Origin: a virus
Reading direction: 5' to 3' (one strand)
DNA: 64,000 nucleotides
IMG/VR virus record: IMGVR_UViG_3300043395_004142
Shown here: positions 1 through 64,000 of the stretch, one piece after another
Layout: each line of letters begins with the position of its first letter
Position numbering within the stretch: the stretch's first letter is position 1
The notes under the pieces: generated by a model
The model's database searches: none
What the model was told of the DNA's origin: nothing
Seen by the model: only the letters and a program-made list of their open reading frames with translations
Position numbers and translations under genes: made by a program

Positions 1-383
1 TGGGGAGCCCGTACTCACTGAGTACGTAGTGTCCTATTTCATGGGTGAAGACGAAGTCGCGCGTCTTGGGGTCGAGCGCCCAAAACTTTGGGTACAGGTG
101 GATCTCGTTGCCCGCTTGCCGAGCTTCGGGGTGGGCCCCGCCTCCACCCGAGGACTTGTCCAGGATCTTTGTTGGGGCGTAGCGTTGGAGGCCCGGGTAT
201 CGCTTGAAGAAGGCTGCGACGAACGTTGCAGCCGTGTGGGGTTGCTTCGGAGCTGTTGCGGACCGTTGCACGGGATGAGGGAAGAGACTCTCCCTGACAA
301 AGCGCACATTCATACCGACAAAGCGTTGAGCTACACGGTGGGCGATGACGTTACGGCTCACGTTCGAGATACCTCTCAAAGGG

Positions 384-998
384 TTAGTAGACTTGTTCGA
401 CGAGAAACCAGGCATAGAGGGGTGCGACGGTATTTTCGCCGATACCTGTGATACCGTTGTTGAACAGGATACGGACTTCAGCGACAGACGGCCCGCCGCT
501 CCCAACGTCCGTGAAGACATACGCGAGGCACGGACCGTTGCTCGCGTAGTTTCTGACGTTAAAGCCATCGCCCATACGTGTACCGTTCCCCACGGCATTG
601 CCGGTAGGGTAGAGGCTATTGAACACGTACCATTGGAAGTAGATGTTGCCTGAGCCGGAGATTTGGTTGGGGTTGAACGTGAGCTTGTAGAGGTGGTTTC
701 CGGCGAGGCTGATGCGTCCGATGCTCGCTCCTGGTCTTGTTTGGTAGGGGGATGAGGTGTCGAGGCTGATGTTGTTCCCACCCCCTCCGGCGTCTTCCAC
801 GTTGAACAGGACATGGTCGTTCGCGCTCAAATGAGTGCGTTGGGGCGATGCATGGCCTTGCAACATGTTTGTCATAGCGAACGAAGGCGCGGCATAGGGC
901 ACCCACTGGGTGCCGTCCCACCAAAAGGGCTGCATCGAGTGGTGGTCGAAGTAGTTCATCCCGACAGAAACGTTGTAGGAGCCGTAGAACGCGGCCAC
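384..998 (-). CDS. hypothetical Gly/Asn/Ser/Thr/Tyr-rich protein, possibly virion fibre/structural
   Basis: 204-aa ORF with a low-complexity G/N/S/T composition typical of fibre proteins. Overlapping plus-strand ORFs are Arg-rich shadow frames. Confidence 0.4.
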   Translation of the reverse strand: MAAFYGSYNVSVGMNYFDHHSMQPFWWDGTQWVPYAAPSFAMTNMLQGHASPQRTHLSANDHVLFNVEDAGGGGNNISLDTSSPYQTRPGASIGRISLAGNHLYKLTFNPNQISGSGNIYFQWYVFNSLYPTGNAVGNGTRMGDGFNVRNYASNGPCLAYVFTDVGSGGPSVAEVRILFNNGITGIGENTVAPLYAWFLVEQVY

Positions 999-1081
999 AA
1001 CCCTGGCGAGGCATAAGATGGTTTTCCCGCGGTTTAGGCTTTCTCCGCGGGGAAGCCTAGGGTCTGGTGTAGAAGGACACT

Positions 1082-1366
1082 ATGGTTGAGTTCACATTCA
1101 TGACCTACGACGACGAAGACGGGATGTGCCTAGGATCTGTAAAGTGGCCCGTCCTGCCTCGCAAGGGCGAGACGGTCATCCTCGACGGTCTCATACCCAA
1201 AGACCATGAGATGTCCAAGGATCCTCCGAACGAGGAGGTTATGTTCATCGTCGATGATATTGTGTACCGGGACGACATGGCCAACGACGAGGCCGAGGTG
1301 AATATCGAGGTCTGGCTTACGCTGCCTCCAGGGGAAGCTGTATGGGACGGCGCCATTCGTTCATGA
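1082..1366 (+). CDS. hypothetical small acidic protein
   Basis: 94-aa ORF with non-biased composition. AGGACA lies upstream of the ATG. Confidence 0.4.
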   Translation: MVEFTFMTYDDEDGMCLGSVKWPVLPRKGETVILDGLIPKDHEMSKDPPNEEVMFIVDDIVYRDDMANDEAEVNIEVWLTLPPGEAVWDGAIRS

Positions 1367-1508
1367 ACTGGATCGCGTACATGCAGGCGATCGGCCGTGA
1401 AGGGCTTCTTTTCGTGCCATCCGACCTTCACAACAACCGAGAGTTGAGGACAACCCTCCGGTCCTAGCGGAGGGTATGAGCGATACCGCTACCGTTTGAC
1501 GACCTTCT

Positions 1509-1976
1509 TCAGGGAAGGCACGTGGTTAGAGCCTTGTACCCCTCGCGACCTAAAAGTCCTTCAAGGGAGAGTGGGCGGGCTGGATCGGCCGTTAGGGACG
1601 TGACGAGTGTCCCACGCGCGGGCAGGTGACACTCGAAGGTCTTGGCCTCGACGCGGATCTCGCCCGTGTGGGGGTCGACAGTTCTGGTGCTCCCGACAAA
1701 GGTCCAGAGGCACTCTTTGAAGGCGCCCGTTGTTCGGTGGACGGAGCAATAAAGCCCCACGGGCACAAAATTCTCAAAGGCCCCTTCGCAGAAGGTATCT
1801 CCACAGATGGCGTTGAACGCCGATTGGAGATTGTCCTTCACGGCCCACCATCGTGCGCCCTCGGCCTCCTTCATAAAGTAATCGTCCGCGTCTACGTATT
1901 GCGGAGACAGCTCCGTGCCGAGGATGGGGGTCACGGTGAGAACGCTCACAAGAGCCGCCTGATTAAACCAATGCAT
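1509..1976 (-). CDS. hypothetical secreted Cys-containing protein
   Basis: 155-aa ORF with a hydrophobic N-terminal signal-like segment (AALVSVLTVTPILG). GGGAG sits 8 nt upstream of the ATG. Confidence 0.5.
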   Translation of the reverse strand: MHWFNQAALVSVLTVTPILGTELSPQYVDADDYFMKEAEGARWWAVKDNLQSAFNAICGDTFCEGAFENFVPVGLYCSVHRTTGAFKECLWTFVGSTRTVDPHTGEIRVEAKTFECHLPARGTLVTSLTADPARPLSLEGLLGREGYKALTTCLP

Positions 1977-2063
1977 TTCTCAACTCCCTGCAAATGAAGG
2001 TTGAGCGGGCCCCTTACACCAAGCTCCTTCGCCGAGGAACCAATTTGGTGTAAGAGATGGCCC

Positions 2064-3068
2064 ATGTTCCTTCGTGGGATCAACTTTGGCCATGTCCTAA
2101 ACGCCTCAGGTGCACGCGGGTTTTTTGGGGAGGCGTATTGGTTTCACCGCTACTTTCGCCCCTTTGGCCTTGATTACGCGGGCTCAACCCTCGTCTGCAA
2201 AACAGTGACAGCGGATCCTCGGGCGGGGAACATGCCGCTCGATGAAGGGTTGCAACCGCGGGAAGCGATCCCCAAGTGCATCGTGGTTCGACCCTGGAAA
2301 GGTGTCGCACTCAATGCTGTGGGCCTTTCGAACCCTGGGGCGGAAGCCTACTTGGAGCGGGTGGTCGCGCTCTCTTCTTCGCGAGCCATGGGGGATCCGT
2401 TCATGATGTCCTTCATGGCGGTTCACCCGGAGAGGCCCGAGCGGCTTGCGGAGATCATCTCGTTCGACGCCACCCTGCGCAAGTACATAAGGCTCTTGCG
2501 GCACAGGAAGTTCGGCATTCAGATCAACCTTTCGTGCCCCAACGTCGGGCTCGACCCGGCCGGGCTCTTGAAGGAGGGGCAGCAAGCGCTGACCATTCTT
2601 GGGCAGCATAAGGTCCCGCTCCTCGTGAAGATCAACGCGCTCGTACCCCCAGACGTAGCGGTGGAACTAGCGGCGCACCCTGCTTGCGATGGTCTCGTGT
2701 GCTCGAACACGATCCCGTGGGGGAAGATGGCGGACAAAATCCCCTGGAAGAAGCTCTTTGGAACCGAGACTTCGCCCCTTGCGTCACTTGGAGGTGGCGG
2801 GCTATCCGGGAAGCCTTTGCTCCCCATCGTGCGCGATTGGGTCTATGCCGCGCGTGGCTCTGGCTTCAAAAAAGCCATTGTGGCCGGCGGTGGCGTCCTA
2901 TCCAAGGCGGACGCAGACTCCCTCCTGGACGTAGGTGCGGACGCGATTGAACTTGGGTCCATCTCCATGCTCCGACCGTGGAGGGTTCACGGAGTCATCC
3001 AGCAGATCAATCAACGCTTCGAGCACGGTGTTGACCCGTACACGACAACAGAAAGTACCACCCCATGA
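2064..3068 (+). CDS. pyrD: dihydroorotate dehydrogenase, family 1 (Cys active-site base)
   Basis: Motifs LNASGxxG, NAVGLSNPG, NLSCPNV (catalytic Cys) and GGG..L...DA..L.GA match class-1 DHODH. The ORF track begins at TTG 2001, but ATG 2064 fits the conserved N-terminus. The stop overlaps the pyrC start (ATGA). Confidence 0.8.
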   Translation: MFLRGINFGHVLNASGARGFFGEAYWFHRYFRPFGLDYAGSTLVCKTVTADPRAGNMPLDEGLQPREAIPKCIVVRPWKGVALNAVGLSNPGAEAYLERVVALSSSRAMGDPFMMSFMAVHPERPERLAEIISFDATLRKYIRLLRHRKFGIQINLSCPNVGLDPAGLLKEGQQALTILGQHKVPLLVKINALVPPDVAVELAAHPACDGLVCSNTIPWGKMADKIPWKKLFGTETSPLASLGGGGLSGKPLLPIVRDWVYAARGSGFKKAIVAGGGVLSKADADSLLDVGADAIELGSISMLRPWRVHGVIQQINQRFEHGVDPYTTTESTTP

Positions 3069-4111
3069 CCCCCATGACCCCCGTGACAATCCGACGCCCC
3101 GACGATCTGCATGTTCATCTCCGCGAAGGAGACATGCTCAAGAGAGTAGCCCCCTATACAGCAGAGCTATTCGGGCGGGCCCTCATCATGCCCAACACCT
3201 CAAAGCCCATCGTCACAGCCGAGGATGTGAACCGCTACCGAGGAGAGATCCTTCAGGCCACACAAAAGCATCGGTTCCAGCCCCTCATGACGATCAAACT
3301 CCTCGACCGCACTACCCCCCAGATTGTGCGGGAGGCAAAACTCGCAGGGGCGGTTGCCGGCAAGCTCTACCCCGCGGGCGTGACCACCAACTCAGACGAC
3401 GGGGTCAGGTATATACAAAGTCTCTACGATACCTTTGAGGTTATGCAAGAGGTCGGGATGGTTCTTTCGCTTCATGGGGAGGCCCCGGAGGCGTTCTGTC
3501 TTGACCGGGAAGAGGCGTTCCTAGGTATCCTCAAGGACATTGCGAAGACGTTCCCGCGGCTTCGTATTGTCCTTGAGCACGTGACAACGAACGCTGCGGT
3601 GGAAACCGTCCAGGCTCTACCAGAAACGGTGGCGGCGACGATCACGGCGCACCACTTGGTCTTGACGCTTGACGATGTTGTCGGCGGGAAGATCAACCCA
3701 CACAACTTCTGTAAGCCGCTCGCGAAGAGGCCCGCGGACCGATCCGCGCTTATTGAAGCCGCTTTTAGTTACTCGCCCAAGTTCTTCTTTGGGACAGACT
3801 CGGCGCCGCATATACGCGAGACGAAGGAGTGTGCTGCGGGTTGCGCGGGTTGTTTCACGGCGCCTCTTGCTTTGGAGCTTCTGGCCCATGTAGCGGACGA
3901 GCACGGGTTATCTTTGGAGGGCATTCAAGGTTTTACTTCCGAGTATGGTGCGCAGTTCTATGGGCTTCCATTGAACGAGGGGATGGTGACATTCGTCCGT
4001 GAGCCTTGGACGGTCCCTGATGTCCTTGACGGCGTAGTTCCCTTTTGGGCTGGGCAGACGCTTAATTGGAGGTGCAAGTTCCTGCACGGGGGGCCTTTCT
4101 ATAGCGCGTAG
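3065..4111 (+). CDS. pyrC: dihydroorotase, type II (E. coli-like)
   Basis: DLHVHLREGDM, MPNT, KLYPAGVTTNS, HGE, TAHHL and FGTDSAPH are diagnostic class-II DHOase motifs. The gene is about 348 aa. Confidence 0.85.
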   Translation: MTPMTPVTIRRPDDLHVHLREGDMLKRVAPYTAELFGRALIMPNTSKPIVTAEDVNRYRGEILQATQKHRFQPLMTIKLLDRTTPQIVREAKLAGAVAGKLYPAGVTTNSDDGVRYIQSLYDTFEVMQEVGMVLSLHGEAPEAFCLDREEAFLGILKDIAKTFPRLRIVLEHVTTNAAVETVQALPETVAATITAHHLVLTLDDVVGGKINPHNFCKPLAKRPADRSALIEAAFSYSPKFFFGTDSAPHIRETKECAAGCAGCFTAPLALELLAHVADEHGLSLEGIQGFTSEYGAQFYGLPLNEGMVTFVREPWTVPDVLDGVVPFWAGQTLNWRCKFLHGGPFYSA

Positions 4112-4389
4112 AAATCTTATGCGGCGCCAGGGGTGTGCCGGACGCCGCGATCAAACCAGCGTTGTTTATACAGCTCTTCCACACGGGGGTTTTCCCGGAT
4201 GGGAGAGCCAATACGAACCCTGTTCAGATCACGGATCTGGACGTAGGGTACGAGTATCAGAACCGGAAGGTCCCTGTGTATGTGCCGGTTGGGGGTTCGA
4301 TTATCATCCCTGCCTCATCACGGTCGATGCTTTCGTTTTAGCAGGGGGCGATAGCGAAGTTTGCAGAGGTAGGGATCATCCGAGCACGG

Positions 4390-5403
4390 ATGTTCTATCA
4401 GCCGGAGAGATTTGCCACGGGGGGTTTGCCGCCGGCATCGGAGTTCCCTGCGGGGACGCATGTTTGGAACACGGATGACAACGCTCCAAACTGGTCCGAT
4501 GGGACAGCATGGCACTCGGGGGTGGGCGGGCCGGCAATTCATGGAGCGACACACGCGACGGGCGGTACGGATGCGTTGACGGTCAATGGGACGACAGCGA
4601 CCAACAATCCGTCCACGACGGGCGCGACGATCAATTCTGGGGTCGCCGTTGTAGGGGTCACGGACCCCGGGCATATCCATTCATTGACCGATCCTGGACA
4701 CGTTCATACCGTTAACGCGACCACGGCAGTAAACAATGCCAGCGTTATGCCCGCCTGGTACTTCATTGAGAACTCTGAGGTAGCCGGGGCTGTGATGGGA
4801 GCGATTGCTCAGAATGTTGCCGGGCCCGTGGCACCTACTGCGCAGGCCGGCATACCTCGGCCAATGAACGTCACGTTCCCAGTTGGTTGGGTCGGTGGCA
4901 CTGTGACAATCGAGGGCATCGGAAGAGTCGGGCAGGTTATCTCAGAGACGTTCGTAAACCCTGGCGGGGGTGGAACCGTTGTAGGCCAAGTCCCCTTTGT
5001 GACCCTTTCAAACTTCACGAACTCCGCTCCGGCAGGGGGAGCCGGGACGAGTGCCACTATTGTCACCAGGGATGCTTACGCGGTTCCGCACGACAATGTA
5101 GTGGCCTTTCTGAAGGTTAGCATTGATGGGACCATAGACAGCTTCAACATTTCGGACACGGTAAACGGGGTGTTTGAACCGAGCGGGAATCATCACGGGA
5201 ACCACGGCATAGAGGTGTGGTACACCTACTCGCACACCGTCACTCAGGCAGCGCACTCACACACGGCGTCCACGGCGACGACCGGTGCCTCCGTGGCTTC
5301 TCACGCGACCGGGGTGGTGGTCACCGACTCTGGACATTCACACGGCGTGACTGACCCAGGGCACGTGCATACACAGAACGGGCATACACATACGTTGAGC
5401 TAG
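4390..5403 (+). CDS. tail-fibre-like protein with repeated TDPGH[IV]H / GHxH motifs
   Basis: 337 aa, rich in G/T/A/N/V. TDPGHIH, TDPGHVH, DSGHSHGVTDPGHVHTQNGHTH and a GATHATGGTD segment recur. The composition is typical of receptor-binding fibres. Confidence 0.5.
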   Translation: MFYQPERFATGGLPPASEFPAGTHVWNTDDNAPNWSDGTAWHSGVGGPAIHGATHATGGTDALTVNGTTATNNPSTTGATINSGVAVVGVTDPGHIHSLTDPGHVHTVNATTAVNNASVMPAWYFIENSEVAGAVMGAIAQNVAGPVAPTAQAGIPRPMNVTFPVGWVGGTVTIEGIGRVGQVISETFVNPGGGGTVVGQVPFVTLSNFTNSAPAGGAGTSATIVTRDAYAVPHDNVVAFLKVSIDGTIDSFNISDTVNGVFEPSGNHHGNHGIEVWYTYSHTVTQAAHSHTASTATTGASVASHATGVVVTDSGHSHGVTDPGHVHTQNGHTHTLS

Positions 5404-5709
5404 ACTTCTCCGATGGCTCGATCCGCGCCATCGAAGCGGAGCTATTCGGGCTTGGCCTTCCCGGGATGTTCGCGTGCGACAAGGGCAACGTGAAACGCGT
5501 ACAGTCTCACCGTGCCATCATCCCAACGGATCGTCCAGCCAACATTTTCCAGTTGCCAGTCTTCTTTACGGTCTCCAGGAGCCCCGGACCAGGGCACCGC
5601 CCCATACAAGCTGGCGGTGGCGCCGGTAGCCTTATGCTTCCAGCGCTTCGACTCGATAACCTCACCTTTCCCACGCATCGCGGTCTTAGAGCTAACGCCG
5701 TCAGCTAAC

Positions 5710-5949
5710 TTACTTCTGATTTTCCACGGCGCGGAGGATCTGCGTCTTCAGAGACGAGAAAGACCGACTCCTAAGCTCGACGGCCTTTCCGTCCTTCATG
5801 ACCTGCGCCTCCCACTGGCGCGTCCTCGACCCGCTCGGATCGCCAATCCAAACCTTCGAGCCCTCGAACTCGCCCTTCCACTGCCCCGTGTTCTTTGCCG
5901 TGCGTTCAGCAGAATCCAGTTCCGCCTTGAACTTGTTGAGCTGCTCCAT
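5710..5949 (-). CDS. hypothetical protein
   Basis: 79-aa ORF with balanced composition (K/E-rich, helical). The overlapping plus ORF 5512..5982 is Pro/Arg/Leu-rich and looks like a shadow. Confidence 0.4.
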   Translation of the reverse strand: MEQLNKFKAELDSAERTAKNTGQWKGEFEGSKVWIGDPSGSRTRQWEAQVMKDGKAVELRSRSFSSLKTQILRAVENQK

Positions 5950-6226
5950 CGCCTCGCCTTTCCCACGTTAGGTGTGCTATAAAAAATCGCGACAAGCAAG
6001 GTTTGCTTCTGAAATCCAAGCACCTTGCAGACCTGATCCCATCAGCCCTTAGGGATGAGCCTGTACGTTCCCGGATAACACATTGGCTCCCGAACCCGCC
6101 CCTGCGAAGGCGGTAAGCACGGAGCCATGGGAGGCGTTGATCCCGTCCCTCGTGTAACCTGTCCTACCTCTGGTGACCCCAAAGAAAGTTTGGGATCCCT
6201 TCCCGTTGGGGATCGTAGAGAAGGGC

Positions 6227-7549
6227 ATGGCGAAGATTGACCTCACAATCAAGACGACCTACCTCCCGAATTGGGGCGCCGCGGAAGGGATCCGCGAATT
6301 GGTTCAAAACGGCCGTGACGCCGAGGTCGAGCACAACGCTCCCCTTACGGTCGATTGGTACAACGACACCCTCCGCATTGAGAACGAGGGGACGACGATG
6401 CCGCTTAAGGCGCTCCTCCTCGGGCACACAACCAAGCACGGAAATTCCGAGATGATCGGGAAGTTTGGGGAGGGCCTCAAACTCGGCGTCCTAGCGCTCG
6501 TGCGCGCAGGGCATCCCGTCAAGATCCGCAACGGCGCGGAGGTATGGCTCCCCAAGATCACGCGCTCGGATACCTTCGACGAGAACATCCTATCGTTCTA
6601 CGTAACCGGCGGGCGTGAGGGAAAGAACCGCGTCCGTGTCGAGGTGGGGGGCATCACAAAGGAAGCCTGGGAGAAGATGCGCGAGGGCTTCCTCTTCCTC
6701 GCAAAGCCGAAGAAGAACGAGATGATCTCGACCTACAGTGGGACGCTGCTCCTTGGAGAGCAGCACAAGGGCAGGATCTACGTGAAGGGGATTTTCGTCC
6801 AGACAGATTCAGAAGCCTCCTTCGGCTACGATCTCCGCGACGCGGAGCTGGACCGTGACCGAAAGATGGTCGAAGCGTACAACCTTCGATACCATACACG
6901 GAACATCTTTCTCGACGCAATGAACAAGCAGCCGAGCCTGCACACACAGTTCGATGAAATGCTCCAGGCCCCTACACTGGAAGTCATAGGCATCGAGCCG
7001 TTCTACACGAACGGAATCCCGGACGCTGCCGTGGATTACGTGACGGATGCTTTCCTCAAGCGCCACGGGGAGGACGCTGTTCCGGTGTCTTCGCTGGCGG
7101 AATCGAAAGACATCGAACACCTTGGGAAGAAAGGCGTCATCGTTTCGAAGCAGCTCGGCACCGTGCTCGCGAAGAAGCTAGGGGACGCCATGACGGTCCG
7201 TGAGCGCCTCTCGAAGGAGGAGCGGATGCGCTATAGCTGGGCAGATGTCACCCCAGACGAGCGAGAGAACCTTACGGAAGGGATTGCGTTGGTCAACGCG
7301 GTCGAGCCGCTAACCCTCGATCAGGTCGAGATCGTAGACTTTCGCTCTGATACCATGTGGGGGCAATTCAAGGAAGGGAAGGTATTCCTCGCCCGCAAGG
7401 TTCTTGCCGATCGCGACGAAACCCTCCGCATCCTTGTCCACGAGGTTGCTCACAGGCAGGGGTTCGACGGGGACAAGGGCCATGTCATGCGGATCGAACA
7501 CATCTGGAAGATGATCGTTCGCAACCTCCGAACAAGTGAAGGTCGCTGA
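6227..7549 (+). CDS. GHKL (Bergerat-fold, MORC/Hsp90-like) ATPase domain protein with C-terminal HExxH motif
   Basis: N-box ELVQNGRDA, G1 IENEGTTM and G2 GKFGEGLKLG are present. HEVAH lies close to the C-terminus. GAGAAGGG precedes ATG 6227; the ORF track starts at GTG 6173. Confidence 0.65.
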   Translation: MAKIDLTIKTTYLPNWGAAEGIRELVQNGRDAEVEHNAPLTVDWYNDTLRIENEGTTMPLKALLLGHTTKHGNSEMIGKFGEGLKLGVLALVRAGHPVKIRNGAEVWLPKITRSDTFDENILSFYVTGGREGKNRVRVEVGGITKEAWEKMREGFLFLAKPKKNEMISTYSGTLLLGEQHKGRIYVKGIFVQTDSEASFGYDLRDAELDRDRKMVEAYNLRYHTRNIFLDAMNKQPSLHTQFDEMLQAPTLEVIGIEPFYTNGIPDAAVDYVTDAFLKRHGEDAVPVSSLAESKDIEHLGKKGVIVSKQLGTVLAKKLGDAMTVRERLSKEERMRYSWADVTPDERENLTEGIALVNAVEPLTLDQVEIVDFRSDTMWGQFKEGKVFLARKVLADRDETLRILVHEVAHRQGFDGDKGHVMRIEHIWKMIVRNLRTSEGR

Positions 7550-7593
7550 TAAATACAGGGACTCTTCAACGACCCTAGGTGTAAGGGACGCAC

Positions 7594-7947
7594 ATGAAAA
7601 AAGATCGTCTTGTGTTGGTCGATAAGGCGTACCATTTCAGCATCAAATGGTACTTGGCGGAGGAACATGATTTCGGCGCCACCCTTGGAGAAGACAGCCG
7701 CCCTCCTAGCTCGAAACCCCCCGCGGACCGTGGAGACTGGGAACATTGGGCAGCTAACAAGGCTCTATGGGAGATGCAGCCCCGGCCACGTAGGAACAAG
7801 GAGGGGTTCTACTGGGACACACGTGCCGAGGCCATGAGGGCCCTAGCTGTTGTCAAGGAAGTGATGAAGCAGGGCAGACCCATGCCTGAATGGGCCCAAA
7901 AGGCCCTGGCTGAAGGGTGGAAGCCGCCGAAAGGTTGGAGAGCATGA
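7594..7947 (+). CDS. hypothetical protein
   Basis: 117-aa ORF. Its stop overlaps the next start (ATGA at 7944). Confidence 0.45.
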   Translation: MKKDRLVLVDKAYHFSIKWYLAEEHDFGATLGEDSRPPSSKPPADRGDWEHWAANKALWEMQPRPRRNKEGFYWDTRAEAMRALAVVKEVMKQGRPMPEWAQKALAEGWKPPKGWRA

Positions 7948-8732
7948 ACGTCTGTTACCCTTTTGGTGGCCGGCACGTTGTGCTTCACTGGTGGAGTCAC
8001 AACATGCAATGGAGGGCAGCCCTTGCACGCTCCGAAGAGAGCTTATTTGTAGTCGCTCAACGGATCGCACAGGAGCATAAAGACGCTAAGGTCGGGGCTT
8101 ACCTTGACGTGGACATCGTTGCGCCCCCAGCGCACTTCGATAGTCTTATCGCGGCCTATGAACGGAAGGAGAAGCTTGTCAACTTCCGACAAGAGGTCTG
8201 CTGGCGGCTGAAAGAGGCCCTTCAAGCTGGGCACTCACTACCGCCACTTTTCTCACTGTGCCCTGAGGAGGAACACTACGATTGCGAGGGATGCACGCAA
8301 GGGATCAGGGCATCAATCTCCAAAGAGGAGCTTTACGAACGCTACGCGAAGGCGTGGCCCAAAGACAAGCGCCCTCAAAAGTCCCTTGTGGATTCGAAGT
8401 TCGTCCCGTCGCGAGCCCCGGTAGCGAAGGAAAGGGAGCCTCTTTCCTTCGCGCGGGCTGACTTCGGTCATCATTCACACGGGATACTCTTGGAAGAGGT
8501 CCCACCGAACATTGAGCTGGGACCTTACCGCCCAACGTTCCTCACGGGCGCCCTTTTCTTCTACCACGTCATCGAAGCCAAGAGCACCCATCCCTTACAG
8601 GCCATCTTCGACGACGTACATCGCAAGGAGGAGGAACAAAAGAAGGCTATAGAAGAGGGGCGACGCGCCGCTTACAGACGGGAGAAGGAAGAACGTATCC
8701 AAGCCGTGCTCGCAGTGTTCCGCCCCGGGTGA
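7944..8732 (+). CDS. hypothetical protein
   Basis: In-frame ATG at 7944 overlaps the upstream stop. 262 aa, non-biased, with a K/E-rich C-terminus. Confidence 0.5.
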   Translation: MNVCYPFGGRHVVLHWWSHNMQWRAALARSEESLFVVAQRIAQEHKDAKVGAYLDVDIVAPPAHFDSLIAAYERKEKLVNFRQEVCWRLKEALQAGHSLPPLFSLCPEEEHYDCEGCTQGIRASISKEELYERYAKAWPKDKRPQKSLVDSKFVPSRAPVAKEREPLSFARADFGHHSHGILLEEVPPNIELGPYRPTFLTGALFFYHVIEAKSTHPLQAIFDDVHRKEEEQKKAIEEGRRAAYRREKEERIQAVLAVFRPG

Positions 8733-8738
8733 TTTGTA

Positions 8739-10526
8739 TTAGGCGCGGCCCTCAGGCGTGTCCGTGCCGGCCCTTCTCATAGGGACGGAGGGGCACATTC
8801 GAGGGGATATGGCACCTGCGACCGGATCTGTTGCGGATGTCTTCAGTACGGACCGGAAGCTCTCGGCTTGGTCCCGGGTGATGTTGTACCCCAAGACATA
8901 ATGGGCAAAGACCTCCGCGAAAGCCTCATCGATATTGCTTGCTCCGTAGGTGGAGACTGGAGCAACGGGGGCTGGATTCCTCTCGTAGCTCTCCATCCAT
9001 TCGAGCGTGGCCGGATCACTCTTGAGCTTCTCCTTGGCCCGTTCGTTGTGCTTTTGGACGGCGAAATCAATATAGATGAGGGCCTCACTCACGATCTGGT
9101 CAATGAGCTGGTGAGCCTCCGCGAGCCACTCCTCTTTACCCTCTGGCCTGAGGAGAGAGAAGTTCTCAAAATGCTCTAGGAGCCTCGCCTTGGTCTTATA
9201 CACGTCATCCTTGAGGCTATCCACGTCAGACCCGAGATCCTTATCCACATCGAGGGACATGACGGCAGCAATGATGTCGTCCCCAAAGGCCCAGCCGTCC
9301 TTCCCCACGTTGTCTCGGGCAAGAGAGGTCAGGTTCGCGATATCGCCGTGGACGACATGATACACAAGCCGCTGCTCAGCACGATCTTGGGCTCGGAGTA
9401 CTTGCCGTTTCGAGTCGTCGACGTCCTTATCCTTGAACATCCGAACGTTGACGGTCGGCTTTGATGGGCGAGGCTTCGTGTGCGTCTTGACCAGGGCCTC
9501 GAACTTAGCCCGCTGGGCTGACCCCATCTGCTTGAACCAGAAGCGGTGTCCCAACTCGTGGACCATCAGCTCCACGATGAACACGCCAGGACGCGAGAAA
9601 ATCGAGACGGTGTCCTTTCCGATCTCGTACCAGCCCCCGGTGCCCCCGCCCGTGTTCGGGTTCACACCCCCACAGTCGTTGCACTGGATGAAGACGTTGC
9701 CATACCACGCCTTCTCGAATCCTTTGCTCTTCAGTCGTGTATACGCTTCAGTAAGATACCTCACATACTTCTTGATAAGATCCGTGTCGACGGTCCGATC
9801 ATCTACGATGACCTTGATCCCATGGAGATCAAACTCCCTGAAACCCCCGGTCTCCTGTAGGGCTCGCTCCGAGTAGTTCGCCGCGAGCATCTCGTAAATG
9901 CGGTCGACCCATTTGTTAGCGTCCCAATCGAGCTTACTCCGCTTGACCAAACGGAGAGCGGCTTTCTCGAACCCTACCCTATGCAAGAACTCGTACTTGA
10001 CCCGATACGCGCTATCACTTGTAAGGGCGGCCATTTCTTCCGGCGTCGCAGCCTTAAGCGTCTTTTGCACGAGGCGCTCAAGGGCACCGTTGTCAACAGA
10101 CCACTCCGATTTGAGAAGATCGCCTACGGTAGCCGTGGCCTCCTTCATCTTGTCGAAGATCTGTTGACGGGCATACCAGATGAGATAGGCTTTAGGGTCA
10201 CTGAAGTCGACGTACCCTGAAGTGAAGGGGTCGTACTTCTTGGCGACGGCCTCCAGATAGTCCTTGGCCATCCCGACCCGGTTCTTGATGGAGTCTCGGG
10301 CGGTGTCGAGGGTAACCAGCCCCTCAAACTCCTTCAGGAATCGATCGAAGAATGGAAGCACCCTGTCACGGATAACCCAGCTCCAGTAGGAGGGGTCATC
10401 CTTGAGAGGCTCCTTGAGGATGGCCTTGAGGCCATCCTTTTGGGTCTTGAACCACTTCAACGAGAGGGTGGCAGCGAAAACCAGCCTCTGGTAGCGGCGG
10501 GCGACTTTAAGGGCGATGGCATCCAC
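8739..10526 (-). CDS. HExxH zinc-metallopeptidase-like protein (paralog of 24582..26126)
   Basis: 595 aa. MVHELGHRFWFKQM and a downstream DEAFAEVFAHYVL helix parallel FTHEVGHRFWFRNL and TEAFAEAFRFYIL in the paralog. Confidence 0.6.
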   Translation of the reverse strand: MDAIALKVARRYQRLVFAATLSLKWFKTQKDGLKAILKEPLKDDPSYWSWVIRDRVLPFFDRFLKEFEGLVTLDTARDSIKNRVGMAKDYLEAVAKKYDPFTSGYVDFSDPKAYLIWYARQQIFDKMKEATATVGDLLKSEWSVDNGALERLVQKTLKAATPEEMAALTSDSAYRVKYEFLHRVGFEKAALRLVKRSKLDWDANKWVDRIYEMLAANYSERALQETGGFREFDLHGIKVIVDDRTVDTDLIKKYVRYLTEAYTRLKSKGFEKAWYGNVFIQCNDCGGVNPNTGGGTGGWYEIGKDTVSIFSRPGVFIVELMVHELGHRFWFKQMGSAQRAKFEALVKTHTKPRPSKPTVNVRMFKDKDVDDSKRQVLRAQDRAEQRLVYHVVHGDIANLTSLARDNVGKDGWAFGDDIIAAVMSLDVDKDLGSDVDSLKDDVYKTKARLLEHFENFSLLRPEGKEEWLAEAHQLIDQIVSEALIYIDFAVQKHNERAKEKLKSDPATLEWMESYERNPAPVAPVSTYGASNIDEAFAEVFAHYVLGYNITRDQAESFRSVLKTSATDPVAGAISPRMCPSVPMRRAGTDTPEGRA

Positions 10527-10576
10527 AGCCTTTAGGTGAGATAACTAAATTGGCGTCTCGGCGTACCGAGCCCTCT

Positions 10577-10603
10577 ACGTCTATCCCTATTAGGGATAGA
10601 CGT
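10577..10603. promoter_or_regulatory. perfect 27-bp palindrome in a divergent intergenic region (candidate operator)
   Basis: acgtctatcccta-t-tagggatagacgt has 13-bp arms and a single central base. It lies between the start of minus gene 8739..10526 and plus gene 10669. Confidence 0.5.
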
Positions 10604-10668
10604 CCATAGCAAGGACAACCCAGACGAAATCGCTTGGAGCTGGGGTCCTTCCGGTGTAAAGGGCCCGC

Positions 10669-10869
10669 ATGGCCGAGTTCTACACGACCCATGTTCTAGT
10701 CGAAGTCGAGGTTTCGCACCAGTTCGAGCCCGCGCAAGGGATTCAGCTCGTGAAGGGCAGGATCGAGTGTCCCGCCGTCAAGGAGATTACCGTGCTCAGC
10801 GCGACGAGCAACTACCGGCTGCACGGGCCCCCCTTGAAGGAATTTTGGCCGGTCGAGATCAAGGGATGA
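10669..10869 (+). CDS. hypothetical small protein
   Basis: 66 aa. ATGA overlap with the following ORF start at 10866. Confidence 0.4.
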   Translation: MAEFYTTHVLVEVEVSHQFEPAQGIQLVKGRIECPAVKEITVLSATSNYRLHGPPLKEFWPVEIKG

Positions 10870-11618
10870 CCCTTCCTCGGAGGGACACGTACATCGTCTT
10901 GGGAGACGCCTCGCTAGGGACTCTAGGCCGGGCTCAGGGGCTTCACGTTCGAGACAGCGTGCTCATCCTCGTCCCGGGCCCTTTCGTCATCTCTGCGTGG
11001 CTGCTACGCGCCCCATTGGGGCAGGGCACCGTCACGGAGGCGGTCCTTCGTGGGGAGCTTGCCGCGCTCAACATCGACAAGTCTCGTGTGCGCACGGGAG
11101 AGAAGGTCTCAACCCATAGTCGAGGGTCCAACACCGCGTTCCCGAAGCGTCCCGAAGAGAAAAGCGTCGAAGAGTCGGGACGTACGCAACGGCAAGACAT
11201 CCTCGATCATAGCGAGCGGGATGGCCGATGGCCCTCCAACTTGCTCCTCGTATACACGGCCGGATGCGAACGAACGGGCGAGCGGAAGGTCAAGGCGACC
11301 CGGGATCGGGGTCTTGAGACGACGAACGCTCGGAGCTGGAAGAACGCGAGTAAGGCGGGGATCAACCGGACCGGGTACGCGGGCGCCGACGGGATGGAGT
11401 CCGTAGCTACCTGGGAGTGCGTCGAGGGGTGCCCCGTGGCTTTGCTCGATAGGCAGAGCGGTATTTTGACCACGGGGGCCATGCGGGCCGAAGTTCAACG
11501 CGGCAAGTTCGGACGGCATGGCCGTTACGGCAAGGCAAACGGATCAGGTGAGGGACGAGCCGTACAAGCCAACTCCGGGGGCATCACGGTTCTTCCCTCA
11601 GTTCGGAAGCTTTACTGA
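10866..11618 (+). CDS. hypothetical protein sharing a ~32-aa motif with 17329..17574
   Basis: YIVLGDASLGTLGRAQGLHVRDSVLILVPGP is conserved with the second copy at protein level, with synonymous/wobble DNA differences. This supports plus-strand coding; the exact start is uncertain (ORF track 10767). Confidence 0.4.
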   Translation: MTLPRRDTYIVLGDASLGTLGRAQGLHVRDSVLILVPGPFVISAWLLRAPLGQGTVTEAVLRGELAALNIDKSRVRTGEKVSTHSRGSNTAFPKRPEEKSVEESGRTQRQDILDHSERDGRWPSNLLLVYTAGCERTGERKVKATRDRGLETTNARSWKNASKAGINRTGYAGADGMESVATWECVEGCPVALLDRQSGILTTGAMRAEVQRGKFGRHGRYGKANGSGEGRAVQANSGGITVLPSVRKLY

Positions 11619-11650
11619 CGCCATCTCTTGGTTAGAAAACCTCATCGGCG

Positions 11651-12148
11651 GTGTATGACCCACGCACCATGGGAATGCACGTCTACACGTATCTAGGACC
11701 CTACATTCGCTGTCAGAACACAGATAAGGAAACGGAGCATACGGTGCGATCGTGCTCCAACAATAAATGCTCCAACCATAGCGCTAAGATGGGCCCAGAC
11801 GCCTTTTGCTCTTTGTGTGGTAACCCCGTGGAACTCATCACGAAGAAGAGAAAAGGGCGAGCCGTCGATTGGCACAAGGTCTTCCCCGATGGGACGGTCT
11901 CCTGCAACACGGAGCGGCAGGATAAGCTCGACATCCTCCTTCCGAATGTATCAAAAGGGGGGGAACCACGGGACTTCCATCTAGGAGAGAACAATGAGGT
12001 GACCGTGCTGCCCATTACGGAAGAGATGCGTAAGGCAGAGATCACATGGTTTGAAAGCGCCTTCAAGGAGGAGATCTCGAAAGCGAAAAAAGCTTACGGC
12101 ATGGGTCTTGTCACAGTCGAGTGGGGTCTCGTCACGTACGTTATGTAG
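11651..12148 (+). CDS. hypothetical Cys-rich (zinc-ribbon-like) protein
   Basis: 165 aa with CxxC-type pairs (CSNNKCSN, CSLCGN). Confidence 0.5.
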   Translation: MYDPRTMGMHVYTYLGPYIRCQNTDKETEHTVRSCSNNKCSNHSAKMGPDAFCSLCGNPVELITKKRKGRAVDWHKVFPDGTVSCNTERQDKLDILLPNVSKGGEPRDFHLGENNEVTVLPITEEMRKAEITWFESAFKEEISKAKKAYGMGLVTVEWGLVTYVM

Positions 12149-12182
12149 TAACCGAACCCCCCGCTCGGTGTAATACGAGCGC

Positions 12183-14378
12183 ATGTTCAAAGCTGGCGAA
12201 GCCGCGCGAATCAAAGGGTCTGATCGGATCGTCACCATCCTACCCAACGATCCCATTGGGTCAACACCTCCGTGGCCCATCGCTACTAGCGAGGGGGTCA
12301 TGAACGAGATCGATCTGACCCCGGCCCACCCTTCCGTTCTTGCCACATGCGACGGACGAGATCTGTCCGCAGAAGCCTTCCACGCAGGCCAGGAGGCCAG
12401 GAAAGCCCTCGCAAAGGAGGAAGCGGACGGACGGTCCTTCGTGCTTATGGAGAAGGTCGAAAAGACCCTATCAAAAGCCTCGTTCGACTACAACGGTCAC
12501 TGGAAGAGCGGGGCTCTCCTCGACAAGAATTTCAAGGTGCTGAAGGACTTGTTCCTCGGCCCCAGGTCCCTGAATCGGAAGGACGCCGAGGATCTCGTGC
12601 GCGCCGTCAAGGCTAAGGCGCCCATGGATCGGTGGGTTCGGATCGACTCTGTCCTTCGCATGACGCTGCGGAAATGCCCTCTCTGCGGTGAGGACGACTT
12701 TACCATAGAGACGAACGGCCTCACGGTGAGAATCGCCGGGGATCCGTGCAAATTCGCGAACGGGCTCCCCCACACCGAGTGGGAGCTGAACGTGCCGAGC
12801 GGCAAGCTCGTGGTCGCCAACGACCTCCGGGAGATCTTCCCGCTGCCGGAGGACAAAGACTACGATATCAACACCATCATGGGCTGCCGTCAGACGGCCC
12901 TGGCCTATGCGGCGAATGGGATGTCCCACGCCTTCGTGGGGAACACGTGCCCCGGCGTCTACAAGTGCGGGGACGGTCTGTTCAAGATCGCCAACGAGCC
13001 GCAAGACGAGAAATGGGACGCGAAGAAAGAGAAGTACGTCAAAGTCAAGCCCAAGCCCCCGTTCGAGGGAGAGCAGGTAGCGGGTATCTGCACCGACCTG
13101 TGGTGGTACTCTATCTGCGATCACGACGAGTACAAGCGGCGGTGCAAGCGCTTCAAGGTGAAGAGGGACCGCAACGTCGAGGTCGTCGATGTCAAACCCG
13201 GTGTCTACCGCTTCCGCCACGACGAACACGCCCGATCATACGAAGGGCCGGGAGAGAGCGTCTACACGCGGTTCGAGTGGGTACGGGAACCCGATCCGGT
13301 CAAGGACTTCCTTGCCCACTACGAGGAGGTCGAGGTCAACGCGAACGCCTACGTACAGGCGCAGGTTGCCCGCTGGCCGACACTTTACGGCAAGGCCGAT
13401 CCCCTCAACGTAAAGCGGACAACGGTTCCTTGGTCGAAGATGACTCCAGAGGATCGGCATCACTCGTGGAAGCGGGTAGCTGACGACGTGTTCTGCACGA
13501 TCGGCGGGGGTGTCGAGTGGCACGAGAGAGGCTTCCCACGGGCCAAGGTCGATGCCTCCATCCCCGACGTGGATCCGCCGACCTTCCGGGCGCAGTACAA
13601 CTGGTACCCGTTCTCGAAGCCTTACGGAGGTCTGTTCGCGCCCACGACGCTAGCGCCCTCGTTTGCGAAGCTCGCCTTCCGTGTTCTGGAGTCGGTCATT
13701 TCCTTTGGGACGACCGTGCGGGATGACAATCATTCCCGTGATGTCCGCCACGTTCGAGGGCGAATGATGGTGGCCGTGAAGCGGTACCGCGAGCTGGCCA
13801 AGCGGCACCCGGAGCAGGCCGATCCTGAGTACGTAGCCTGGCTCAGTCAGGAGGGACGTGCCGAGGCGTGGGTCGAGAACTTCCCTCTTGGCCCGGAGTT
13901 CACCGAGAAGCATCGGGAGCACGCGAAGAAGCAGAGGTGGGTCCCCGAGGACGCCTACGCGGTGGCCTTCGACGCTCGCAAGCTTACGGAAGGGCACTTC
14001 GCATGGCATCCCAAGCAGGGCGGATGCTGGGCCCACAAGAAGGACGCACATAGGTATGCTCTTAGAGCATGGGAGGACAACGGGCAGCCCCCCGAGCACA
14101 ATTGCTTCTGGAACTGCCACGCGACCAACACATCCGTGCCGCTATACTCCGTCGCCCGCGTGGTGAAGGTCGGAGAGGTATCTCACATGGGCGAGACCCT
14201 CGTCGAGATCGCCTACGACTACGGAACCCCGTGGATGCAGGACAAGAAGAAGAGGAAGGCACTGGCAGAGGCAAAGGAGCAGGCCGCGATCAAAGTTCTG
14301 TCGAAGGAGGAGTACGAACGACTCCTGCCAGAGGCCATCAAGTTCTACGAGGAGATTGAAAGCGCGGTCGAGGTTTAG
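12183..14378 (+). CDS. large hypothetical protein (731 aa) with CPLCGEDD Cys cluster
   Basis: Long ORF of non-biased composition. Minus-strand ORFs across it are Arg/Pro-rich shadows. Confidence 0.6.
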   Translation: MFKAGEAARIKGSDRIVTILPNDPIGSTPPWPIATSEGVMNEIDLTPAHPSVLATCDGRDLSAEAFHAGQEARKALAKEEADGRSFVLMEKVEKTLSKASFDYNGHWKSGALLDKNFKVLKDLFLGPRSLNRKDAEDLVRAVKAKAPMDRWVRIDSVLRMTLRKCPLCGEDDFTIETNGLTVRIAGDPCKFANGLPHTEWELNVPSGKLVVANDLREIFPLPEDKDYDINTIMGCRQTALAYAANGMSHAFVGNTCPGVYKCGDGLFKIANEPQDEKWDAKKEKYVKVKPKPPFEGEQVAGICTDLWWYSICDHDEYKRRCKRFKVKRDRNVEVVDVKPGVYRFRHDEHARSYEGPGESVYTRFEWVREPDPVKDFLAHYEEVEVNANAYVQAQVARWPTLYGKADPLNVKRTTVPWSKMTPEDRHHSWKRVADDVFCTIGGGVEWHERGFPRAKVDASIPDVDPPTFRAQYNWYPFSKPYGGLFAPTTLAPSFAKLAFRVLESVISFGTTVRDDNHSRDVRHVRGRMMVAVKRYRELAKRHPEQADPEYVAWLSQEGRAEAWVENFPLGPEFTEKHREHAKKQRWVPEDAYAVAFDARKLTEGHFAWHPKQGGCWAHKKDAHRYALRAWEDNGQPPEHNCFWNCHATNTSVPLYSVARVVKVGEVSHMGETLVEIAYDYGTPWMQDKKKRKALAEAKEQAAIKVLSKEEYERLLPEAIKFYEEIESAVEV

Positions 14379-14515
14379 CCCACCGACGGTGGGGCTTCCT
14401 ATCTTGCTCCACGGTGCCATCGATCGCGTCGTTCAAGACCTGCGCACCACGGAGTAAAGAGACGGGCTTCGTCCCGTATGACCACCCCACGAACACTCTC
14501 AGGGGGTAAAGCGAG

Positions 14516-14737
14516 TCATGGATCAAGTGCGGTGATGGCCTTTCGGACCTCGTAGTAGTCACTCAAGGTCCCGTCGAGGACGTCCTCTTCGTTGCCCGTT
14601 TTGACCTTCGTAGGTCCGAACATCGCATGAACAGCCTTCGCGAGAGCATCGGATGCCTTGGCGAGCTTGATAAGGTCCGCCGCGCAGGAAAGGAACGCGG
14701 TATCTGTCGTCGTGTACTTGGGGTTTCGACGCTTCAC
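14516..14737 (-). CDS. hypothetical protein
   Basis: 73 aa. ATGA overlap with upstream gene 14734..15393. Confidence 0.45.
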   Translation of the reverse strand: MKRRNPKYTTTDTAFLSCAADLIKLAKASDALAKAVHAMFGPTKVKTGNEEDVLDGTLSDYYEVRKAITALDP

Positions 14738-15393
14738 GGCGACAGCTTGACCTTTCCCAAGACCTCCCCCGTCGGACCATGAACCATCACGGTCCCGCTG
14801 CTTTCATCGTTCTCGATGAAAGAGGGTTGAGGCCCGAGTGGGGGCAATGCCTTGCCTTCGTCGACCGGCTCCTGGATCCATCCCGTGAGTTGGCACTTGT
14901 GCGGGCATTGATTACCGCTCCATTCGATGCCGCTCCATGTGCCCTTGTGCTTGGGGCACGGGATTGCCCGGAGCTTCTCCCCGCCATAGAGGAGACGTGC
15001 GAGGAGGTTCGACTTCTGGATCTGAAGGAAGAGGAGGTTGACAGAATTGGCATGATCCTCACTATTAAAGAGTTCCTGAAGTTCGTAGAACCTCTTCTCT
15101 TGCCCCTCTTTCGCCATCGCTTCATAGCGGGTGTGACCTGCAATCACGGGCGGGGCGTTATATTTATCCCACTCTTGCTTCGCGGCACAGTAATTCTCCC
15201 AAGCCTTCTCACGTTCGGGGCTTTCTGTACTGTCGGTACCTGGGAACAATTCAGCACGCTTCCGTAAGGCTCTTTCATGAAGAGCCTTCTGCCACGTGCG
15301 AAGGGCTTCGCAATAGCGAGGGATGGGCATCACGGGGCATCCGAAGTGCTTTGACAACTTCGCGAGCATCTCGTTGGCTTCGTCATCGGTCAT
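14734..15393 (-). CDS. hypothetical protein
   Basis: 219 aa, non-biased, with Cys/His pairs (CPKHKG, CPHKC). Confidence 0.55.
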   Translation of the reverse strand: MTDDEANEMLAKLSKHFGCPVMPIPRYCEALRTWQKALHERALRKRAELFPGTDSTESPEREKAWENYCAAKQEWDKYNAPPVIAGHTRYEAMAKEGQEKRFYELQELFNSEDHANSVNLLFLQIQKSNLLARLLYGGEKLRAIPCPKHKGTWSGIEWSGNQCPHKCQLTGWIQEPVDEGKALPPLGPQPSFIENDESSGTVMVHGPTGEVLGKVKLSP

Positions 15394-15495
15394 ACTACCT
15401 TGACTACACCATCTGCCCCTGCGCCCGCGCTGCGCACATGAAGTTCACCGCATTTGAGTAAGGATCAAACGTTCCGAGCATCGTAGATCTAGGGT

Positions 15496-15801
15496 ATGAG
15501 CACCCCGTATACGATCGAGCTGGAAGATGTCGAGATCGGTGACGACTACTACAGCATCACCGCCACAGTGACGAAGGCGGAGAACTTCGACCCGGAAACA
15601 GGGGAATCGACCTCGACCAAGGAGGTTGTCGAGGTTGTCGCCGTGAGCATTTACGAAGATGCCCAGAAGGATTGGCGGGACCTGTCCGAGGACGAGCGTA
15701 AGGTGTTCGTAGAGATCCACAAGGCGGCCATCGACGAGAAGGTCATCGACAAGGCCCATGACGACTGGGTTTCTGCGGGAGAGCGCCGGTACGACAGGTG
15801 A
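15496..15801 (+). CDS. hypothetical acidic protein
   Basis: 101 aa and acidic. First of three consecutive plus-strand small ORFs. Confidence 0.5.
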   Translation: MSTPYTIELEDVEIGDDYYSITATVTKAENFDPETGESTSTKEVVEVVAVSIYEDAQKDWRDLSEDERKVFVEIHKAAIDEKVIDKAHDDWVSAGERRYDR

Positions 15802-16040
15802 GCAAATTCACACTGAGTCAGATCCAGAAGGACGTTTTCCTCAAGGTCGTCCGAAAGACGGTCGCCAAGGGATGGTACCGCGCGGAAACCTCGGGGGAAC
15901 GTGTGACCCTCGTCAGCCTACAGCGGTACGGGCTTCTGATCCGCCGCGTGTGGAGGGGCAATGAAGGGGAGGCTAACACGGCCCGTGAATACCAGGCGGC
16001 CCCCATTGTGCTCGAAACCTTAGGATCGTCGAAGGGATGA
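15798..16040 (+). CDS. hypothetical protein
   Basis: 80 aa. Overlaps the previous stop. Confidence 0.45.
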   Translation: MSKFTLSQIQKDVFLKVVRKTVAKGWYRAETSGERVTLVSLQRYGLLIRRVWRGNEGEANTAREYQAAPIVLETLGSSKG

Positions 16041-16057
16041 CATCGTAGAGGTAAGGC

Positions 16058-16354
16058 ATGACCCACGAAAGCGTTGGCCCCAAACACACACATGACTGCG
16101 ATTACTGCGTCTTCCTGGGGCGAGTGACGCAGGGAGCCAAAGAGGTTGACATCTGGTGGTGTGTGAGCCCCAGTATGAGATCCCTCGACTCCGTGATTGG
16201 CCGCTACGGGAGCGAGGGGCCCGACTACGCTGCCAGCCATCCCCCGGAGGCATTCGCGGACGCGGAGGGCTATGTCAAGCAGGCCGAGCACTGGTACCGG
16301 GAAGCCATGACCCGTGCGAAAGCTCGTGGTCTCTACGCGGGACGGTTTTTCTAA
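16058..16354 (+). CDS. hypothetical protein
   Basis: 98 aa with HDCDYC and WWC Cys motifs. Confidence 0.5.
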   Translation: MTHESVGPKHTHDCDYCVFLGRVTQGAKEVDIWWCVSPSMRSLDSVIGRYGSEGPDYAASHPPEAFADAEGYVKQAEHWYREAMTRAKARGLYAGRFF

Positions 16355-16471
16355 ACCTCGCCTGAAAAGTTTGGGATCCCCCTCCTCTCGTTTCGTAGGA
16401 CAGGGACATGGACATCACCGAAGCCAGCAAGATCTGCGGGAAGCTCCGCAGGTACACCCACGTCACGAGGG

Positions 16472-16876
16472 ATGCGGCGCTCCGCGCTGAGGTGGGGCTT
16501 TATGCAAGAGGTGACGGCGGACAAGGGCTACCTGTCTCGTGAAAACGTGGCGGCGATCCAGTGGGTGGGAGCGACGCCGTACATCCCGATGAAGATCAAC
16601 TCGAAGAGCCGGGGCGCCGAGGCTTGGAAGAAAATGTGGCACCTGTACAACTTCAAGAAGGACGAGTTCGCGGCGCACTACCATGCGCGGTCGAACGCAG
16701 AGACCGTGTTCTCGCAGATCAAGCGAAAGTTCGGCGGGGCCGTCCGGTCCAAGCTATTCCAGGCGCAAGTGAACGAGGTGCTGTGCAAGGTGCTTTGCCA
16801 CAACCTCTCGATGCTCGTGCATTCGTTCCATGAACTTGGGATCGACCCGTCGTTCTGGAAGGGTCCGGCCGTGTGA
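16472..16876 (+). pseudogene. C-terminal fragment of an IS4/IS5-superfamily (DDE_Tnp_1) transposase
   Basis: TADKGYLSRENVAAIQWVGATPYIPMK and HYHARSNAETVFSQIKRKFG match the conserved C-terminal block of IS5-family transposases (ADKGYDS and YxxRxxVExxFxxLK). No N-terminal DDE part is present upstream. Confidence 0.55.
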
Positions 16877-16891
16877 CGGCCCTCCCGCGAT

Positions 16892-17326
16892 TTGCGTGCT
16901 AACCTTCTTACGTACGGTGTAGATGCGATGGGACGAATGACGGACAAGAAGACGACAGATGCCTCGGTGGCCCCCCGCGTAGCCGAGCGGTATGCGATGG
17001 ATATGTTCGCAATGTCCAACCTTCGCTCCACGGATACCGGAGTGGAGGGGGCCGTCATTTGGGTTTCCGTCGGAGAGTTCGCCGGTGCCGATCTCCAGCA
17101 CGGCCCAAGGATCAAAGTCCTCCAAGGGAACAAGATCACGAAGGATGGGTTGAAGGACGCCGTGTCCGTACGGCTCACCGACCCGCCCGAAGTCTTGGGA
17201 ACCCTCCCGGCCAAACTCGAACGCCAGGTCGTCGCTTTCGTCAACCGGAACCGCGACACCCTCCTTCGGTATTGGAACGAAGAGATCAGTACCAGGGAGA
17301 TGCTGGACCTTATCGAGAGGGTCTGA
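16892..17326 (+). CDS. hypothetical protein
   Basis: 144 aa, non-biased. The 356-aa minus ORF over this region is rejected as a shadow frame. Confidence 0.5.
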   Translation: MRANLLTYGVDAMGRMTDKKTTDASVAPRVAERYAMDMFAMSNLRSTDTGVEGAVIWVSVGEFAGADLQHGPRIKVLQGNKITKDGLKDAVSVRLTDPPEVLGTLPAKLERQVVAFVNRNRDTLLRYWNEEISTREMLDLIERV

Positions 17327-17328
17327 TC

Positions 17329-17574
17329 GTGGCTCACACGCCGGGCGAACACTTCGTCGTGATCGGCGGACCCGAGGTCGGGATAGCGGGACGTGAGGCC
17401 GGTCTTCATGTCCGCGATTCGATGCTCGTCCTGGGGCCAGGCCCCCGAACGATGACGGCACGGATACTGGGTCATGGGCATTGGTCGGTTCCGGGAGACG
17501 TTCGGAGGCGGCAAGTGATGGCGTTCGGGATCTTCAGCGATGAGGGTCTCTTGGAGGGGGCTTCTACTCGGTAA
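17329..17574 (+). CDS. hypothetical small protein carrying the GLHVRDSxLxLxPGP motif (paralog of 10866)
   Basis: A GTG start directly follows the previous stop. The motif HFVVIGGPEVGIAGREAGLHVRDSMLVLGPGP matches ORF 10866 at amino-acid level with third-position differences. Confidence 0.3.
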   Translation: MAHTPGEHFVVIGGPEVGIAGREAGLHVRDSMLVLGPGPRTMTARILGHGHWSVPGDVRRRQVMAFGIFSDEGLLEGASTR

Positions 17575-18163
17575 AAGCCCCCCGCACCCGCTGAACCAGA
17601 CGTACACGAAGGATGACGCCGACGTCGCCGAGATCTGCCCGGACCACCCCGAGCAAGAGGGCGAACACTGCGAACTGTGCAACGCCGAGGACAGAATGAT
17701 CACCCATCTCGTCGAAGTGACTAATTCATTTAACTGGGGTAAATTCATGCTCGCGCGCTTCGACGCGGAGGAGTGGCGAAGGCGCAGCGAAATCGATGCA
17801 GGAAGCCTCCTCCTGCGAGGGCGCGGCTGGACACCGCGGCACGTAATGATCCTCGACCTTCAAACAGGGGAGGGGGCTATCTTCCAGCCCGGTGGTTCCG
17901 CGAAGGCAGACCTCCACAAGCATCAGATTTGGTGCTGCCCAATGTTCGAAGTCTTCCTCGATTGGTTCTACAAGCATCCTGAGCACTTCGAGGACATCAC
18001 CACGGTCCCACCTATGCTCGAACTATCCGACAAGGAGGCCATGGACGCCAGTGCCTTCACTGGATATAGGAGGCCGGGACCGGACGAGGAGACCCGCAAA
18101 AAAGCGGAGGACGAAACAAAGGTTGGGATCGCTCCAAAGCGCCGTCGTAGATCAAAGCCATGA
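17540..18163 (+). CDS. hypothetical protein
   Basis: 207-aa ORF. The start is uncertain; internal Met candidates exist. Confidence 0.4.
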   Translation: MRVSWRGLLLGKSPPHPLNQTYTKDDADVAEICPDHPEQEGEHCELCNAEDRMITHLVEVTNSFNWGKFMLARFDAEEWRRRSEIDAGSLLLRGRGWTPRHVMILDLQTGEGAIFQPGGSAKADLHKHQIWCCPMFEVFLDWFYKHPEHFEDITTVPPMLELSDKEAMDASAFTGYRRPGPDEETRKKAEDETKVGIAPKRRRRSKP

Positions 18164-18432
18164 GCAACGTCTACATCGTCGTGCGGCGCGAAGTCGAAGG
18201 TGGCATCTCCCTCGTGGCGGTTCATCCGACCTACAAGGGCCTCACGGATTTCATCCGGGAGCTATTTGGGGAGGGCGCGAGCCAGCGTAGCGTCGAGCAC
18301 TCCTCGCTTCCCGGCCGGATGACGGAGGGCGTCGAGAAGGTCTACCAGCTCTGGGGTGGACCGAATCCTGCGGTGGCCGCGCACGCGAACAAGGCGACCG
18401 ACTACTACGTGCTCGAAGTGAAGGGTCAGTGA
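18160..18432 (+). CDS. hypothetical protein
   Basis: 90 aa. ATGA overlap. Confidence 0.5.
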   Translation: MSNVYIVVRREVEGGISLVAVHPTYKGLTDFIRELFGEGASQRSVEHSSLPGRMTEGVEKVYQLWGGPNPAVAAHANKATDYYVLEVKGQ

Positions 18433-18435
18433 GAC

Positions 18436-18807
18436 ATGAGCACCGAGCACGTGATCGAGTTCCGAAACGGCAGTTACTTTCAAGACCTCAGCTCGAACAA
18501 CGGCGGCCCCTACGCCACCGCACAGAAGTTCCCGACCAAGGACGCCGCGACGGCGTTCATGGACGAGCATGAGTGGATCTACCTCAACGGCGGCATGGCC
18601 GTGCCTGTCACGAAGGCTGAGGTTCAAACCTTCACGCAAGCACTCGACGACTATATCCTCGCTGCCTCCAAGCTCAATCAAGCGTGGCCTGATCACAACC
18701 CCGGCCACGACATCGCGGGCACAGGTTACCCCGAATACCTCCCGAGCTTCGACGAGTTCCTCCATGACGTCCTTCGATGGCGCGAAGCTGCTCGGAATGC
18801 CCGCTGA
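18436..18807 (+). CDS. hypothetical protein
   Basis: 123 aa, non-biased. Confidence 0.5.
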   Translation: MSTEHVIEFRNGSYFQDLSSNNGGPYATAQKFPTKDAATAFMDEHEWIYLNGGMAVPVTKAEVQTFTQALDDYILAASKLNQAWPDHNPGHDIAGTGYPEYLPSFDEFLHDVLRWREAARNAR

Positions 18808-19037
18808 CCCTTAGAAACATGGGCAGACGTCACAAGTGGGTTCACGAAGAGTTCCGAGGTCGTTGCACCGTGTGCGGCCTCACGTACATTGTGCGGCCGT
18901 ACCCGTACGAGCGCAGGTGGTTCAAAGAATGGTCCCGTCCAAATGAAGAGGGGCAAACCGTGGGGAAAACACCGCCTTGTTCGAAAGTCGAGGATCGCGG
19001 CGCCTAGCGAACGTAGACAAAGAAGGGGAGAACGATC

Positions 19038-19292
19038 ATGACGACGCGAACAGACAAGCAGGGTTACTCAACGAAAGTTACGGCGCTCGGCCGTGGGTTC
19101 GGTTGCCGCGTCCTCAAGGACAACAAGGTCGTTTCCGAGGGCTGGGCCCAAACCAAGATGGACATCGCGCCAATTCTACGCGAGATGCTCCGCATGATCG
19201 ACAAGTGCGGAAATCCGAGCGATATGGCCTCGGCCTCTAGAGAGCGCAACTACATCTGGAAGGGTCCATGGGCTACTTCGACATGCTTGTAG
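19038..19292 (+). CDS. hypothetical protein
   Basis: 84 aa. GGGGAG SD-like sequence upstream. Confidence 0.5.
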   Translation: MTTRTDKQGYSTKVTALGRGFGCRVLKDNKVVSEGWAQTKMDIAPILREMLRMIDKCGNPSDMASASRERNYIWKGPWATSTCL

Positions 19293-19422
19293 GGCGAGAC
19301 GGGGAAGGGCCTCGGGCTCATCCCTACAAGCATGTCGGTCGGGGATGTGATCCAGATCGGCAATCAGTTCTACTTTCTGGACCGGGATGGTTTCGTCCCC
19401 CTAAATTCCTGAGAGGGTTCCC

Positions 19423-19692
19423 ATGACGATGTGGTTCAACCGCAAGCCTGGTGATTTCGTCTCCCCGAGCACGGAAGAGGAAGGAGTCTCCCTCGTGGGC
19501 GACGAACCGCCCGACTGGGTGCGCCTCCCGCCCAAGTTAGGCGGCACGCAGCTCAAGGTGCTCTCGCACCATAAAGCTGAATGCCCTAAGTGCAAAACCG
19601 GCACCGTCCGGCACCTCACCCTTGCCGACAGCTACGGCGTTGCCGAATGTAAGGACTGCGGGTTTGTCTGGTATCGACAGGGGGTCCAATGA
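19423..19692 (+). CDS. hypothetical zinc-ribbon protein
   Basis: 89 aa with CPKC and CKDC pairs. Confidence 0.5.
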   Translation: MTMWFNRKPGDFVSPSTEEEGVSLVGDEPPDWVRLPPKLGGTQLKVLSHHKAECPKCKTGTVRHLTLADSYGVAECKDCGFVWYRQGVQ

Positions 19693-19931
19693 GCCTTCGT
19701 ACGATCCGTGACCTTCTGGACGGTCACGACGTGGCGTGGCTCCTCCGTGAGCTGAACGGCGCCGTGGCCGACACCATCGACGCAGGGGCCCTGGAAGCCC
19801 CCCAGGCGCTTCGTACGCTGGAGACGGCCCTCCGGTCGGTACTCTCTGACCCCGAAGCGCTTGACGCACTAAAAGAGGCCCTGGAAGAGGCCCTGGAAGA
19901 GGCCCTGGAAGAGGCCCTGGAAGACGCCTAA
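19689..19931 (+). CDS. hypothetical helical protein with (EEAL)n repeat
   Basis: 80 aa. ATGA overlap. The C-terminus is encoded by a 12-nt x4 tandem repeat. Confidence 0.45.
   Translation: MSLRTIRDLLDGHDVAWLLRELNGAVADTIDAGALEAPQALRTLETALRSVLSDPEALDALKEALEEALEEALEEALEDA
19875..19922 (+). repeat. 12-nt perfect tandem repeat x4 (gaggccctggaa) inside a CDS
   Basis: Four perfect copies read directly from the sequence. They encode EALEEALEEALEEAL. Confidence 0.8.
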
Positions 19932-20000
19932 AGAGGGATTGAAAATAACTTGGGATGACCGCCTCGACGATTCGTAGGACAGGAAAGGAAAACCTGAACC

Positions 20001-20180
20001 ATGAGAGCCTCTGCCAATCTCACGGTCGTCAAGGAAGAGGGGAAGTCCACCTTCACGGACGTTCTCGCGGCCTTGGAGGCATCCATCGCCACGTCGAAGA
20101 AGCGTACTCACAAGCCGCCGCCTCCCCCTGCCGCCGTCGAGGCCCCGGCCAAGAGGTCGCGTAAGAAGGCGGGCGCGTAG
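20001..20180 (+). CDS. hypothetical small basic protein
   Basis: 59-aa ORF below the ORF-track cutoff. GGAAAGGAA upstream; ends 2 nt before the ligase start. Preferred over the Arg/Gly-rich ORF 19955..20164. Confidence 0.4.
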   Translation: MRASANLTVVKEEGKSTFTDVLAALEASIATSKKRTHKPPPPPAAVEAPAKRSRKKAGA

Positions 20181-20181
20181 A

Positions 20182-21294
20182 ATGCCTAACCTCATCGAAG
20201 GTGCGCCGGTCTACATCCAGGGATCCGGCGCCAAGCCCTACGAGCTAAAGAACGTCGGGGGCATCTACTCCTGTAGCTGCCCCGCATGGCGCAACCAATC
20301 CGAGCCGATCAACCGCCGCACGTGCAAGCACCTTCGAGCCCATTGCGGCTCTGCCTCCGAGGACGCTCGCATCGCAGGAAAGGCGGCCCCCAGCCCCGGC
20401 CCTGCCAACGACGTGGTAGCGGAAGAGCGGGTCGTGAGAGCGACCCCGGAAGAGGCGCAACGCATCTTGGACCGCGCTGCCGAGCAAGGGCGCAAGCTCA
20501 GGCAGGACGAGAAGACCAAGCTCAACGGCCCGCCGCTGCTCTTGGCGCACCAGTTCAGTGACTTCGAGATCGACCCTACGGGCTGGTGGATGTCCGAAAA
20601 GCTCGACGGGAATCGGGGCTACTGGGACGGGAAGCGGATGGTCTCCCGACAGGGCAACGTCTTCTCGGCGCCGGACTTCTTTCGGAAGGGGCTCCCTGAC
20701 GTACCGCTCGACGGCGAGCTGTGGATGGGGCGCGGCAACTTCCAGGACACGGGCATCGTCCGCGCAGACAACGCGGGCGTCGAATGGGAGAAGGTTGTCT
20801 ATCTCGTGTTCGACCTACCCTCTAGCAAAGAGCCCTTCGAGGCCCGGATGGCGGAGTTGAAGCGGATCTTCGCCAAGAACAAGCCGCAGTTCGCGCGGGT
20901 TCACGAGCACATTCGCTGCGAGGGCAACGAGCACTTGACGCGAGCCCTGATCGATGTCACTGAAGCTGGCGGCGAGGGCATGATGCTCCGCAAGCCGGGC
21001 TCTCTCTACGTCGCCCGACGGAGCGAGACCCTCCTCAAGGTCATTCGCTGGAAAGAGGAGGAAGGCGTCGTCGTCGCTCACCTCCCGGGCAAGGGGAGGC
21101 ACAAGGGGAGCCTCGGAGCCATCACACTACGGCTTCCGAACGGCATCGAGTTCGACGTGGGCACGGGCTTTTCGGACAAAGAGCGCCGCACGCCCCCTAA
21201 GATGGGCGCCCTGGTGACGTTCAAGTACGGCCACAAGACCCGTGCGGGCAAGCCCCTCAAGGCGTCGTTCGTCCGGGTACGCGACTACGAGTGA
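20182..21294 (+). CDS. ATP-dependent DNA (or RNA) ligase with N-terminal SWIM-like CxC...CxH zinc finger
   Basis: Nucleotidyltransferase motif I EKLDGNR (KxDG) and DGELW are present. The size is that of T7/Chlorella-virus minimal ligases. N-terminal CSCPAW...CKHL. Confidence 0.7.
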   Translation: MPNLIEGAPVYIQGSGAKPYELKNVGGIYSCSCPAWRNQSEPINRRTCKHLRAHCGSASEDARIAGKAAPSPGPANDVVAEERVVRATPEEAQRILDRAAEQGRKLRQDEKTKLNGPPLLLAHQFSDFEIDPTGWWMSEKLDGNRGYWDGKRMVSRQGNVFSAPDFFRKGLPDVPLDGELWMGRGNFQDTGIVRADNAGVEWEKVVYLVFDLPSSKEPFEARMAELKRIFAKNKPQFARVHEHIRCEGNEHLTRALIDVTEAGGEGMMLRKPGSLYVARRSETLLKVIRWKEEEGVVVAHLPGKGRHKGSLGAITLRLPNGIEFDVGTGFSDKERRTPPKMGALVTFKYGHKTRAGKPLKASFVRVRDYE

Positions 21295-21488
21295 GGAACG
21301 CCATGCCGAAGACCTGGCTCATCGTACTCGACCGCGCACTCGGCAAGATTACCTGGGCCGTGAACCACGCGCGGCACAGCATCGAACTACACAAGGTGCA
21401 TGACGCTGAGCTTCAACGTCGGCTACAAGCCGTGGATTCCGCCGTCGAGAGCGTTCAGAAGTATCTCCGTTCGCGTGAGGCGGAGTAG
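21291..21488 (+). CDS. hypothetical protein
   Basis: 65 aa. Overlaps the ligase stop. Confidence 0.4.
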   Translation: MRNAMPKTWLIVLDRALGKITWAVNHARHSIELHKVHDAELQRRLQAVDSAVESVQKYLRSREAE

Positions 21489-21508
21489 CTCGGGTGTAGA
21501 AGAGGGAC

Positions 21509-21949
21509 ATGCCTCTTACTGAGATGCAGGCACGGGCCCTAGAAGTCCTCGACTGGCTCTTCGACGACAGTGACTGTAACCGTGCGCAGGGCCGCACGAC
21601 GGTCTATGCTATTGCACTGATTCGAGCCGCGCTTCGGCAGCCAGGGCACCCCGTAGAAGTCTGCGCCCATACCTACCCCGACGTTCGCGCCAACCGGGAC
21701 GTTCTCTGGCGTATCGTGCGCGGTATGATCGATCGCGACTACATACGAGTCTTCATGGAATTCGATCCCCGTCGACAATACATCCTGAGCACGTCGCACA
21801 GCCCTGTTCTCAACTGGATCCCTGATCTTGGTCCCCCGTGGACGCCGCCCCTACTTCAACGGGTAACCCTACAAGGGTTCAAGCTCAACGAGAGCCTGGG
21901 TCCTCGAAAGACTGCCTGGGAGATGCTGCTCGATGATGGAGGGCTGTGA
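21509..21949 (+). CDS. hypothetical protein
   Basis: 146 aa. Confidence 0.5.
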   Translation: MPLTEMQARALEVLDWLFDDSDCNRAQGRTTVYAIALIRAALRQPGHPVEVCAHTYPDVRANRDVLWRIVRGMIDRDYIRVFMEFDPRRQYILSTSHSPVLNWIPDLGPPWTPPLLQRVTLQGFKLNESLGPRKTAWEMLLDDGGL

Positions 21950-21993
21950 TTTTGGGTTGGGATCGTGGCCGACCGGGATCGTAGATACAGGAC

Positions 21994-22266
21994 ATGGGCA
22001 CCTCACGCACGGTTCGGTTCACGGTTCACTACTCGGTTGACCACGGCGTCTGGACCCCCGGGGAGTGGCGGATGCGCCCCCGATTCAACGGGCAAGCCCC
22101 CGCGCACGGGCAGGCAACGCCCGAGAACCTCAAGAAGCACGTCGAGCACGTCGAAGCTTCGACACAACCAGGCGGGGTCAACGCTCACATCGGCGTGACC
22201 AAGATCCTCTCCGCCCGCATCGTGGACAACTTCACGGGCGAAACTCTCGCAACCTACAAAGCGTGA
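21994..22266 (+). CDS. hypothetical protein
   Basis: 90 aa. Confidence 0.45.
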   Translation: MGTSRTVRFTVHYSVDHGVWTPGEWRMRPRFNGQAPAHGQATPENLKKHVEHVEASTQPGGVNAHIGVTKILSARIVDNFTGETLATYKA

Positions 22267-22343
22267 ACCGACTGTACCGAAAAAGATCGGGTTGTCGAGG
22301 GTCGGAAGATCCCTAACGAGGGCGCGGGTGGTAAAGGGAGGGG

Positions 22344-23285
22344 ATGTTGACAACACTGAACAAGGAAGCCCTGGCAGAGCTGGCCTTCAAGATCTGGAGC
22401 GCTATCGGGTTCAGGCGCGGCCTAACGGGGCAAGAGGTCCGAGAGGCCATTGAATCGGCCTCAACGGGTGCTGATATTTTGGCACTCCTGCTCGTAAGTC
22501 CAGATGGGCAGATCGTTTTGCAGGGGCTGGCTCGATGGGCTTGGGAAAGCTTCCCCTCGATTCTCCTCGGGCACAAGTATGCCGCTGCTCTTCTCGCGAC
22601 AGAGACCCCTCTGAGCATCCTTCGCGAGGTGGCCCCTCCATGGGAGGGGTTCATGATCGACGTACCCACGGGATTACTATGGGTGAACGATCCTGCCCTC
22701 GGGCGAGACGTGGAAGTGCGGCGCATCCTCGCATGTCAGATCATGCACGAGGGATCCCCCGGCCCGTCACCAGGAGGGCTTAAATGGGCGTGGCTTGCCT
22801 TCACTGAGTCCCACGTATCCCTCTGGCGCTACGGGGTGGACGCCGAAGGACTTCTCCCACCGGATCTGGAAGGTAACGCTTGGGAGGGTTCGCCGCTGCT
22901 CCTCGACACCACCGATCAAGACGACCGAACGTGCACGCTCATTGGCCGGCTGATCCTCAACACTTGCCTCGCCATGCGGGACCCGGATTTCATCCGAGAG
23001 GCAGGACCTGGGCACGAAATCCACCGGCGAGCCGCCGCTCGACAAATGCGCCCCCTGCGTCCCGTACCACGGATCTTCCGCGTTGGAAAGGACGTCTCTA
23101 TCGACCTTCGAGGTGTGGTCCGGAACTACCTTCAACACGGAAAGAAGCTCCAAGCAACTCAATATGTCATAGGACACTGGAAGAGGGTACCTTACGGACC
23201 GAATAGCTCGCTTCGCAAAATAGTCTGGATCATGCCATACGAGCGCGGCCCAGATACGACAGAAATGGTTGGGATCCGCCTCTAA
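22344..23285 (+). CDS. hypothetical protein
   Basis: 313 aa, non-biased. Confidence 0.55.
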   Translation: MLTTLNKEALAELAFKIWSAIGFRRGLTGQEVREAIESASTGADILALLLVSPDGQIVLQGLARWAWESFPSILLGHKYAAALLATETPLSILREVAPPWEGFMIDVPTGLLWVNDPALGRDVEVRRILACQIMHEGSPGPSPGGLKWAWLAFTESHVSLWRYGVDAEGLLPPDLEGNAWEGSPLLLDTTDQDDRTCTLIGRLILNTCLAMRDPDFIREAGPGHEIHRRAAARQMRPLRPVPRIFRVGKDVSIDLRGVVRNYLQHGKKLQATQYVIGHWKRVPYGPNSSLRKIVWIMPYERGPDTTEMVGIRL

Positions 23286-23305
23286 CTCAAATCGTAGGAA
23301 ACCCC

Positions 23306-23611
23306 ATGACTATCAGAGCCGACGTAACTCAAGAGGGAGTGCGCACGCTCATCGTGGACCCCGGCAATGCGTCCCGTTATGTCATCATCCTTGCGCGGCT
23401 CCCCGATGAGGCGTGCCGTGCTCTCGGAGCTGACCCCGGGTCATTTCTCGTCGCGGTCCCCAACCAAGGGTCTAAGACGATGTTACTCTCACCGGACGGG
23501 TTCGCATCCGCTACATACATTCACGAGAAGCTTGCCCTCTCATGGAGAGATGCGGAGATCATCGAGGCCATCCTTCAATCTCAGTGTGCCAAGCCATCCG
23601 GCCCTTTCTAA
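23306..23611 (+). CDS. hypothetical protein
   Basis: 101 aa. Confidence 0.5.
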   Translation: MTIRADVTQEGVRTLIVDPGNASRYVIILARLPDEACRALGADPGSFLVAVPNQGSKTMLLSPDGFASATYIHEKLALSWRDAEIIEAILQSQCAKPSGPF

Positions 23612-23658
23612 CAGGCATTGAAGCCTTTACAACCAGGTCTTCCACCCTGGTTCAATTC

Positions 23659-23712
23659 GTATGACGCCAAAGCACGGAGAGGTCCGTATGACGCCAAAGC
23701 ACGGAGAAGTCC
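23659..23712 (+). repeat. 27-nt tandem duplication x2 (1 mismatch)
   Basis: gtatgacgccaaagcacggaga[g/a]gtcc occurs twice back to back. Each copy includes an ATG. Confidence 0.8.
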
Positions 23713-23930
23713 GCCACCACGGCCTTCGAAGGGTCGATGGGAAAGAGACAACATACGAGGACAAGCAAGGGCGACTGGTGTACCGGGGCCCTACGCTCCC
23801 CGTCGTGGAGAGCGTGACCGAAACCTACTGCACCCACTGCAAGACGTGGGTGCAAACCAACGGTATCATGGGTCCCCTCAAGTACATGGCCGAGCACCGG
23901 GACGGAGACTGCGTGAAGGCGAAGCCATGA
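23661..23930 (+). CDS. hypothetical Cys-containing protein with duplicated N-terminus
   Basis: 89 aa. MTPKHGEVR is encoded twice by a 27-nt tandem duplication. CTHC...C..C. Confidence 0.45.
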   Translation: MTPKHGEVRMTPKHGEVRHHGLRRVDGKETTYEDKQGRLVYRGPTLPVVESVTETYCTHCKTWVQTNGIMGPLKYMAEHRDGDCVKAKP

Positions 23931-24346
23931 GCAAGCACAAGCCTTACGGGATGATGACCCCGTGTGAGAACTGCCCGTTCCGTTCAGACGTGCAGCCTTA
24001 CATCCACCCGACGCGCGTTCGAGAGATCGAGCGTAGCCTCATACGGTCGGAGTTCCCCTGCCACAAGACCACGACCCATGACGAGGAGGGGGAGCAGGTC
24101 CGATCGGGCGAAGAGATGCACTGCGCGGGGGCCCTCATCCTCATGGAGAAGGAAGGACGTTCCTCGCAGATGATGCGGATTTCGGAGCGCCTCGGGATGT
24201 ACGACTCCCGCAAGCTCGACATGGGCGCCCCTGTCTACGACTCCTTCGACGCCATGTTCGAGGCTCACCGCGCGGCCGAGAGGAAGACCGTCACCAAGGC
24301 AAAGAAGGTCCAGAAGGATTCCGCCGCCACCCGGCGGCGGTCGTAG
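23927..24346 (+). CDS. hypothetical zinc-binding protein (CENCPF...CHK...HC)
   Basis: 139 aa from the ATG that overlaps the previous stop (ATGA). A partial decayed copy is at 60134..60296. Confidence 0.5.
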   Translation: MSKHKPYGMMTPCENCPFRSDVQPYIHPTRVREIERSLIRSEFPCHKTTTHDEEGEQVRSGEEMHCAGALILMEKEGRSSQMMRISERLGMYDSRKLDMGAPVYDSFDAMFEAHRAAERKTVTKAKKVQKDSAATRRRS

Positions 24347-24375
24347 GAGTAGGGGCGCGCGTAGCCCATACCTCT

Positions 24376-24585
24376 CTACGGGCTGGAACAGTAGACTATG
24401 CCCTCCCGGACAAGCCGGCGTGTCTCCGTCCTGAACTGGCCCTTGGCAGCCTTTCGACACATCCGCTTGAAGTCACGGAGGTTCGAAAGCTTCCGGCAGC
24501 ACGGGCACCCGTATATCCCGCGTTTCGTCGGGGACGCGCTCGCGCAGAAGGGCTTTTGAAACTTACGAAAGTCGTCCTTTGTCAT
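24376..24585 (-). CDS. hypothetical Cys-rich small protein
   Basis: 69 aa with CPCC. ATGA overlap with upstream gene 24582..26126. Confidence 0.45.
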   Translation of the reverse strand: MTKDDFRKFQKPFCASASPTKRGIYGCPCCRKLSNLRDFKRMCRKAAKGQFRTETRRLVREGIVYCSSP

Positions 24586-26126
24586 CGGCGCCGGGCTGGA
24601 AGGGCAAGACCCCTAGACCACGTGTTGTGGAGACGGTTCTGTCCCCAATCACCTTCTCCCCACGCTACACGTACACCAAGGAGTCGCCCGACGCCACGAA
24701 GAATGTCTTCCTCGGACTCTTCCAATAGGCCGCGGCTCACGGAGTCCCGATCGACCTCGACGGTGGCCGACGCTTGCCCATCGTCTTGGACATCGACGAC
24801 TAGGCTCACGGTCAGCGACTCACATCGAACATCGTACTCCTGGACGCCGGGCCTAGTGAGGGGGCTCATCGCCGCGATCTTGGCGCCCCCAGATCGCATA
24901 ATTTCCCTAAAGAACCATCGCGTCCAAGGGCCAAGAACGCCAGGCCCCTGGAGGATATAGAACCTAAATGCCTCCGCGAAGGCTTCTGTAGGGCTCGTTG
25001 TCGCGTATTCAGAGATTGCTTCGATGTGAACCTTCTCCCCTACGCCCAACCGAAGCAACGCTTCTCGTAGACCCGCGATATCATCGTTACGGAGGCCCAT
25101 AGGGCGAGACCAAAAGGCAAGCGCCTTGAACTTGGCCTCTTTGATAGGGTCTTCTTCGTCCACGGCTCGGACGAGATCTTTCGTGGACCATAGGTCCGTG
25201 TGCTTCACGAGGAACGTATTGACGTACTCATTTACGTCATCGGCGTCGATGACGTGAGTCCGCTCAGTAAAAACCTCTTCCCAACGTGCACGTGCTTGCG
25301 GGGTCAAGTTGCGGAACCAGAAGCGGTGACCCACCTCATGCGTGAACGTTCCCCCATCGCTTTTGATGAATCCCAGGGGAAAGACCTGCATCGTATCTGT
25401 TGCCGCGTTGTACTGGCCTGCCGTAAGACCCGTAGGGCGCCCAAGTTTCTCCGGATCGGCAAACTGAACGCTGACCGTCATCCCCTTGAGGGCGTCTCCG
25501 AACCCAGCACGCTCGATCCGCTTTGCGAAACCATCGAGCTTACGCATGAAATCATCGAGATCCTCCTCGTAGGCGCCGTTGTCATCATCACGGCCAAAGT
25601 TGTAGACGACGACGTTCATCCCTGCGATCGAATGCTTCTCAATCGCATCGCGCCGCTCTAGAGGTCCCTTACGTTCCTGATCCTCGATGTACTCCTCAAT
25701 GACCTTGAACGCCTCCGTGAACTCCTTCTGATACCTACGTACGTTCTTTTCGATGTCCTGTGCAAGCTTCGAGGGAGAATCCTGATGTGTGTCTGTCTTG
25801 TAGTCCCATACGGATGGAAAGAGTCCGCCCAGCGAGATAGCTGCGTCCCAAGCCTTTGTTCGGACTTGCTCTTCTAGCCAGCCTTTACCCTCTTTCTTGT
25901 TCGTAGGGAGCAAATGCCGGTAGACCCAATCCTCAAAATTCTTGCGAAATCCATTGAAGAGCTGGCGCGCCTCCCGGAACAGATCCAGCCGGTCCTCTTC
26001 CTTCGCCGCGGGAATCGATCTGTAGATCTTTGTCATTCGACGAAGATCGGCCTTCCAGCGCTCTACATCATGCTTGGTGATAGCAGCGGCCTGACGCCGG
26101 TCATAGGAGTATCGCTGGTAGTCCAT
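24582..26126 (-). CDS. HExxH zinc-metallopeptidase-like protein (paralog of 8739..10526)
   Basis: 514 aa. FTHEVGHRFWFRNL and TEAFAEAFRFYIL are present. Confidence 0.6.
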   Translation of the reverse strand: MDYQRYSYDRRQAAAITKHDVERWKADLRRMTKIYRSIPAAKEEDRLDLFREARQLFNGFRKNFEDWVYRHLLPTNKKEGKGWLEEQVRTKAWDAAISLGGLFPSVWDYKTDTHQDSPSKLAQDIEKNVRRYQKEFTEAFKVIEEYIEDQERKGPLERRDAIEKHSIAGMNVVVYNFGRDDDNGAYEEDLDDFMRKLDGFAKRIERAGFGDALKGMTVSVQFADPEKLGRPTGLTAGQYNAATDTMQVFPLGFIKSDGGTFTHEVGHRFWFRNLTPQARARWEEVFTERTHVIDADDVNEYVNTFLVKHTDLWSTKDLVRAVDEEDPIKEAKFKALAFWSRPMGLRNDDIAGLREALLRLGVGEKVHIEAISEYATTSPTEAFAEAFRFYILQGPGVLGPWTRWFFREIMRSGGAKIAAMSPLTRPGVQEYDVRCESLTVSLVVDVQDDGQASATVEVDRDSVSRGLLEESEEDILRGVGRLLGVRVAWGEGDWGQNRLHNTWSRGLALPARRR

Positions 26127-26227
26127 GCCTACCCAACGGAATAGAAGGAATCCTTAGCCCTTAGTTAGGAACATATGAGAACTCCCAACGTACTGGAAAA
26201 GGCGGGCTTAACGGCGTAACCAGGCAC

Positions 26228-26659
26228 CTATACGCCACCGCAGAGGATTCCACGCCAGTTGTGAACAAATACCCCGCGGCCCTGCTTAGTATTAGAAATC
26301 ATGCCTAAGAGGAAAGGTGACGTGACGGCAATAGCCACCCCTTTCGGTATGAGAACGCTCTCGTAAATAGAGTAGCTGCCCTCCTCGAAAGGCGTGTGGG
26401 GCGCCACCAGAATCGAACTAACATCGAGATCTGAGGCTGCGAAGTCAGAGAACACCTTGAGGTACTCTAGCTTGGTTACCGTACGATTATGAAGGATTGC
26501 GGCCAATTGTATCTGGCCTAGGATTTCTATAGCGACCTCTTGGTCGCTCATCTCTCGAAGGGGGAGTCGGATCTTCCCCGTGGGGGTATCGTACCAGGGC
26601 ACCCCTAAATGAAAAGTGTCCTCGTAGAGAAGTTCCAGAAGGTTTGTCCGCCGCATCAC
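26228..26659 (-). CDS. hypothetical protein
   Basis: 143 aa. Confidence 0.45.
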   Translation of the reverse strand: MMRRTNLLELLYEDTFHLGVPWYDTPTGKIRLPLREMSDQEVAIEILGQIQLAAILHNRTVTKLEYLKVFSDFAASDLDVSSILVAPHTPFEEGSYSIYESVLIPKGVAIAVTSPFLLGMISNTKQGRGVFVHNWRGILCGGV

Positions 26660-26946
26660 ATGCAGCCGTGTGCGATCCAGCCCAACCCTAGGATCACGAA
26701 GGGGCTAACGACCGTGTTGCGGATAAGCTTCTCGGCAGCATCCTTGGGTCTATACTCACTATCTATGCTTAGGTCGCGGGGCAAAAACGCAAAGACTGTG
26801 AGGGCCAGACCGTAGGCAGCCACCATCCCAAGGGAGGGTAGGCCAAAGAGGGGTACCATAAACCACCCCCACATGGTCTTGAGCACGAAGGCTCGAATGA
26901 AGGGGGTCACCACGATGCATAGAAAGAGAACTGGAGCGTAGGCCAT
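26656..26946 (-). CDS. small membrane protein (2-3 TM; holin-like topology)
   Basis: 96 aa with hydrophobic segments FLCIVVTPFIRAFVL, WFMVPLFGLPSLGMVAAYGLALTVFAF and VVSPFVILGLGWI. Confidence 0.45.
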   Translation of the reverse strand: MAYAPVLFLCIVVTPFIRAFVLKTMWGWFMVPLFGLPSLGMVAAYGLALTVFAFLPRDLSIDSEYRPKDAAEKLIRNTVVSPFVILGLGWIAHGCM

Positions 26947-27126
26947 AACACTCTTTTACACCGCGCGGGCTCTGCCCGAGGGATTAGAAAAGGTCGAGGA
27001 TTGCAGAAAGGGTTGTTACGACGGCTACAAATGTTCCTACTGCGACCACGAAGCACGAATAGAAGAGCCGAATCGACGGGGCATTGATAGGGCATTGATG
27101 GGACCGTTACGACAGAGGAAGCCTTC

Positions 27127-27753
27127 ATGGATCGCACGACCACCATTCGACTCGTCGCCGCCCGGTTCACGAACCGTGTAGCCCTAAATATTGGGGATAC
27201 CTTCGAGAATGAGAAGTGGCGGATCCACCGCTACTCCAACTCAATCGTCATCACAGACCTGGCGAACGCTGGCAAGCGGGGCAAGAAGGTTGACTCCTGG
27301 GTGGTAATGAGCCGAAGCGGGCTCAACAACGATCTACCCCTGGAGAGCATGGCGATGGAGTATATCCTCTGGGCCAAGCGGGGTGTCGACGGCGCTAAGA
27401 TGAAGGCCGTGATCGACGAAGAGCAAGAGGCTTTTGGCGATACGATGACGGTCTACATCCGACAGGAGCGTGGCGTTGACGTGATGCCAGGAGGCTTCGA
27501 GCCATTCCAGCTCAAGACGAACAAGATCTTCGTCGAGGTTACGCCTAGGGACTTCACGGTCAAGAATCTCTCCGACGTCAACAACGATCCGACGTGCATC
27601 CCTGCATCCAAAGGCGGGCTGAAGAGCATACCGACCTTTTACGCATGGGTCAAGGACAACGAGGCCAAGCTGAAGGGCATGGACTATGGACAAGTGCTGT
27701 CGGTTATGGATAACCTCGGGGTCAAGTACCACGACTTTTGCGCGATGGATTGA
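27127..27753 (+). CDS. hypothetical protein
   Basis: 208 aa. Confidence 0.5.
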   Translation: MDRTTTIRLVAARFTNRVALNIGDTFENEKWRIHRYSNSIVITDLANAGKRGKKVDSWVVMSRSGLNNDLPLESMAMEYILWAKRGVDGAKMKAVIDEEQEAFGDTMTVYIRQERGVDVMPGGFEPFQLKTNKIFVEVTPRDFTVKNLSDVNNDPTCIPASKGGLKSIPTFYAWVKDNEAKLKGMDYGQVLSVMDNLGVKYHDFCAMD

Positions 27754-27756
27754 CCG

Positions 27757-28557
27757 ATGAGTAACCTGATACGTCGAGTTTTCGAACGCTTCCTCCAGGC
27801 TGGGGCCGTGATGCCCTTCAAGCCCAAAGCTGGGGTGCCCACCATCCCCATCGCGGGCCGCAAGTACGTCCTTTCCACCGACGGGGGACCTCTTGGGGAT
27901 CGCGAGTACGACCCTCCACCGGGTATCGAACGAGGGGAGGGGGGTGCTCGGGTCATCACAGGGCCGCAGGGTACGAAGTGGAAATACCTCTGGGCCTACG
28001 ACATCGACAAGCAATTCTTGGCGATGTGGCGTGTTTCGGATGGTAATGAGAAAATGGGGGGATCGGCCAGGAATGAGCAAGGAAGGATCGTCCGACTCGA
28101 AAAGAAGGGTCAGCTCAACCGGGTGACGCACGAAGAATTCCGCCAGGTGGAGGCGGAGATGCGTCAACGAGAAGCCGATACGATCCGGGAGTTGCAAAAA
28201 GTCGTCGAAGAGAGCAAAGATGACGCGATCCAGGCTGTAGACAAGTATACGCGAGAGTTCTTCTCGAAGAACGTTGAGTCCAAGCTCCAGCGCGCGCTTG
28301 CGGACATCGACCGCGGCGTTGTTCCGATCGGGTTCAAGCCCTTTGGCCCTGGGGAGGATGATCCCGCGTGGAAGCGTCGCCAGATGTTCTCCCACGTGCT
28401 CAGAAAAGTCTTCGAGCGAGAGATGCCACTTGCAAAGGTCGAAGGCTACCTCACGTCCAAAGGTGTGAACGTAGAAGAGGCAGGCCAGTGGGTCGAATGG
28501 GCGATTGGTGACGTGCGTGACGCCGCTATCGAAAAGTACCTGCCCCCACGGCCCTAG
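27757..28557 (+). CDS. hypothetical protein
   Basis: 266 aa. Followed by a GC hairpin. Confidence 0.5.
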   Translation: MSNLIRRVFERFLQAGAVMPFKPKAGVPTIPIAGRKYVLSTDGGPLGDREYDPPPGIERGEGGARVITGPQGTKWKYLWAYDIDKQFLAMWRVSDGNEKMGGSARNEQGRIVRLEKKGQLNRVTHEEFRQVEAEMRQREADTIRELQKVVEESKDDAIQAVDKYTREFFSKNVESKLQRALADIDRGVVPIGFKPFGPGEDDPAWKRRQMFSHVLRKVFEREMPLAKVEGYLTSKGVNVEEAGQWVEWAIGDVRDAAIEKYLPPRP

Positions 28558-28573
28558 CCATCCCCTTGGGAAG

Positions 28574-28604
28574 GCAGAGGGGCGGCCTTTAGCCGCCCCT
28601 CTGC
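28574..28604 (+). terminator. intrinsic-terminator-like GC hairpin
   Basis: gcagaggggcggc-cttta-gccgcccctctgc has a 13-bp stem. A T6 run lies about 20 nt downstream. Sits 17 nt after the stop of 27757..28557. Confidence 0.5.
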
Positions 28605-28767
28605 GTCGTGCTCGCGGAGTTTTTTGAACGTCGCGACAACCTTTGGGATGCCGTTAATGGGATGAACGAGGTCATCCCAGTTGAGTTGCTTCAGCAGCTC
28701 GAACGCGAAGTATTCGTCCCATGAGTGCATGAGACGATACTACACTAACGCGCATACCCGGACACTA

Positions 28768-28974
28768 TCACGCGGCGAAGTGAGCCTCAATCCCTTCGCG
28801 GATGGCGTCAACCGTACCCGCGTCCCACTTGTATAGACGCGCGTCCATTTGAAGGTTCGCAAGCGCGTCGGCCTGCGACATGCCGTTGAGGGTCGAGAGG
28901 AAGTTCGCAACCGCGATACGACGGACACCCTTGCGCGCGACCAACTGTTCGATCTTTTCCGCGGTGATAGCCAT
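28768..28974 (-). CDS. hypothetical helical protein
   Basis: 68 aa. Confidence 0.4.
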   Translation of the reverse strand: MAITAEKIEQLVARKGVRRIAVANFLSTLNGMSQADALANLQMDARLYKWDAGTVDAIREGIEAHFAA

Positions 28975-28977
28975 GGC

Positions 28978-29151
28978 TCATACCCTCCGAGCAAGATCTA
29001 CGAACAGAGACGCGTGAGGATCCCAAACAATCTTAGGGTCCTGATGTAATACATAAACACCTTGGATCGCATCTTCTACCGCCTCGTGCCACTTCCTTAG
29101 AAGAAGGCTCGACTGAAACGCGGTATCACACATGACCTCGAAAAAGGTCAT
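28978..29151 (-). CDS. hypothetical protein
   Basis: 57 aa from the ATG (ORF track uses GTG at 29160). Confidence 0.35.
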   Translation of the reverse strand: MTFFEVMCDTAFQSSLLLRKWHEAVEDAIQGVYVLHQDPKIVWDPHASLFVDLARRV

Positions 29152-29218
29152 GCCGGCCACAGCCTACACGGCGAGAGGCCCTCTAACAGTCTCGCCTGTA
29201 ACAGGTCGGCGAATCCCC

Positions 29219-29244
29219 TCAAAAGGATTTACCGAGCAAAGCCC
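29219..29244 (+). promoter_or_regulatory. conserved intergenic motif copy (tcaaaaggatttaccgagcaaagccc)
   Basis: 25 of 26 nt identical to the copy at 62019. About 50 nt upstream of ORF 29293. Confidence 0.45.
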
Positions 29245-29292
29245 AACGTCTGAGAGGACAGCCCACGAGAGATGGGTTAGGTTGCACCCCCG

Positions 29293-29619
29293 ATGCGATC
29301 CACGACCCCTAACCCAAGCACCCCCCTTCAAGCGCTTGTTGAGCGCGCCAAAGCGCGGTCGATGATGAACTTTGCGCTTGTGCTCTTCATCGCCCTGCTG
29401 ATTCAAGCCGTGCACGGACGTAGCAGCAGACTGCTCCTCATGGAGACCCTGGTCGGATTACTCCTAAACCTCGCCGATCAGCACCTCCGTGCCTTCCTTG
29501 CCGAACGGCGCATGAATAGGCTCACGGAGCAAGGCTACAAGGCCCATATTGTCGTTGGCTTCGAGAGGCCCAGCGGCGATCTACCCGGGAACGACCCTCA
29601 TACTGATTCGACGAGCTAG
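29293..29619 (+). CDS. hypothetical membrane-associated protein
   Basis: Contains the hydrophobic segment MMNFALVLFIALLIQ. Start uncertain. Confidence 0.35.
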   Translation: MRSTTPNPSTPLQALVERAKARSMMNFALVLFIALLIQAVHGRSSRLLLMETLVGLLLNLADQHLRAFLAERRMNRLTEQGYKAHIVVGFERPSGDLPGNDPHTDSTS

Positions 29620-30034
29620 GCGGCTTTCCTCAAGAAAGTTTTGAGGCTGGGGCGCGCCAAGAAGTGGAGAGCGATCGTAGAGGTGGGTTTTTCGTCGAAC
29701 ACGATAGGGGTCACACGGTTCTTTAGTTTCATACTTGAGGTCGAAGTGCGCCCTCTATAGGGCGTCGACGATCGGACGCTAGAAATACTCGGAGGTCTTC
29801 GTAGAAGCGTGTGGCCCTCTCCTTCTTGGTCCACCCTACGAACCGTGGGGGAGTCATACCCATGCGGAGATAAAGCGCGAAAGTACCGGTTCGGGTTGCG
29901 AACCCACGGTGAAAGGTCGTGCGTAAACGATCTTTACAGGTCGAACATAGTTCTCGCGTATGAGGTGCGGTAGGACAGCTATTCATGAGATCCCATACCT
30001 TAGTATAGGATCCTCTCTCATGGCGAGTAGAGAT

Positions 30035-30307
30035 TCAACCCTGTTCCTTCCAACGCGCTCGTACAATCTTCTGGGCCTCCTTGATCGAAGCATGATGCTC
30101 GCACGGCACCATGCTCAAGGGGAGCGACACGATAGTGATCGGGTCGAGGTACTGCCCTAGCTCGCCGCACTTTACGCAGATAACAACAGTACCAGGAGTA
30201 GGATCAACGAACGCGCCCTCCCCTGTCGCCGCTGCGACAAACACGTAACCGCAGGCAGGGCACTTCGCGTTGGTACTGGTGTGACGCGCGAGTATAGCTT
30301 TTCGCAT
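30035..30307 (-). CDS. zinc-ribbon protein
   Basis: 90 aa with CPACG...CVKCG. Confidence 0.45.
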   Translation of the reverse strand: MRKAILARHTSTNAKCPACGYVFVAAATGEGAFVDPTPGTVVICVKCGELGQYLDPITIVSLPLSMVPCEHHASIKEAQKIVRARWKEQG

Positions 30308-30388
30308 TGTTTGACCTATGAGATGAGGAGGGCGGTGTCGTCTTCGTAGGGCTCAAACGATCTTATCTGCGCGTCGTAACCCCCGAAT

Positions 30389-30955
30389 TCACGGATGGGA
30401 GTTGCGGCTGCTTCGGGGCACTTCCACGAGGAGGGGGCCCGGCTTTGGGTACATGCTCGCCGCCACATCCGAGACATTAACTTTCATGCCCTTACGCGAT
30501 GGCAGAGAACTCCACCGGCACTCGGCCGTATGGATCGAAGTCATGAGCCACGCCTCCTTTGCGAGCTTTTCGACCCACTTAGGAAGGGCTGCCGATCGTG
30601 TGCACTCCGTCAGTACCACGGGTATGGGAAATGCAGCAAGCCGGTCCAGCTCTTCCCGAACGGTCGACGAATCCCATGGACGCCAAAGTAGACCGTCCAC
30701 AAGAGCCATCGAACAACCCTCTATACTTTTGAGGTTATCGAGGGGGCCTGGGATCAGCCTCACGGATGCCCCAGGCGCCCCCTTATGAAGGCGTACCTGG
30801 CACAGATCCGCATCCTCGTAGAACTCATCCCCAGGGATAAGAACCGTTCCGGTCGGTGCCTCTTTGGCCACCTTGAAGAGAAACAGAGTTTTACCGAGAC
30901 CTGGGCGGCCAGCTACAACCGTCAGGCCCGCGGGGAAAGGGAGTGTCGTATTCAT
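30389..30955 (-). CDS. small RecA-superfamily P-loop ATPase (Sak4/KaiC/DnaB-C-like)
   Basis: Walker A VVAGRPGLGKT near the N-terminus. Its ~188-aa size is that of the minimal RecA-fold ATPases found in phage recombination modules. Confidence 0.5.
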   Translation of the reverse strand: MNTTLPFPAGLTVVAGRPGLGKTLFLFKVAKEAPTGTVLIPGDEFYEDADLCQVRLHKGAPGASVRLIPGPLDNLKSIEGCSMALVDGLLWRPWDSSTVREELDRLAAFPIPVVLTECTRSAALPKWVEKLAKEAWLMTSIHTAECRWSSLPSRKGMKVNVSDVAASMYPKPGPLLVEVPRSSRNSHP

Positions 30956-31036
30956 GCGACACTCCTTACACCGAGGGTTGTCTTCGGAAAGGGTTATTCA
31001 GGGCCCCTAAACAATTTCTAGCACACAACCTGGGGG

Positions 31037-32956
31037 TTATGTAGATGGGTGACCGATGGGAGGGGCTCCAAGGTTGTTGCTCGACCCTCCCTTCACCTTC
31101 TCGGTAACCGCAGTGACTGTCTCGACAGCGACCTCCGTGAGCTTCTTGGCCGCTTCCTGCGTCCCTTCGCTGGCGCCCGAGAGGAAGCCCTCGATAGCCT
31201 GCGATATTCCCATCCCACGGGCGAAGGCATCGCCCATCCGGGCAACGTCCTTGGGGGTACCGTAGACGTTAGCCGTGATCTTCCCGTAGATTTGAGCCGT
31301 CGCCTTCGCGCTCTCGATACGGACCTCTGCCTCCTTCTCGATACGGAATTTAGCTAATTCGAAGTCCTGTGCCACGGAACCACTCTGTGCACGGGCCTCT
31401 AGCTCAGGTTTAAGGACCTCTTCAACCCGCTGCTTATCTACCTCGACTTCACGCGCACGAACTTCGATAGGTACCATCGCAACGGCCTTCTGACCCTCTG
31501 CTTCTGCGAGAAGACGGGCCCGCGTACCCTCGGCTTCTGCAAGCTTCTGAGCTTTGTCACCCTCTGCTCTAGCCTGTTGAGCCGCCATTTCAGCCTGAGC
31601 CCGTTTGCGAGTAGCTTCAGCATCCGCGTCTGCACTGGCCTTGCGGGCATCCGCTTCAGTCTTGGTCTTATAAGCCGCGGCATCCGCCGCCTTCTCGGCC
31701 GTCACGTACTGCTTCTCGGCCTCTGCCTTGGCCGCGAGAACTGCTTTAGCCTTCTCACGCTCGGCCGTCGCTATCTGCTCCACCGTGATGACTTGCTGAC
31801 GAGCCTTCTGACGCTCAGCCTCCGCCTCGGCCAACCGAGCCTCTGCCTGAGCCTTCTCAGCCTCTGCCACGGCCACGGCCTGTTGTTGAGCACGTTTGGC
31901 GACTTCGACCTTCTGATCGGCCTCCGTAACCGCCTGTAGCTTTGCTTTCTCGGCGATCTCAATATCCCGAGCTTGAGCACGTTTGGCGACTTCAACAATC
32001 TTCTGCTGCTCAACTTGAGCCACCTGAAGAGCCTGTTGCGTAGCGATTTGCTTTTCTTGAGCTATGCGTTGCTGTTCGGCTTCAATAACTGCAATCTGGG
32101 AGGTCTGCGCAGCTTCCGCCTCAGCCTTCGCGCGCTCAAGTTCGAGCACTTGCTTGCGCGTGGTCACGTCCTGCGCCGTGCGGGCCTGCTCCCCCTTACG
32201 AACGATCTCGTTGCGTTCGGTGAGGTTTTTCTGGGTGATCTCCGCGATCGTCCTCATGCCCTGCGCGTCGAAAATATTGTTCGCCTTGAGATGTTGCTCG
32301 TCGGTCTGATCGAGCTTCGAGATCGTCACAGTCTCCAACTTGAACCCGTTATGGTTCAGGTCCGTCGAGACGAGTTGCGTAACCTCCTTCAAGAACTCAT
32401 CACGCTCTGAATTGAGCTGCTCCAGCGTCTTCCGAGCGGCGGCCGTTCGGAGAGCTGACACGAGCTTGTCCTCGATGAGCTTAGCGACGTTCTGCCGCGG
32501 GTCATCCATCTTGTCCCCAAGAGAGCGAGCCGCCGATTGAATAGACTCGTCGTCGGGCTGGACACGCACGAAGAACTCGCTCTTGATATCCGCACGGAGC
32601 TTGTCGGCCGTAATGAGAGCGTCGGCCCCTTTGCGTTCGACATCCAGGCGAACGGTCTCCAGAGAGACCCGGACGTACTGGTGAACGACGGGAAGAACAA
32701 TCGCACCCCCATCCCGAATGACCTTCAGACCGCCCATACCCGTCCGCACGAAGGCTTCAGAAGCGCGCGTCTTTACGTAGAGCTTCGTGATCGTGAGGAG
32801 CACGGCGCACGTTACGACGAGGAGGATCCCAGATGCCACCATGAAGCTCGAAGAAAACCCGCCGATCTCATGGTGCGTGACGTTCAAAGCAATAGGCGCC
32901 CCAATGAGCAGGAGCCCGAAGACCAGAACCAACGCGAGTGCGAATCCCATTTTCAT
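31037..32956 (-). CDS. yqiK: flotillin-like SPFH/band-7 protein (YqiK family)
   Basis: N-terminal TM helices, then an SPFH domain (VRTGMGGLKVIRDGGAIVLPVVHQ...) and a long Ala/Glu/Gln-rich coiled coil. AGGA SD upstream. Confidence 0.75.
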   Translation of the reverse strand: MKMGFALALVLVFGLLLIGAPIALNVTHHEIGGFSSSFMVASGILLVVTCAVLLTITKLYVKTRASEAFVRTGMGGLKVIRDGGAIVLPVVHQYVRVSLETVRLDVERKGADALITADKLRADIKSEFFVRVQPDDESIQSAARSLGDKMDDPRQNVAKLIEDKLVSALRTAAARKTLEQLNSERDEFLKEVTQLVSTDLNHNGFKLETVTISKLDQTDEQHLKANNIFDAQGMRTIAEITQKNLTERNEIVRKGEQARTAQDVTTRKQVLELERAKAEAEAAQTSQIAVIEAEQQRIAQEKQIATQQALQVAQVEQQKIVEVAKRAQARDIEIAEKAKLQAVTEADQKVEVAKRAQQQAVAVAEAEKAQAEARLAEAEAERQKARQQVITVEQIATAEREKAKAVLAAKAEAEKQYVTAEKAADAAAYKTKTEADARKASADADAEATRKRAQAEMAAQQARAEGDKAQKLAEAEGTRARLLAEAEGQKAVAMVPIEVRAREVEVDKQRVEEVLKPELEARAQSGSVAQDFELAKFRIEKEAEVRIESAKATAQIYGKITANVYGTPKDVARMGDAFARGMGISQAIEGFLSGASEGTQEAAKKLTEVAVETVTAVTEKVKGGSSNNLGAPPIGHPST

Positions 32957-32962
32957 TCCTTT

Positions 32963-33619
32963 CTAGTTGGACTCAAATCCGTCGGTCGGGTCCGGGCAGA
33001 CATCGTAAACATCGTTCTTCTCATCGTACTCCGTGAGGAGCACGTGCCGTCCCTTATCCAAGGGCTCAGATGCTCTGCAAGCCACCAGGTAGAGATCCCC
33101 GCCCTTGCGGACGTGTGCAATCCCCCCGGCCTTATCGCAGGGGAGTGTCAAAACCCCAGTGCAGCCGACGAGATCGGAGCGCGTTGTGCTCGTCGTCTCC
33201 AGAGTCGGCATGTAGTGCGCGACGAGACGTGCGAACATCCCCGTCATCGTCGCCATGACCACGGAGGCCGCGGGAAACGTGATGAAGATCCCAAAACCGC
33301 CGACCCTCTCCAAGAACCCTTGAAAGAGGAAGTTCACGATGACGCCCGTGCCACCGAAGGTGAGGGCCATCGTCATAAAGACGAGAAGCGCAGGCGCGCG
33401 TCCGAACCCGAGAAGGAACAACGGCGACGAAAAGTGGTGCACCCCATCGTGATCAGTTTCCCACATATCCGGGTGACCATCACCGTCGAGATCGATGCCG
33501 TGAGGGACCTCGGCAACCCCGAGCGCCATTCCTAGCGCCATCAAGACCCCCACCGCAAGGGGAATATAGAAGACGAGATGCTGCCAATCGAGGAAATTCA
33601 TCTTGGCCCGTACATACAC
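32963..33619 (-). CDS. NfeD-like membrane protein (YqiJ family)
   Basis: Multi-TM N-terminal part plus a C-terminal soluble beta domain, immediately upstream of the flotillin gene. This is the conserved NfeD-flotillin operon arrangement. Confidence 0.65.
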   Translation of the reverse strand: MYVRAKMNFLDWQHLVFYIPLAVGVLMALGMALGVAEVPHGIDLDGDGHPDMWETDHDGVHHFSSPLFLLGFGRAPALLVFMTMALTFGGTGVIVNFLFQGFLERVGGFGIFITFPAASVVMATMTGMFARLVAHYMPTLETTSTTRSDLVGCTGVLTLPCDKAGGIAHVRKGGDLYLVACRASEPLDKGRHVLLTEYDEKNDVYDVCPDPTDGFESN

Positions 33620-33821
33620 CGCGACTACCGAGGGTTGCCGGTGTAATTGAGGTCCCGGTGGGCAAAATCTTCGTCTTGCGCGTCAAACAAGGCGTCGAGT
33701 CTGACCAGTGCACCCAGTGCGGCTAGGCAAGCGGTACAACTCCTGACTGCGAAAGTCCGCGGACAACAGAACCCGGTTCTATGAAGAGAGGCCAAGCCCC
33801 CTCATCAAGAGGTCTACGGCG

Positions 33822-34574
33822 ATGAACGAAGAAAGAGGGAGCTTCACCGACGAGTGCCTAATCGAGGCCCTTCGAATCCCGACTACATTACGAATGCAGT
33901 ATTGGTCTGACGCTCTCGCAGAGCATTCACGCCACCCCACCTTCCACACCGAGGGGTGGGTCACCGAGCGGATGGTTGGATTTACTTGTTCTTGCTCCGG
34001 GGAAGAGCAGACATGGAGGATCTCTCTCGCGACCCTCCGACAGCAGCTCCCGGAGGCCCGTGCGGCATTCCAGAGCCTCTACTCTAGGGACCTCCTACGG
34101 GACGGGATACGCCGTGCGAAGGAGTCGTCCCAGGCAAACAAGCGAGCGAAGGCACTCCTTCACCGTTACCTCAGCCGCGAACAACGATTCGACCTTCGCG
34201 CCCATGGGTACTTCATGGTCACGGGGCAGGACGGTCGTGCTTACCGGATCAAAGATAGCGCCAGCCAGAACGTCTTCCTCGTTGAGAATGGGGTTGAGGT
34301 CGTTCGGTACTGCATCGTGTCCACCACGATTCGGATCCCTACCTACGATTTGATGCTTGCGCAGAAAGTCATGCTCGAATGCGACATCACTAGCTTTATG
34401 GCCAAAGCCCACATTAGTAATATCGGCGAGATGCACGAGATGCAGCCCTTCACGGTCCTCCCAGGGGACCTGGAAGAGCCTATTCTCTGGGCACAACGGC
34501 AACTCGAAACAATCAACCCAAATGGAGATGTACATGAACGCAGCAACGGTGAGCCGAGACAAGCGCCGGGGTAA
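33822..34574 (+). CDS. hypothetical protein
   Basis: 250 aa. Confidence 0.5.
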   Translation: MNEERGSFTDECLIEALRIPTTLRMQYWSDALAEHSRHPTFHTEGWVTERMVGFTCSCSGEEQTWRISLATLRQQLPEARAAFQSLYSRDLLRDGIRRAKESSQANKRAKALLHRYLSREQRFDLRAHGYFMVTGQDGRAYRIKDSASQNVFLVENGVEVVRYCIVSTTIRIPTYDLMLAQKVMLECDITSFMAKAHISNIGEMHEMQPFTVLPGDLEEPILWAQRQLETINPNGDVHERSNGEPRQAPG

Positions 34575-34803
34575 CGCCACGGGTGAAATCGCCGTCATGG
34601 GTAAAGAGGGGGACTCGAAACACTACTGGAACGTGAAGAACTGGGATGAGGTTCGGCTCGCCAAGGAGGTGTTCGACAAGTACGTGGGCGCGAAGTTCAA
34701 GCCCTACAACATGAACTCGAAGGGAGACAAGGGGGAGCCGATGTCCGAGTTCGACCCCTCCGCGGGTTCAATCCTCTTCATACCCGCAATGCAGGGCGGA
34801 TGA
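34522..34803 (+). CDS. hypothetical protein
   Basis: Protein-like from MEMYMNAATVS. Overlaps the previous gene end; start uncertain (34522 or 34534). Confidence 0.4.
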   Translation: MEMYMNAATVSRDKRRGNATGEIAVMGKEGDSKHYWNVKNWDEVRLAKEVFDKYVGAKFKPYNMNSKGDKGEPMSEFDPSAGSILFIPAMQGG

Positions 34804-34916
34804 GCGTCTTGAGGGGTTATCCGAGAGTCATGGTAGATCAAGTCAAGGTCGGCGCCTCGTCAAAGAGGTCTACGCAAGGCCAGTCCACGATCTAGTAATC
34901 CAAAGAGGTGTTTCCA

Positions 34917-35540
34917 TCACCCGGCCGCTGACGCCTTCTTCTCCCGCCCCCTGCGCTTATAGATACCCTTTACAATGTCCAGGTAAGGATCGAGCATGTA
35001 GAAGTTTGACCAATCACAGATAGGGATAACCAGGTGATCTCCCCATCCGGCTGAATCGATCGCGTCCCAGATCCGTCCTCTCTGGTCCCACTGCCTCTGG
35101 CTGATGTGCGATGGTCGGTCCGTATTGTTCCAATAGGCATAGTCCTCAAGACGCTTGTCTCGTTTGAGAAAATCCAGCGCCTTACACATCAAAGAGTCGC
35201 AGTGAGGTATAACGTAGAGGCGGTCAGCGTGCTCGCGAATAGCCACGCACACATCAAAGTTGAAGGTGTCGCGTTCAAGCTTGCCGAGCTGAGCGCGATA
35301 CATCTCACGTATAGCGTTTCCAACTATGCGTAACCGGGCTATTTCTTCGTCACCGTTATAGACGGCCAAGGTCTTCTGATATGCCTCGGACTTGGTATCA
35401 ACCCCGTCCAGCATAGTCTTATACAACTTGACCAACTCCTTCTTGACGTTCTCCTCACCCCTCCGCCGGGTATCTCGAACGAAAGGCCATAAGTGGCGAG
35501 AGTCCTTGAGCCGGTAAGCGACATAGATCTTTGTGGACAT
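34917..35540 (-). CDS. hypothetical protein
   Basis: 207 aa, non-biased. Confidence 0.5.
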   Translation of the reverse strand: MSTKIYVAYRLKDSRHLWPFVRDTRRRGEENVKKELVKLYKTMLDGVDTKSEAYQKTLAVYNGDEEIARLRIVGNAIREMYRAQLGKLERDTFNFDVCVAIREHADRLYVIPHCDSLMCKALDFLKRDKRLEDYAYWNNTDRPSHISQRQWDQRGRIWDAIDSAGWGDHLVIPICDWSNFYMLDPYLDIVKGIYKRRGREKKASAAG

Positions 35541-35637
35541 AAAGGCTCATTACACCGAGCCGCTGATTCTGCCCGAAAAGTCCTTTAGTGTGCCCGTTTG
35601 TCGGGCAGTCGGTGTATTTGGAGGGCAGCGAGATCCC

Positions 35638-37077
35638 ATGAAGCGTTCGCGGAAACTCTACGTCCACGAGGAAGTCAACGAGGGGAAGATATCCTCTCTC
35701 GACGATCTCCACGTCGAATACCGTCGCTACCTCCAAGCCTGCATCGATGCGATGCTCGCCGCTCATCGAACCATCATCTCTCGCAAGGATCTCCTCGACT
35801 TCTTCCCACCCGAGTCCGTCCTCTCCACCAACATCGTCGCGGCCTGCCAACAGCACGCCGTCGCGATCGTCTCCGGGTGGGCTATCTCTCGCTATACGAA
35901 TCACGTCAAGAAGGCGATCCAACGATTCGCTCGTGAGGACGTCATCGACGAACCCACGAAGATCCAGCTCTTCACAATCGGAAAGTACAACCTCGACAAG
36001 CCCACCAAGACCATCTCCCAAGAGGCGCTCGACCTCTATTGGACGCTTTTGCTCGACGCCGGGAAGGCCCCGACGGTTTCAAGTCGTGTTGGGATCCGAA
36101 CCTCGATCCATACGAGCGATCTCCGACTCAACGAAGACACCTCACTGACTCCCTGGTGGCTGGGGTTCTCCGGCCTCGCAAAAGGCAAGAGAACGTGGCT
36201 TCCTCTCAAAGCCAATCCGTTCGTGAAGTCACCCAAAGATGTCACGAAGGGATGTCTCCTCAAACGAGATCGAAAGGGGAGATGGCGCGTCGAGGTCGTC
36301 GAGACGAAAGAGTACGAAGTCCCCGATCCGCTTCCCGACGCGCCTCGTCTCGGGATGGATGTTGGCCTCAACGTCATCGCTGCGACGAGTGACGGGCGAC
36401 TCTTCGGAGAAGCGGTCAAATCCAAGTTTGACGTTCTCTACGGGAAGATGCGATCGACGCGAGCGAACCGACAGAGACAGGGATTGAAAGAGAACTCGGC
36501 GAGGTTGGATAGCCTCGAAGACCGTTTGAGCGGGTTCATCAAGACCGTCACGGGAACGATCGCGAACGATCTGATCAAGAGTCACCCTGCACATGTCTTC
36601 GTCCTAGAGGATCTCGATCTTCGGGGGTGTCGCGGGCAGAAGAGGTTCGCCTATCGAGCGCTTCATCGTGCGTTGAGTATGAGGACACTCACGATCGCGA
36701 TAAACGCGGCGTACACGAGTCAGATGTGCCCTTCTTGTGGGTACGTCTCGCGAGGGAACCGAACTGGAGTCAGGTTTATCTGCCGCAGTTGTGGCAGGAA
36801 AAGTCATGCGGATGTGGTGGGAGGGATCAACGTGCTCGGACGTTCCGAGGACACACACGTTGGTCTCGACGATCATCCTTCCGAAGTGAAGGCTTTGTTA
36901 AGAGAGCGATACCGCGCACGTAGGCGGGACAGTTCCTCAAGAGAGCCCGAAGTAACCGCGCTGCTAGCTTGCAGCCGAAGGCTTACTACGCGGGGATCTC
37001 CCTCGGGAGACACGCGCACAGCCTTGAACGCCTATGGTATTTCTCGGGCAGTCCCACCTCTTGGCGGGCACCCGTGA
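35638..37077 (+). CDS. tnpB: TnpB-like RuvC nuclease (IS200/IS605 OrfB, IS1341-type)
   Basis: RuvC-I GMDVGLN, RuvC-II VFVLEDLDL, zinc finger AYTSQMCPSCG...CRSCG, and RuvC-III HADVVGGINVL are present. GGAGGG sits upstream of ATG 35638. Confidence 0.8.
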   Translation: MKRSRKLYVHEEVNEGKISSLDDLHVEYRRYLQACIDAMLAAHRTIISRKDLLDFFPPESVLSTNIVAACQQHAVAIVSGWAISRYTNHVKKAIQRFAREDVIDEPTKIQLFTIGKYNLDKPTKTISQEALDLYWTLLLDAGKAPTVSSRVGIRTSIHTSDLRLNEDTSLTPWWLGFSGLAKGKRTWLPLKANPFVKSPKDVTKGCLLKRDRKGRWRVEVVETKEYEVPDPLPDAPRLGMDVGLNVIAATSDGRLFGEAVKSKFDVLYGKMRSTRANRQRQGLKENSARLDSLEDRLSGFIKTVTGTIANDLIKSHPAHVFVLEDLDLRGCRGQKRFAYRALHRALSMRTLTIAINAAYTSQMCPSCGYVSRGNRTGVRFICRSCGRKSHADVVGGINVLGRSEDTHVGLDDHPSEVKALLRERYRARRRDSSSREPEVTALLACSRRLTTRGSPSGDTRTALNAYGISRAVPPLGGHP

Positions 37078-37290
37078 CTTGCCGGGCAAAGCCCGAGCCG
37101 CTGGCTATCGGAGTCGATCCGTCTCTTGTCTAGTACCTTGAGTAAGTAGAGGGGGCTTCAGAAAGCCTAACGGCCCTAACGTTGAGCTTAGGGACGGAGA
37201 GCGATTGAATGCCGCGACAGGGGCCTTCCTTCGCACCTTACATTGACTGGCGCAACACCCCCGCCAACCCTAGCGGGGGGTTTGCTTTGG
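37078..37290 (+). ncRNA. candidate TnpB-associated omega-RNA/right-end region ending in a hairpin terminator
   Basis: ~210-nt non-coding tract directly 3' of tnpB. Hairpin cgggc-aaa-gcccg at 37083..37095. Terminator-like ccccgc-caacccta-gcgggg followed by gggtttgctttggttc near 37254..37290. Confidence 0.3.
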
Positions 37291-37315
37291 TTCAGTCGGA
37301 AGCGCCTGGGCACCC

Positions 37316-38338
37316 CTAACAGCTTGCCATCTTAGACTCGCGCTTCTTCGCGATGATCTCCGCGGCGTTACTGAAATCCGCCGGGTACTTCCACTTCTTC
37401 CAGTCCGGGAAGCCTGCGTCGGCGTCGAAGCCGCTGAGTACCGTCAACACTTCATCAACACTCTTCTTGATCTGGTCCCCGTACCGCTGAAGTTCGTTGA
37501 GCCGTAGCTCGCCGAAATCCTCGTCGAATTGCGTGATGATGCTGTGGCAACGGCTGTAGATGTCGTCCCAAGCCAGGGGCACTTCCTCACTCGTCACGAT
37601 GAGAGACATGAGCTTACCCGACTCGGTGCGAAGCGCCTTGAAATCGGAGACAAACTTCGTGGTCTCCGAATAGAGGGTAAAGATCGCGTCGAATGTGACA
37701 TCTTCGGACGCTCCGAGCCCAACGAGGCCGGCGCTGACGTAGGCGTGCTTTCGCTTCAAGGCGGTGAACTTGCTCCCCATGCGAAGTGCCTTACTGGAAA
37801 GGCTATGCACGAGGTCAAAGGCCGTTTTCCAATCCTTGTGCGCTTTCTCAGGAGCCTCCGTGTCCTGGATAAGGTCCAAGGCATCGGCAAGGTCATCCGT
37901 CAGGAACTCCTTGAGTTCCCGCTTCCACTTAGGGTTGATCTCTACCGAGGAGAGAGCCCTGTGGAAGGCGTCTAGAACCTTGTTGGACTCGACCTTGATG
38001 GTTGCAAGGCCACGTTGAATCTTCCGCTCGGCTTCCTGCCGAGCCTTAGCTACGGGATCCTCTTCCTCGTAGCGCTTGGTGAGGTCTCGCGTGCGTTTAC
38101 CGTCGAGTATCTCTTTGGCAACGTTTAGCTCGACCATCTTCCGAGGGTCACCACCGCGGTCTGGGTGGAACTGAATCGCTCGGTTCTTGTACGCCTTGGC
38201 TATCTCACCGGGGGATGGAGAGTAGTCTGGAGGGAACCCCAGGACTTCCTTTGCGTCGTCCATGTTCATGGACATGAACAAACGGGTGTGAAGCGCGGCA
38301 GTGCGACGATCGTAGTCCATCAGGTTGAACCTCTTCAC
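37316..38338 (-). CDS. J-domain (DnaJ-like) protein
   Basis: KAYKNRAIQFHPDRGGDPRKMVELNVAKEIL contains the canonical HPD motif. The rest of the protein has no recognisable family. Confidence 0.65.
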   Translation of the reverse strand: MKRFNLMDYDRRTAALHTRLFMSMNMDDAKEVLGFPPDYSPSPGEIAKAYKNRAIQFHPDRGGDPRKMVELNVAKEILDGKRTRDLTKRYEEEDPVAKARQEAERKIQRGLATIKVESNKVLDAFHRALSSVEINPKWKRELKEFLTDDLADALDLIQDTEAPEKAHKDWKTAFDLVHSLSSKALRMGSKFTALKRKHAYVSAGLVGLGASEDVTFDAIFTLYSETTKFVSDFKALRTESGKLMSLIVTSEEVPLAWDDIYSRCHSIITQFDEDFGELRLNELQRYGDQIKKSVDEVLTVLSGFDADAGFPDWKKWKYPADFSNAAEIIAKKRESKMASC

Positions 38339-38537
38339 TGGAGGTCCGATAAAAAAAGATTGCGCCCCCTACATGAGTCGAATGTGCGGCCAACGGACTA
38401 AAATCACGCATGGGCTTTGCCCGACAGTACGTTTAGCACCCCCACTTACTGGGCATACGTGACTTCCAGACAAAGCCCAAAATGGTAACAGCCCCTGCTC
38501 TACCCACTAGGGTCGGCAGGGGCTTGCTTAGGTTCGG

Positions 38538-39494
38538 TCAGGGCTTACCGATGATATAGGTGGTCTCCATCTCACCGTTTGGAAGAACCTTGAACCGGAT
38601 CTTCTCACGGTCCCCGTTGGTCGTACTGCCGTCGTTAAGCCAAACGTGGAACTCGCGTCCTGGCTTCAAGTGGACAGCCCATACCCAAAGCGCGCCGGTG
38701 ACCTTCCGGCCTTCCCAGAGGACGTCGCCATCCTCTCCGAAATTCTTGTTCGCGCTGACGGCACGCCCGTCTTCATGCACGAGAATGTTGTCCCCCGAGC
38801 GCGGGATGACACTCTTCTCCCCCATCACCTTGCCACTAATGTTGTACTCATGGTCGTCCCCCTCACGTGTAAAGCGCGACGAAATGAAGAATCCGATGTT
38901 AGAAAACCCTGGAAGCTTCCTGACCATGAGGCGCGGCTTGCCGTTCGGGTAAAACGGAGAAAGCGCGCGATCCCTTACTGTCTGTAGAGCGATCTGGAGC
39001 TTCGAGGGTTCTGGCGGGGTAGCTACCTCTGGTTGAGCGAGGATATCATCCGCCCAATCGTCGCTTACAAGAGCAATCCCATTCGTAGGCCCTGCGGCAG
39101 TGACAGTAGATACGAGAGGTGGACTGGAATCCACTCCCGCAAGTAGTTCATCGAAGTCCAACGACTCAGATTCTGACGCTTCGGAAGCTAAAGAAACAGC
39201 GGATACTTCTTCCACGGGAGGTGGAGGAAGCGATGAGACCATCATCTGATTAGCAGGTTCAGGACCCCACGTTGCGATGGCAAGTTTCCTCGCCTCTTCA
39301 AGGGCTTCCCTCTTGAGTTTGAGCAACCGCGGAGAGCCCCTATGCAGCTTTTCGAGCATGTGGACGTAAGCCCATCCGCCCGTTCTGACCCCCGCTTGTG
39401 CGGAACACCCATACAACTCATGCCTAGGACCTATCGGCCTCTCCGTACCAGACTCCATGCGAGCCTCCCAGGAAACCATGCGTTCACTGCGCAC
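38538..39494 (-). CDS. hypothetical protein
   Basis: 318 aa. Followed on the minus strand by the hairpin gcccctgc...gcaggggc. Confidence 0.5.
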   Translation of the reverse strand: MRSERMVSWEARMESGTERPIGPRHELYGCSAQAGVRTGGWAYVHMLEKLHRGSPRLLKLKREALEEARKLAIATWGPEPANQMMVSSLPPPPVEEVSAVSLASEASESESLDFDELLAGVDSSPPLVSTVTAAGPTNGIALVSDDWADDILAQPEVATPPEPSKLQIALQTVRDRALSPFYPNGKPRLMVRKLPGFSNIGFFISSRFTREGDDHEYNISGKVMGEKSVIPRSGDNILVHEDGRAVSANKNFGEDGDVLWEGRKVTGALWVWAVHLKPGREFHVWLNDGSTTNGDREKIRFKVLPNGEMETTYIIGKP

Positions 39495-39592
39495 TAAACG
39501 AGACCCGACTCCATTCGGTACTCGCTGAGTCCGGAAAGCTCTACCACCTATTCGCTGAACAACACCAGATCAAAATACAGAGGCTAGATTTA

Positions 39593-39802
39593 CTAAGGAA
39601 GGGGGTCCTTGCCCGTCTTCTTCCTCAGTTGAACGAAGCGACGGAAGCGTTCCTCGGCGAGCTTTTTGAAGTAGAAGAACTTTGGATGGTTCCGAAGCTC
39701 ACAATCAGTTGGCGCGCGGCACGCGCACTCACCTTTTCCGCTCCCACCAAAGCAGGTGAGTTTGCAGTAGAGTAGGAACGTTGTCTTCTCGCCCGTGCTC
39801 AC
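39593..39802 (-). CDS. hypothetical Cys-rich small protein
   Basis: 69 aa with CKLTCFGGSGKGECAC. Confidence 0.4.
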   Translation of the reverse strand: MSTGEKTTFLLYCKLTCFGGSGKGECACRAPTDCELRNHPKFFYFKKLAEERFRRFVQLRKKTGKDPLP

Positions 39803-39932
39803 GGAAACCTAATCTTAGACAGCTTTTACTGATTTACCTACTATAAACTCTTCATCATCGAGCGGGACTGACGGTTTTCCCCTGAATACCGCCACCAGTC
39901 CAGGGATCTAGGGGTCTAAGGCTAGACCGACC

Positions 39933-41951
39933 GTGCCCATCTCCACACCCCTTAGGATGGCACGGTACGCCGAGACTTATGCGACCTATGTAGGCATGAG
40001 CACAGCTTTTCGTGTCGCGCACCGGTATCTGGCCGCCGCAAAGTATGACCACATTGACTTCAAACCACCGAAAAGCGTTGCCGAAACAGCGGCAAAAGGC
40101 TTGGAGTACCGCAAGAAGCAGACTGACAAAGCCGGTCTAACCCCCTCGGAAGCCTCGAAAGAGGGCATTGGTTCTGGGGTGCAACGGGCGGTGAATCTGA
40201 AAAACCGGGACAATGTGAGCCCCGAAGTTATCCGTCAAATGAGTGCCTTCTTTGCAAGGCACGAAAAGAACAAGAGCATCTCCCCCGAGCATCGCAATGA
40301 GCCGTGGAAAGACAAAGGCTACGTGGCTTGGTGCCTTAAGGGGGATACGGACGTTCTCTTGGCCGATGGAACTTGGCTACCTATCTCCAAGATCGTTGAG
40401 GACAAGCTGAGTGTGAGGGTCTGGTCCTACAATGAGGCGACCAAGACCTTTGAACCGAAAAAAGTGGTCGGATGGAGTGTTGCCCCCGCAAGCCTTGAGG
40501 ACTTCTACATCGTCGGGAAGCACAAGACAATGCGGCAAGGTATCAGTGATCGCACTTTTCTGGCCGCTACCGCCGAACACCCATTTTACGTAGAGGGGGA
40601 ATGGGTTGAGGCTAAGGACATGAAAGGGCGTGTTCTTAGCATCGTAGATCGGGGCCTGGACCCGATCTCGGAACAAGTCCTTCTCGGTACCCTTCTTGGA
40701 GATGCTTACATTTGGAAGTCTAGTGACAGTGCGGGCACGCTTCGCATGGCCCACGGGTCTGACCAACGAGAATACCTGCATGAAAAAACTCGCCTACTAC
40801 ACCCGTTAGTCTGTAGTCAGTTTGACACTCCTAACGAGAGTGGTTTTGGGCGAATGGGATTGGTAAAGTGCTGCACTTATACGGCAAGCACGCTCTACCT
40901 AAGTTACATCCGTGATCGTTTCTACGACGAGGAGGGTGTCAAGAGAGTTACCCCCACACTATTGAGGTCACTTGAAGACGTTGGAGTAGCCTTTTGGCTC
41001 ATGGATGATGGGAAACTCAAATTCTCGGAGAGAGACGGCCACTCCTCATGGATTCTGCATACCGAAGGGTTCGATGAAGAAAGTGTCGAAAACATCGTAC
41101 AATTTCTGAGGGGCCGTTATGAAATAGATGCTCGCGCCCAAAGGCGGGAGAACACGGACGGATCCACCGTATACTTTACCGTAGAAGGTACTCGGAAGAT
41201 GATGGCTCGGCTAGCACCCTTCTTCCACCCCTCTATGCGCTACAAGCTACTACCCGAATACCATGACGTTCCTTACGTATTAGCGGATCATTCCCCAAAA
41301 AGCGAGTTGGTGCTGTGTCCCCAACCTGTGACTCGGTTTGGGAAAGCTACGGATGAATACACAAGCAAGGCCGCTCGGAAGCCGTATAAATGGGAGTGGC
41401 GGTATAACCTTGAAGTGGAAGGCAACCACAACTTCATCGCCAATGGGGTGCTGGTTCACAACTGCCTTTGGGGCGGAGACCCTGGCAAAGCCTGGGCGGA
41501 CAAGATCAAAAAGCAGATGGAGGCCGCCGACCAAAAGACCGCGTCCCTTGGTGCAGGGGCCCTCACCCATGAATTGATGAACGATCTGGCTTCCGCCTAC
41601 CGGGGCAAGCGTATGCGCGATGCTATCCGTGACATGGAGCTTGCCGAGGTGCCCCAGGTAATGGCCGAAGAAGTCTACCGCAAGGTAGGGCAACACGCCG
41701 ATGAGGTTCGCGGTAACCTCCACCGTCTTCTCTCAGGCGTGCGAGTCGAATTCGAAGGAGGAGACCGGCCTGGCTGGGTCTGCTCCGACGAAACCGGCAC
41801 CATCTTCGTCCCGGCAGACGGAAGCCCTCCTCCACACGGAGGCTCGATCGCTCTTCGATCTGTAGCGGGCGCTATGCACGAATGGTGCAAAACCGATGTC
41901 CTGAGATATGGTGGTGCGAATCTCACAAAGATGATGAAGTCCACGGAGTAA
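39933..41951 (+). CDS. hypothetical protein interrupted by a LAGLIDADG intein
   Basis: Exteins total about 295 aa (res 1-133 and 511-672). Predicted spliced junction: ...KDKGYVAW|CLWGGDPGKAWADKI. Confidence 0.6.
   Translation: MPISTPLRMARYAETYATYVGMSTAFRVAHRYLAAAKYDHIDFKPPKSVAETAAKGLEYRKKQTDKAGLTPSEASKEGIGSGVQRAVNLKNRDNVSPEVIRQMSAFFARHEKNKSISPEHRNEPWKDKGYVAWCLKGDTDVLLADGTWLPISKIVEDKLSVRVWSYNEATKTFEPKKVVGWSVAPASLEDFYIVGKHKTMRQGISDRTFLAATAEHPFYVEGEWVEAKDMKGRVLSIVDRGLDPISEQVLLGTLLGDAYIWKSSDSAGTLRMAHGSDQREYLHEKTRLLHPLVCSQFDTPNESGFGRMGLVKCCTYTASTLYLSYIRDRFYDEEGVKRVTPTLLRSLEDVGVAFWLMDDGKLKFSERDGHSSWILHTEGFDEESVENIVQFLRGRYEIDARAQRRENTDGSTVYFTVEGTRKMMARLAPFFHPSMRYKLLPEYHDVPYVLADHSPKSELVLCPQPVTRFGKATDEYTSKAARKPYKWEWRYNLEVEGNHNFIANGVLVHNCLWGGDPGKAWADKIKKQMEAADQKTASLGAGALTHELMNDLASAYRGKRMRDAIRDMELAEVPQVMAEEVYRKVGQHADEVRGNLHRLLSGVRVEFEGGDRPGWVCSDETGTIFVPADGSPPPHGGSIALRSVAGAMHEWCKTDVLRYGGANLTKMMKSTE
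40332..41462 (+). mobile_element. intein (377 aa) with LAGLIDADG homing-endonuclease domain
   Basis: Block A CLKGDTDVLLADGTWLPISKIV. LAGLIDADG-like LLGTLLGDAYI and AFWLMDDGKL. C-terminal EVEGNHNFIANGVLVHN followed by +1 Cys. Confidence 0.8.
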
Positions 41952-42393
41952 TCATTTGCTTAGGGGAAGCCCGCAACCCCACACGGAGCACTACGGATCC
42001 GATCCGCGCGCTGAAGGTGGGCGCGCGCCGGTGTGCCCACACTCGATCAGACCCAATTTCGTGCACGGATAGATGCACGTCACCAAGCTCACCGTGCGGG
42101 CAGCCGACGGAATAACTCCTGGTAAAGCGATAGGCGTGCTTCTCCGGGTAAGGGATCTCGACGAGATCATCGCTCTCGTCGTCCTCGACGGTCATGGCGA
42201 AGGGAAACACCTCACTCCAGACAGTAATGCCGTGAACCGTGCGGACGAACAAATCCCCGACCTTGATCTCGAAAGCCCACTCTGGGATGCGCTCGAACGC
42301 AACCTTTTGGGCTCCCGCCTCGGCAGCGAAAAAGTCGTCGATGTCGATAAAGTCCATGACCATGACTCCTTCTTGCCCTAAATTTACGATCAT
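41923..42393 (-). CDS. hypothetical acidic protein
   Basis: The N-terminal half is protein-like (MVMDFIDIDDFFAAE...). The 3' end overlaps the previous gene, so its extent is uncertain. Confidence 0.3.
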   Translation of the reverse strand: MIVNLGQEGVMVMDFIDIDDFFAAEAGAQKVAFERIPEWAFEIKVGDLFVRTVHGITVWSEVFPFAMTVEDDESDDLVEIPYPEKHAYRFTRSYSVGCPHGELGDVHLSVHEIGSDRVWAHRRAPTFSARIGSVVLRVGLRASPKQMITPWTSSSL

Positions 42394-42453
42394 ACCCCCG
42401 AGGGGATCCCAACCTAGACTTGTCGTTTTATCCTACATCAGGAACCTTGAGAG

Positions 42454-43071
42454 TCACCCTTGGCTCGACCCCCAGGATGAAACCTCGCGAAAGTCGTCGC
42501 CGTGGATCTCGACAGCCCGCGGCTCAAAATTGAGCCGAAGTGTCACGTCCTGGTAAAGATCCTTGTACCCTGTCCAATGTGACAGGAATGCGATGAACTG
42601 GTGCTCGACCAGGGTGAAGGCGAACGGGCGCTTAAGGCACTTCAGCTCGTCAAGGCGACGCCTGTACGGTTTGGGGATGCGGAGGGTATGCTTCTCCGAG
42701 GATCGCGAGGGGACCCTCCAGAGGAACATCGAAAGAGCGCCCTTCTCAATGGCGTAACTCACTTGGAAGACCTCGCCACTCTTGCGATCAATCGCAATGG
42801 GGGTGGGTCGCCCTTTTCGCCCATCGTCAAAAAGGTGACTGCGTAAATCACTGGGAAGAATTGTATCACCACTGACTTCGTAGAGAACAATCAGGTCATG
42901 GTCTCTCGTCTTAAGGTCAAAGTTTGGCAGCTTGGACTTACCAGGGATCCGCACTCGCACACGATACGACGCGTAATGGTTATCCGTATCGTAAACGCGG
43001 CAGATGGTCTTTCCTTGGGCCTTAGTGGACGTAATCAGTTTGGGCTTCGACATTGGAACCACCTCGGCCAC
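42454..43071 (-). CDS. hypothetical protein
   Basis: 205 aa, non-biased. Confidence 0.5.
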   Translation of the reverse strand: MAEVVPMSKPKLITSTKAQGKTICRVYDTDNHYASYRVRVRIPGKSKLPNFDLKTRDHDLIVLYEVSGDTILPSDLRSHLFDDGRKGRPTPIAIDRKSGEVFQVSYAIEKGALSMFLWRVPSRSSEKHTLRIPKPYRRRLDELKCLKRPFAFTLVEHQFIAFLSHWTGYKDLYQDVTLRLNFEPRAVEIHGDDFREVSSWGSSQG

Positions 43072-43415
43072 TACCTACGCCGGTCAAGGGGTCCGATCCC
43101 AAGGGGATTCATCAAGGCGGCCCTCTCCAAGGGGTTCCCACGACAAAGAAGGTCTTGCAGTCAGTATCCGAACTAACCTGACATCTCACGACTGGCCAAG
43201 ACGTGGTTTTAACGGCATTTGACCCCGAACTAGGGGCCGCGCACCTAAGAACCAGAAAGCCGAAGGCGAGAGTTAGGGTTCGAAAATCTAACGGAAAGGC
43301 TTGCAAGGGGTTCTTTTTTCGGTCACGACTAGGATCAGTGAGGGTTCGAATCGTAGGATCAAGGAGAACCCCGGGTTACCGGGATCCTGAACCCCGCAAA
43401 GGATGGAGATAAACC

Positions 43416-44075
43416 ATGACGACCGAAACGACTGAAACGACCGCAACGGAGGCCCCGAAGAAGACGACTACGAAGAAGGCGACTTCCAAGAAGGCGACTT
43501 CCAAGAGGCGAGCGAAAGCGGCCCCCATCAATAAGGCTGCCTTCGTCCGAAAGTTCGACGAGGAGGTGCCTGCGAAGAAGATCGTCGAAGCCGCTGCAAA
43601 GAAAGGTGTCGAGATTACCGACACCTACGTGTACGCAGTGCGAGCGTACATGCGGGCCAAATCCAAGAAGGTTTCAGCCAAGAAGGTCTCGACCAAGAAT
43701 GCTTCGGCCAAAAAGGTCTCGACCAAGAATGCTTCGAGGGCCCGCGGGCCGCGGGGCCCTCGTGCTGGATCGAAGAGGGCCTTCGTCCTCGGGCTTCCCA
43801 AGGATATGTCCGCAAAGGATGTCATCGAGACCGCCGCGACGAAGGGGATCCAGTTGACAGCCGCATACGTCTACGCGATCCGGTCGGCTGCGAAGGGCCA
43901 GTCCGGTCCCAAGGCCCCCGCAGCGGCTCCTCCGGCCCCAACTTCCGACATCACCCTCAGCGGCAACGCTGCGGCTCGGGAACTGGCCAAACGAGCGGTT
44001 GCCCAGTTTGGGGGATTCGAAGGAGCCGCGGAGATCCTCTCGGAAGCCCAGGCGATGATCGCCCCTTTCGTCTAG
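43416..44075 (+). CDS. Lys/Ala-rich histone-H1-like DNA-binding protein with two internal repeats
   Basis: KKATSKKATSKRRAKAA and KKVSTKNAS x2 low-complexity basic tracts. A ~45-aa duplicated domain: AFVRKF...ITDTYVYAVRAY and AFVLGL...LTAAYVYAIRSA. Confidence 0.55.
   Translation: MTTETTETTATEAPKKTTTKKATSKKATSKRRAKAAPINKAAFVRKFDEEVPAKKIVEAAAKKGVEITDTYVYAVRAYMRAKSKKVSAKKVSTKNASAKKVSTKNASRARGPRGPRAGSKRAFVLGLPKDMSAKDVIETAATKGIQLTAAYVYAIRSAAKGQSGPKAPAAAPPAPTSDITLSGNAAARELAKRAVAQFGGFEGAAEILSEAQAMIAPFV
43666..43740 (+). repeat. 30-nt tandem repeat x2.5 inside a CDS
   Basis: agaaggtctcgaccaagaatgcttcggcca is repeated with minor changes. It encodes KKVSTKNASA. Confidence 0.75.
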
Positions 44076-44159
44076 AACTGAACGAACGTACCGGTCTTTC
44101 GCACGATCTGTTAAGAGTCCTCCACCGGGATAGCCCGGCGGTGTAATAGATGACCACCG

Positions 44160-44588
44160 ATGGATCGTGCAAAGGCTCTGGAACGCGTTCACGCGCTTAT
44201 ACAACGCACCCGATCAGGGACCGAGGAAGAATCGCGCACATGCGCCGTCATCGCAGTGCGCTTAATCAATGAGCACAAGCTGCTCATTGAGAACCTTGAG
44301 CCTGATCGCAAGAAGCTACACCAGATGGCCAACAAGGCTATCGGCCTCTGGTTGGCCACGCTTTGGGAGAACCGGCGTAAGCGCGGGGACTTCGTTCCGG
44401 TCCGACTTGCGCTCGATCTCCTTCAGCCACCGCCCGACCCGTCGCTGCGCAAAGACCTCCACATCCTTATCCGACGGCGAGCATCCGCTCTTCGGGTGGA
44501 GGGCTTTCTCATTGCGCAAAAAGGGAAGACCGGGGGTTTCAAGCTTGCGCCGGGGATTGCCCGCCGAAGGTGGAGGGCCGCCGCTTGA
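44160..44588 (+). CDS. hypothetical protein
   Basis: 142 aa. Confidence 0.45.
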   Translation: MDRAKALERVHALIQRTRSGTEEESRTCAVIAVRLINEHKLLIENLEPDRKKLHQMANKAIGLWLATLWENRRKRGDFVPVRLALDLLQPPPDPSLRKDLHILIRRRASALRVEGFLIAQKGKTGGFKLAPGIARRRWRAAA

Positions 44589-44633
44589 AACTTTTTGCGT
44601 TTTTAGCGGACCTCATGCCATAGTGAGGGAGCT

Positions 44634-45098
44634 ATGCCCCTGATGATGCGTAAGCGGGATCTTGTGCTCTACCTGCGAGCCCAAGGATGGACCCTGAAGG
44701 ACATCATGGAAGGGTACCCAGGTACCATCGGGTTACCTTGGTGGATCCAATGGCAGGAACTAAACCGAAAGGGATTTACCACCGAGGAGTATGCGGAATT
44801 TGTGGGTAAGTCCACGGAAGACGCTATCCTGGACCTCATTAAGTTGGAGGCCCGTGGGATGGTGACCTACCACGTGGCAGGCCCGCAGAAGAGAAACCGG
44901 CAGCCCCCTCTTTGGTACCGCAACCCGCAGCTACCCCTTGATGAAAATGGCAATCCGCCCGTGATGAAGCCAAAGATTGCAAAGGGGCGAGCCAACGCAG
45001 GCGGTTGCACGCGGAACCGACTCCCCAAGATCAAGATCAACACTAAAGCGGCAAAGACTCTTCGGGGGAGGATGTCTGGGCCCTTCGCCTTTAAGTGA
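44634..45098 (+). CDS. hypothetical protein
   Basis: 154 aa. Confidence 0.5.
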   Translation: MPLMMRKRDLVLYLRAQGWTLKDIMEGYPGTIGLPWWIQWQELNRKGFTTEEYAEFVGKSTEDAILDLIKLEARGMVTYHVAGPQKRNRQPPLWYRNPQLPLDENGNPPVMKPKIAKGRANAGGCTRNRLPKIKINTKAAKTLRGRMSGPFAFK

Positions 45099-45377
45099 TG
45101 TAGAAAACACCTGCCATCGGCCCGATCTCGGGCCGCGATGACGAAGAGTTGGCTCACCCATCGAGGAGATAGTCTCGGACGTGGTTGCGAGCCCCCGCGC
45201 GAGGCACACGACGATCCTTCATACGCCCGCTCTTATGGCGCTTTTGCATAGCGACCACAAGTCCAGAACGGGGCGTTAGCAGAGGAATTTTAATCGTAAT
45301 CTTCATGACGAGCCTATCGCAGAGTATAGTACGAACGCGAGGTCTGTCGATCCCCTTCAGGCAAATCCCCAGCCTCG

Positions 45378-45776
45378 GTGTACTCCGATCCCATGGAGCA
45401 AAAGGCCGACCTCCGGTTCCTTGGAGATCACGCGGTGTACCCCGGGCACGCCATTACGATCGCGTACCTTATCGCGATGACGTTCAAGAACCTGGAAGAA
45501 GCCGAAGCTACTACCCCTGCGGGGTACCCCGCAGGGGTAGCGGATAGCCGCATTCCCGGGGCCGGAGGGAACATATACAGCGGACTCCTACTCCTTCGGC
45601 ATCTCCGAGATGGGCTGCCCTACGACCTTGTTCTGTCGAACGCTGACCGAGAATGGCTCGACGAGACGGCCACTGTCTACGCGAAGTGCCGGAAGGAGGG
45701 GCAACGTCAGGCGGACGCTCTCAAGCACCGGTTCGCCGAGGATGTCTTGCCCTGGTTGACGCAGCACGCGGCGTGA
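45378..45776 (+). CDS. hypothetical protein
   Basis: 132 aa. Confidence 0.45.
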   Translation: MYSDPMEQKADLRFLGDHAVYPGHAITIAYLIAMTFKNLEEAEATTPAGYPAGVADSRIPGAGGNIYSGLLLLRHLRDGLPYDLVLSNADREWLDETATVYAKCRKEGQRQADALKHRFAEDVLPWLTQHAA

Positions 45777-46368
45777 GCTTTTGCCGGAGCTTCTTCCCCT
45801 CCGCCTCTGTGCTCGCGAGGATGGCGTGCAGCCCCGCAAGGCTCTCCGCAAGAACACCGTGAGCTTCGCCCCACTTGAGTACCTTCGACATTTCGCGCCA
45901 AAGGACCCTGTACCGGGCTAAGGCAGCACGGGCCACCCACATGTGGAACGTCCGCTCATGCTCCTTCGACGGAACCCGCCCCCGGCAATCGCACCGAAAG
46001 CAACCCCCGGGCACCCCCAAATGAAGGATGTGGAGATACTTTGTAACCCCTGTACCCCCACACCGAGAGCACGTCAAGGTCTCGCCAAAAGAGGGGGCCT
46101 CATCCATGACGGCCATGTGGGCCTTTGAAGCGGCCTCAAAAGCGGCCTGTTCCATGCGAAGAAGCTCATGGGTCGCGAGGAGGGCGTCTTTCGTGCGGCT
46201 CATACCAGAGCCTACGATCAGACCCACGGGTGATCCGATACTATTACCGGCCGCCCCCAAATAAGCCTTTCGAGCAGAACCCAACGAGCCCACACAGTAG
46301 CCGGAAAAAGCTCCAATACTTGAGTTAAGCATGAGGCAGCATTCATGTGACGATAACGCCGTGCACAC
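45721..46368 (-). CDS. hypothetical zinc-finger protein (CSRCGGTG...CFRCDCRG)
   Basis: Protein-like from about MSRTKDALL. Start uncertain. Convergent 56-nt overlap with 45378..45776. Confidence 0.4.
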   Translation of the reverse strand: MCTALSSHECCLMLNSSIGAFSGYCVGSLGSARKAYLGAAGNSIGSPVGLIVGSGMSRTKDALLATHELLRMEQAAFEAASKAHMAVMDEAPSFGETLTCSRCGGTGVTKYLHILHLGVPGGCFRCDCRGRVPSKEHERTFHMWVARAALARYRVLWREMSKVLKWGEAHGVLAESLAGLHAILASTEAEGKKLRQKLTPRAASTRARHPRRTGA

Positions 46369-46561
46369 ATGTACAGCGCAGGGCCATCACATTGTGTGGT
46401 GCTCTATCTGCTCAAACCTCAACGGGTACACTGTATGCAATCACGTGAATCCGGTACCGGAGACCGACGAACCTGTCTCCGGGGGTCGTCTCCAACGGTT
46501 CGTTGATCTCGATCCCTCACAACCGCGAAAGAAACGGCGCGTCGTCAACAGGACAACCTAG
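46331..46561 (+). CDS. hypothetical Cys/His-rich small protein
   Basis: 76 aa. Followed by a hairpin with a 9-bp stem. Confidence 0.35.
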   Translation: MRQHSCDDNAVHTCTAQGHHIVWCSICSNLNGYTVCNHVNPVPETDEPVSGGRLQRFVDLDPSQPRKKRRVVNRTT

Positions 46562-46571
46562 ACGGATTTGT

Positions 46572-46599
46572 CCGAGGCTCTCTTCGAGTCGAGCCTCGG
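46572..46599 (+). terminator. hairpin ccgaggctc-N10-gagcctcgg after ORF 46331..46561
   Basis: Perfect 9-bp inverted repeat read from the sequence. No strong T tract follows. Confidence 0.3.
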
Positions 46600-46749
46600 C
46601 GTGCTAAGTCATTGGGGTCTGCCCTATAAGGCTAATGTACCACAACTTGACCCTGGCTGCTGACAGAACCCACAAATCCGACTTTTGGCAAACCGTCATG
46701 GGGATCACCCGAAAGCCCGTTCGTAGACATCCAAACGAAAGGGCCCACC

Positions 46750-46998
46750 ATGAATCTCTCACGACAGATCGCCTATGAACTACGGCAAACAGGCGTCATA
46801 ACCCTCACACGGACATGCCCCCTTCAACAGACCGTAACGTATGTTAAAATCACCTTCGAGGGCGGTCGGTTCGACGTAAGCATGGTGACGTTCCGTCTCG
46901 ATGGGGTCCTCTGCGGCATAAGGGCGGGCGCCGCGGGTTGGAAGTCCATCCTCCGGGCCATCAAGGGTTATGCGCGCGAGCGTCGGGAGATTAACTGA
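46750..46998 (+). CDS. hypothetical protein
   Basis: 82 aa. Confidence 0.4.
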   Translation: MNLSRQIAYELRQTGVITLTRTCPLQQTVTYVKITFEGGRFDVSMVTFRLDGVLCGIRAGAAGWKSILRAIKGYARERREIN

Positions 46999-47015
46999 CA
47001 TAAGGTCCCACGAGT

Positions 47016-47321
47016 TCAGGTACCTAGGGCGCCAAGACATTTCGCATGACAAGAGCGATGAAATACGGCTTCCGTCCGAGGGTCGTTGGGCACGCCCGCG
47101 AAAGGCATAACGACCCCCTGATCGCCATCAACAATGAGGTTGCCGCATCCAAAACACTCAAATCCGATAGGGGTAGGAACGGGATCGAACGTGCAGAGAG
47201 GCGAGTCCCATCGTTCACCGAACCACTTCATGGTCGAATCCTGGACCGAATAAACTCGACCCCCAAGCCGACAGCCGCGAGGCTGGCCACAACACCGAGG
47301 CCCCAGAACAACCAGAGGCAC
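47016..47321 (-). CDS. hypothetical Cys-containing protein
   Basis: Protein-like from MKWFGERWDSPLCTF. The upstream part is doubtful. Confidence 0.3.
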   Translation of the reverse strand: MPLVVLGPRCCGQPRGCRLGGRVYSVQDSTMKWFGERWDSPLCTFDPVPTPIGFECFGCGNLIVDGDQGVVMPFAGVPNDPRTEAVFHRSCHAKCLGALGT

Positions 47322-47547
47322 TTGAGTTTTCGGGCAATGTAGGGATCCTCGTCGTGGTACCGCATAAACTACCGTTACACTGGGACCAAAGATCTCTCAA
47401 GCCTTGTCTGGTAAGTTACGGATGCCAACCAAATGGCAGGTCTGCCTGAGAAGTACCCTAGGCGTTTAAGGCCGTGCGTATGAATCGTAAGGGTGCGCTA
47501 AAGAACCTCTCGGGCCAAGCTGTCCTTTTGATGTAAAAGACAGGGGG

Positions 47548-48096
47548 ATGGGAACACCTTACCTACCCACACCTTCCAAAGCGCTCCTGGCCGAATTACC
47601 CAAAGCGCTCCTCATCGCTGTTCCAATTAAAGTACGAGAAGCCATATCCATCCGGGCCTTGGGAGAGAGCGCTTGGGAGATCGGACACCCTCGGGATACA
47701 CGACTGCGAACCGTGATCAAGGTCGATGGCACGCAGATCGTAACCGATCCGATAAATCATGTGTGGCCTGATTGGCTCGCCCACCGACTCCTAGCCGTCC
47801 TAGCTCGGCAATACAAGATCACGATCGTCCCGGGTTCAGAAGACGGGCTTAAAAGTGGCCCCCTTCAAATCCCAGATACTGATGATCCCTGGCCTACTTT
47901 CGAGGAATGGCTCCGCATCCGTTACGAGCACGCGATCAGTACATTTGGTGAAGAGATCATCTGGACCACCATGGCAGAATTGCCCGACGACATTCGAGAT
48001 GTATCCCCCACCATCAAGAAAGGCGAAGAATTCTGGAACCGCGTGACGTCTCCCCCGCCCCCACTCGAACTAGGTAGGGTGCGAAGGAAAAAATAA
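47548..48096 (+). CDS. hypothetical protein
   Basis: 182 aa. Confidence 0.5.
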   Translation: MGTPYLPTPSKALLAELPKALLIAVPIKVREAISIRALGESAWEIGHPRDTRLRTVIKVDGTQIVTDPINHVWPDWLAHRLLAVLARQYKITIVPGSEDGLKSGPLQIPDTDDPWPTFEEWLRIRYEHAISTFGEEIIWTTMAELPDDIRDVSPTIKKGEEFWNRVTSPPPPLELGRVRRKK

Positions 48097-48150
48097 CGGG
48101 AGCAAAGACGGCTCCAGCCCGTCATCGGTTCAATAACAAGGCTTGACCCC

Positions 48151-48606
48151 TTAGCGCGGCGTTTCGTCCGTCAAGATATCCTTCAGGAGTTCGCTAGGTA
48201 GATACGGAAGGATCGTCTTTCGTTGCCCCCACGGAAACGGCATCGTCTTCTGAGGGCCCGCTATCTCGGTAACATTAGCCTCAGTCCATCGTATGATCTC
48301 AACGTGCGCAACCTCGACGTCGCGCAAGCGATCATCCAGGTTCTTGATGGCGCGCCGTAGACGTGAAAAGTCCTTGACGATCTGACCTAACAGGGTGGAA
48401 GTTGCCGACCGTCGAGTCTCAAAGAGACTCCGCAGCCGCTCCACTTCGAGCTGCGCTTGTCGCAAGCGCACCAGCAGGAAGATATGGGCAAAGACGACCA
48501 CGATAACCCCAAGAACCCAGGGAACCCAGGGATGACCAAGCAACCAATCCCCTAACCTGTGGATCCGATCCAGCATAAATAAGCACATTGAAAAGTGCTT
48601 CCGCAA
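48151..48606 (-). CDS. membrane-anchored hypothetical protein
   Basis: N-terminal TM segment (WVPWVLGVIVVVFAHIFLLV) followed by a coiled-coil-like segment. Confidence 0.5.
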   Translation of the reverse strand: MRKHFSMCLFMLDRIHRLGDWLLGHPWVPWVLGVIVVVFAHIFLLVRLRQAQLEVERLRSLFETRRSATSTLLGQIVKDFSRLRRAIKNLDDRLRDVEVAHVEIIRWTEANVTEIAGPQKTMPFPWGQRKTILPYLPSELLKDILTDETPR

Positions 48607-48711
48607 ACCTCTTCCCTAGCAAGAGCCCCGGGTCAAAGAGAGCCGTGATATTTAACCCTTCGACGCCAACAGGCGGAGAAGTATAAGCGACCTCCCGGTG
48701 TATTAGACGCC

Positions 48712-49173
48712 ATGGCCGCGACAGTACCCATGACAGTTAGAGTCCCGGAGGCACTTCACGCAAAGCTCTCCGTGGAAGCAACGCGTCAGGGCCTCACAAT
48801 GAACGATCTCGTACGGCGCCTTCTTGAAGAGGGCTGCCAACCCACGGAGCCCAGCGGACCCGACAGCTCAGGTTTCTGCGCCATTCGGGGTGCGGGTCTT
48901 CTGTGGATGGGTTTTTCGCCGAACATCCGTTCGTGGCATCGCTTCCTTCTTTGCCAGCTCGACGGAGATGCGCGACTTGAAGTCGCGATCCCTATGGATG
49001 GTCCCACGGGACGTGACTTCGCGCTCAGGATCGTCCGCAAGCCTCTCATTGAGGCGCACGTCAACGAGAGTTGGTATCTTGCGACCACGGAGGTTGAGAT
49101 TCTCCTTGAACGACTGAAGATTAGAACGTCGGAGAAAATAGAAGAAGGGCTGCATCATGAATCTGCGAGATAG
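48712..49173 (+). CDS. ribbon-helix-helix (CopG/Arc-like) DNA-binding protein
   Basis: The N-terminus MTVRVPEALHAKLSVEATRQGLTMNDLVRRLLEEG is a typical RHH beta-strand plus two helices. Confidence 0.55.
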   Translation: MAATVPMTVRVPEALHAKLSVEATRQGLTMNDLVRRLLEEGCQPTEPSGPDSSGFCAIRGAGLLWMGFSPNIRSWHRFLLCQLDGDARLEVAIPMDGPTGRDFALRIVRKPLIEAHVNESWYLATTEVEILLERLKIRTSEKIEEGLHHESAR

Positions 49174-49384
49174 ACTCGAAGAGTTGGCCGTCAATTTCGG
49201 GGAGCAGTTGATCGCGACCATTCTCACCTGCCCCATCAGCGAGTTAGACGACGGAAGACCTACACCTAGGCTACCCACAGCTCGCAAGAGAGCCGCCAAG
49301 GCACTTCCCCCCAAGAGAGCCGCCAAGGCACTTCCCCCCCAGCGGAACATAAACATGCTCCCACCCCCCTCCAAATTACGCTGA
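49157..49384 (+). CDS. hypothetical protein with KRAAKALPP x2
   Basis: 75 aa. Contains a perfect 27-nt tandem duplication. Confidence 0.4.
   Translation: MNLRDRLEELAVNFGEQLIATILTCPISELDDGRPTPRLPTARKRAAKALPPKRAAKALPPQRNINMLPPPSKLR
49286..49339 (+). repeat. perfect 27-nt tandem duplication x2
   Basis: aagagagccgccaaggcacttcccccc occurs twice with no mismatch. Confidence 0.85.
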
Positions 49385-49437
49385 GAGGTTTACAATCACC
49401 TAAGGGCTCTCCGATCCTACCGGCGTAGGTAAAGAGC

Positions 49438-49647
49438 ATGGTGCCCAAGACATCCGCTCCCACCTATCAGAACATCATCAAGGTGTGCCCTTGTTGCGGC
49501 TTGAAGTTCGATATGACGGGCTGGCGGGCTCTCCAGAGGCTCCCTGATTGGGTTCTCCTCGGGACAACTCTAGAGCTTCGCAACTGCGGTTGTGGGTCCA
49601 CCATCGCGATCAAGCGGGCGAGTCCCCTCCCGCCCAGCTCGTGCTAG
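49438..49647 (+). CDS. zinc-ribbon protein
   Basis: 69 aa with CPCCG...CGCG. Confidence 0.45.
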   Translation: MVPKTSAPTYQNIIKVCPCCGLKFDMTGWRALQRLPDWVLLGTTLELRNCGCGSTIAIKRASPLPPSSC

Positions 49648-49656
49648 ACTTGGTGG

Positions 49657-49878
49657 ATGGCAGCAAAAAAGCAGCGCGAGAAGGTCGAAGCGTGGTCTGA
49701 ACAAGAAGTTCTCGGGTTCATCGAAGATTTACTCGATGACCAGATCAACGAAGCGGGCATCGGCAACCAACTCAAGGGTGGGTACATCGAACCAGGCGGA
49801 GGTGAAGGCGGCTTCATACTCGTCACGCCTCCGAACGGGGCCCGGTTCCGAGTGATCGTCCAGCGCCTAGAAGAGTGA
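49657..49878 (+). CDS. hypothetical acidic protein
   Basis: 73 aa. Confidence 0.45.
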   Translation: MAAKKQREKVEAWSEQEVLGFIEDLLDDQINEAGIGNQLKGGYIEPGGGEGGFILVTPPNGARFRVIVQRLEE

Positions 49879-50109
49879 CGAGCCAGTCAAGCGCTGCTCC
49901 AAGGCCCCCACTGAAAGCGACGGGGCATCCCGAGGTGCACACTCCGTCCCGACACCTAGAAGCGTGGACGAGGGGACGATTTGGAGGCCATCGGCCCGCC
50001 TGGTGGGGTAGGTTCGCCTGGTCACCCGCGTAGCCCACCCTGAGGCCGCGAGCGTGCCCAAGACCAGACCGGGGCTTCCCGTCGCCTTCGAGAAGAACTC
50101 CGAGGGGTC

Positions 50110-50139
50110 CATTTTCACGCGACTTACCGGGCAAAGTCC
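50110..50139 (+). promoter_or_regulatory. conserved motif copy (cattttca...gacttaccgggcaaagtcc) upstream of pyrB
   Basis: The core ttaccgggcaaag is identical to the copy at 62031. The 5' block cattttca matches cactttca there. It lies 39 nt upstream of the pyrB ATG. Confidence 0.45.
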
Positions 50140-50162
50140 ACCGCGGTGTAGAGGGGCCTGCG

Positions 50163-51086
50163 ATGGCTATCCTTCGGCACCTCATCTCAATCAACGACCT
50201 GACACCCGATGAAATCAAAAGTCTCTTCTTCCACGCGAACCTACTCCGAGGGTGCGAGCACCTCTGGGACCCCTTACAAAAGAAGCCCCTAGCCGGCAAG
50301 ATCCTCGCCTGCCTCTTCTACGAGCCCTCGACACGAACGAGCAGCTCGTTCATCGCCGCTATGGCACGCCTTGGAGGCACGGTCATCCCCATTACGCAGG
50401 GCGTCCAGTTCTCTTCTGTGTCGAAGGGCGAGACCCTGGAGGATACGATCCGCACCCTCGGACAATACGCCGACGCCATCGTCCTCCGGCACCCCGTAGA
50501 AGGATCCGCGAAGTCCGCTGCTGCGGTCTCCCCTGTTCCCGTGATCAACGCGGGCGACGGAGCCGGAGAGCACCCAACGCAGGCCCTCTTAGACCTCTTC
50601 ACGATGCGTGACGTGAAGCATGACCTCGAAGGAAAGACTATCGCCCTCGTCGGGGACCTCCTCTACGGGCGGACCATTCACTCCCTCGTGCGCCTCCTCC
50701 CACGAGAAGGCGCCAAGCTCATCCTCGTGAGCCCACCCGAACTACAACTCCCCATCGAGCTACGAAGCTTCGTACCTGCGGACACCGTAGAGGTCCATAG
50801 CCTCGGTGACGCCATCGAGCACGCGGACATCGTATACATGACCCGGGTCCAGAAAGAGCGCTTCCCCTCTCTGGAAGCCTACGAGCATGTAAAAGACGCC
50901 TGTGTACTCACGCGCGCCCTTATGCAGAGGGCCAAGCCCGATGCGGCCATCATGCATCCATTACCACGCGTAAATGAGATCGAACGCGAGATCGATGACG
51001 ACCCTCGCGCCGTCTACTTCACACAGGTCAGGAACGGCATGTTCGTTCGTATGGCCATCCTCCAAAGACTCATCCAACAACAATAA
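50163..51086 (+). CDS. pyrB: aspartate carbamoyltransferase catalytic subunit
   Basis: EPSTRTSSSF (STRT motif), GEHPTQALLD (HPTQ) and MHPLPR (HPLP) are present. 307 aa. GAGGGG SD upstream. No pyrI follows. Confidence 0.85.
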   Translation: MAILRHLISINDLTPDEIKSLFFHANLLRGCEHLWDPLQKKPLAGKILACLFYEPSTRTSSSFIAAMARLGGTVIPITQGVQFSSVSKGETLEDTIRTLGQYADAIVLRHPVEGSAKSAAAVSPVPVINAGDGAGEHPTQALLDLFTMRDVKHDLEGKTIALVGDLLYGRTIHSLVRLLPREGAKLILVSPPELQLPIELRSFVPADTVEVHSLGDAIEHADIVYMTRVQKERFPSLEAYEHVKDACVLTRALMQRAKPDAAIMHPLPRVNEIEREIDDDPRAVYFTQVRNGMFVRMAILQRLIQQQ

Positions 51087-51137
51087 GACCCTAGCCCCAC
51101 GGACACCTCACAAATTCCTTGACTGCCAAGTGTTGCA

Positions 51138-51156
51138 TGTTGTACCACGTACAACA
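51138..51156. promoter_or_regulatory. operator-like palindrome tgttgtac-cac-gtacaaca
   Basis: 8-bp perfect inverted repeat with a 3-nt spacer. It lies 7 nt upstream of the XRE regulator ATG, and TTGACT sits 5 nt further upstream. Confidence 0.45.
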
Positions 51157-51162
51157 CTGGAC

Positions 51163-51537
51163 ATGAAAATGAGCGAGAGTGCACGTCGGGCCTTTGGTGA
51201 CCACGTGCGGCAACTACGAGAGGAGCGTCGTCGAATTGATGGCGCCTTCTCTCTGAGGAAGGTTGCGGAGAGGGTTGGTATCGAGCCGGGGTACCTGAGT
51301 CGAATTGAGAGGTGGGACGTAGACCCGCCCGCAGACGAGAAGATCATCGCGCTCGCGAACGTGCTTGGGGCGGACCCTGATGTCCTTCTCGCCATGGCAG
51401 GGCGCATACACCCGGATCTCGTCGAGATCATCGGAAGCAAACCAAGGTTCTTCGCAACACTGCTAAGGCAACTGAGGGATGCGCCGGATGAGCAACGCGA
51501 GGCGATTGCAGCCCTCGTGAGGGACGGTAATTGGTGA
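51163..51537 (+). CDS. XRE-family helix-turn-helix transcriptional regulator
   Basis: SLRKVAERVGIEPGYLSRIERW is a classic HTH_3 (Cro/CI) motif. The ORF track starts at 50974 inside pyrB; ATG 51163 is preferred. Confidence 0.65.
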   Translation: MKMSESARRAFGDHVRQLREERRRIDGAFSLRKVAERVGIEPGYLSRIERWDVDPPADEKIIALANVLGADPDVLLAMAGRIHPDLVEIIGSKPRFFATLLRQLRDAPDEQREAIAALVRDGNW

Positions 51538-51552
51538 GGAGAGAGGCTAATT

Positions 51553-52590
51553 ATGGCAACAGTAGAATTGAAGAACGACACACTCTGGTTCGAGTTCCCG
51601 GAAGTCCACGAAGATGCGAAACTCGGGATTGATCTTCAGCGCACACTGCGCATCCCGGATGACGGGAAGAAGTACAGCCTCCCGCCCGGACTAGGCAGCT
51701 TTCCGATGTGCCGTGTGGACGAGTACAAGGCAAACGCCCCAGCCTCGTGGATCGAACATGGTGGTATCATGATCCCCATGTATCAATCGGAAGCCATGTG
51801 GATTCGCTTCCAGCCAAGTCACACCTATGATCGTGACAGCGCCTATCCTTTCGCGATCAAAATCTCCACGGGCAAGGTGAGTGCAGTCACCGGCGAGACA
51901 TACCAAAAGGGGCTTAAAAAGGGCGACTATCTAGTTGCGCCCCTCCAACCATGGCTCGATGGGTACGTCGTAGAGAAGGGGCTCATCCGCCAGTTCGTGG
52001 CAACCCCCCTAGGGTCCGGCTTCAGCGCAGAGGCACAGATCACCGGGCAGGACATCCACGGCGGCATCCAAGTCGAAGTCATCCCGATGAAGAAGGAGAA
52101 CTTCGAGCGCCGATTCCCAAAGCGCAAACCCGTGCTCTACTCCACATGCGATTCCATCGAATACGAACGCGGTTTTGGTCCGTCTGCTGCGGCAGCGTCA
52201 ATCGATATGAGTCTCGCGCCCGGCGGTATGATGAAGCAGGAGATCTACGAAGACCCGTACGGACTCGAAGAGTGGGCCCGAGGGTACACAGCCCGGTGCT
52301 TCATCCACATTGCCAACTCTCTCGTCTGGAGTGCCATTACGGGCAAGCAGCCCCCGACGACGCCCCCGACGGCCAAGCAGTACACGAACGCGGGGCTCCC
52401 GTGGTTCGAATACTACAACGATGCGCTCAAGCACGTGAACGCGACCGACAAGCTCAAGGGCCTGAAGGGCGTTGCTGAAATGGGCAAAGAGAAGAAGATG
52501 CCCATGCTCCCGGAGAATGAGCCCGTCTCAGGTGAAAAGGTCGTCGTCCTCAAGGGCAAACCCAACGAAGTACGCCAGGGGACTTGGTGA
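51553..52590 (+). CDS. hypothetical protein, tandem paralog A (unknown family)
   Basis: 345 aa. About 50% identical to the next gene along its length: NDTLWFEFP, QRTLRIPDDGK.Y.LPPGLG.FP, QPWLDGYVVEKG.IRQFVA.PLG, GGIQ.EV.PMK.E.FER.F. GAGGAG SD. Confidence 0.6.
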   Translation: MATVELKNDTLWFEFPEVHEDAKLGIDLQRTLRIPDDGKKYSLPPGLGSFPMCRVDEYKANAPASWIEHGGIMIPMYQSEAMWIRFQPSHTYDRDSAYPFAIKISTGKVSAVTGETYQKGLKKGDYLVAPLQPWLDGYVVEKGLIRQFVATPLGSGFSAEAQITGQDIHGGIQVEVIPMKKENFERRFPKRKPVLYSTCDSIEYERGFGPSAAAASIDMSLAPGGMMKQEIYEDPYGLEEWARGYTARCFIHIANSLVWSAITGKQPPTTPPTAKQYTNAGLPWFEYYNDALKHVNATDKLKGLKGVAEMGKEKKMPMLPENEPVSGEKVVVLKGKPNEVRQGTW

Positions 52591-53618
52591 GGGAGCCTGC
52601 CATGACAAAACTCAATAACGATACCCTGGTCTTCGAGTTCCCCGACACACACCCCAACGCGCGCCTGACCATCGAGTTCCAGCGCACGCTACGCATCCCG
52701 GATGACGGGAAGGACTACCTTCTGCCTCCGGGCTTGGGTCGATTCCCCCTCCGCCTCGTGGACGACTTCAAGGATGAAGTGCCCTCGGAGTGGCGCGAAC
52801 ACGGGGGCGCTATGCTCCCTATATTCCAAAGCGAAGCCCTGTGGCTCAACTTCCGATCCGAGAACGTCCCGACTCAGGGGACCTACCCTTTCGCGGTCAA
52901 AGTCGCGGCGGGAAAGATGAGCGCGGTGACCGGAAGGCTATGGCAGTCGGGCCTCCATGAAAAGGACTACCTGATCATCCCGAAGCAACCATGGCTCGAC
53001 GGCTATGTAGTGGAGAAGGGCATCATCCGCCAGTTTGTCGCAGCACCTCTCGGAGCAGGCGTCACGGTCGAAGAACAGCTCACCGGTAAGGCGGAGTTCG
53101 GAGGTATCCAAATCGAGGTCTTTCCAATGAAGCGGGAAGCCTTTGAGAGGCATTTCCCAGTACAAGATCGCACCAATATTTCAAATAGGCGTGGGCTACT
53201 AAAATCCTGCGCTGTTCGTAGCAGATCCACATATGACATGGGACTCGCCGCAGGCGGTCGTATGAAGCAACAGATCTTTGAGGACCCCTATGAACTCGAA
53301 GACTGGGATGTTAGTCACAAGGCCCAGTCGAATCGCTGCTTCGTCCACCTTGCGAACTCTCTCGTCTGGAAAGCCATCACAAAACAGGATCCGCCCACGA
53401 CCCCATGCACATCGAAAGCATACTCCCAGGCGGGCTATCCATGGTTCGATTACTACGTCGAGGGAGCCCACGCCGTGAGCGCAACGTCAGCCCTCGAAGG
53501 TATCAAGAGCATCGGGGAGATAGCTCCTTTCCTCCTCCCTGAGAACGAGTCCGCAGTGCCGAAGGTCGTCAAAAACCTATCCCCCGGAAGTCCCATTCGG
53601 GACGGTAAATGGGCGTGA
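52584..53618 (+). CDS. hypothetical protein, tandem paralog B
   Basis: 344 aa. Its start overlaps paralog A by 7 nt. It has the same conserved blocks as paralog A. Confidence 0.6.
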   Translation: MVREPAMTKLNNDTLVFEFPDTHPNARLTIEFQRTLRIPDDGKDYLLPPGLGRFPLRLVDDFKDEVPSEWREHGGAMLPIFQSEALWLNFRSENVPTQGTYPFAVKVAAGKMSAVTGRLWQSGLHEKDYLIIPKQPWLDGYVVEKGIIRQFVAAPLGAGVTVEEQLTGKAEFGGIQIEVFPMKREAFERHFPVQDRTNISNRRGLLKSCAVRSRSTYDMGLAAGGRMKQQIFEDPYELEDWDVSHKAQSNRCFVHLANSLVWKAITKQDPPTTPCTSKAYSQAGYPWFDYYVEGAHAVSATSALEGIKSIGEIAPFLLPENESAVPKVVKNLSPGSPIRDGKWA

Positions 53619-53626
53619 AAAGGAGA

Positions 53627-53654
53627 AGGACTACGTATAACTACACGTAGTCCT
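53627..53654 (+). terminator. hairpin aggactacgt-N8-acgtagtcct immediately after paralog B
   Basis: 10-bp perfect stem 8 nt after the stop. A TATAAT-like hexamer lies 20 nt downstream. Confidence 0.4.
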
Positions 53655-53752
53655 TCGTAGGGGGATAACCCCTATAATTTGACCATTGAGTGCGTCACAA
53701 CCCATCACACAACCGAGCTACTGCCCCGGTGTAATAGCAACACCGAGGTATC

Positions 53753-54226
53753 ATGAAGGTATGGGAACGTGTATGCGGACTGGTCCTATCGTTCTTTCGG
53801 CAGGACATGGTGGGCCCTGACCTCGGCAGAGACCTCCAGTTAGCGAAAGAGGTTGCGATCCGTGTAGGAACGGAGGAACCCGATGACGGACCTCCCACAT
53901 CAGCATACGCCGTGATCTATCTAGATCAGTTGCCGCTTCTTCAGGTACAGCGAAGTTTCACGGGGGCTGGGTTGACCCCGTTGATGGCGGGTCCTGATGA
54001 GTGGCGCATCGAGGTCCCCCTCCAAGCAAATTACCGTCGCCACTTAGCTCAAGTCTACGCAATCGTCGAAGTTCTGCGAATGAGAGGCTGGGATGCCCAC
54101 GCCGTAGAGGTTCCCCCCGAGCCGCACACACCCCAGGACTCGTACACCCCTCAAAAGCCAGGACCAGGGCTAAACCAAAGAAAAACGAGAACCTTCGGCC
54201 AAAGACGAAGACGACAACATCCCTAA
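53753..54226 (+). CDS. hypothetical protein
   Basis: 157 aa. The C-terminal tail is Arg/Pro-rich. Confidence 0.4.
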   Translation: MKVWERVCGLVLSFFRQDMVGPDLGRDLQLAKEVAIRVGTEEPDDGPPTSAYAVIYLDQLPLLQVQRSFTGAGLTPLMAGPDEWRIEVPLQANYRRHLAQVYAIVEVLRMRGWDAHAVEVPPEPHTPQDSYTPQKPGPGLNQRKTRTFGQRRRRQHP

Positions 54227-54243
54227 GCACGGCAAAACAGCCC

Positions 54244-56658
54244 TTACGTCCCTGTAACGCTCTTCCAGCCGGCTGTGGTCTTGAAGTAGATCTTGTTGTT
54301 TGCAGCATCCACTGCGATGGCTCCTTGAGGGGGCGCAGATGGGAACGAGCTATCACTGACTGCACCTGCGATGGCAGGGAGGACTGGAGCTTCGTTCGTG
54401 CGGTTACCGTGTATGAAGTCATCGGTTGAACTAGAGAGGACGAGCCCGCTCTCCATATTCATACCGATGTTGTCGAACACCATGTTATGAGAACTGAAGG
54501 TAGAGTCGCTTTGAAACATATATTTCAAGTGACCCGTCACGTCGCGCTCCGCAGAGTTCGCGGGATCCCCTGCGATGAAAGGTCGGTTCGCAACAAGGTT
54601 TCGACAGATGACGTTGTATGAGGAGGACTCCTCCTCCCAGTTGCACGATTCTCCATTTACTCCCGCGGCGTTCGTATAAGTAACCGACGTAGTAGTAGGT
54701 ACCGTCAGGATGGTGAAGACACCGTTATTCCCAGGGGATGGAGCCCCTGTAACCTTGATCTTCGCCCCCACGTCTGCGGCAGCTTGATCACCGGATGTAA
54801 GCATCAAGGTAATGGTTGATCCGCTCTTGGCGATCATCGCGGTGCCTGTCTTCGGGGTCTCGAAGTGGATCGCGGATCCAGAAGCGCCTGAGGAGTTATC
54901 CTTGTTGCAGTCAAGGATAGTATTCCCGTCAACCAGACTCCGGTAAGTACGCTTACGAACGCGAATGCCAGAGCGATCACACATCTCGACAATGTTGTTC
55001 TTCACCGTAACGTGAGAAGCACGGCTGATCGAGATCCCAATTCCATTACCGCCGCCCTCACCAGAACCAGTGCCCTTCACGTCCGCGGCACCTGTAGCGA
55101 TATTCTTGATGTGTCGAATGACGTTGCCTTCGACAACGCACCCAGAACCGATGAAAGTAGGTGCGGAGGATGAGGCATGGCCTATCTGGATGCCTCCAGA
55201 GCACCTTTCGATTGAGCAGCCCACGATGCGGCAAGACTTCCCACGCATTAAGATGCCGGCGTTGTCGCAGTTGCTAGCCGTGCACCCCATGATATGAACA
55301 CCCTCACACTCCGCGTGCGTGCTGAACGCAGCCGCGGTCGCGTGACTCACCACGATCCCAGAAACGACCATCCCGCGGACAACCCCGAAGCCGCTCACAG
55401 GAGAAGACGGCGCCGCCCACTGGCCCGTGTCGACCCCGTGCCGGACGCGAGAGATAACTGAGTCGGAGACCACGATGTTCTCGGAGGCGTTGCCCACGAG
55501 GATCCCGTACCCGTACTCCCCCGATGTACCAGAGAAGTCCCATAGGTCATGGATTCGACAATCGCGGACTTGCGTACTGACACTTGACTCAATGACAACC
55601 CCCGGGCCGTCATTGTTGTGGAGATAGACGTTCTCAACGGTCCCGTTGAGAACGCGCCTCATACTGATGAACGGCGGGGCCCCATCCCGCGTTCCGTCCG
55701 TTGCGAGCTGGAACATCTCCAGGTTGCGGATGGTCACGTTCTTTACGAACGCCATCCGATAAGCCCGAGCAAGATCCGTCACGAGATACTCGTCTCGTGC
55801 ACCCGCACCATAGAGTGTCAGAGTAGGACCCGACCAAGCTATCGAGCCGTTGTTCACATCTGTTCCGGTAAGCCCCGAACGAGGGTTATATAATGTGATC
55901 TGTGTGCCAGGCCCATTCACGGACAGAATGAGAAAGGTTCCATTCTGGTTCGAATTGCTGGCCCCAGAGATAGTGATTGTATACCCTACGTCGGTTACAG
56001 AGTTGAATCCGGACACGTTAGAGAGGGTGACCACCTTATTGGAGTAGGCCGTGATACTCGCCCCAGAGCCGTTCCGGTTGATGCCCTTGTTAACGACCTT
56101 GATATACTCACCACGCTTGCGACCCGAGAACGCCGTGTCCTCCCATAGAGCCTCGGAGAGTAGAAACAGGTAGTCGTCGCGTTGGATGGCATCCACGTCC
56201 CCGCTCGGTGACACCTTAATGGTCGTCTGACCATGAAAAGCATCAGCAGTCAGGTTGATCAGAGAACCAGTAGTTGCCCCTATGGCTCCGATGACGTGAT
56301 TGAGAGTGTTCGGGAAGGTAAGACCCGCTACTACCTTGGTCTTCCCCATCCCTGAGCCTTCCAGAGTGATGTTGTCCTTCAAGTTGACCATGTCCGTGTC
56401 GATCACGAACTGGCCTGGAAGGAGAAGCACGGTGCCACCGTGTTTCGAGCTATCAGTGGCAGCAGAGATCGCGTCGTTGATCTCCACCTCGTCCTGAACC
56501 CCATCGCACACGAAATCCGCCTGGCTCCCAGCCGGACCCACGGTCACGACGTTGTTTGGCCGGACCTTGGACGCCCAGATCGAGCCGTTCCAAAAGAGGG
56601 ACGGATTGAGCGGCGGGCCCGGCGGGGAGATATAGGGCATGGGGACGAGTCCTTTCAA
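54244..56658 (-). CDS. right-handed beta-helix (pectate-lyase-fold) tailspike-like protein
   Basis: 804 aa. Repetitive beta-helix rungs rich in G/N/S/T/V and Ile/Val (e.g. NNIVEMCDRSGIRV, GNVIRHIKN, ILMRGKSCRIVGCSIE). The N-terminal ~100 aa differ and may be a virion adaptor. Confidence 0.55.
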   Translation of the reverse strand: MKGLVPMPYISPPGPPLNPSLFWNGSIWASKVRPNNVVTVGPAGSQADFVCDGVQDEVEINDAISAATDSSKHGGTVLLLPGQFVIDTDMVNLKDNITLEGSGMGKTKVVAGLTFPNTLNHVIGAIGATTGSLINLTADAFHGQTTIKVSPSGDVDAIQRDDYLFLLSEALWEDTAFSGRKRGEYIKVVNKGINRNGSGASITAYSNKVVTLSNVSGFNSVTDVGYTITISGASNSNQNGTFLILSVNGPGTQITLYNPRSGLTGTDVNNGSIAWSGPTLTLYGAGARDEYLVTDLARAYRMAFVKNVTIRNLEMFQLATDGTRDGAPPFISMRRVLNGTVENVYLHNNDGPGVVIESSVSTQVRDCRIHDLWDFSGTSGEYGYGILVGNASENIVVSDSVISRVRHGVDTGQWAAPSSPVSGFGVVRGMVVSGIVVSHATAAAFSTHAECEGVHIMGCTASNCDNAGILMRGKSCRIVGCSIERCSGGIQIGHASSSAPTFIGSGCVVEGNVIRHIKNIATGAADVKGTGSGEGGGNGIGISISRASHVTVKNNIVEMCDRSGIRVRKRTYRSLVDGNTILDCNKDNSSGASGSAIHFETPKTGTAMIAKSGSTITLMLTSGDQAAADVGAKIKVTGAPSPGNNGVFTILTVPTTTSVTYTNAAGVNGESCNWEEESSSYNVICRNLVANRPFIAGDPANSAERDVTGHLKYMFQSDSTFSSHNMVFDNIGMNMESGLVLSSSTDDFIHGNRTNEAPVLPAIAGAVSDSSFPSAPPQGAIAVDAANNKIYFKTTAGWKSVTGT

Positions 56659-56889
56659 GGAACACGTCCCGCAAAAAGGCTATCGACCGACACTGACCGA
56701 TGTTAACGCCAGGGGTGATCTTCGGGAGCGGACCCCGTCATTGATCGGGGTCCCACGGCCACCCTCACGGTCAGCTTTATCGACGTCGAACCATTGCATA
56801 CCTGCCTCTACACCGTGACAGGAACTCGATCCCAAAAACATCTCTCTCGGTTGGGATCGTGGGTCGGATTCGTCGTAGGGATCCTCAAG

Positions 56890-59800
56890 ATGAAAAACCG
56901 TTACCCTGGCAAGTGCGGCAAATGCGGCGTCAACGTTCCCGTGGGTGCGGGTGACTGGACCGCGGGGGTTACCACCTGCGCTGCGTGTGGTGGTGCACCC
57001 AAGGCTGAGGAGAACCGGGTCCGGTTTACCCTCGCCGGGCACCAGGCGGCCGTGAAGCCCCTGGGTTACCTCGACAGTAAGTTCAATGACTACCGAGCGG
57101 CCGTGAATGGTAGCCGGTTCGACGGCAACACGAAGTCCTACCTTGTAGACTTCGACAAGGTCGCGAAGGTCGTTGCGGCGCTTCAAGCCGCCGGGTTTGT
57201 CGTGGATGTCTCTCCAGAGGTGGCCGCACGGGCACAGGCAAAGGCTTCTCAAATCCACGTCGATGTCGCAGGGGCGGATCTCCGAGCGGACAAGGCGGAT
57301 GAGATTCTCCGTAAGCGGGGGCTGTATCTCTTCCCATTTCAGCGGTCGGGCGTCAAATGGCTCGCCTCCCGTACCGGGGCCTTGCTCGCCGATGAAATGG
57401 GGCTCGGGAAAGCCCAGCCAATCTCCGAGCCCGTCCTCACTCCATCAGGTTGGCGTCCTATCGGGGATCTCCGTGTTGGAGACGAGGTGATTGGCTCAAA
57501 CGGTTTGCCTACCAGAGTTACGGGCGTGTTTCCGCAAGGCGCGAAGGAAATCTTCGAAGTCACCCTGACGGACGGTGCGAACACGAGATGTTGTGAGGAG
57601 CACCTGTGGAGCGTTCAAACGCCGAATGATCGATTCCGTGACGGAAAACATCGAGTTATGTCGCTCAAAAATATCATGGAGAGCGGGCTCCAACACACGT
57701 CTGGGTTTAAGTGGTTCGTACCGGTAGTCGAACCGGTTCAGTTCTCGGAGAAAGAATTTCCCGTGCACCCTTACGTGCTAGGAGCGCTCATCGCGAACGG
57801 CAATTTGGGAACTTCGACGCTTCACAGTGGTCAGGCTGAACAACGCTCGATGATGGCGCCTTATCTCCCGAATGGCTTGAGCTTTAACTTCTCGGAAGGT
57901 GTTACCTATCGCATTGCGACGGAACATGCTGGTGTCCCAAACCAGCTAACCCGATCGATTGAAGCGCTCGGCCTCCAATTCACCGAGAGTCACACCAAGT
58001 TCATCCCCGGAATGTACCTCTTCGGATCAGTACAACAACGCCGGGATCTGCTCGCTGGTCTTATCGACAACGACGGCACCATCTCCAAGGACGGCGCGAC
58101 CATCGAGTACAACACAGTGTCACCTCAATTGGCTAAAGATGTGGTCGCTCTTGTTAGATCACTAGGTGGATCTGCGTGGGTGTCAACTCGAATCCCGAAG
58201 TACACTTACAAAGGAGAGAAGAAAGAGGGGAAGGTCGACTATCGGATCCGTATGGCTCTTACATTCTGTCCCTTCCGAGTGTCTTGGAAGCTTGATCGAT
58301 ACGTGCCTCGGTCCAAGTACCCCCCGGCGCATGCAATTGAATCTATCAAACCCATCGGAACCGAAGAGTGTGTATGCATCTCTGTAGATGCTGCCGATCA
58401 TCTGTACGTGACCAAGGACTATATTGTCACGCACAACACGATCCAGGCGCTGATCTCGATCCCGGAGGGAGTCCCCGTGCTCGTGATCGGCCCCGCGGTG
58501 GCCAAGGGCGTATGGGCGCGTGAAGCCGCCAAGTGGCGCCCGGACCTCAAGGCCAACGTCCTCTCGGGGCGGGGTTCCTTCCGATGGCCCGAGCCCGGTG
58601 AGATCCTGATCACGAACTACGACATCCTGAGTGACCTCCCTGAGACCGAGGTGGCTCCGGCGAATGTCGTCGTGATCGCTGATGAGGCCCACGCGGTCAA
58701 GTCGACTAAAACAGGCCGAGGAAAGCGCTTCCGGGTCATCTCTACCCTTGCCCGCAAAGCTGGGGGGAAGGTTTGGCTTCTTACGGCAACCCCTCTCCTG
58801 AACAAGCCCACGGAGCTTTGGAGCATCCTTGGGGCGGCGGGCCTCTCGACCGAGGCTTTCGGATCGTGGAAGAACTTCGTGGGGGTCTTCAACGGGCACC
58901 AGGACGACTACGGGTATGTATGGGGAACTCCCGATCGTGAGGTTATAGGAGAGCTTCTGCGCAAGGTCCAACTTCGGCGCCTTCGCGCTGAGGTGCTTCC
59001 TGACCTGCCCACCAAGCAGTGGCGTGAGATCCCTGTCACCCTCGATAGCAGCACTCGTAAGCAGTGTGACAAGGTTCTGGAAGCCCTGGCCAAAGGTGCT
59101 TCGAAAAAGAAGGTCAAGGGATCAGACCTGACGGCGGAGCAAGCGGAAGCCTTGCTCACGGATCTCGGAGCTATCTCCTCCAAAGACTGTCCTGCGTTCG
59201 AGGAGATGGCGAAGGCTCGTGCCGCCTTGGCGAAAGCCAAAATCGAGGCGATGCTTCAAATCGTCGAGGAGTACGAGGAGCAGGAAGAACCCCTCGTGGT
59301 CTTCTCGGCCCACCGCGCCCCCATCGATCTCTTGGAGGGTCGTGAGGGGTGGGCGGTCATCACGGGTGATACTCGCCCGGAGGACCGCACGAAGATCGAG
59401 GATGCCTTTCAACGTGGAGAACTTCGGGGCATTGCTTGCACAATCAAGGCGGGGGGTGTAGCTATCACCCTCACTCGTGCTTCTCATGCGCTTTTCGTAG
59501 ATCTGGAGTGGACCCCGGCACTCAACGCGCAGGCGGAGGATCGGATCTGCCGCATCGGACAGTCGCGAGGGGTGATCATCACTATCCTTGTAGCAGATCA
59601 CCCCCTCGACATAAGGATCGCACAGCTTCTCGCTCAGAAGCGAGTCTACATTGAGGGGTCCGTGGATGCGGCCCGCTTGGTCAATGGGGTAGACCCTGAG
59701 ATTCCGGTCATGCCGGAGATAGACTTTCAGGCTCTTGCGGCCAAGGCCGCAGAAGAAGCCGAGAAAGCCGAGAGGGCACTTCTTGCCTCGAAGGAGCGTC

Positions 59801-60129
59801 AGGCCCTTTACGAGGCGGAGAAGGCAGCGGCACAGGCCGCTAAGCGTGCAATCCGTGAAGACTTGATGGCTCCCGGCCGTCGACCGGCGAAGACGGCTCG
59901 TGAGGAGTGGGCCGCGGAAGCTCTAGGGATCCTGGCGGGTATGGATCCGGATCGTGCCCGTGAGCAAAATGGGATTGGTTTCAATGGGGCAGATGGACAG
60001 ATGGGGCACAATCTTGCCCGTCAAGTGTATCTCGGTTTGACTGAGGCACAGTGGCAGCTCGCCTTGGAGATTTGCCCCAAATACTGGCGCCAGGTAGGTC
60101 GTCCCCCAGCAGAGAAAATTGAGTCATGA
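56890..60129 (+). CDS. SNF2-family DNA helicase with N-terminal zinc ribbon, interrupted by an intein in motif I
   Basis: CGKCG...CAACGG ribbon. LADEMGLGK|intein|TIQALI reconstitutes DEMGLGKT. Further along: DEAH-like VVIADEAHAVKS, LLTATPLLNKPTELWSIL and helicase-C QAEDRICRIGQSRGV. The ORF track offers an upstream GTG/TTG at 56794. Confidence 0.75.
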   Translation: MKNRYPGKCGKCGVNVPVGAGDWTAGVTTCAACGGAPKAEENRVRFTLAGHQAAVKPLGYLDSKFNDYRAAVNGSRFDGNTKSYLVDFDKVAKVVAALQAAGFVVDVSPEVAARAQAKASQIHVDVAGADLRADKADEILRKRGLYLFPFQRSGVKWLASRTGALLADEMGLGKAQPISEPVLTPSGWRPIGDLRVGDEVIGSNGLPTRVTGVFPQGAKEIFEVTLTDGANTRCCEEHLWSVQTPNDRFRDGKHRVMSLKNIMESGLQHTSGFKWFVPVVEPVQFSEKEFPVHPYVLGALIANGNLGTSTLHSGQAEQRSMMAPYLPNGLSFNFSEGVTYRIATEHAGVPNQLTRSIEALGLQFTESHTKFIPGMYLFGSVQQRRDLLAGLIDNDGTISKDGATIEYNTVSPQLAKDVVALVRSLGGSAWVSTRIPKYTYKGEKKEGKVDYRIRMALTFCPFRVSWKLDRYVPRSKYPPAHAIESIKPIGTEECVCISVDAADHLYVTKDYIVTHNTIQALISIPEGVPVLVIGPAVAKGVWAREAAKWRPDLKANVLSGRGSFRWPEPGEILITNYDILSDLPETEVAPANVVVIADEAHAVKSTKTGRGKRFRVISTLARKAGGKVWLLTATPLLNKPTELWSILGAAGLSTEAFGSWKNFVGVFNGHQDDYGYVWGTPDREVIGELLRKVQLRRLRAEVLPDLPTKQWREIPVTLDSSTRKQCDKVLEALAKGASKKKVKGSDLTAEQAEALLTDLGAISSKDCPAFEEMAKARAALAKAKIEAMLQIVEEYEEQEEPLVVFSAHRAPIDLLEGREGWAVITGDTRPEDRTKIEDAFQRGELRGIACTIKAGGVAITLTRASHALFVDLEWTPALNAQAEDRICRIGQSRGVIITILVADHPLDIRIAQLLAQKRVYIEGSVDAARLVNGVDPEIPVMPEIDFQALAAKAAEEAEKAERALLASKERQALYEAEKAAAQAAKRAIREDLMAPGRRPAKTAREEWAAEALGILAGMDPDRAREQNGIGFNGADGQMGHNLARQVYLGLTEAQWQLALEICPKYWRQVGRPPAEKIES
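57412..58437 (+). mobile_element. intein (342 aa) with two LAGLIDADG motifs, Ala at position 1
   Basis: Starts AQPISEPVLTPSGWRPIGDLRVGDEV (block-A-like). LGALIANGNLG and LLAGLIDNDGTI. Ends YIVTHN with +1 Thr, the T of GKT. Confidence 0.7.
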
Positions 60130-60133
60130 CGTC

Positions 60134-60296
60134 ATGACCAAGCCCTACGGAATAACAAGCCCGGCTTTGCCCGATAAATCAAAGTTGCCCACCCAAGGAC
60201 GGAGTTCCCCAGCCACGAGACCACGGCACACGACGATGACGGGGAGCAGGTCCGATCGAGCGAAGAGATGCATTGCGCGGGGGCCACATCCCCATA
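60134..60296 (+). pseudogene. decayed partial duplicate of gene 23927..24346
   Basis: MTKPYGITSP matches MSKHKPYGMMTP. 60201..60284 is ~85% identical at DNA level to 24049..24132 (ggagttcccc...gcgcgggggcc). An internal ~50-nt deletion/frameshift and an early stop are present. Confidence 0.5.
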
Positions 60297-60342
60297 GAAA
60301 AGGGGACGATCGTAGATGCGGTTGGGGACGCCCTTCAGGCCC

Positions 60343-60753
60343 TTAAGATTCACCAACACCTACAACGGGATCGAGATCGTAATATGGAAGCGCGCCATCA
60401 GGGAGGGGCTCTACCTTGATCAGATTCCGTCCGATTGCCTCATAAAAACCCATGTGCCTATGACACGAAGCACAACAATAGCCTCGTGGGCGAGCGAGCG
60501 ATCTTATGATGTGAAGGCCCATGAGCGTCGCGCCATGTTCACGAACCCAACGTTTGAGTTGTTTCTTTCGAATGCGCCGATTCCGACTCCGCCTCGGACC
60601 AGGAGCTATCTTGGGTGGCGGAGGTATCAAGCGTTGGTGGAGGACGCCCCCACACGTACATTGAAGCTCGGTTGCCGGTCCGAGCGGTTCATCCGGCCGC
60701 TTCGTTTCTAGCGCCTGTCGAATAATCTTTTCCGCAATTTCATTCGAAATCAT
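60343..60753 (-). CDS. hypothetical protein
   Basis: 136 aa. Lies co-directional, directly downstream of the HNH gene on the minus strand, with AAGGGA SD. A competing plus ORF 60316..60711 cannot be excluded. Confidence 0.35.
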   Translation of the reverse strand: MISNEIAEKIIRQALETKRPDEPLGPATELQCTCGGVLHQRLIPPPPKIAPGPRRSRNRRIRKKQLKRWVREHGATLMGLHIIRSLARPRGYCCASCHRHMGFYEAIGRNLIKVEPLPDGALPYYDLDPVVGVGES

Positions 60754-60921
60754 TTCAATCCGTCCCTTTGATATTACAGAGAGGGTACAATCGCCGATCC
60801 ACCCGGCCGATATATACCTCCCGTCTTGGGAAGGACGTAATGGTTCTCGCCGGCCTTGGTGACCGCGTACTTGAGGGGCATAACCGTGCTTTCGCTGAAG
60901 GAACCCGACCCTAGCACGTTT

Positions 60922-61263
60922 CTAGGGTCGGGGGGATACGCCGAGTCCGGCGTACTGGATCGGGGCGTGAACCCACCGGAGAAACGCCTTCTGGCCCATA
61001 GCTTCCCGAATCTTAGAGAGCCGGGCGGCGGTCCATAGGAAGGAATGATCCCCGCGGATATAGTTGCAAACCCAATGGGCGGGCGCGAGGTTCCATTTCT
61101 TGTCGGAGCCCCCACAAGAAAGGGGAATGAGGTGCTCGACGGTCAGATTCCTCGTGATGATCTCACCGCAGAGAACGCAGCACCCATTGAACAAACGCAT
61201 CAACCCGCGCCGCAAACACACCTGCTGCTTGTCGTTGCGCGGTCGCTGACGGGAGCGTCCCAT
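60922..61263 (-). CDS. HNH endonuclease
   Basis: CVLCGE...LTVEHLIPLSCGGSDKKWNLAPAHWVCNYIRGD is a canonical HNH Cys/His/Asn arrangement. ATG 61263 lies 7 nt after the upstream stop; the ORF track extends to 61317. Confidence 0.65.
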   Translation of the reverse strand: MGRSRQRPRNDKQQVCLRRGLMRLFNGCCVLCGEIITRNLTVEHLIPLSCGGSDKKWNLAPAHWVCNYIRGDHSFLWTAARLSKIREAMGQKAFLRWVHAPIQYAGLGVSPRP

Positions 61264-61270
61264 CGACTTC

Positions 61271-61987
61271 TCATGGTTTGGGGGGTAGCGCCTTCGACTT
61301 CTTGCCCGGTAGACCACGTGCGTTCGCTTTCATGTTGGCTTCCGCTTCCGCGATGCGTGCCTTACGACGCGCTTCGATGGCATCCTGAGTGCCCTGAGAA
61401 AGAACCTTGTGGGCGCGGTTGAAGGCGATACTGATTGTCTCGTCGCACACTCGGCCTGGGACCGGCTTCTTGGGATCCAAGGTCGGGTTGGAGATGTCGA
61501 AGAGGCTGTCCGAGAGCCGAACGACCCCGCCCCCCGTAACCGGGAAGAGGAGGGTTAGACCGATGACACGCTCTTCATACGTCATACGATCGCTGCGGAA
61601 GGCACTGCGAACCGTGACCTTATACCCGCTCGTCGAAAGGGCCACGAGTTCGAGCCCGGAGACCCCTTGAGCATTGAACATGAGGTCGAAAGGGAGCCAA
61701 TAGTCCAGGGCCTCAAAGCCGGACTCCCCTTCAATGGGATACGATTGAAGAGGTTCTAGTTGATGGTTCTGAGGTTCTCCGTTCTGTAGGTCTGCAACGA
61801 AGGAAAACAGCACACCCCCATCTGAGACCCCGCCACGTCGAAGGGTCTGGATACGGAAGTGCTCGGGGGCATCCGCGGGGTTGAGAACAGGTCGTGGGGC
61901 CGAGGCTTGAAGAAGCATAGGCGCTGTACTACACTTTCTGCGTGGCTTTGCCTGACAAATAGATTGATCCTTTGTTTGACCCGACAT
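61271..61987 (-). CDS. hypothetical protein
   Basis: 238 aa, non-biased. Confidence 0.5.
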   Translation of the reverse strand: MSGQTKDQSICQAKPRRKCSTAPMLLQASAPRPVLNPADAPEHFRIQTLRRGGVSDGGVLFSFVADLQNGEPQNHQLEPLQSYPIEGESGFEALDYWLPFDLMFNAQGVSGLELVALSTSGYKVTVRSAFRSDRMTYEERVIGLTLLFPVTGGGVVRLSDSLFDISNPTLDPKKPVPGRVCDETISIAFNRAHKVLSQGTQDAIEARRKARIAEAEANMKANARGLPGKKSKALPPKP

Positions 61988-62018
61988 AGAAGCGGATCTC
62001 TCAGGTGCTTAGGCACTT

Positions 62019-62043
62019 TCAAAAGGATTTACCGGGCAAAGCC
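62019..62043 (+). promoter_or_regulatory. conserved intergenic motif copy (tcaaaaggatttaccgggcaaagcc)
   Basis: Near-identical to the copy at 29219. Overlaps the last codons and stop of minus ORF 62029..62370. Confidence 0.4.
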
Positions 62044-62370
62044 TTTCTGCTTCTCCGATAGCAAGACCCCACAACCCTTGTTCAGGCAGAAAAGCTCAAT
62101 CGTATCAGGCCAATCTACGCGGAGAATACGCCGTACCATCATGCGGCAGTGGGGGCACTTCCGACCAATCTTGGACTCTACCTCCCTCGCCGTAGAGCCC
62201 TGGTACAACCTTCGAAAAAGGCGCACCCACTCAAAAGGTTCGATGAGCGTGTCATCGCCCATGCACGTCAGGTAAGAGTGATGTGCCTCAACTGGGCTTT
62301 GCCTAGAAAGTCCCTTGTGAGGACGTTCTAGGCTTCGGCCAGACTTCATCAACGTCATAGGTCTCTCCAC
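62029..62370 (-). CDS. hypothetical zinc-ribbon protein
   Basis: 113 aa with CPHC...CLNKGC. Confidence 0.45.
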   Translation of the reverse strand: MERPMTLMKSGRSLERPHKGLSRQSPVEAHHSYLTCMGDDTLIEPFEWVRLFRRLYQGSTAREVESKIGRKCPHCRMMVRRILRVDWPDTIELFCLNKGCGVLLSEKQKGFAR

Positions 62371-62544
62371 GAGATCTACTCCTCAGAAGCCATGATACCC
62401 CGCATCCAGCCGAACGGCACTGGCCGTTTTTACAGCTCTTTTAGAGCCCAGCTTCTTCCGCTTTGACTCCTAGATCCCTCAAAGGGGATCAACAATCCCC
62501 CTCAACTGCAACCGTAGAAGCTTTCCTAAAAGAGGGGTTTGCCC

Positions 62545-63129
62545 TCACAACGAGTGACTACGCCTGCTGTGCCGAAGCATGTTCAGAAACAACAGCCCTT
62601 GCTCAATAGCATCATCTGAAGCGACGTGGGTATGCTTAGGAAGACCGTGAAACCATTCGCGGGGCATGTTTTTCTTGGTCGTTTCTCGAAATGGTGTTTT
62701 TAGTACAGCACATGCAAACGTCTTAATGTCCAGGCAAGAGAACGAGAACGGACTGTCCCCAGCAAACCTCCGTAAGTACCAGTAGATCCACATGAAGTCA
62801 TAGCCCGCCGGGTAAGCGACGCATACAGGCTTGCCCCCTAGTCCCTTCACCCACGCGACGAATTCCTTCATGGCAACATGGGGATCGACCTGGTTCTGGC
62901 GGCAAGCTTCCCACGCATTCTTGTTTTCCTCCCGCCCCCACCAGGCCATCGTGTCCGGGTCACCCTCCGAGCCAGGCAATTCCGTGAGGTTCCTAGTGAA
63001 GATAGAGGGCTTCCCCTGAAGAAGCCCGGGTTCTATAGCGAAGGCAGCGGCCCCGAAACTGAGCATCGAGTTGGGGCCAGGGATGGGCCCGTTTGCCTCC
63101 ACGTCTACACTTACATAGATCTCTGTCAT
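62545..63129 (-). CDS. DEDDh-type 3'-5' exonuclease
   Basis: Exo I VSVDVEANGP (DxE) and Exo III HVASDDAIEQGLLF (H-x4-D) are present. 194 aa. Confidence 0.6.
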   Translation of the reverse strand: MTEIYVSVDVEANGPIPGPNSMLSFGAAAFAIEPGLLQGKPSIFTRNLTELPGSEGDPDTMAWWGREENKNAWEACRQNQVDPHVAMKEFVAWVKGLGGKPVCVAYPAGYDFMWIYWYLRRFAGDSPFSFSCLDIKTFACAVLKTPFRETTKKNMPREWFHGLPKHTHVASDDAIEQGLLFLNMLRHSRRSHSL

Positions 63130-63203
63130 AGTGAGAGGTCACTACACCGATGAAATAGGAAAAGGCCGGGGTGGCCTTGACCACCCCGGCCTTCAGTGAT
63201 ACC

Positions 63204-63983
63204 TCACGCCTTCCCGCGGGAAGCGGCGGAGTTGTCCTTCGACTGATTGAGCTGCATGGCCGCCTCGAAGGCGTCGCGCTTGCTCGAACCCTCGATGGCC
63301 TTCGTCGCGATGGACTCGACCTTCGCGTTGGCCGCATCGAGCTGCGCCTGGAGACGCGCATTGGCTGCGTTGGACGCTTCGAGCTGCTTGGTTAGATCGT
63401 TGATTTGGGCCTGCTGGATGCGGGCGTTCGTCTCCATGTCCTTCGACTTGAGAGCGAAGTCCTGCTCCAGGTTTCGCTTGAGGGAGTTCGTCGCGATGGC
63501 CACTGCTGCGTCGGTCTCCTTCTTCAGGCGATCCGGGAAGCCCGTGACCTCCTCGCGGAGCTTCACGACATCGGCCTCCTGGGCTGCGAGAGTGACCTCG
63601 CGCTGGGTCCAGGTGCGCTCCTGCTCCTCCTGCCGGATCGCATTGTTGCGAGCCTGGACGCGCATCTTCTCGTTGAACTCGTCCTCGACGCGAGCGCGCT
63701 CCTGGGTCTTCCTGTACTCGTACTCATCGCGCTCACGCTTGCGCTGATCCGCGAGGAGCCGATCCTCGTCCTGACGGCGACGAGCCCTCTCGGCCTCCTC
63801 ACGCTCGAAGCCAGCCTTGCGCTCGTCGTAGGCTTCCTCCAGCTCCTTGTTCTTGGCATCGTAGTCCTGAACGAGGATCGCAATGCTGGTGGCTGCCACG
63901 TCGAGCTTGTGGAGGTTCTCCAGCTCCTCCTTTTCGAGCCGCACGGCCTCCGTGGTGTCCGCCAGCTCCTTCGCAGTCTCCAC
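63204..63983 (-). CDS. coiled-coil protein (may extend beyond window end)
   Basis: 259 aa and highly charged (E/K/R/A/Q-rich heptad-like). The start codon is 17 nt from the window edge, so the true start may lie outside. Confidence 0.5.
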   Translation of the reverse strand: METAKELADTTEAVRLEKEELENLHKLDVAATSIAILVQDYDAKNKELEEAYDERKAGFEREEAERARRRQDEDRLLADQRKRERDEYEYRKTQERARVEDEFNEKMRVQARNNAIRQEEQERTWTQREVTLAAQEADVVKLREEVTGFPDRLKKETDAAVAIATNSLKRNLEQDFALKSKDMETNARIQQAQINDLTKQLEASNAANARLQAQLDAANAKVESIATKAIEGSSKRDAFEAAMQLNQSKDNSAASRGKA

Positions 63984-64000
63984 GAGCTTCTCGTTGATGT

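Follow-up and report, generated by a model that had tools for sequence, protein, structure and literature searches.

An XRE-family regulator and a large protein of an unnamed family end in the same C-terminal motif in a putative mobile repressor-effector operon

In the HipB-HipA system, the gene for a small XRE repressor lies directly upstream of that for a much larger effector in a single operon with palindromic operators in its promoter. The C-terminal Trp of HipB is universally conserved and belongs to a tail that acts as a Lon degradation signal and has been seen in a surface pocket of HipA (PMC3376134). CapH-CapP, ImmR-ImmA and DdrO-IrrE combine an XRE repressor that has a C-terminal helical domain with a partner protein, and SinR likewise has its XRE domain at the N-terminus, followed by a helical domain on which a controlling partner protein acts. 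XRE-type C proteins, the small regulators of type II restriction-modification, have an operator within the promoter. They are translated from a leaderless mRNA, and in mobile restriction-modification systems their genes are transcribed together with that of a toxic effector (PMC2175313). Here, we describe an operon that resembles each of these systems in part, located in a 64-kb stretch of DNA (the window) in which a first-pass annotation had pointed to a self-contained uncharacterised system. Our analysis upholds this description, and neither of the two outcomes named in that annotation as refuting it came about. Our best explanation, held tentatively and at slightly less than even confidence, is a widespread, mobile and self-contained operon, a conflict module resembling those of type II toxin-antitoxin and abortive infection, with a HipB/HipA layout and with its two products coupled through their C-terminal tails. 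The regulatory architecture of the module is well supported by sequence comparison; its biochemical function we infer only.

The window copy is a three-gene cassette on the plus strand, downstream of pyrB (50163-51086; TIGR00670, E 1.4e-100), and all features originally named for it could be located. The module's own promoter contains a -35-like hexamer, TTGACT (51119..51124, plus strand), assigned by direct reading of the sequence and from homologous loci. An operator follows on the same strand (51130..51156), made up of a half-site-like GTGTTGCA (51130-51137) and a perfect palindrome, TGTTGTAC-cac-GTACAACA (51138-51156). Next come the 124-aa XRE-family HTH regulator, a predicted repressor (51163..51537, plus strand; Pfam HTH_31, E 1.6e-12), and, after a gap of 15 nt as first described, paralog A (51553..52590, plus strand; 345 aa), a member of a large unnamed family with the C-terminus ...EVRQGTW-COOH, for which direct reading gives a Shine-Dalgarno-like GGAGAGAGG (51538..51546, plus strand). 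Paralog B (52602..53618, plus strand; 338 aa) ends in ...PIRDGKWA-COOH. It had been taken to overlap paralog A by 7 nt, from an alternative TTG start at 52584, but the ATG at 52602 is the more likely start, which leaves a gap of 11 nt and no overlap: a Shine-Dalgarno-like GGGAG is read directly upstream (52591..52595, plus strand), this start agrees with the N-terminus of the family in alignment, and gene calls made independently for identical contigs use it as well. The terminator hairpin reported behind the cassette is present, but begins 6 nt rather than 8 nt past the stop codon of paralog B and has a stem of 12-14 bp rather than 10 bp. It is the first of two hairpins at 53625..53675, a feature to which we assigned no strand. 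The first (53625-53656) forms a 12-bp stem on the plus strand and 14 pairs followed by a T-rich tail on the minus strand, on which it scores as a terminator; the second is GC-rich (53658-53675) and has TAATTT directly after it. Together, they probably constitute a bidirectional transcription stop.

The palindrome beside TTGACT had been called operator-like, and comparative data strongly back this call. Within the 64-kb window it is the sole match to itself, even when 3 mismatches are allowed (0.08 expected by chance), and it overlaps the presumed -10 element and transcription start of the regulator's promoter. The sister element L103 has TGTTGTA-tggcg-TACAACA in its place, bacterial loci carry (GTGTAGT)GTGTAGTA-ta-TACTACAC at the corresponding position, and homologous loci have TTGACA or TTGAC where the window has TTGACT relative to the operator. 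A layout of TTGACA-spacer-GTGTAGTAtaTACTACAC-ATG is conserved across phyla. Scanning for consensus promoters did not yield a full sigma-70 match at the window TTGACT because the -10 element is weak. Strong palindromes (score >=7) were present in 46 of the 74 loci scored, at a median distance of 2 nt from the start codon. The start codon of the regulator follows the operator at 0-6 nt (0-5 nt in the bacterial loci), a spacing that implies a leaderless mRNA, and the regulator is thus probably translated from a leaderless or near-leaderless transcript; the large gene has a Shine-Dalgarno site of its own, an SD-like motif being found 3-12 nt upstream of it in 156 of 163 homologous loci. The operator is unique within the window and within each locus, and about 104 of 120 metagenome stretches containing the exact operator 18-mer (~87%) lie at module promoters, so that scans of the window, each locus and the metagenome occurrences gave no support for a dispersed regulon. 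At the module operator, the regulator is predicted to act as an autorepressor.

Co-occurrence with a regulator, which the first-pass annotation had proposed to check by a neighbourhood search, is the rule. Clustering placed an XRE regulator (~118 aa in the bacterial loci) directly upstream of the large gene, in the same orientation, at 75 of 79 bacterial loci, and six-frame checks brought this to 78 of 81; the gap between the two genes has a median of 19 nt. Among 120 operator-seeded metagenome loci, the pair is present in 86, most others being cut by contig ends. The linkage extends to divergent members of the family, namely 12 of 18 IMG/VR loci, Euzebya pacifica, which has a single-copy module (WP_114594674 with the large protein WP_114594673), and an insert-bearing subfamily. 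No neighbour other than the regulator/large-gene pair is conserved in the bacterial loci, and there is no conserved cargo operon downstream. At least eight intact large genes (L024, L068, L083, L088, L093, L097, L098 and L101) have no XRE partner, and in a further locus (L092) the upstream partner is a non-XRE protein with a zinc ribbon and a weak RHH-like match that still ends in the module's tail, as KKVRTGKW. The typical bacterial locus has a single family gene directly behind the regulator; the ancestral unit has one effector, and the shape first suggested for the system, a regulator plus a duplicated effector, does not hold.

The duplication itself is confined to the window lineage and to L103, where the ortholog of paralog B is 64% identical. 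Paralogs A and B share 52% identity (E 8e-127), in line with the earlier estimate of about 50%, and contain the conserved blocks quoted with it. A reading of either paralog as a degenerate copy is excluded, since 105 of the 113 positions that are highly conserved in the family are retained in both. In the window lineage, the effector looks to have been duplicated long ago with both copies kept intact, possibly as a hetero-oligomer.

The paralogs had also been labelled ORFans, which is wrong: they belong to a very large family, without a name, that comprises over 7,000 clusters at 90% identity and 4,667 at 50%, carried by at least 592 GTDB species and spanning many bacterial phyla, megaplasmids, large phages and viral contigs, with complete carrier genomes such as CP070666.1 and cultured carriers including Euzebya pacifica, Stieleria tagensis, Streptomyces chartreusis, Bosea and Bradyrhizobium. 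Among PLSDB plasmids the family is rare (6 records). Its distribution is patchy and incongruent with phylogeny, and identity within a phylum (60-64%) is scarcely higher than between phyla (53-61%). The 139 flanking genes fall into 106 Pfam families; they are housekeeping genes unrelated to one another and show no defence-island enrichment. One module copy is inserted in a ribosomal-protein gene cluster, between the L36 gene and a 63-aa gene that follows a methionine aminopeptidase gene and is probably an unannotated infA. These data are best explained by a horizontally mobile module, the window copy of which is carried on a phage-like element. Mobility and patchy occurrence in unrelated contexts are traits of type II toxin-antitoxin systems, as is the two-gene operon order with a small gap and a conserved operator over the -10 element and start, at which the regulator would repress.

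The first-pass annotation could place the paralogs in no family, and library, PDB and fold searches likewise matched no characterised one. Neither paralog has a Pfam or NCBIfam match at E<=1 or a meaningful PHROGs match; in PADLOC-DB v2.0.0, no family, and thus no known defence protein model, was matched by either at E<=1. A PDB sequence search with the large protein returned no match even at E 10, and a fold search with its model found no relative among solved structures. No papers were found in a literature search on the family's sequence motifs, and for divergent multidomain members the sources offer no names. Structural relatives of the large protein do occur in giant viruses of eukaryotes, including Harvfovirus and Hyperionvirus, where they are also uncharacterised, and one of these, from Hyperionvirus, is named 'Ubiquitin-like domain-containing protein' in UniProt. 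The large protein is a cytoplasmic, beta-rich protein of ~345 aa. An alignment of 27 sequences has a mean column identity of 66% and 83 invariant columns, with many invariant polar residues, including H19, H252, D36, E80, D136, K108 and T31. Associations with proteostasis were seen in C-terminal VWA fusions (few or single cases) and in a ClpP gene directly upstream of the large gene in L088.

For defence or anti-defence, also suggested at first, we found no support: the flanks are ordinary housekeeping genes and the large protein is without a PADLOC match. An ordinary cellular function of an enzyme, binding or structural protein, locally repressed by a dedicated XRE regulator and with no role in conflict, would fit these flanks, the very strong purifying selection, the intact copies that occur without a regulator, and the giant-virus relatives, which suggest a target that is not specific to bacteria. 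We nevertheless judge it unlikely, given the patchy, phylogeny-incongruent distribution, the effectively random contexts, of which the ribosomal-protein gene cluster is one, and the fact that the unit brings along a promoter and an operator of its own; nor does it explain a tail shared with the repressor.

This tail is found at the end of both proteins, which terminate in V-R-[D/E]-G-x-[W/F]-COOH. The window regulator, whose XRE-family membership is supported by HTH_31 (48 bits, cut-off 27) and HTH_3 (28.6, cut-off 23), ends in ...LVRDGNW-COOH. All 120 listed regulator homologues have a [VI][RK][DN]GxW tail, with a few extra residues beyond it in two. Of 120 close homologues of the large protein, 116 carry the tail. 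The motif is almost exclusive to the module, with one stray among 4,329 ORFs of the bacterial loci and one loose match among 946 window ORFs. Its codons vary freely at third positions, which places the conservation at the protein level and rules out a DNA or RNA element. Profile-profile comparison of the two alignments found no homology between regulator and large protein beyond the short tail. An AF2 model of the regulator (pLDDT 90.9) comprises a five-helix HTH domain and three C-terminal helices, the last of which is capped by the motif, so that part of its conservation in the regulator could be structural; in the large-protein monomer model, the tail is of low confidence (pLDDT 48-58) and no docking site is visible. 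We know of no other regulator-effector pair with one common C-terminal motif.

Conceivably, the tail is a common degradation signal or docking motif for a conserved host factor, recognised by Lon, ClpXP or another reader rather than by the large protein, through which the two proteins are co-regulated by proteolysis. The tail of HipB, with its terminal Trp, is such a signal for Lon (PMC3376134), the tail is flexible in the large-protein model, and ClpP adjoins the large gene in L088. We consider this very unlikely, however, as the motif is almost confined to module proteins in the sequences examined, and a module spread over hosts as distant as these, viral contigs among them, would be expected to bring its reader along; moreover, this explanation could be combined with any other and excludes none.

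A second possibility is suggested by the regulator, almost the whole of which is covered by its match to the PADLOC capH model (E 1.1e-7). The pair might work as CapH/CapP, ImmR/ImmA or DdrO/IrrE do, with the large protein as a sensor or processing enzyme dedicated to the repressor. Activated by a signal, the large protein, for example a new peptidase cutting at or after the tail Gly, would inactivate the repressor, and the identical tail of the large protein would be a pseudosubstrate or auto-processing site. The tail common to repressor and partner, the many invariant polar residues and the loose proteostasis associations (VWA fusions, ClpP in L088 and the Hyperionvirus 'Ubiquitin-like' match) are in keeping with this proposal. 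Each association is a single case or few cases, however, and the paralogs match no peptidase family, contain no HExxH-type motif and have no fold match to peptidases or relative among solved enzymes. The loci also have no conserved adjacent cargo, and in the window, the loci and the metagenome the operator is essentially confined to the module, with no regulon visible, so that we find this proposal improbable. The module thus differs from CapH-CapP, ImmR-ImmA and DdrO-IrrE both in these respects and in its partner, which is not a Zn-metallopeptidase by sequence or fold. Equally doubtful is a related idea, in which the large protein founds a new fold and family across bacteria, large phages and giant viruses that acts on or through the C-terminal V-R-[D/E]-G-x-[W/F] peptide. 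The tail might then be processed or modified to expose a C-terminal Gly, as in the maturation of ubiquitin-like proteins, or the large protein might polymerise by donating its tail to the next subunit, with the repressor's identical tail as a cap.

In the coupled repressor-effector operon that we tentatively favour, the tail would serve for docking, and a single site would recognise it on both proteins; the most economical candidate is a pocket on the large protein. Repressor and large protein would then be physically linked, with the tail of the large protein as a competitor for this site, acting in cis to auto-inhibit or in trans to self-associate. The repressor would be both antidote and controller, and the large protein an effector that is freed or over-produced once the repressor is lost or titrated. 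Several observations speak against a conflict module: large genes that are intact but have no XRE partner would be uncommon if the product were an obligate toxin, conservation of the sequence greatly exceeds that of typical toxin-antitoxin pairs, the flanks lack defence-island enrichment and the large protein lacks PADLOC or PHROG matches, the family is rare in PLSDB, and the tail is poorly defined in the monomer model and may be partly structural in the regulator.

In layout, the module resembles HipB-HipA, with which it shares gene order, the relative size of the two genes, palindromic operators and a conserved C-terminal Trp of the repressor. Unlike HipA, the large protein has neither the HipA Ser/Thr kinase domain nor any other known domain; unlike in HipBA, the effector carries the repressor's tail, the regulator mRNA is apparently leaderless, and toxicity would have to be presumed. 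The apparently leaderless mRNA, the operator within the promoter, co-transcription with an effector gene and a PADLOC Control_protein match (E 3.3e-5) are reminiscent of C proteins, but the module encodes no restriction endonuclease or methyltransferase domain, and its regulator carries, in addition to the tail, a further C-terminal domain of 45 aa that is helical. Among solved HTH proteins, SinR is the closest in sequence (3qq6, E 2.5e-6), in an alignment restricted to the HTH domain; SinI is a small helical antagonist, in contrast to the 345-aa beta-rich partner found here.

A family of thousands of members without a name, a domain model or a structural relative among solved folds is a large annotation gap, and its promoter, operator, leaderless regulator and effector form a rigid unit of ~1.6 kb (with one large gene) that can be tested in any host. 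If this unit is a toxin-antitoxin or defence module, its effector would belong to a new class; otherwise, a widespread regulated function is at present annotated merely as 'hypothetical'. The shared tail, if it does work as a switch, would be of a new kind, in which a transcription factor and an effector compete via a common terminal peptide.

Downstream of pyrB (50163–51086; TIGR00670, E 1.4e-100), a 76-nt intergenic region of the window contains a −35-like TTGACT (51119–51124) and a perfect palindrome, TGTTGTAC-cac-GTACAACA (51138–51156), which occurs only once in the 64-kb window with 3 mismatches allowed (0.08 expected by chance). It precedes a 124-aa XRE-family regulator (51163–51537; HTH_31, E 1.6e-12) and two large proteins sharing 52% identity (E 8e-127), the first of which, paralog A (345 aa, 51553–52590), is preceded by GGAGAGAGG. 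The cassette features described in the first-pass annotation were all found in place, except that its 7-nt overlap between A and paralog B gives way to an 11-nt gap, since B aligns with the family only from ATG 52602, a start preceded by GGGAG and also picked in gene calls made independently on identical metagenome contigs. Two hairpins lie 3' of the last stop codon, one with a 12–14-bp stem (53625–53656) and one GC-rich (53658–53675); a terminator scan scored the former on the minus strand only, so it may work in both directions. An 804-aa minus-strand ORF (54244–56658) converges on the module; its counterpart in the identical contig L001 has only faint or weak matches to NosD and Beta_helix, making it at best a beta-helix protein.

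The cassette is real and uncharacterised, as had been proposed: the large protein has no match in Pfam, NCBIfam, PADLOC or PHROGs, nor in a sequence search of the PDB. An AlphaFold model, confident overall (pLDDT 81.7, pTM 0.83), predicts a beta-rich N-terminal part (residues 1–190), a disordered variable loop (195–217) and an alpha/beta C-terminal part. Its matches in BFVD were uncharacterised proteins of giant viruses, one from Harvfovirus (E 1e-20, TM-score 0.66 normalised to the query) and one from Hyperionvirus, named ‘Ubiquitin-like domain-containing protein’ (E 8e-9). The large protein is thus without recognisable relatives of known function.

The paralogs are, however, not the ORFans they had been taken for. 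Homologues of paralog A form more than 7,147 clusters at 90% identity, every one unnamed and without a Pfam domain, and a profile search for the family (E ≤ 1e-3) matched 4,667 clusters built at 50% identity. The family is encoded in at least 592 GTDB species genomes, and the 80 loci kept for comparison are drawn chiefly from Planctomycetota, Gemmatimonadota, Myxococcota, Verrucomicrobiota/Kiritimatiellia, Candidatus Obscuribacterales and Desulfobacterota. Members also occur on megaplasmids of cultured Euzebya, Bosea, Streptomyces, Miltoncostaea and Bradyrhizobium, in two large phages and on 18 IMG/VR contigs, mostly of 190–620 kb. Conservation is unusually high, with a mean column identity of 66% and 83 invariant columns in an alignment of 27 metagenomic homologues. 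Longer members have VWA domains, Sel1 repeats or DUF932 at the C-terminus, and one subfamily has a helical insert of ~85 aa behind the first hairpin. In the 197-kb Caudoviricetes Virus Rctr197k (KX853510.1), the family gene (4950–6058) is split and labelled ‘putative membrane protein’ or misc_feature, so it is probably frameshifted and misleadingly named; the 129-aa gene before it (4564–4953) has no Pfam match, hence no XRE partner is shown there.

GTDB loci carry one copy of the family gene each, and in 75 of 79 loci it is immediately preceded, on its own strand, by a ~118-aa XRE gene (median gap 19 nt). Six-frame searches raise this to 78 of 81, which bears out the co-occurrence with XRE regulators that the first-pass annotation had raised. 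No other neighbour family recurs across these loci. Their 139 flanking genes belong to ordinary metabolism (106 Pfam families) and include only three PIN-domain proteins, with no defence or mobile-element signal. Family identity within phyla (60–64%) is barely higher than between phyla (53–61%). A divergent copy encoding a 120-aa XRE protein and a 438-aa variant (4611–6317 in comparison locus L226, also in L227–L230) sits in the ribosomal-protein gene cluster of one organism, in the order secY, methionine aminopeptidase, a 63-aa unannotated gene (probably infA), the module pair, L36 and S13, with its own operator, GTGAGTAGTATATACTACTCAC, directly 5' of the ATG. Together, these data indicate a self-contained unit dispersed by horizontal transfer. 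On one 194-kb IMG/VR contig, a ClpP protease gene (7377–7970, E 1.6e-80) takes the place of the XRE gene directly upstream. In another locus, L018, the regulator is preceded by fragments of a second family gene (6786–6985) and separated from the large gene by an insertion of about 600 nt, which suggests a tandem copy in decay or a rearranged one.

The region upstream of the regulator has a layout common to loci of different phyla, in which a TTGACA-like −35 box is followed after ~17 nt by a palindrome, (GTGTAGT)GTGTAGTA-ta-TACTACAC, whose centre can be read as a −10 element (TATACT), and in most loci by the start codon 0–5 nt further on. The palindrome is strong in 46 of 74 scored loci, with a median of 2 nt to the start codon in those 46; the window and its sister element L103 carry a variant half-site, TGTTGTA, in an unchanged layout. 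This arrangement implies that the regulator mRNA would be leaderless or nearly so, and that the operator would span the −10 region and transcription start. An SD-like motif precedes the large gene in 156 of 163 loci. The exact operator 18-mer was found in 120 metagenome stretches, ~104 of them module promoters (86 with both genes on the contig) and the remainder unrelated palindromes in AT-rich sequence, so the scan gave no evidence of a wider regulon.

Regulator, A and B occur together only in the window's lineage (L001 and L002, one element) and in L103. Identity between window and L103 is 70% for A and 64% for B, against ~53% between A and B, so the duplication is an old one after which neither copy was lost. 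Of the 113 family positions conserved at ≥95%, A and B each preserve 105. The rest of the window contains many ORFs without matches, inteins, a TnpB-like gene, a DNA ligase and several PHROG matches, and resembles a segment of a large phage or similar element; neither a capsid nor a terminase gene was recognised in it. Three pyrimidine-biosynthesis-type genes, dihydroorotate dehydrogenase-like, amidohydrolase/dihydroorotase-like and pyrB, are scattered through this ORFan-rich, phage-like region (2001–3068, 3065–4111 and 50163–51086) and may serve a large phage as auxiliary metabolic genes. Two intein-containing genes (39933–41951 and 56794–60129) comprise a LAGLIDADG/Hint ORF and an SNF2-type helicase split by a homing-endonuclease/Hint insert, and a TnpB/Cas12f-like ORF (OrfB_IS605 and TNB domain) lies at 35533–37077. 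A 153-aa ORF (48712–49173) has a HicB domain according to the annotation of L001, with no obvious HicA partner called beside it, and a small ORF (49157–49384) contains a direct peptide repeat, ...RKRAAKALPPKRAAKALPPQR....

The most unusual feature of the module is a C-terminal tail shared by its two proteins. In every paired locus the regulator ends in ...VREVRDGxW and the large protein in ...QVREGxF or a VRE[FW]xx variant; in the window the tails are ...LVRDGNW (regulator), ...EVRQGTW (A) and ...PIRDGKWA (B). The motif is present in 120/120 regulator homologues and 116/120 close large-protein homologues, divergent members retain V-x-x-G-x-W, and outside both families the pattern occurs in 1 of 4,329 ORFs of bacterial loci and, loosely, in 1 of 946 window ORFs. 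Third codon positions of the tail vary freely, so selection operates at the peptide level. L092 has an upstream partner other than an XRE protein, with a zinc ribbon and a weak RHH-like match, yet this partner still ends in KKVRTGKW. The regulator model (pLDDT 90.9) has an HTH domain and three helices, with the motif predicted at the end of the last helix and in a four-residue terminus; in the monomer model of the large protein, its tail is flexible.

There is good support for a mobile operon under autoregulation, in which the XRE repressor gene is leaderless and a separate ribosome-binding site serves the effector gene. The shared tail would couple the two proteins or place both under one reader, and the module may act as a toxin–antitoxin-like or abortive-infection-like conflict element. 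The nearest layout is that of HipB/HipA, including the conserved terminal Trp of HipB (PMC3376134), and C-protein operons, in which a leaderless controller is co-transcribed with a toxic effector (PMC2175313), offer a precedent for the arrangement. Against a classical toxin speak intact copies that lack the partner, conservation that is extreme, and surroundings that do not resemble a defence island; a plain regulated cellular function is a rival reading, as is a repressor paired with a processing enzyme in the manner of CapH/CapP, which a match to the capH model favours. What had appeared to be a curiosity of a single element is instead a large family in which partner and operator are fixed and a terminal motif is shared, and the module is more general than first supposed.

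Follow-up and report, generated by a model that had tools for sequence, protein, structure and literature searches.

A probable class 3 intein with a LAGLIDADG domain in the Walker A loop of an SNF2-family helicase gene from a phage-like genome

How an SNF2-family helicase could become an active enzyme when its ATP-binding loop is split by an intein that starts with alanine is the question raised by one locus in the 64,000-nucleotide viral sequence of the IMG/VR record IMGVR_UViG_3300043395_004142 (this whole stretch is denoted here as the window). A previous reading, made from the sequence only, had located an intein in this gene and, in view of its Ala start, had proposed either a class-2-like splicing route or a splicing-defective insert. 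The follow-up described here, which combines sequence comparison with a structure model, indicates that the element very probably belongs to the class 3 (WCT-type) inteins. Its LAGLIDADG domain resembles that of PI-SceI, and the gene that it interrupts, in a phage-like genome, codes for an SNF2 helicase whose Walker A loop is split between the Lys and the Thr. The element is an ordinary addition to a known intein family, in which Ala1 is the normal state and not a defect, because class 3 inteins splice through an internal Cys.

The host gene lies within a single stop-free open reading frame (56794..60129, 1111 aa from a mechanical TTG at 56794) in which the insert is in frame, and the ATG at 56890 is the likely start of an SNF2 precursor of 1079 aa that reads as one polypeptide with its ATP-binding loop split. 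In this precursor, Pfam detects SNF2-rel_dom across the gap (aa 182-759, 3.3e-20) and Helicase_C (2.2e-11), and both exteins keep all the SNF2 and Helicase_C motifs at Pfam significance. The N-terminal ATPase domain, together with Helicase_C and a motif I that is restored after removal of the insert, identifies the host as a member of the SNF2 family. The features of the locus, all on the + strand, are as follows:

56890..60129, +: SNF2-family helicase precursor gene, made of N-extein, intein and C-extein (ORF list, Pfam, homologues, PHROG 62)
56890..57411, +: N-extein of 174 aa, counted from the ATG (translation; junction compared with 120 homologues)
57412..58437, +: predicted class 3 intein, 342 aa, from Ala1 to Asn342 (AQPISEPV...DYIVTHN)
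57412..57453, +: block A (AQPISEPVLTPSGW), which opens with the non-nucleophilic Ala1
57601..57609, +: block B His64-Leu65-Trp66; the His is B10 and the Trp is B12, the 'W' of the WCT triplet
57712..58311, +: LAGLIDADG homing-endonuclease domain, approximately aa 101-300, within the HINT fold (Pfam, phmmer, fold match)
57778..57804, +: LAGLIDADG motif 1 (LGALIANGN); position 8 is Asn129 (codon 57796-57798)
58048..58077, +: LAGLIDADG motif 2 (LLAGLIDNDG); the catalytic Asp221 is kept (codon 58072-58074)
58375..58377, +: Cys322, block F position 4 (F4), in ECVCISV; expected to start splicing as the nucleophile and to serve as the branch point
58429..58437, +: block G, with Thr340 at G5 (the 'T' of WCT), followed by His341 and by Asn342, which is to cyclise
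58438..60129, +: C-extein, opening with Thr+1 (the Walker A Thr and predicted acceptor nucleophile); the remaining SNF2 ATPase core, Helicase_C and a C-terminal tail follow

The N-extein carries a CxxC...CxxC zinc-ribbon-like segment near its N-terminus and ends in ...LLADEMGLGK, whose final residue is Lys-1 of the Walker A sequence, or motif I. The insert splits SNF2 motif I between this Lys and the following Thr (DEMGLGK/TIQAL, where the slash marks the insertion point), with AAA (Lys, 57409-57411), GCC (Ala1, 57412-57414), AAC (Asn342, 58435-58437) and ACG (Thr+1, 58438-58440) as the junction codons. Once the insert is taken out, DEMGLGKTIQAL is recreated and the junction reads ...GGGCTCGGGAAA/ACGATCCAGGCG.... 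The resulting spliced sequence, which matches PHROG 62 'DNA helicase' (2e-88), has 2523 homologues (best identity about 52%), mostly of 720-780 aa and without an insert, and it aligns to homologues of this size over 99% of its length with about 50% identity. Among the best 120 of these 2523 homologues, 110 present a contiguous GxGKT[IVLAM] at the junction, and in 4 others an insert of this kind interrupts the motif there. Some larger SNF2 homologues (65% coverage; P0050, P0071 and others) were considered as possible carriers of second intein sites and rejected, as their inserts, of 65-207 aa, lack intein ends and fall ahead of motif II, within a variable loop.

The codons, the Pfam match across the gap and the junctions of the homologues thus agree on an intein at 57412-58437 in the GK/T loop, and the placement made by the sequence-only reading was exact to the base. 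Its further statements that the extein junction restores DEMGLGK/T and that the element ends in His-Asn followed by Thr hold as well, and the strings that it quoted (AQPISEPVLTPSGW, LGALIANGNLG, LLAGLIDNDGTI and HN/T) are all found in the sequence. With respect to the genomic setting, an exact-sequence search for the precursor protein in the assembly collection returned no record, a megablast of positions 40000-64000 of the window against GenBank phages gave no match, and the closest helicases from cultured phages are just 29-36% identical to that of the window. The base composition of the intein (53% GC, 58% GC3) is lower than that of the exteins (60-62% GC, 67-71% GC3).

The assignment to class 3 draws on a family alignment with 111 relatives. 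Homologous inteins were matched, far beyond chance, with E-values from 1e-139 to 1e-40, a match occurs in 845 GenBank phage records, and a family HMM scores the intein at 435 bits and picks up no further class 3 copy elsewhere in the window. The standard Pfam intein-splicing models stay below threshold on this element (Hom_end_hint, 19 bits vs a cut-off of 32). His64 and Trp66 are invariant in this alignment (111/111), and so are Cys322 and each of Thr340, His341 and Asn342, whereas the first column holds Ala in 97 of the 111 relatives and Glu, Gln, Ser or Gly, or a gap (three rows), in the rest. Ala1 is thus the majority state of the family, and the Ala start noted earlier is real but not unusual. 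Position +1, a Thr here, is occupied by Thr or Ser in every relative listed. Hence, the element combines a residue 1 other than Cys, Ser or Thr with Trp at B12, Cys at F4, Thr at G5 followed by His-Asn, and Thr+1, that is, the features by which class 3 is recognized.

Comparison with solved structures points in the same direction, with one reservation. The five best PDB sequence matches (E-values from 1.5e-12 to 2.4e-8) include the class 3 inteins 6rix/6riy and 6bs8 and the WCT-engineered gp41-1 (6riz), and also, with a similar E-value, the wild-type class 1 gp41-1 (6qaz); the N-terminal half of the intein is about as similar to class 1 gp41-1 as to the class 3 DnaB inteins. In the alignments, the counterpart of His64-Leu65-Trp66 is EEHLW in 6riz and HQW in 6rix, the class 3 MchDnaB1 intein, and the F4 Cys of the same two structures, whether engineered or natural, lines up with Cys322. 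The AlphaFold2 model of the intein (pLDDT 94.2, pTM 0.92) was compared by Foldseek, which matched it with PI-SceI over the whole intein (E 1e-17, TMq 0.66-0.68) and with the class 3 mini-inteins 6bs8, 6rix and 6riz over the splicing domain (TMt 0.80-0.84).

[quoted passage not shown] Its role as the initiating nucleophile has been described (PMC2807308, PMC7664689), and mutation showed that this Cys is obligatory (PMC2807308; PMC3196547). The splicing pathway proposed for the element is transferred from this experimentally established mechanism. Briefly, the thiol of Cys322, positioned by His64, Trp66 and Thr340, would attack the Lys(-1)-Ala1 bond to yield a thioester, the 'block F' branched intermediate. 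The N-extein would then pass to Thr+1, the cyclisation of Asn342 would free the intein, and an O-to-N acyl shift would finally produce an intact DEMGLGKT P-loop and, with it, an active helicase.

Other explanations of the Ala start have to be weighed against this route. A class-2-like (KlbA-type) pathway, as expected in the sequence-only reading, would have the +1 residue attack the N-terminal scissile amide directly, with a single standard branched intermediate. Ala1 is common to KlbA inteins, and direct attack would be geometrically possible, with the Thr+1 hydroxyl at 5.2 Å from the N-junction in the MP-Be model (PMC2807308), but the attack of a hydroxyl on an unactivated amide is chemically unfavourable. 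Class 2, moreover, is characterized by Cys+1 and by motifs that otherwise resemble those of class 1, with Asp at F4, and is known only in KlbA (PMC2807308, PMC3196547), whereas the element presents Thr+1 and the full Trp-Cys-Thr triplet that is the signature of class 3, with the F4 Cys and the B12 Trp invariant in the 111 relatives. In the class 3 prototype, the replacement of the F4 Cys by Ala or Ser abolishes all reactions, while N-cleavage persists without Thr+1 (PMC2807308). A route of the class 2 kind is, in consequence, very hard to credit here. As for the possibility that the boundary was mis-drawn and that a class 1 intein truly starts at a nearby Cys, Ser or Thr, Ser5 and Thr10 are indeed near the start, and a shifted start was looked for. 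None was sensible: shifted starts would leave extra residues inside GLGK-T, a sequence contiguous in 110 of the 120 homologues, and a start at Ser5, in particular, would leave 'AQPI' in the P-loop, as seen in no homologue. In addition, in dozens of host genes that are unrelated to each other, the family alignment places the N-terminus at Ala1, with the Lys or Arg of the Walker A sequence immediately before it. Class 1 was accordingly rejected, given Ala1 and the lack of any other boundary compatible with the intein-free homologues, and the chance of a mis-drawn boundary is practically nil.

The suggestion that the insert is splicing-defective or decaying, which would leave the P-loop permanently split and the gene either a pseudogene or the source of a precursor with a non-ATPase role, has some precedents. 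Arth_1007, a natural class 3 relative, is a dead pseudogene in which neither the Cys at F4 nor the His at B10 is present (PMC3196547), and the host gene of the closest relative (P0001, 65% identical) has its C-extein cut to 47 aa; therefore, decayed copies of the lineage exist. Furthermore, the WCT triplet is insufficient alone and does not guarantee activity, as the engineered gp41-1_WCT does not splice (PMC7664689), and, within the endonuclease, Asn129 departs from the family consensus. Against this, the 3.2-kb open reading frame runs without stop or frameshift, the SNF2 and Helicase_C motifs are retained in the exteins, pN is far under pS in the splicing domain, and all the splicing residues that are invariant in the 111 relatives are intact, including the two that Arth_1007 has lost. 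A defective insert is thus not favoured and appears improbable, and the class 3 assignment is the one retained in what follows.

The endonuclease part of the intein deserves separate consideration, since here the earlier description stands only in part. A double LAGLIDADG core had been proposed, and the two motifs, the Pfam matches (Hom_end, 3.7e-8; LAGLIDADG_3, 6.4e-6; both above their cut-offs) and the predicted fold bear it out: phmmer matches PI-SceI over aa 185-282 (7e-6), and the endonuclease fold of the model, an alpha-beta-beta-alpha-beta-beta-alpha pseudo-dimer with two LAGLIDADG helices, matches PI-SceI, the VMA inteins and I-DmoI. However, an acidic residue at position 8 is found in only one of the two motifs, as Asp221 is present in motif 2 while motif 1 contains Asn129 and thus no catalytic Asp. 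Across the 111 relatives, position 8 of motif 1 is Asp in 99, Asn in 9 and another residue in 3, and the Asn is shared by the closest SNF2-site relatives (P0001, P0086, P0103 and P0116). The Asp of motif 2 occurs in 106 of the 111, in a region that aligns with block E of PI-SceI. The LAGLIDADG fold is therefore present, but, judging from these residues, full double-strand cleavage by the endonuclease is doubtful, and the Asn129 copy may nick rather than cut, or may have lost cleavage. In the family, this domain would provide the route into intein-less alleles. Similar 'IANGN...DNDG' copies were also observed in a DnaB-like gene (L085) and in P0023.

Both domains of the intein show pN values of 0.18-0.26 against pS values of 0.74-0.86, and for the endonuclease domain, compared with two relatives, pN is 0.21-0.26 and pS is 0.74-0.86; for the intein, pN is about 0.22 and pS about 0.8. 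The splicing and endonuclease domains are thus under purifying selection, despite Asn129. The amino-acid identity is 66-69% for the intein vs 41-52% for the extein, but synonymous sites are saturated in both alike (pS 0.67-0.83), so that the higher identity of the intein shows constraint and not necessarily recent homing. For the same reason, the dating of a horizontal transfer by intein vs extein divergence was dropped.

A more speculative proposal concerns the sublineage at the SNF2 site, made of the window copy and the four relatives with Asn mentioned above. These inteins could have permanently swapped the first catalytic Asp for Asn, with purifying selection on the domain still as strong as on the splicing domain, yielding a natural nickase-type or a non-cleaving, DNA-binding endonuclease that is not decaying, and, at the same time, the extra cysteines by Cys322 could make the splicing of the helicase redox- or zinc-conditional. 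The cysteines found around the nucleophile are those of C320-x-C322 and C60-C61 in block B, and the idea of conditional splicing follows the example of Msm DnaBi1, a class 3 intein in which such redox/zinc dependence was demonstrated. Taken jointly, the two halves of this proposal are unlikely to be both correct.

From the point of view of annotation, the gene should probably be read as one functional SNF2 helicase, and neither as a broken gene nor as a fusion, and the Ala start points neither to a defect nor to a novel splicing chemistry. The locus represents one more example of class 3 inteins being common in phage and phage-derived ATPase genes, where they target Walker A loops; relatives of the intein also occupy P-loops in genes of the PhoH, DnaB-like, terminase and kinase types. 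A practical consequence is that intein sequences contaminate family annotations, as the intein alone matches the PHROG families 'terminase large subunit', 'DNA primase' and 'DnaC-like helicase loader'. The replacement of Asp by Asn, conserved in one of the active sites of the endonuclease, offers, in turn, a small lead for work on LAGLIDADG nickases and on the intein life cycle.

Among the known systems, the class 3 prototype, the DnaB intein of Mycobacteriophage Bethlehem (MP-Be), is near-identical in size and layout: 341 aa, with His65, Trp67, Cys320, Thr339, His340, Asn341 and Thr+1 (PMC2807308), compared with 342 aa, His64, Trp66, Cys322, Thr340, His341, Asn342 and Thr+1 here. Its first residue is likewise non-nucleophilic, it carries a LAGLIDADG domain as well, and it too interrupts a helicase/ATPase gene of a phage; it differs in having Pro1 after Gln-1 in a DnaB-type helicase, instead of Ala1 after Lys-1 in SNF2. 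The mycobacterial class 3 mini-inteins Msm DnaBi1 (6bs8) and Mch DnaB1 (6rix/6riy) are among the best matches of the splicing domain in sequence (E-values from 7.5e-10 to 2.4e-8) and in structure, and share the WCT triplet and the P-loop insertion but, unlike the window intein, have no endonuclease domain; of these mini-inteins, Msm DnaBi1 is the only one for which control by redox state or zinc was demonstrated. The class 2 KlbA inteins (for instance, Mja KlbA) also have Ala1, so that the first acyl shift is impossible in them, but their Cys+1, their Asp at F4, the lack of WCT and their restriction to archaeal KlbA have no counterpart here. PI-SceI (the Sce VMA1 intein) presents the same HINT and two-motif LAGLIDADG layout, is the best fold match of the whole model and belongs to the same Pfam Hom_end family, yet it is a class 1 intein (Cys1, Cys+1) with about 16% sequence identity, and it keeps both catalytic Asp residues.

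The closest parallels in terms of host are found in other SNF2 genes. The Pseudomonas jumbo phage PhiPA3 encodes in gp233 (HQ630627.1, 'putative SNF2 domain helicase') a homologous intein, 36% identical over 342 aa, inserted at the Walker A GK/T (AAGTGK/AQPLTSMV...CQCIQV...FIVTHN/TYMTS), although in another SNF2 subfamily and without an intein annotation in the record. The Snf2 intein of Deinococcus radiodurans (Dra Snf2; Brace et al. 2010) is, as cited in PMC3196547 and PMC5222942, a class 3 intein shown experimentally to splice via a block F branched intermediate, also in an SNF2-family helicase, as here. A contig scan with a 5-row intein-only alignment led to homologous inteins at the same SNF2 site in Deinococcus yunweiensis, D. 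rufus, D. rhizophilus, Hymenobacter, Capsulimonadaceae and Fimbriiglobus, and the sequence downstream is homologous to the C-extein over about 400 aa in Deinococcus and Hymenobacter and detectably homologous to it in the other same-site bacteria. Three Deinococcus relatives (L024, L026 and L045), from species other than D. radiodurans, use the same motif I site (DDMGLGK/AQPL...VTHN/T[VL]QTL) and share Ala1, HLW, QCI[SA]V and THN/T, with about 43% identity in the intein and about 28% in the extein. These Deinococcus inteins reside on bacterial chromosomes and not in a phage-like genome, and the window copy has Asn129 in motif 1.

The SNF2 helicase and its intein are encoded by a single stop-free ORF of 1111 aa (56794..60129, plus strand), which spans the intein and both exteins, and the gene likely starts at the ATG at 56890, giving a protein of 1079 aa. 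Reading of the DNA codon by codon placed the limits of the intein at exactly 57412 and 58437, as the sequence-only reading had proposed:

57409-57411, plus strand, codon AAA for Lys-1
57412-57414, plus strand, codon GCC for Ala1
58435-58437, plus strand, codon AAC for Asn342
58438-58440, plus strand, codon ACG for Thr+1

The junctions of the precursor protein read, with slashes at the ends of the intein, ...LLADEMGLGK/AQPISEPVLTPSGW...DYIVTHN/TIQALISI.... In Pfam, one SNF2-rel_dom match (3.3e-20) bridges the intein and Helicase_C (2.2e-11) is found in the same precursor, while Hom_end (3.7e-8) and LAGLIDADG_3 (6.4e-6) fall within the insert. The 737-aa spliced helicase has 2523 homologues; the best 120 of these show ~45-55% identity, most being 720-780 aa long, and the sequence GxGKT[IVLAM] is contiguous in 110 of them. 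A homologous insert occupies the same point in four others of the best 120 (proteins P0086, P0103, P0111 and P0116). An intein shifted to start at Cys, Ser or Thr, the boundary that would have undermined the initial assignment, was rejected, as it yields a P-loop matching that of no homologue. The intein differs in composition from its exteins (GC 53% and GC3 58% vs GC 60-62% and GC3 67-71%), which is consistent with a foreign origin. Several SNF2 homologues (P0050, P0071, P0102, P0128 and others) carry inserts of 65-207 aa in a variable loop between motifs Ia and II, after query residues 225-251; these lack intein ends and were discarded as inteins.

Used alone as a query, the 342-aa insert retrieved 44 proteins, with E-values down to 1e-139. 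Its relatives directly follow the Walker A Lys, or an equivalent Arg, in unrelated NTPases, namely PhoH (MRGR/T), DnaB-like, AAA/RecA-like and thymidylate kinase (GCGK/S) proteins, and, in GenBank phages, also in genes that bear a terminase large subunit annotation. By tblastn, 845 GenBank phage records match the intein; 300 of them are from Mycobacterium phages, many jumbo phages are represented, and one match is PhiPA3 gp233, a 'SNF2 domain helicase'. A scan of species-representative bacterial genomes gave 177 relatives. The intein alone (query 57412..58440) also matches the PHROG families 'terminase large subunit' (1.6e-37), 'DnaC-like helicase loader' and 'DNA primase', as well as the NCBIfam 'replicative DNA helicase' model, because these families include intein-bearing members, which is a source of mis-annotation.

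Conservation of splicing residues in an alignment of 111 full-length intein copies

Residue 1: Ala in 97/111; three rows have a gap here and the others have Glu, Gln, Ser or Gly
His64 (B10 His): 111/111
Trp66 (B12 Trp): 111/111
Cys322 (F4 Cys): 111/111
Thr340 (G5 Thr): 111/111
His341 (G6 His): 111/111
Asn342 (G7 Asn): 111/111
Residue +1: Thr or Ser at every listed junction

This layout is almost superimposable on that of the class 3 prototype, the MP-Be DnaB intein (341 aa; His65, Trp67, Cys320, Thr339, His340 and Asn341; PMC2807308). Judged by its sequence, the window intein almost certainly belongs to class 3, for which Ala1 is the canonical state. The initial reading was right about an intein in a SNF2 helicase, but not about Ala1 being non-canonical, since most relatives share it. 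The five best PDB sequence matches comprise 6riz, the WCT-engineered gp41-1 (E 1.5e-12), 6qaz, its wild-type class 1 form, and the class 3 inteins Mycobacterium chimaera DnaB1 (6rix/6riy) and M. smegmatis DnaBi1 (6bs8); the endonuclease part matches PI-SceI. An AlphaFold2 model built from a 30-sequence alignment was confident (pLDDT 94.2, pTM 0.92). Compared with the PDB by Foldseek, the whole model matched PI-SceI and VMA inteins (E 1e-17, TMq 0.66-0.68), its splicing domain matched class 3 mini-inteins (TMt 0.80-0.84) and its endonuclease domain matched I-DmoI, which bears out the earlier claim of a LAGLIDADG fold.

By analogy with the family, splicing would begin with the attack of Cys322 on the Lys(-1)-Ala1 amide, forming a thioester branched intermediate; Cys322 would be aided by His64 and Thr340 in a protease-like Cys-His-Thr triad, and Trp66 would pack against it (after PMC7664689). 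The N-extein would then move onto the Thr+1 hydroxyl, Asn342 would cyclise, and the Lys-Thr bond would be rebuilt by an O-to-N shift (after PMC2807308). Because the Walker A loop is split before splicing, the unspliced precursor should lack ATPase activity, in analogy to other P-loop inteins (discussed in PMC6195587).

Productive splicing appears quite probable from the sequence features retained: all family-invariant residues, an intact ORF, and two full-length exteins recognized by Pfam. Function is also favoured by pN values far below pS against P0086 and P0001, the two closest relatives with DNA sequence: pN was 0.18-0.23 vs pS 0.76-0.79 in the splicing domain, and 0.21-0.26 vs 0.74-0.86 in the endonuclease domain. 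Caution comes from an engineered intein in which WCT alone gives no activity (PMC7664689) and from a natural class 3 intein pseudogene, Arth_1007 (PMC3196547). The closest relative, P0001 (65% intein identity; locus L001 10001-11719, also in L002-L004), also calls for caution: it has an SNF2-like N-extein of 178 aa, but its C-extein is truncated to 47 aa. The contig showed no additional homology to the C-extein, and an opposite-strand gene overlaps the end of the gene. Its host gene may have decayed, as in the Arth_1007 case.

Both LAGLIDADG strings noted initially are present; they are not equivalent, since the first has Asn at the catalytic position:

57796..57798, Asn129 of motif 1 (LGALIANGN), Asp in 99/111 relatives
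Motif 2 (LLAGLIDNDG), with catalytic Asp221 kept

Asn occupies this position in the nearest SNF2-site relatives (P0001, P0086, P0103 and P0116), in some copies from other host genes (L085 and P0023) and in 9/111 family members overall. In LAGLIDADG enzymes, the acidic residue of each motif serves the active site for one strand; when this Asp is mutated to Asn in I-CreI or PI-SceI, the strand concerned is no longer cut. It follows that the endonuclease may naturally nick DNA, or bind it without cleaving. Because the endonuclease domain is as constrained as the splicing domain, decay alone is not the reading that suggests itself. The one mildly unusual trait of this intein is Asn129, which is conserved among its nearest SNF2-site relatives; it is a minor lead.

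The window consists mostly of ORFs with no family match or in phage-only families of unknown function, and its recognisable genes include an exonuclease, an ATP-dependent DNA ligase and the following:

2001..3068, 3065..4111 and 50163..51086, plus strand, pyrimidine-biosynthesis-like genes
35533..37077, plus strand, 514-aa ORF with a Cas12f1-like TNB domain (Pfam 1.6e-11), probably a TnpB/IS200-IS605-type element
40332..41462, plus strand, second intein (class 1, 377 aa) in ORF 39933..41951
54244..56658, minus strand, 804-aa right-handed beta-helix protein, upstream of the helicase and divergently transcribed
60922..61317, minus strand, free-standing HNH endonuclease (PHROG 5.7e-12), just downstream of the helicase

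The junctions of the second intein are KDKGYVAW/CLKGDTDVLL...ANGVLVHN/CLWGGDPG, and it matches LAGLIDADG_2 (6e-25, endonuclease), Intein_splicing (7e-7) and PT-HINT in Pfam. The three pyrimidine genes encode a dihydroorotate dehydrogenase, a dihydroorotase-like amidohydrolase and an aspartate/ornithine carbamoyltransferase, the last of which has a PHROG match as well; the rest of the window is phage-like. Contigs that bear close homologues of the helicase without an intein have like gene content, and one of them spans 620 kb. The window is likely a large phage or prophage, which fits the phage origin proposed for class 3 inteins in a passage of PMC3196547.

The SNF2 motif I site was already known to hold class 3 inteins, and the window intein is one more. 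Relatives at DDMGLGK/AQPL...VTHN/T[IV]QTL occur in Deinococcus yunweiensis, D. rufus and D. rhizophilus, in seven Hymenobacter species or MAGs, in Capsulimonadaceae, in a Dehalococcoidia MAG and in Fimbriiglobus. In Deinococcus and Hymenobacter, the sequence after the intein is homologous to the window C-extein (25-29% identity over ~400 aa, E 1e-20 to 1e-28), and in the other three such homology is detectable (E 1e-14 to 1e-22). Extra cysteines adjoin the active site of the window intein, Cys60-Cys61 in block B (57589..57594) and Cys320-x-Cys322 in block F (58369..58377); they might allow a regulatory disulfide like the one that the catalytic Cys of Msm DnaBi1, another class 3 intein, takes part in (PMC6195587). 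In D. radiodurans, the Snf2 intein, with an SNF2 host like the window intein, is one of three class 3 inteins that splice efficiently by experiment, and its block F branched intermediate was detected, according to statements in PMC3196547 and PMC5222942 that cite Brace et al. 2010; the evidence for the same site presented here comes from other Deinococcus species.
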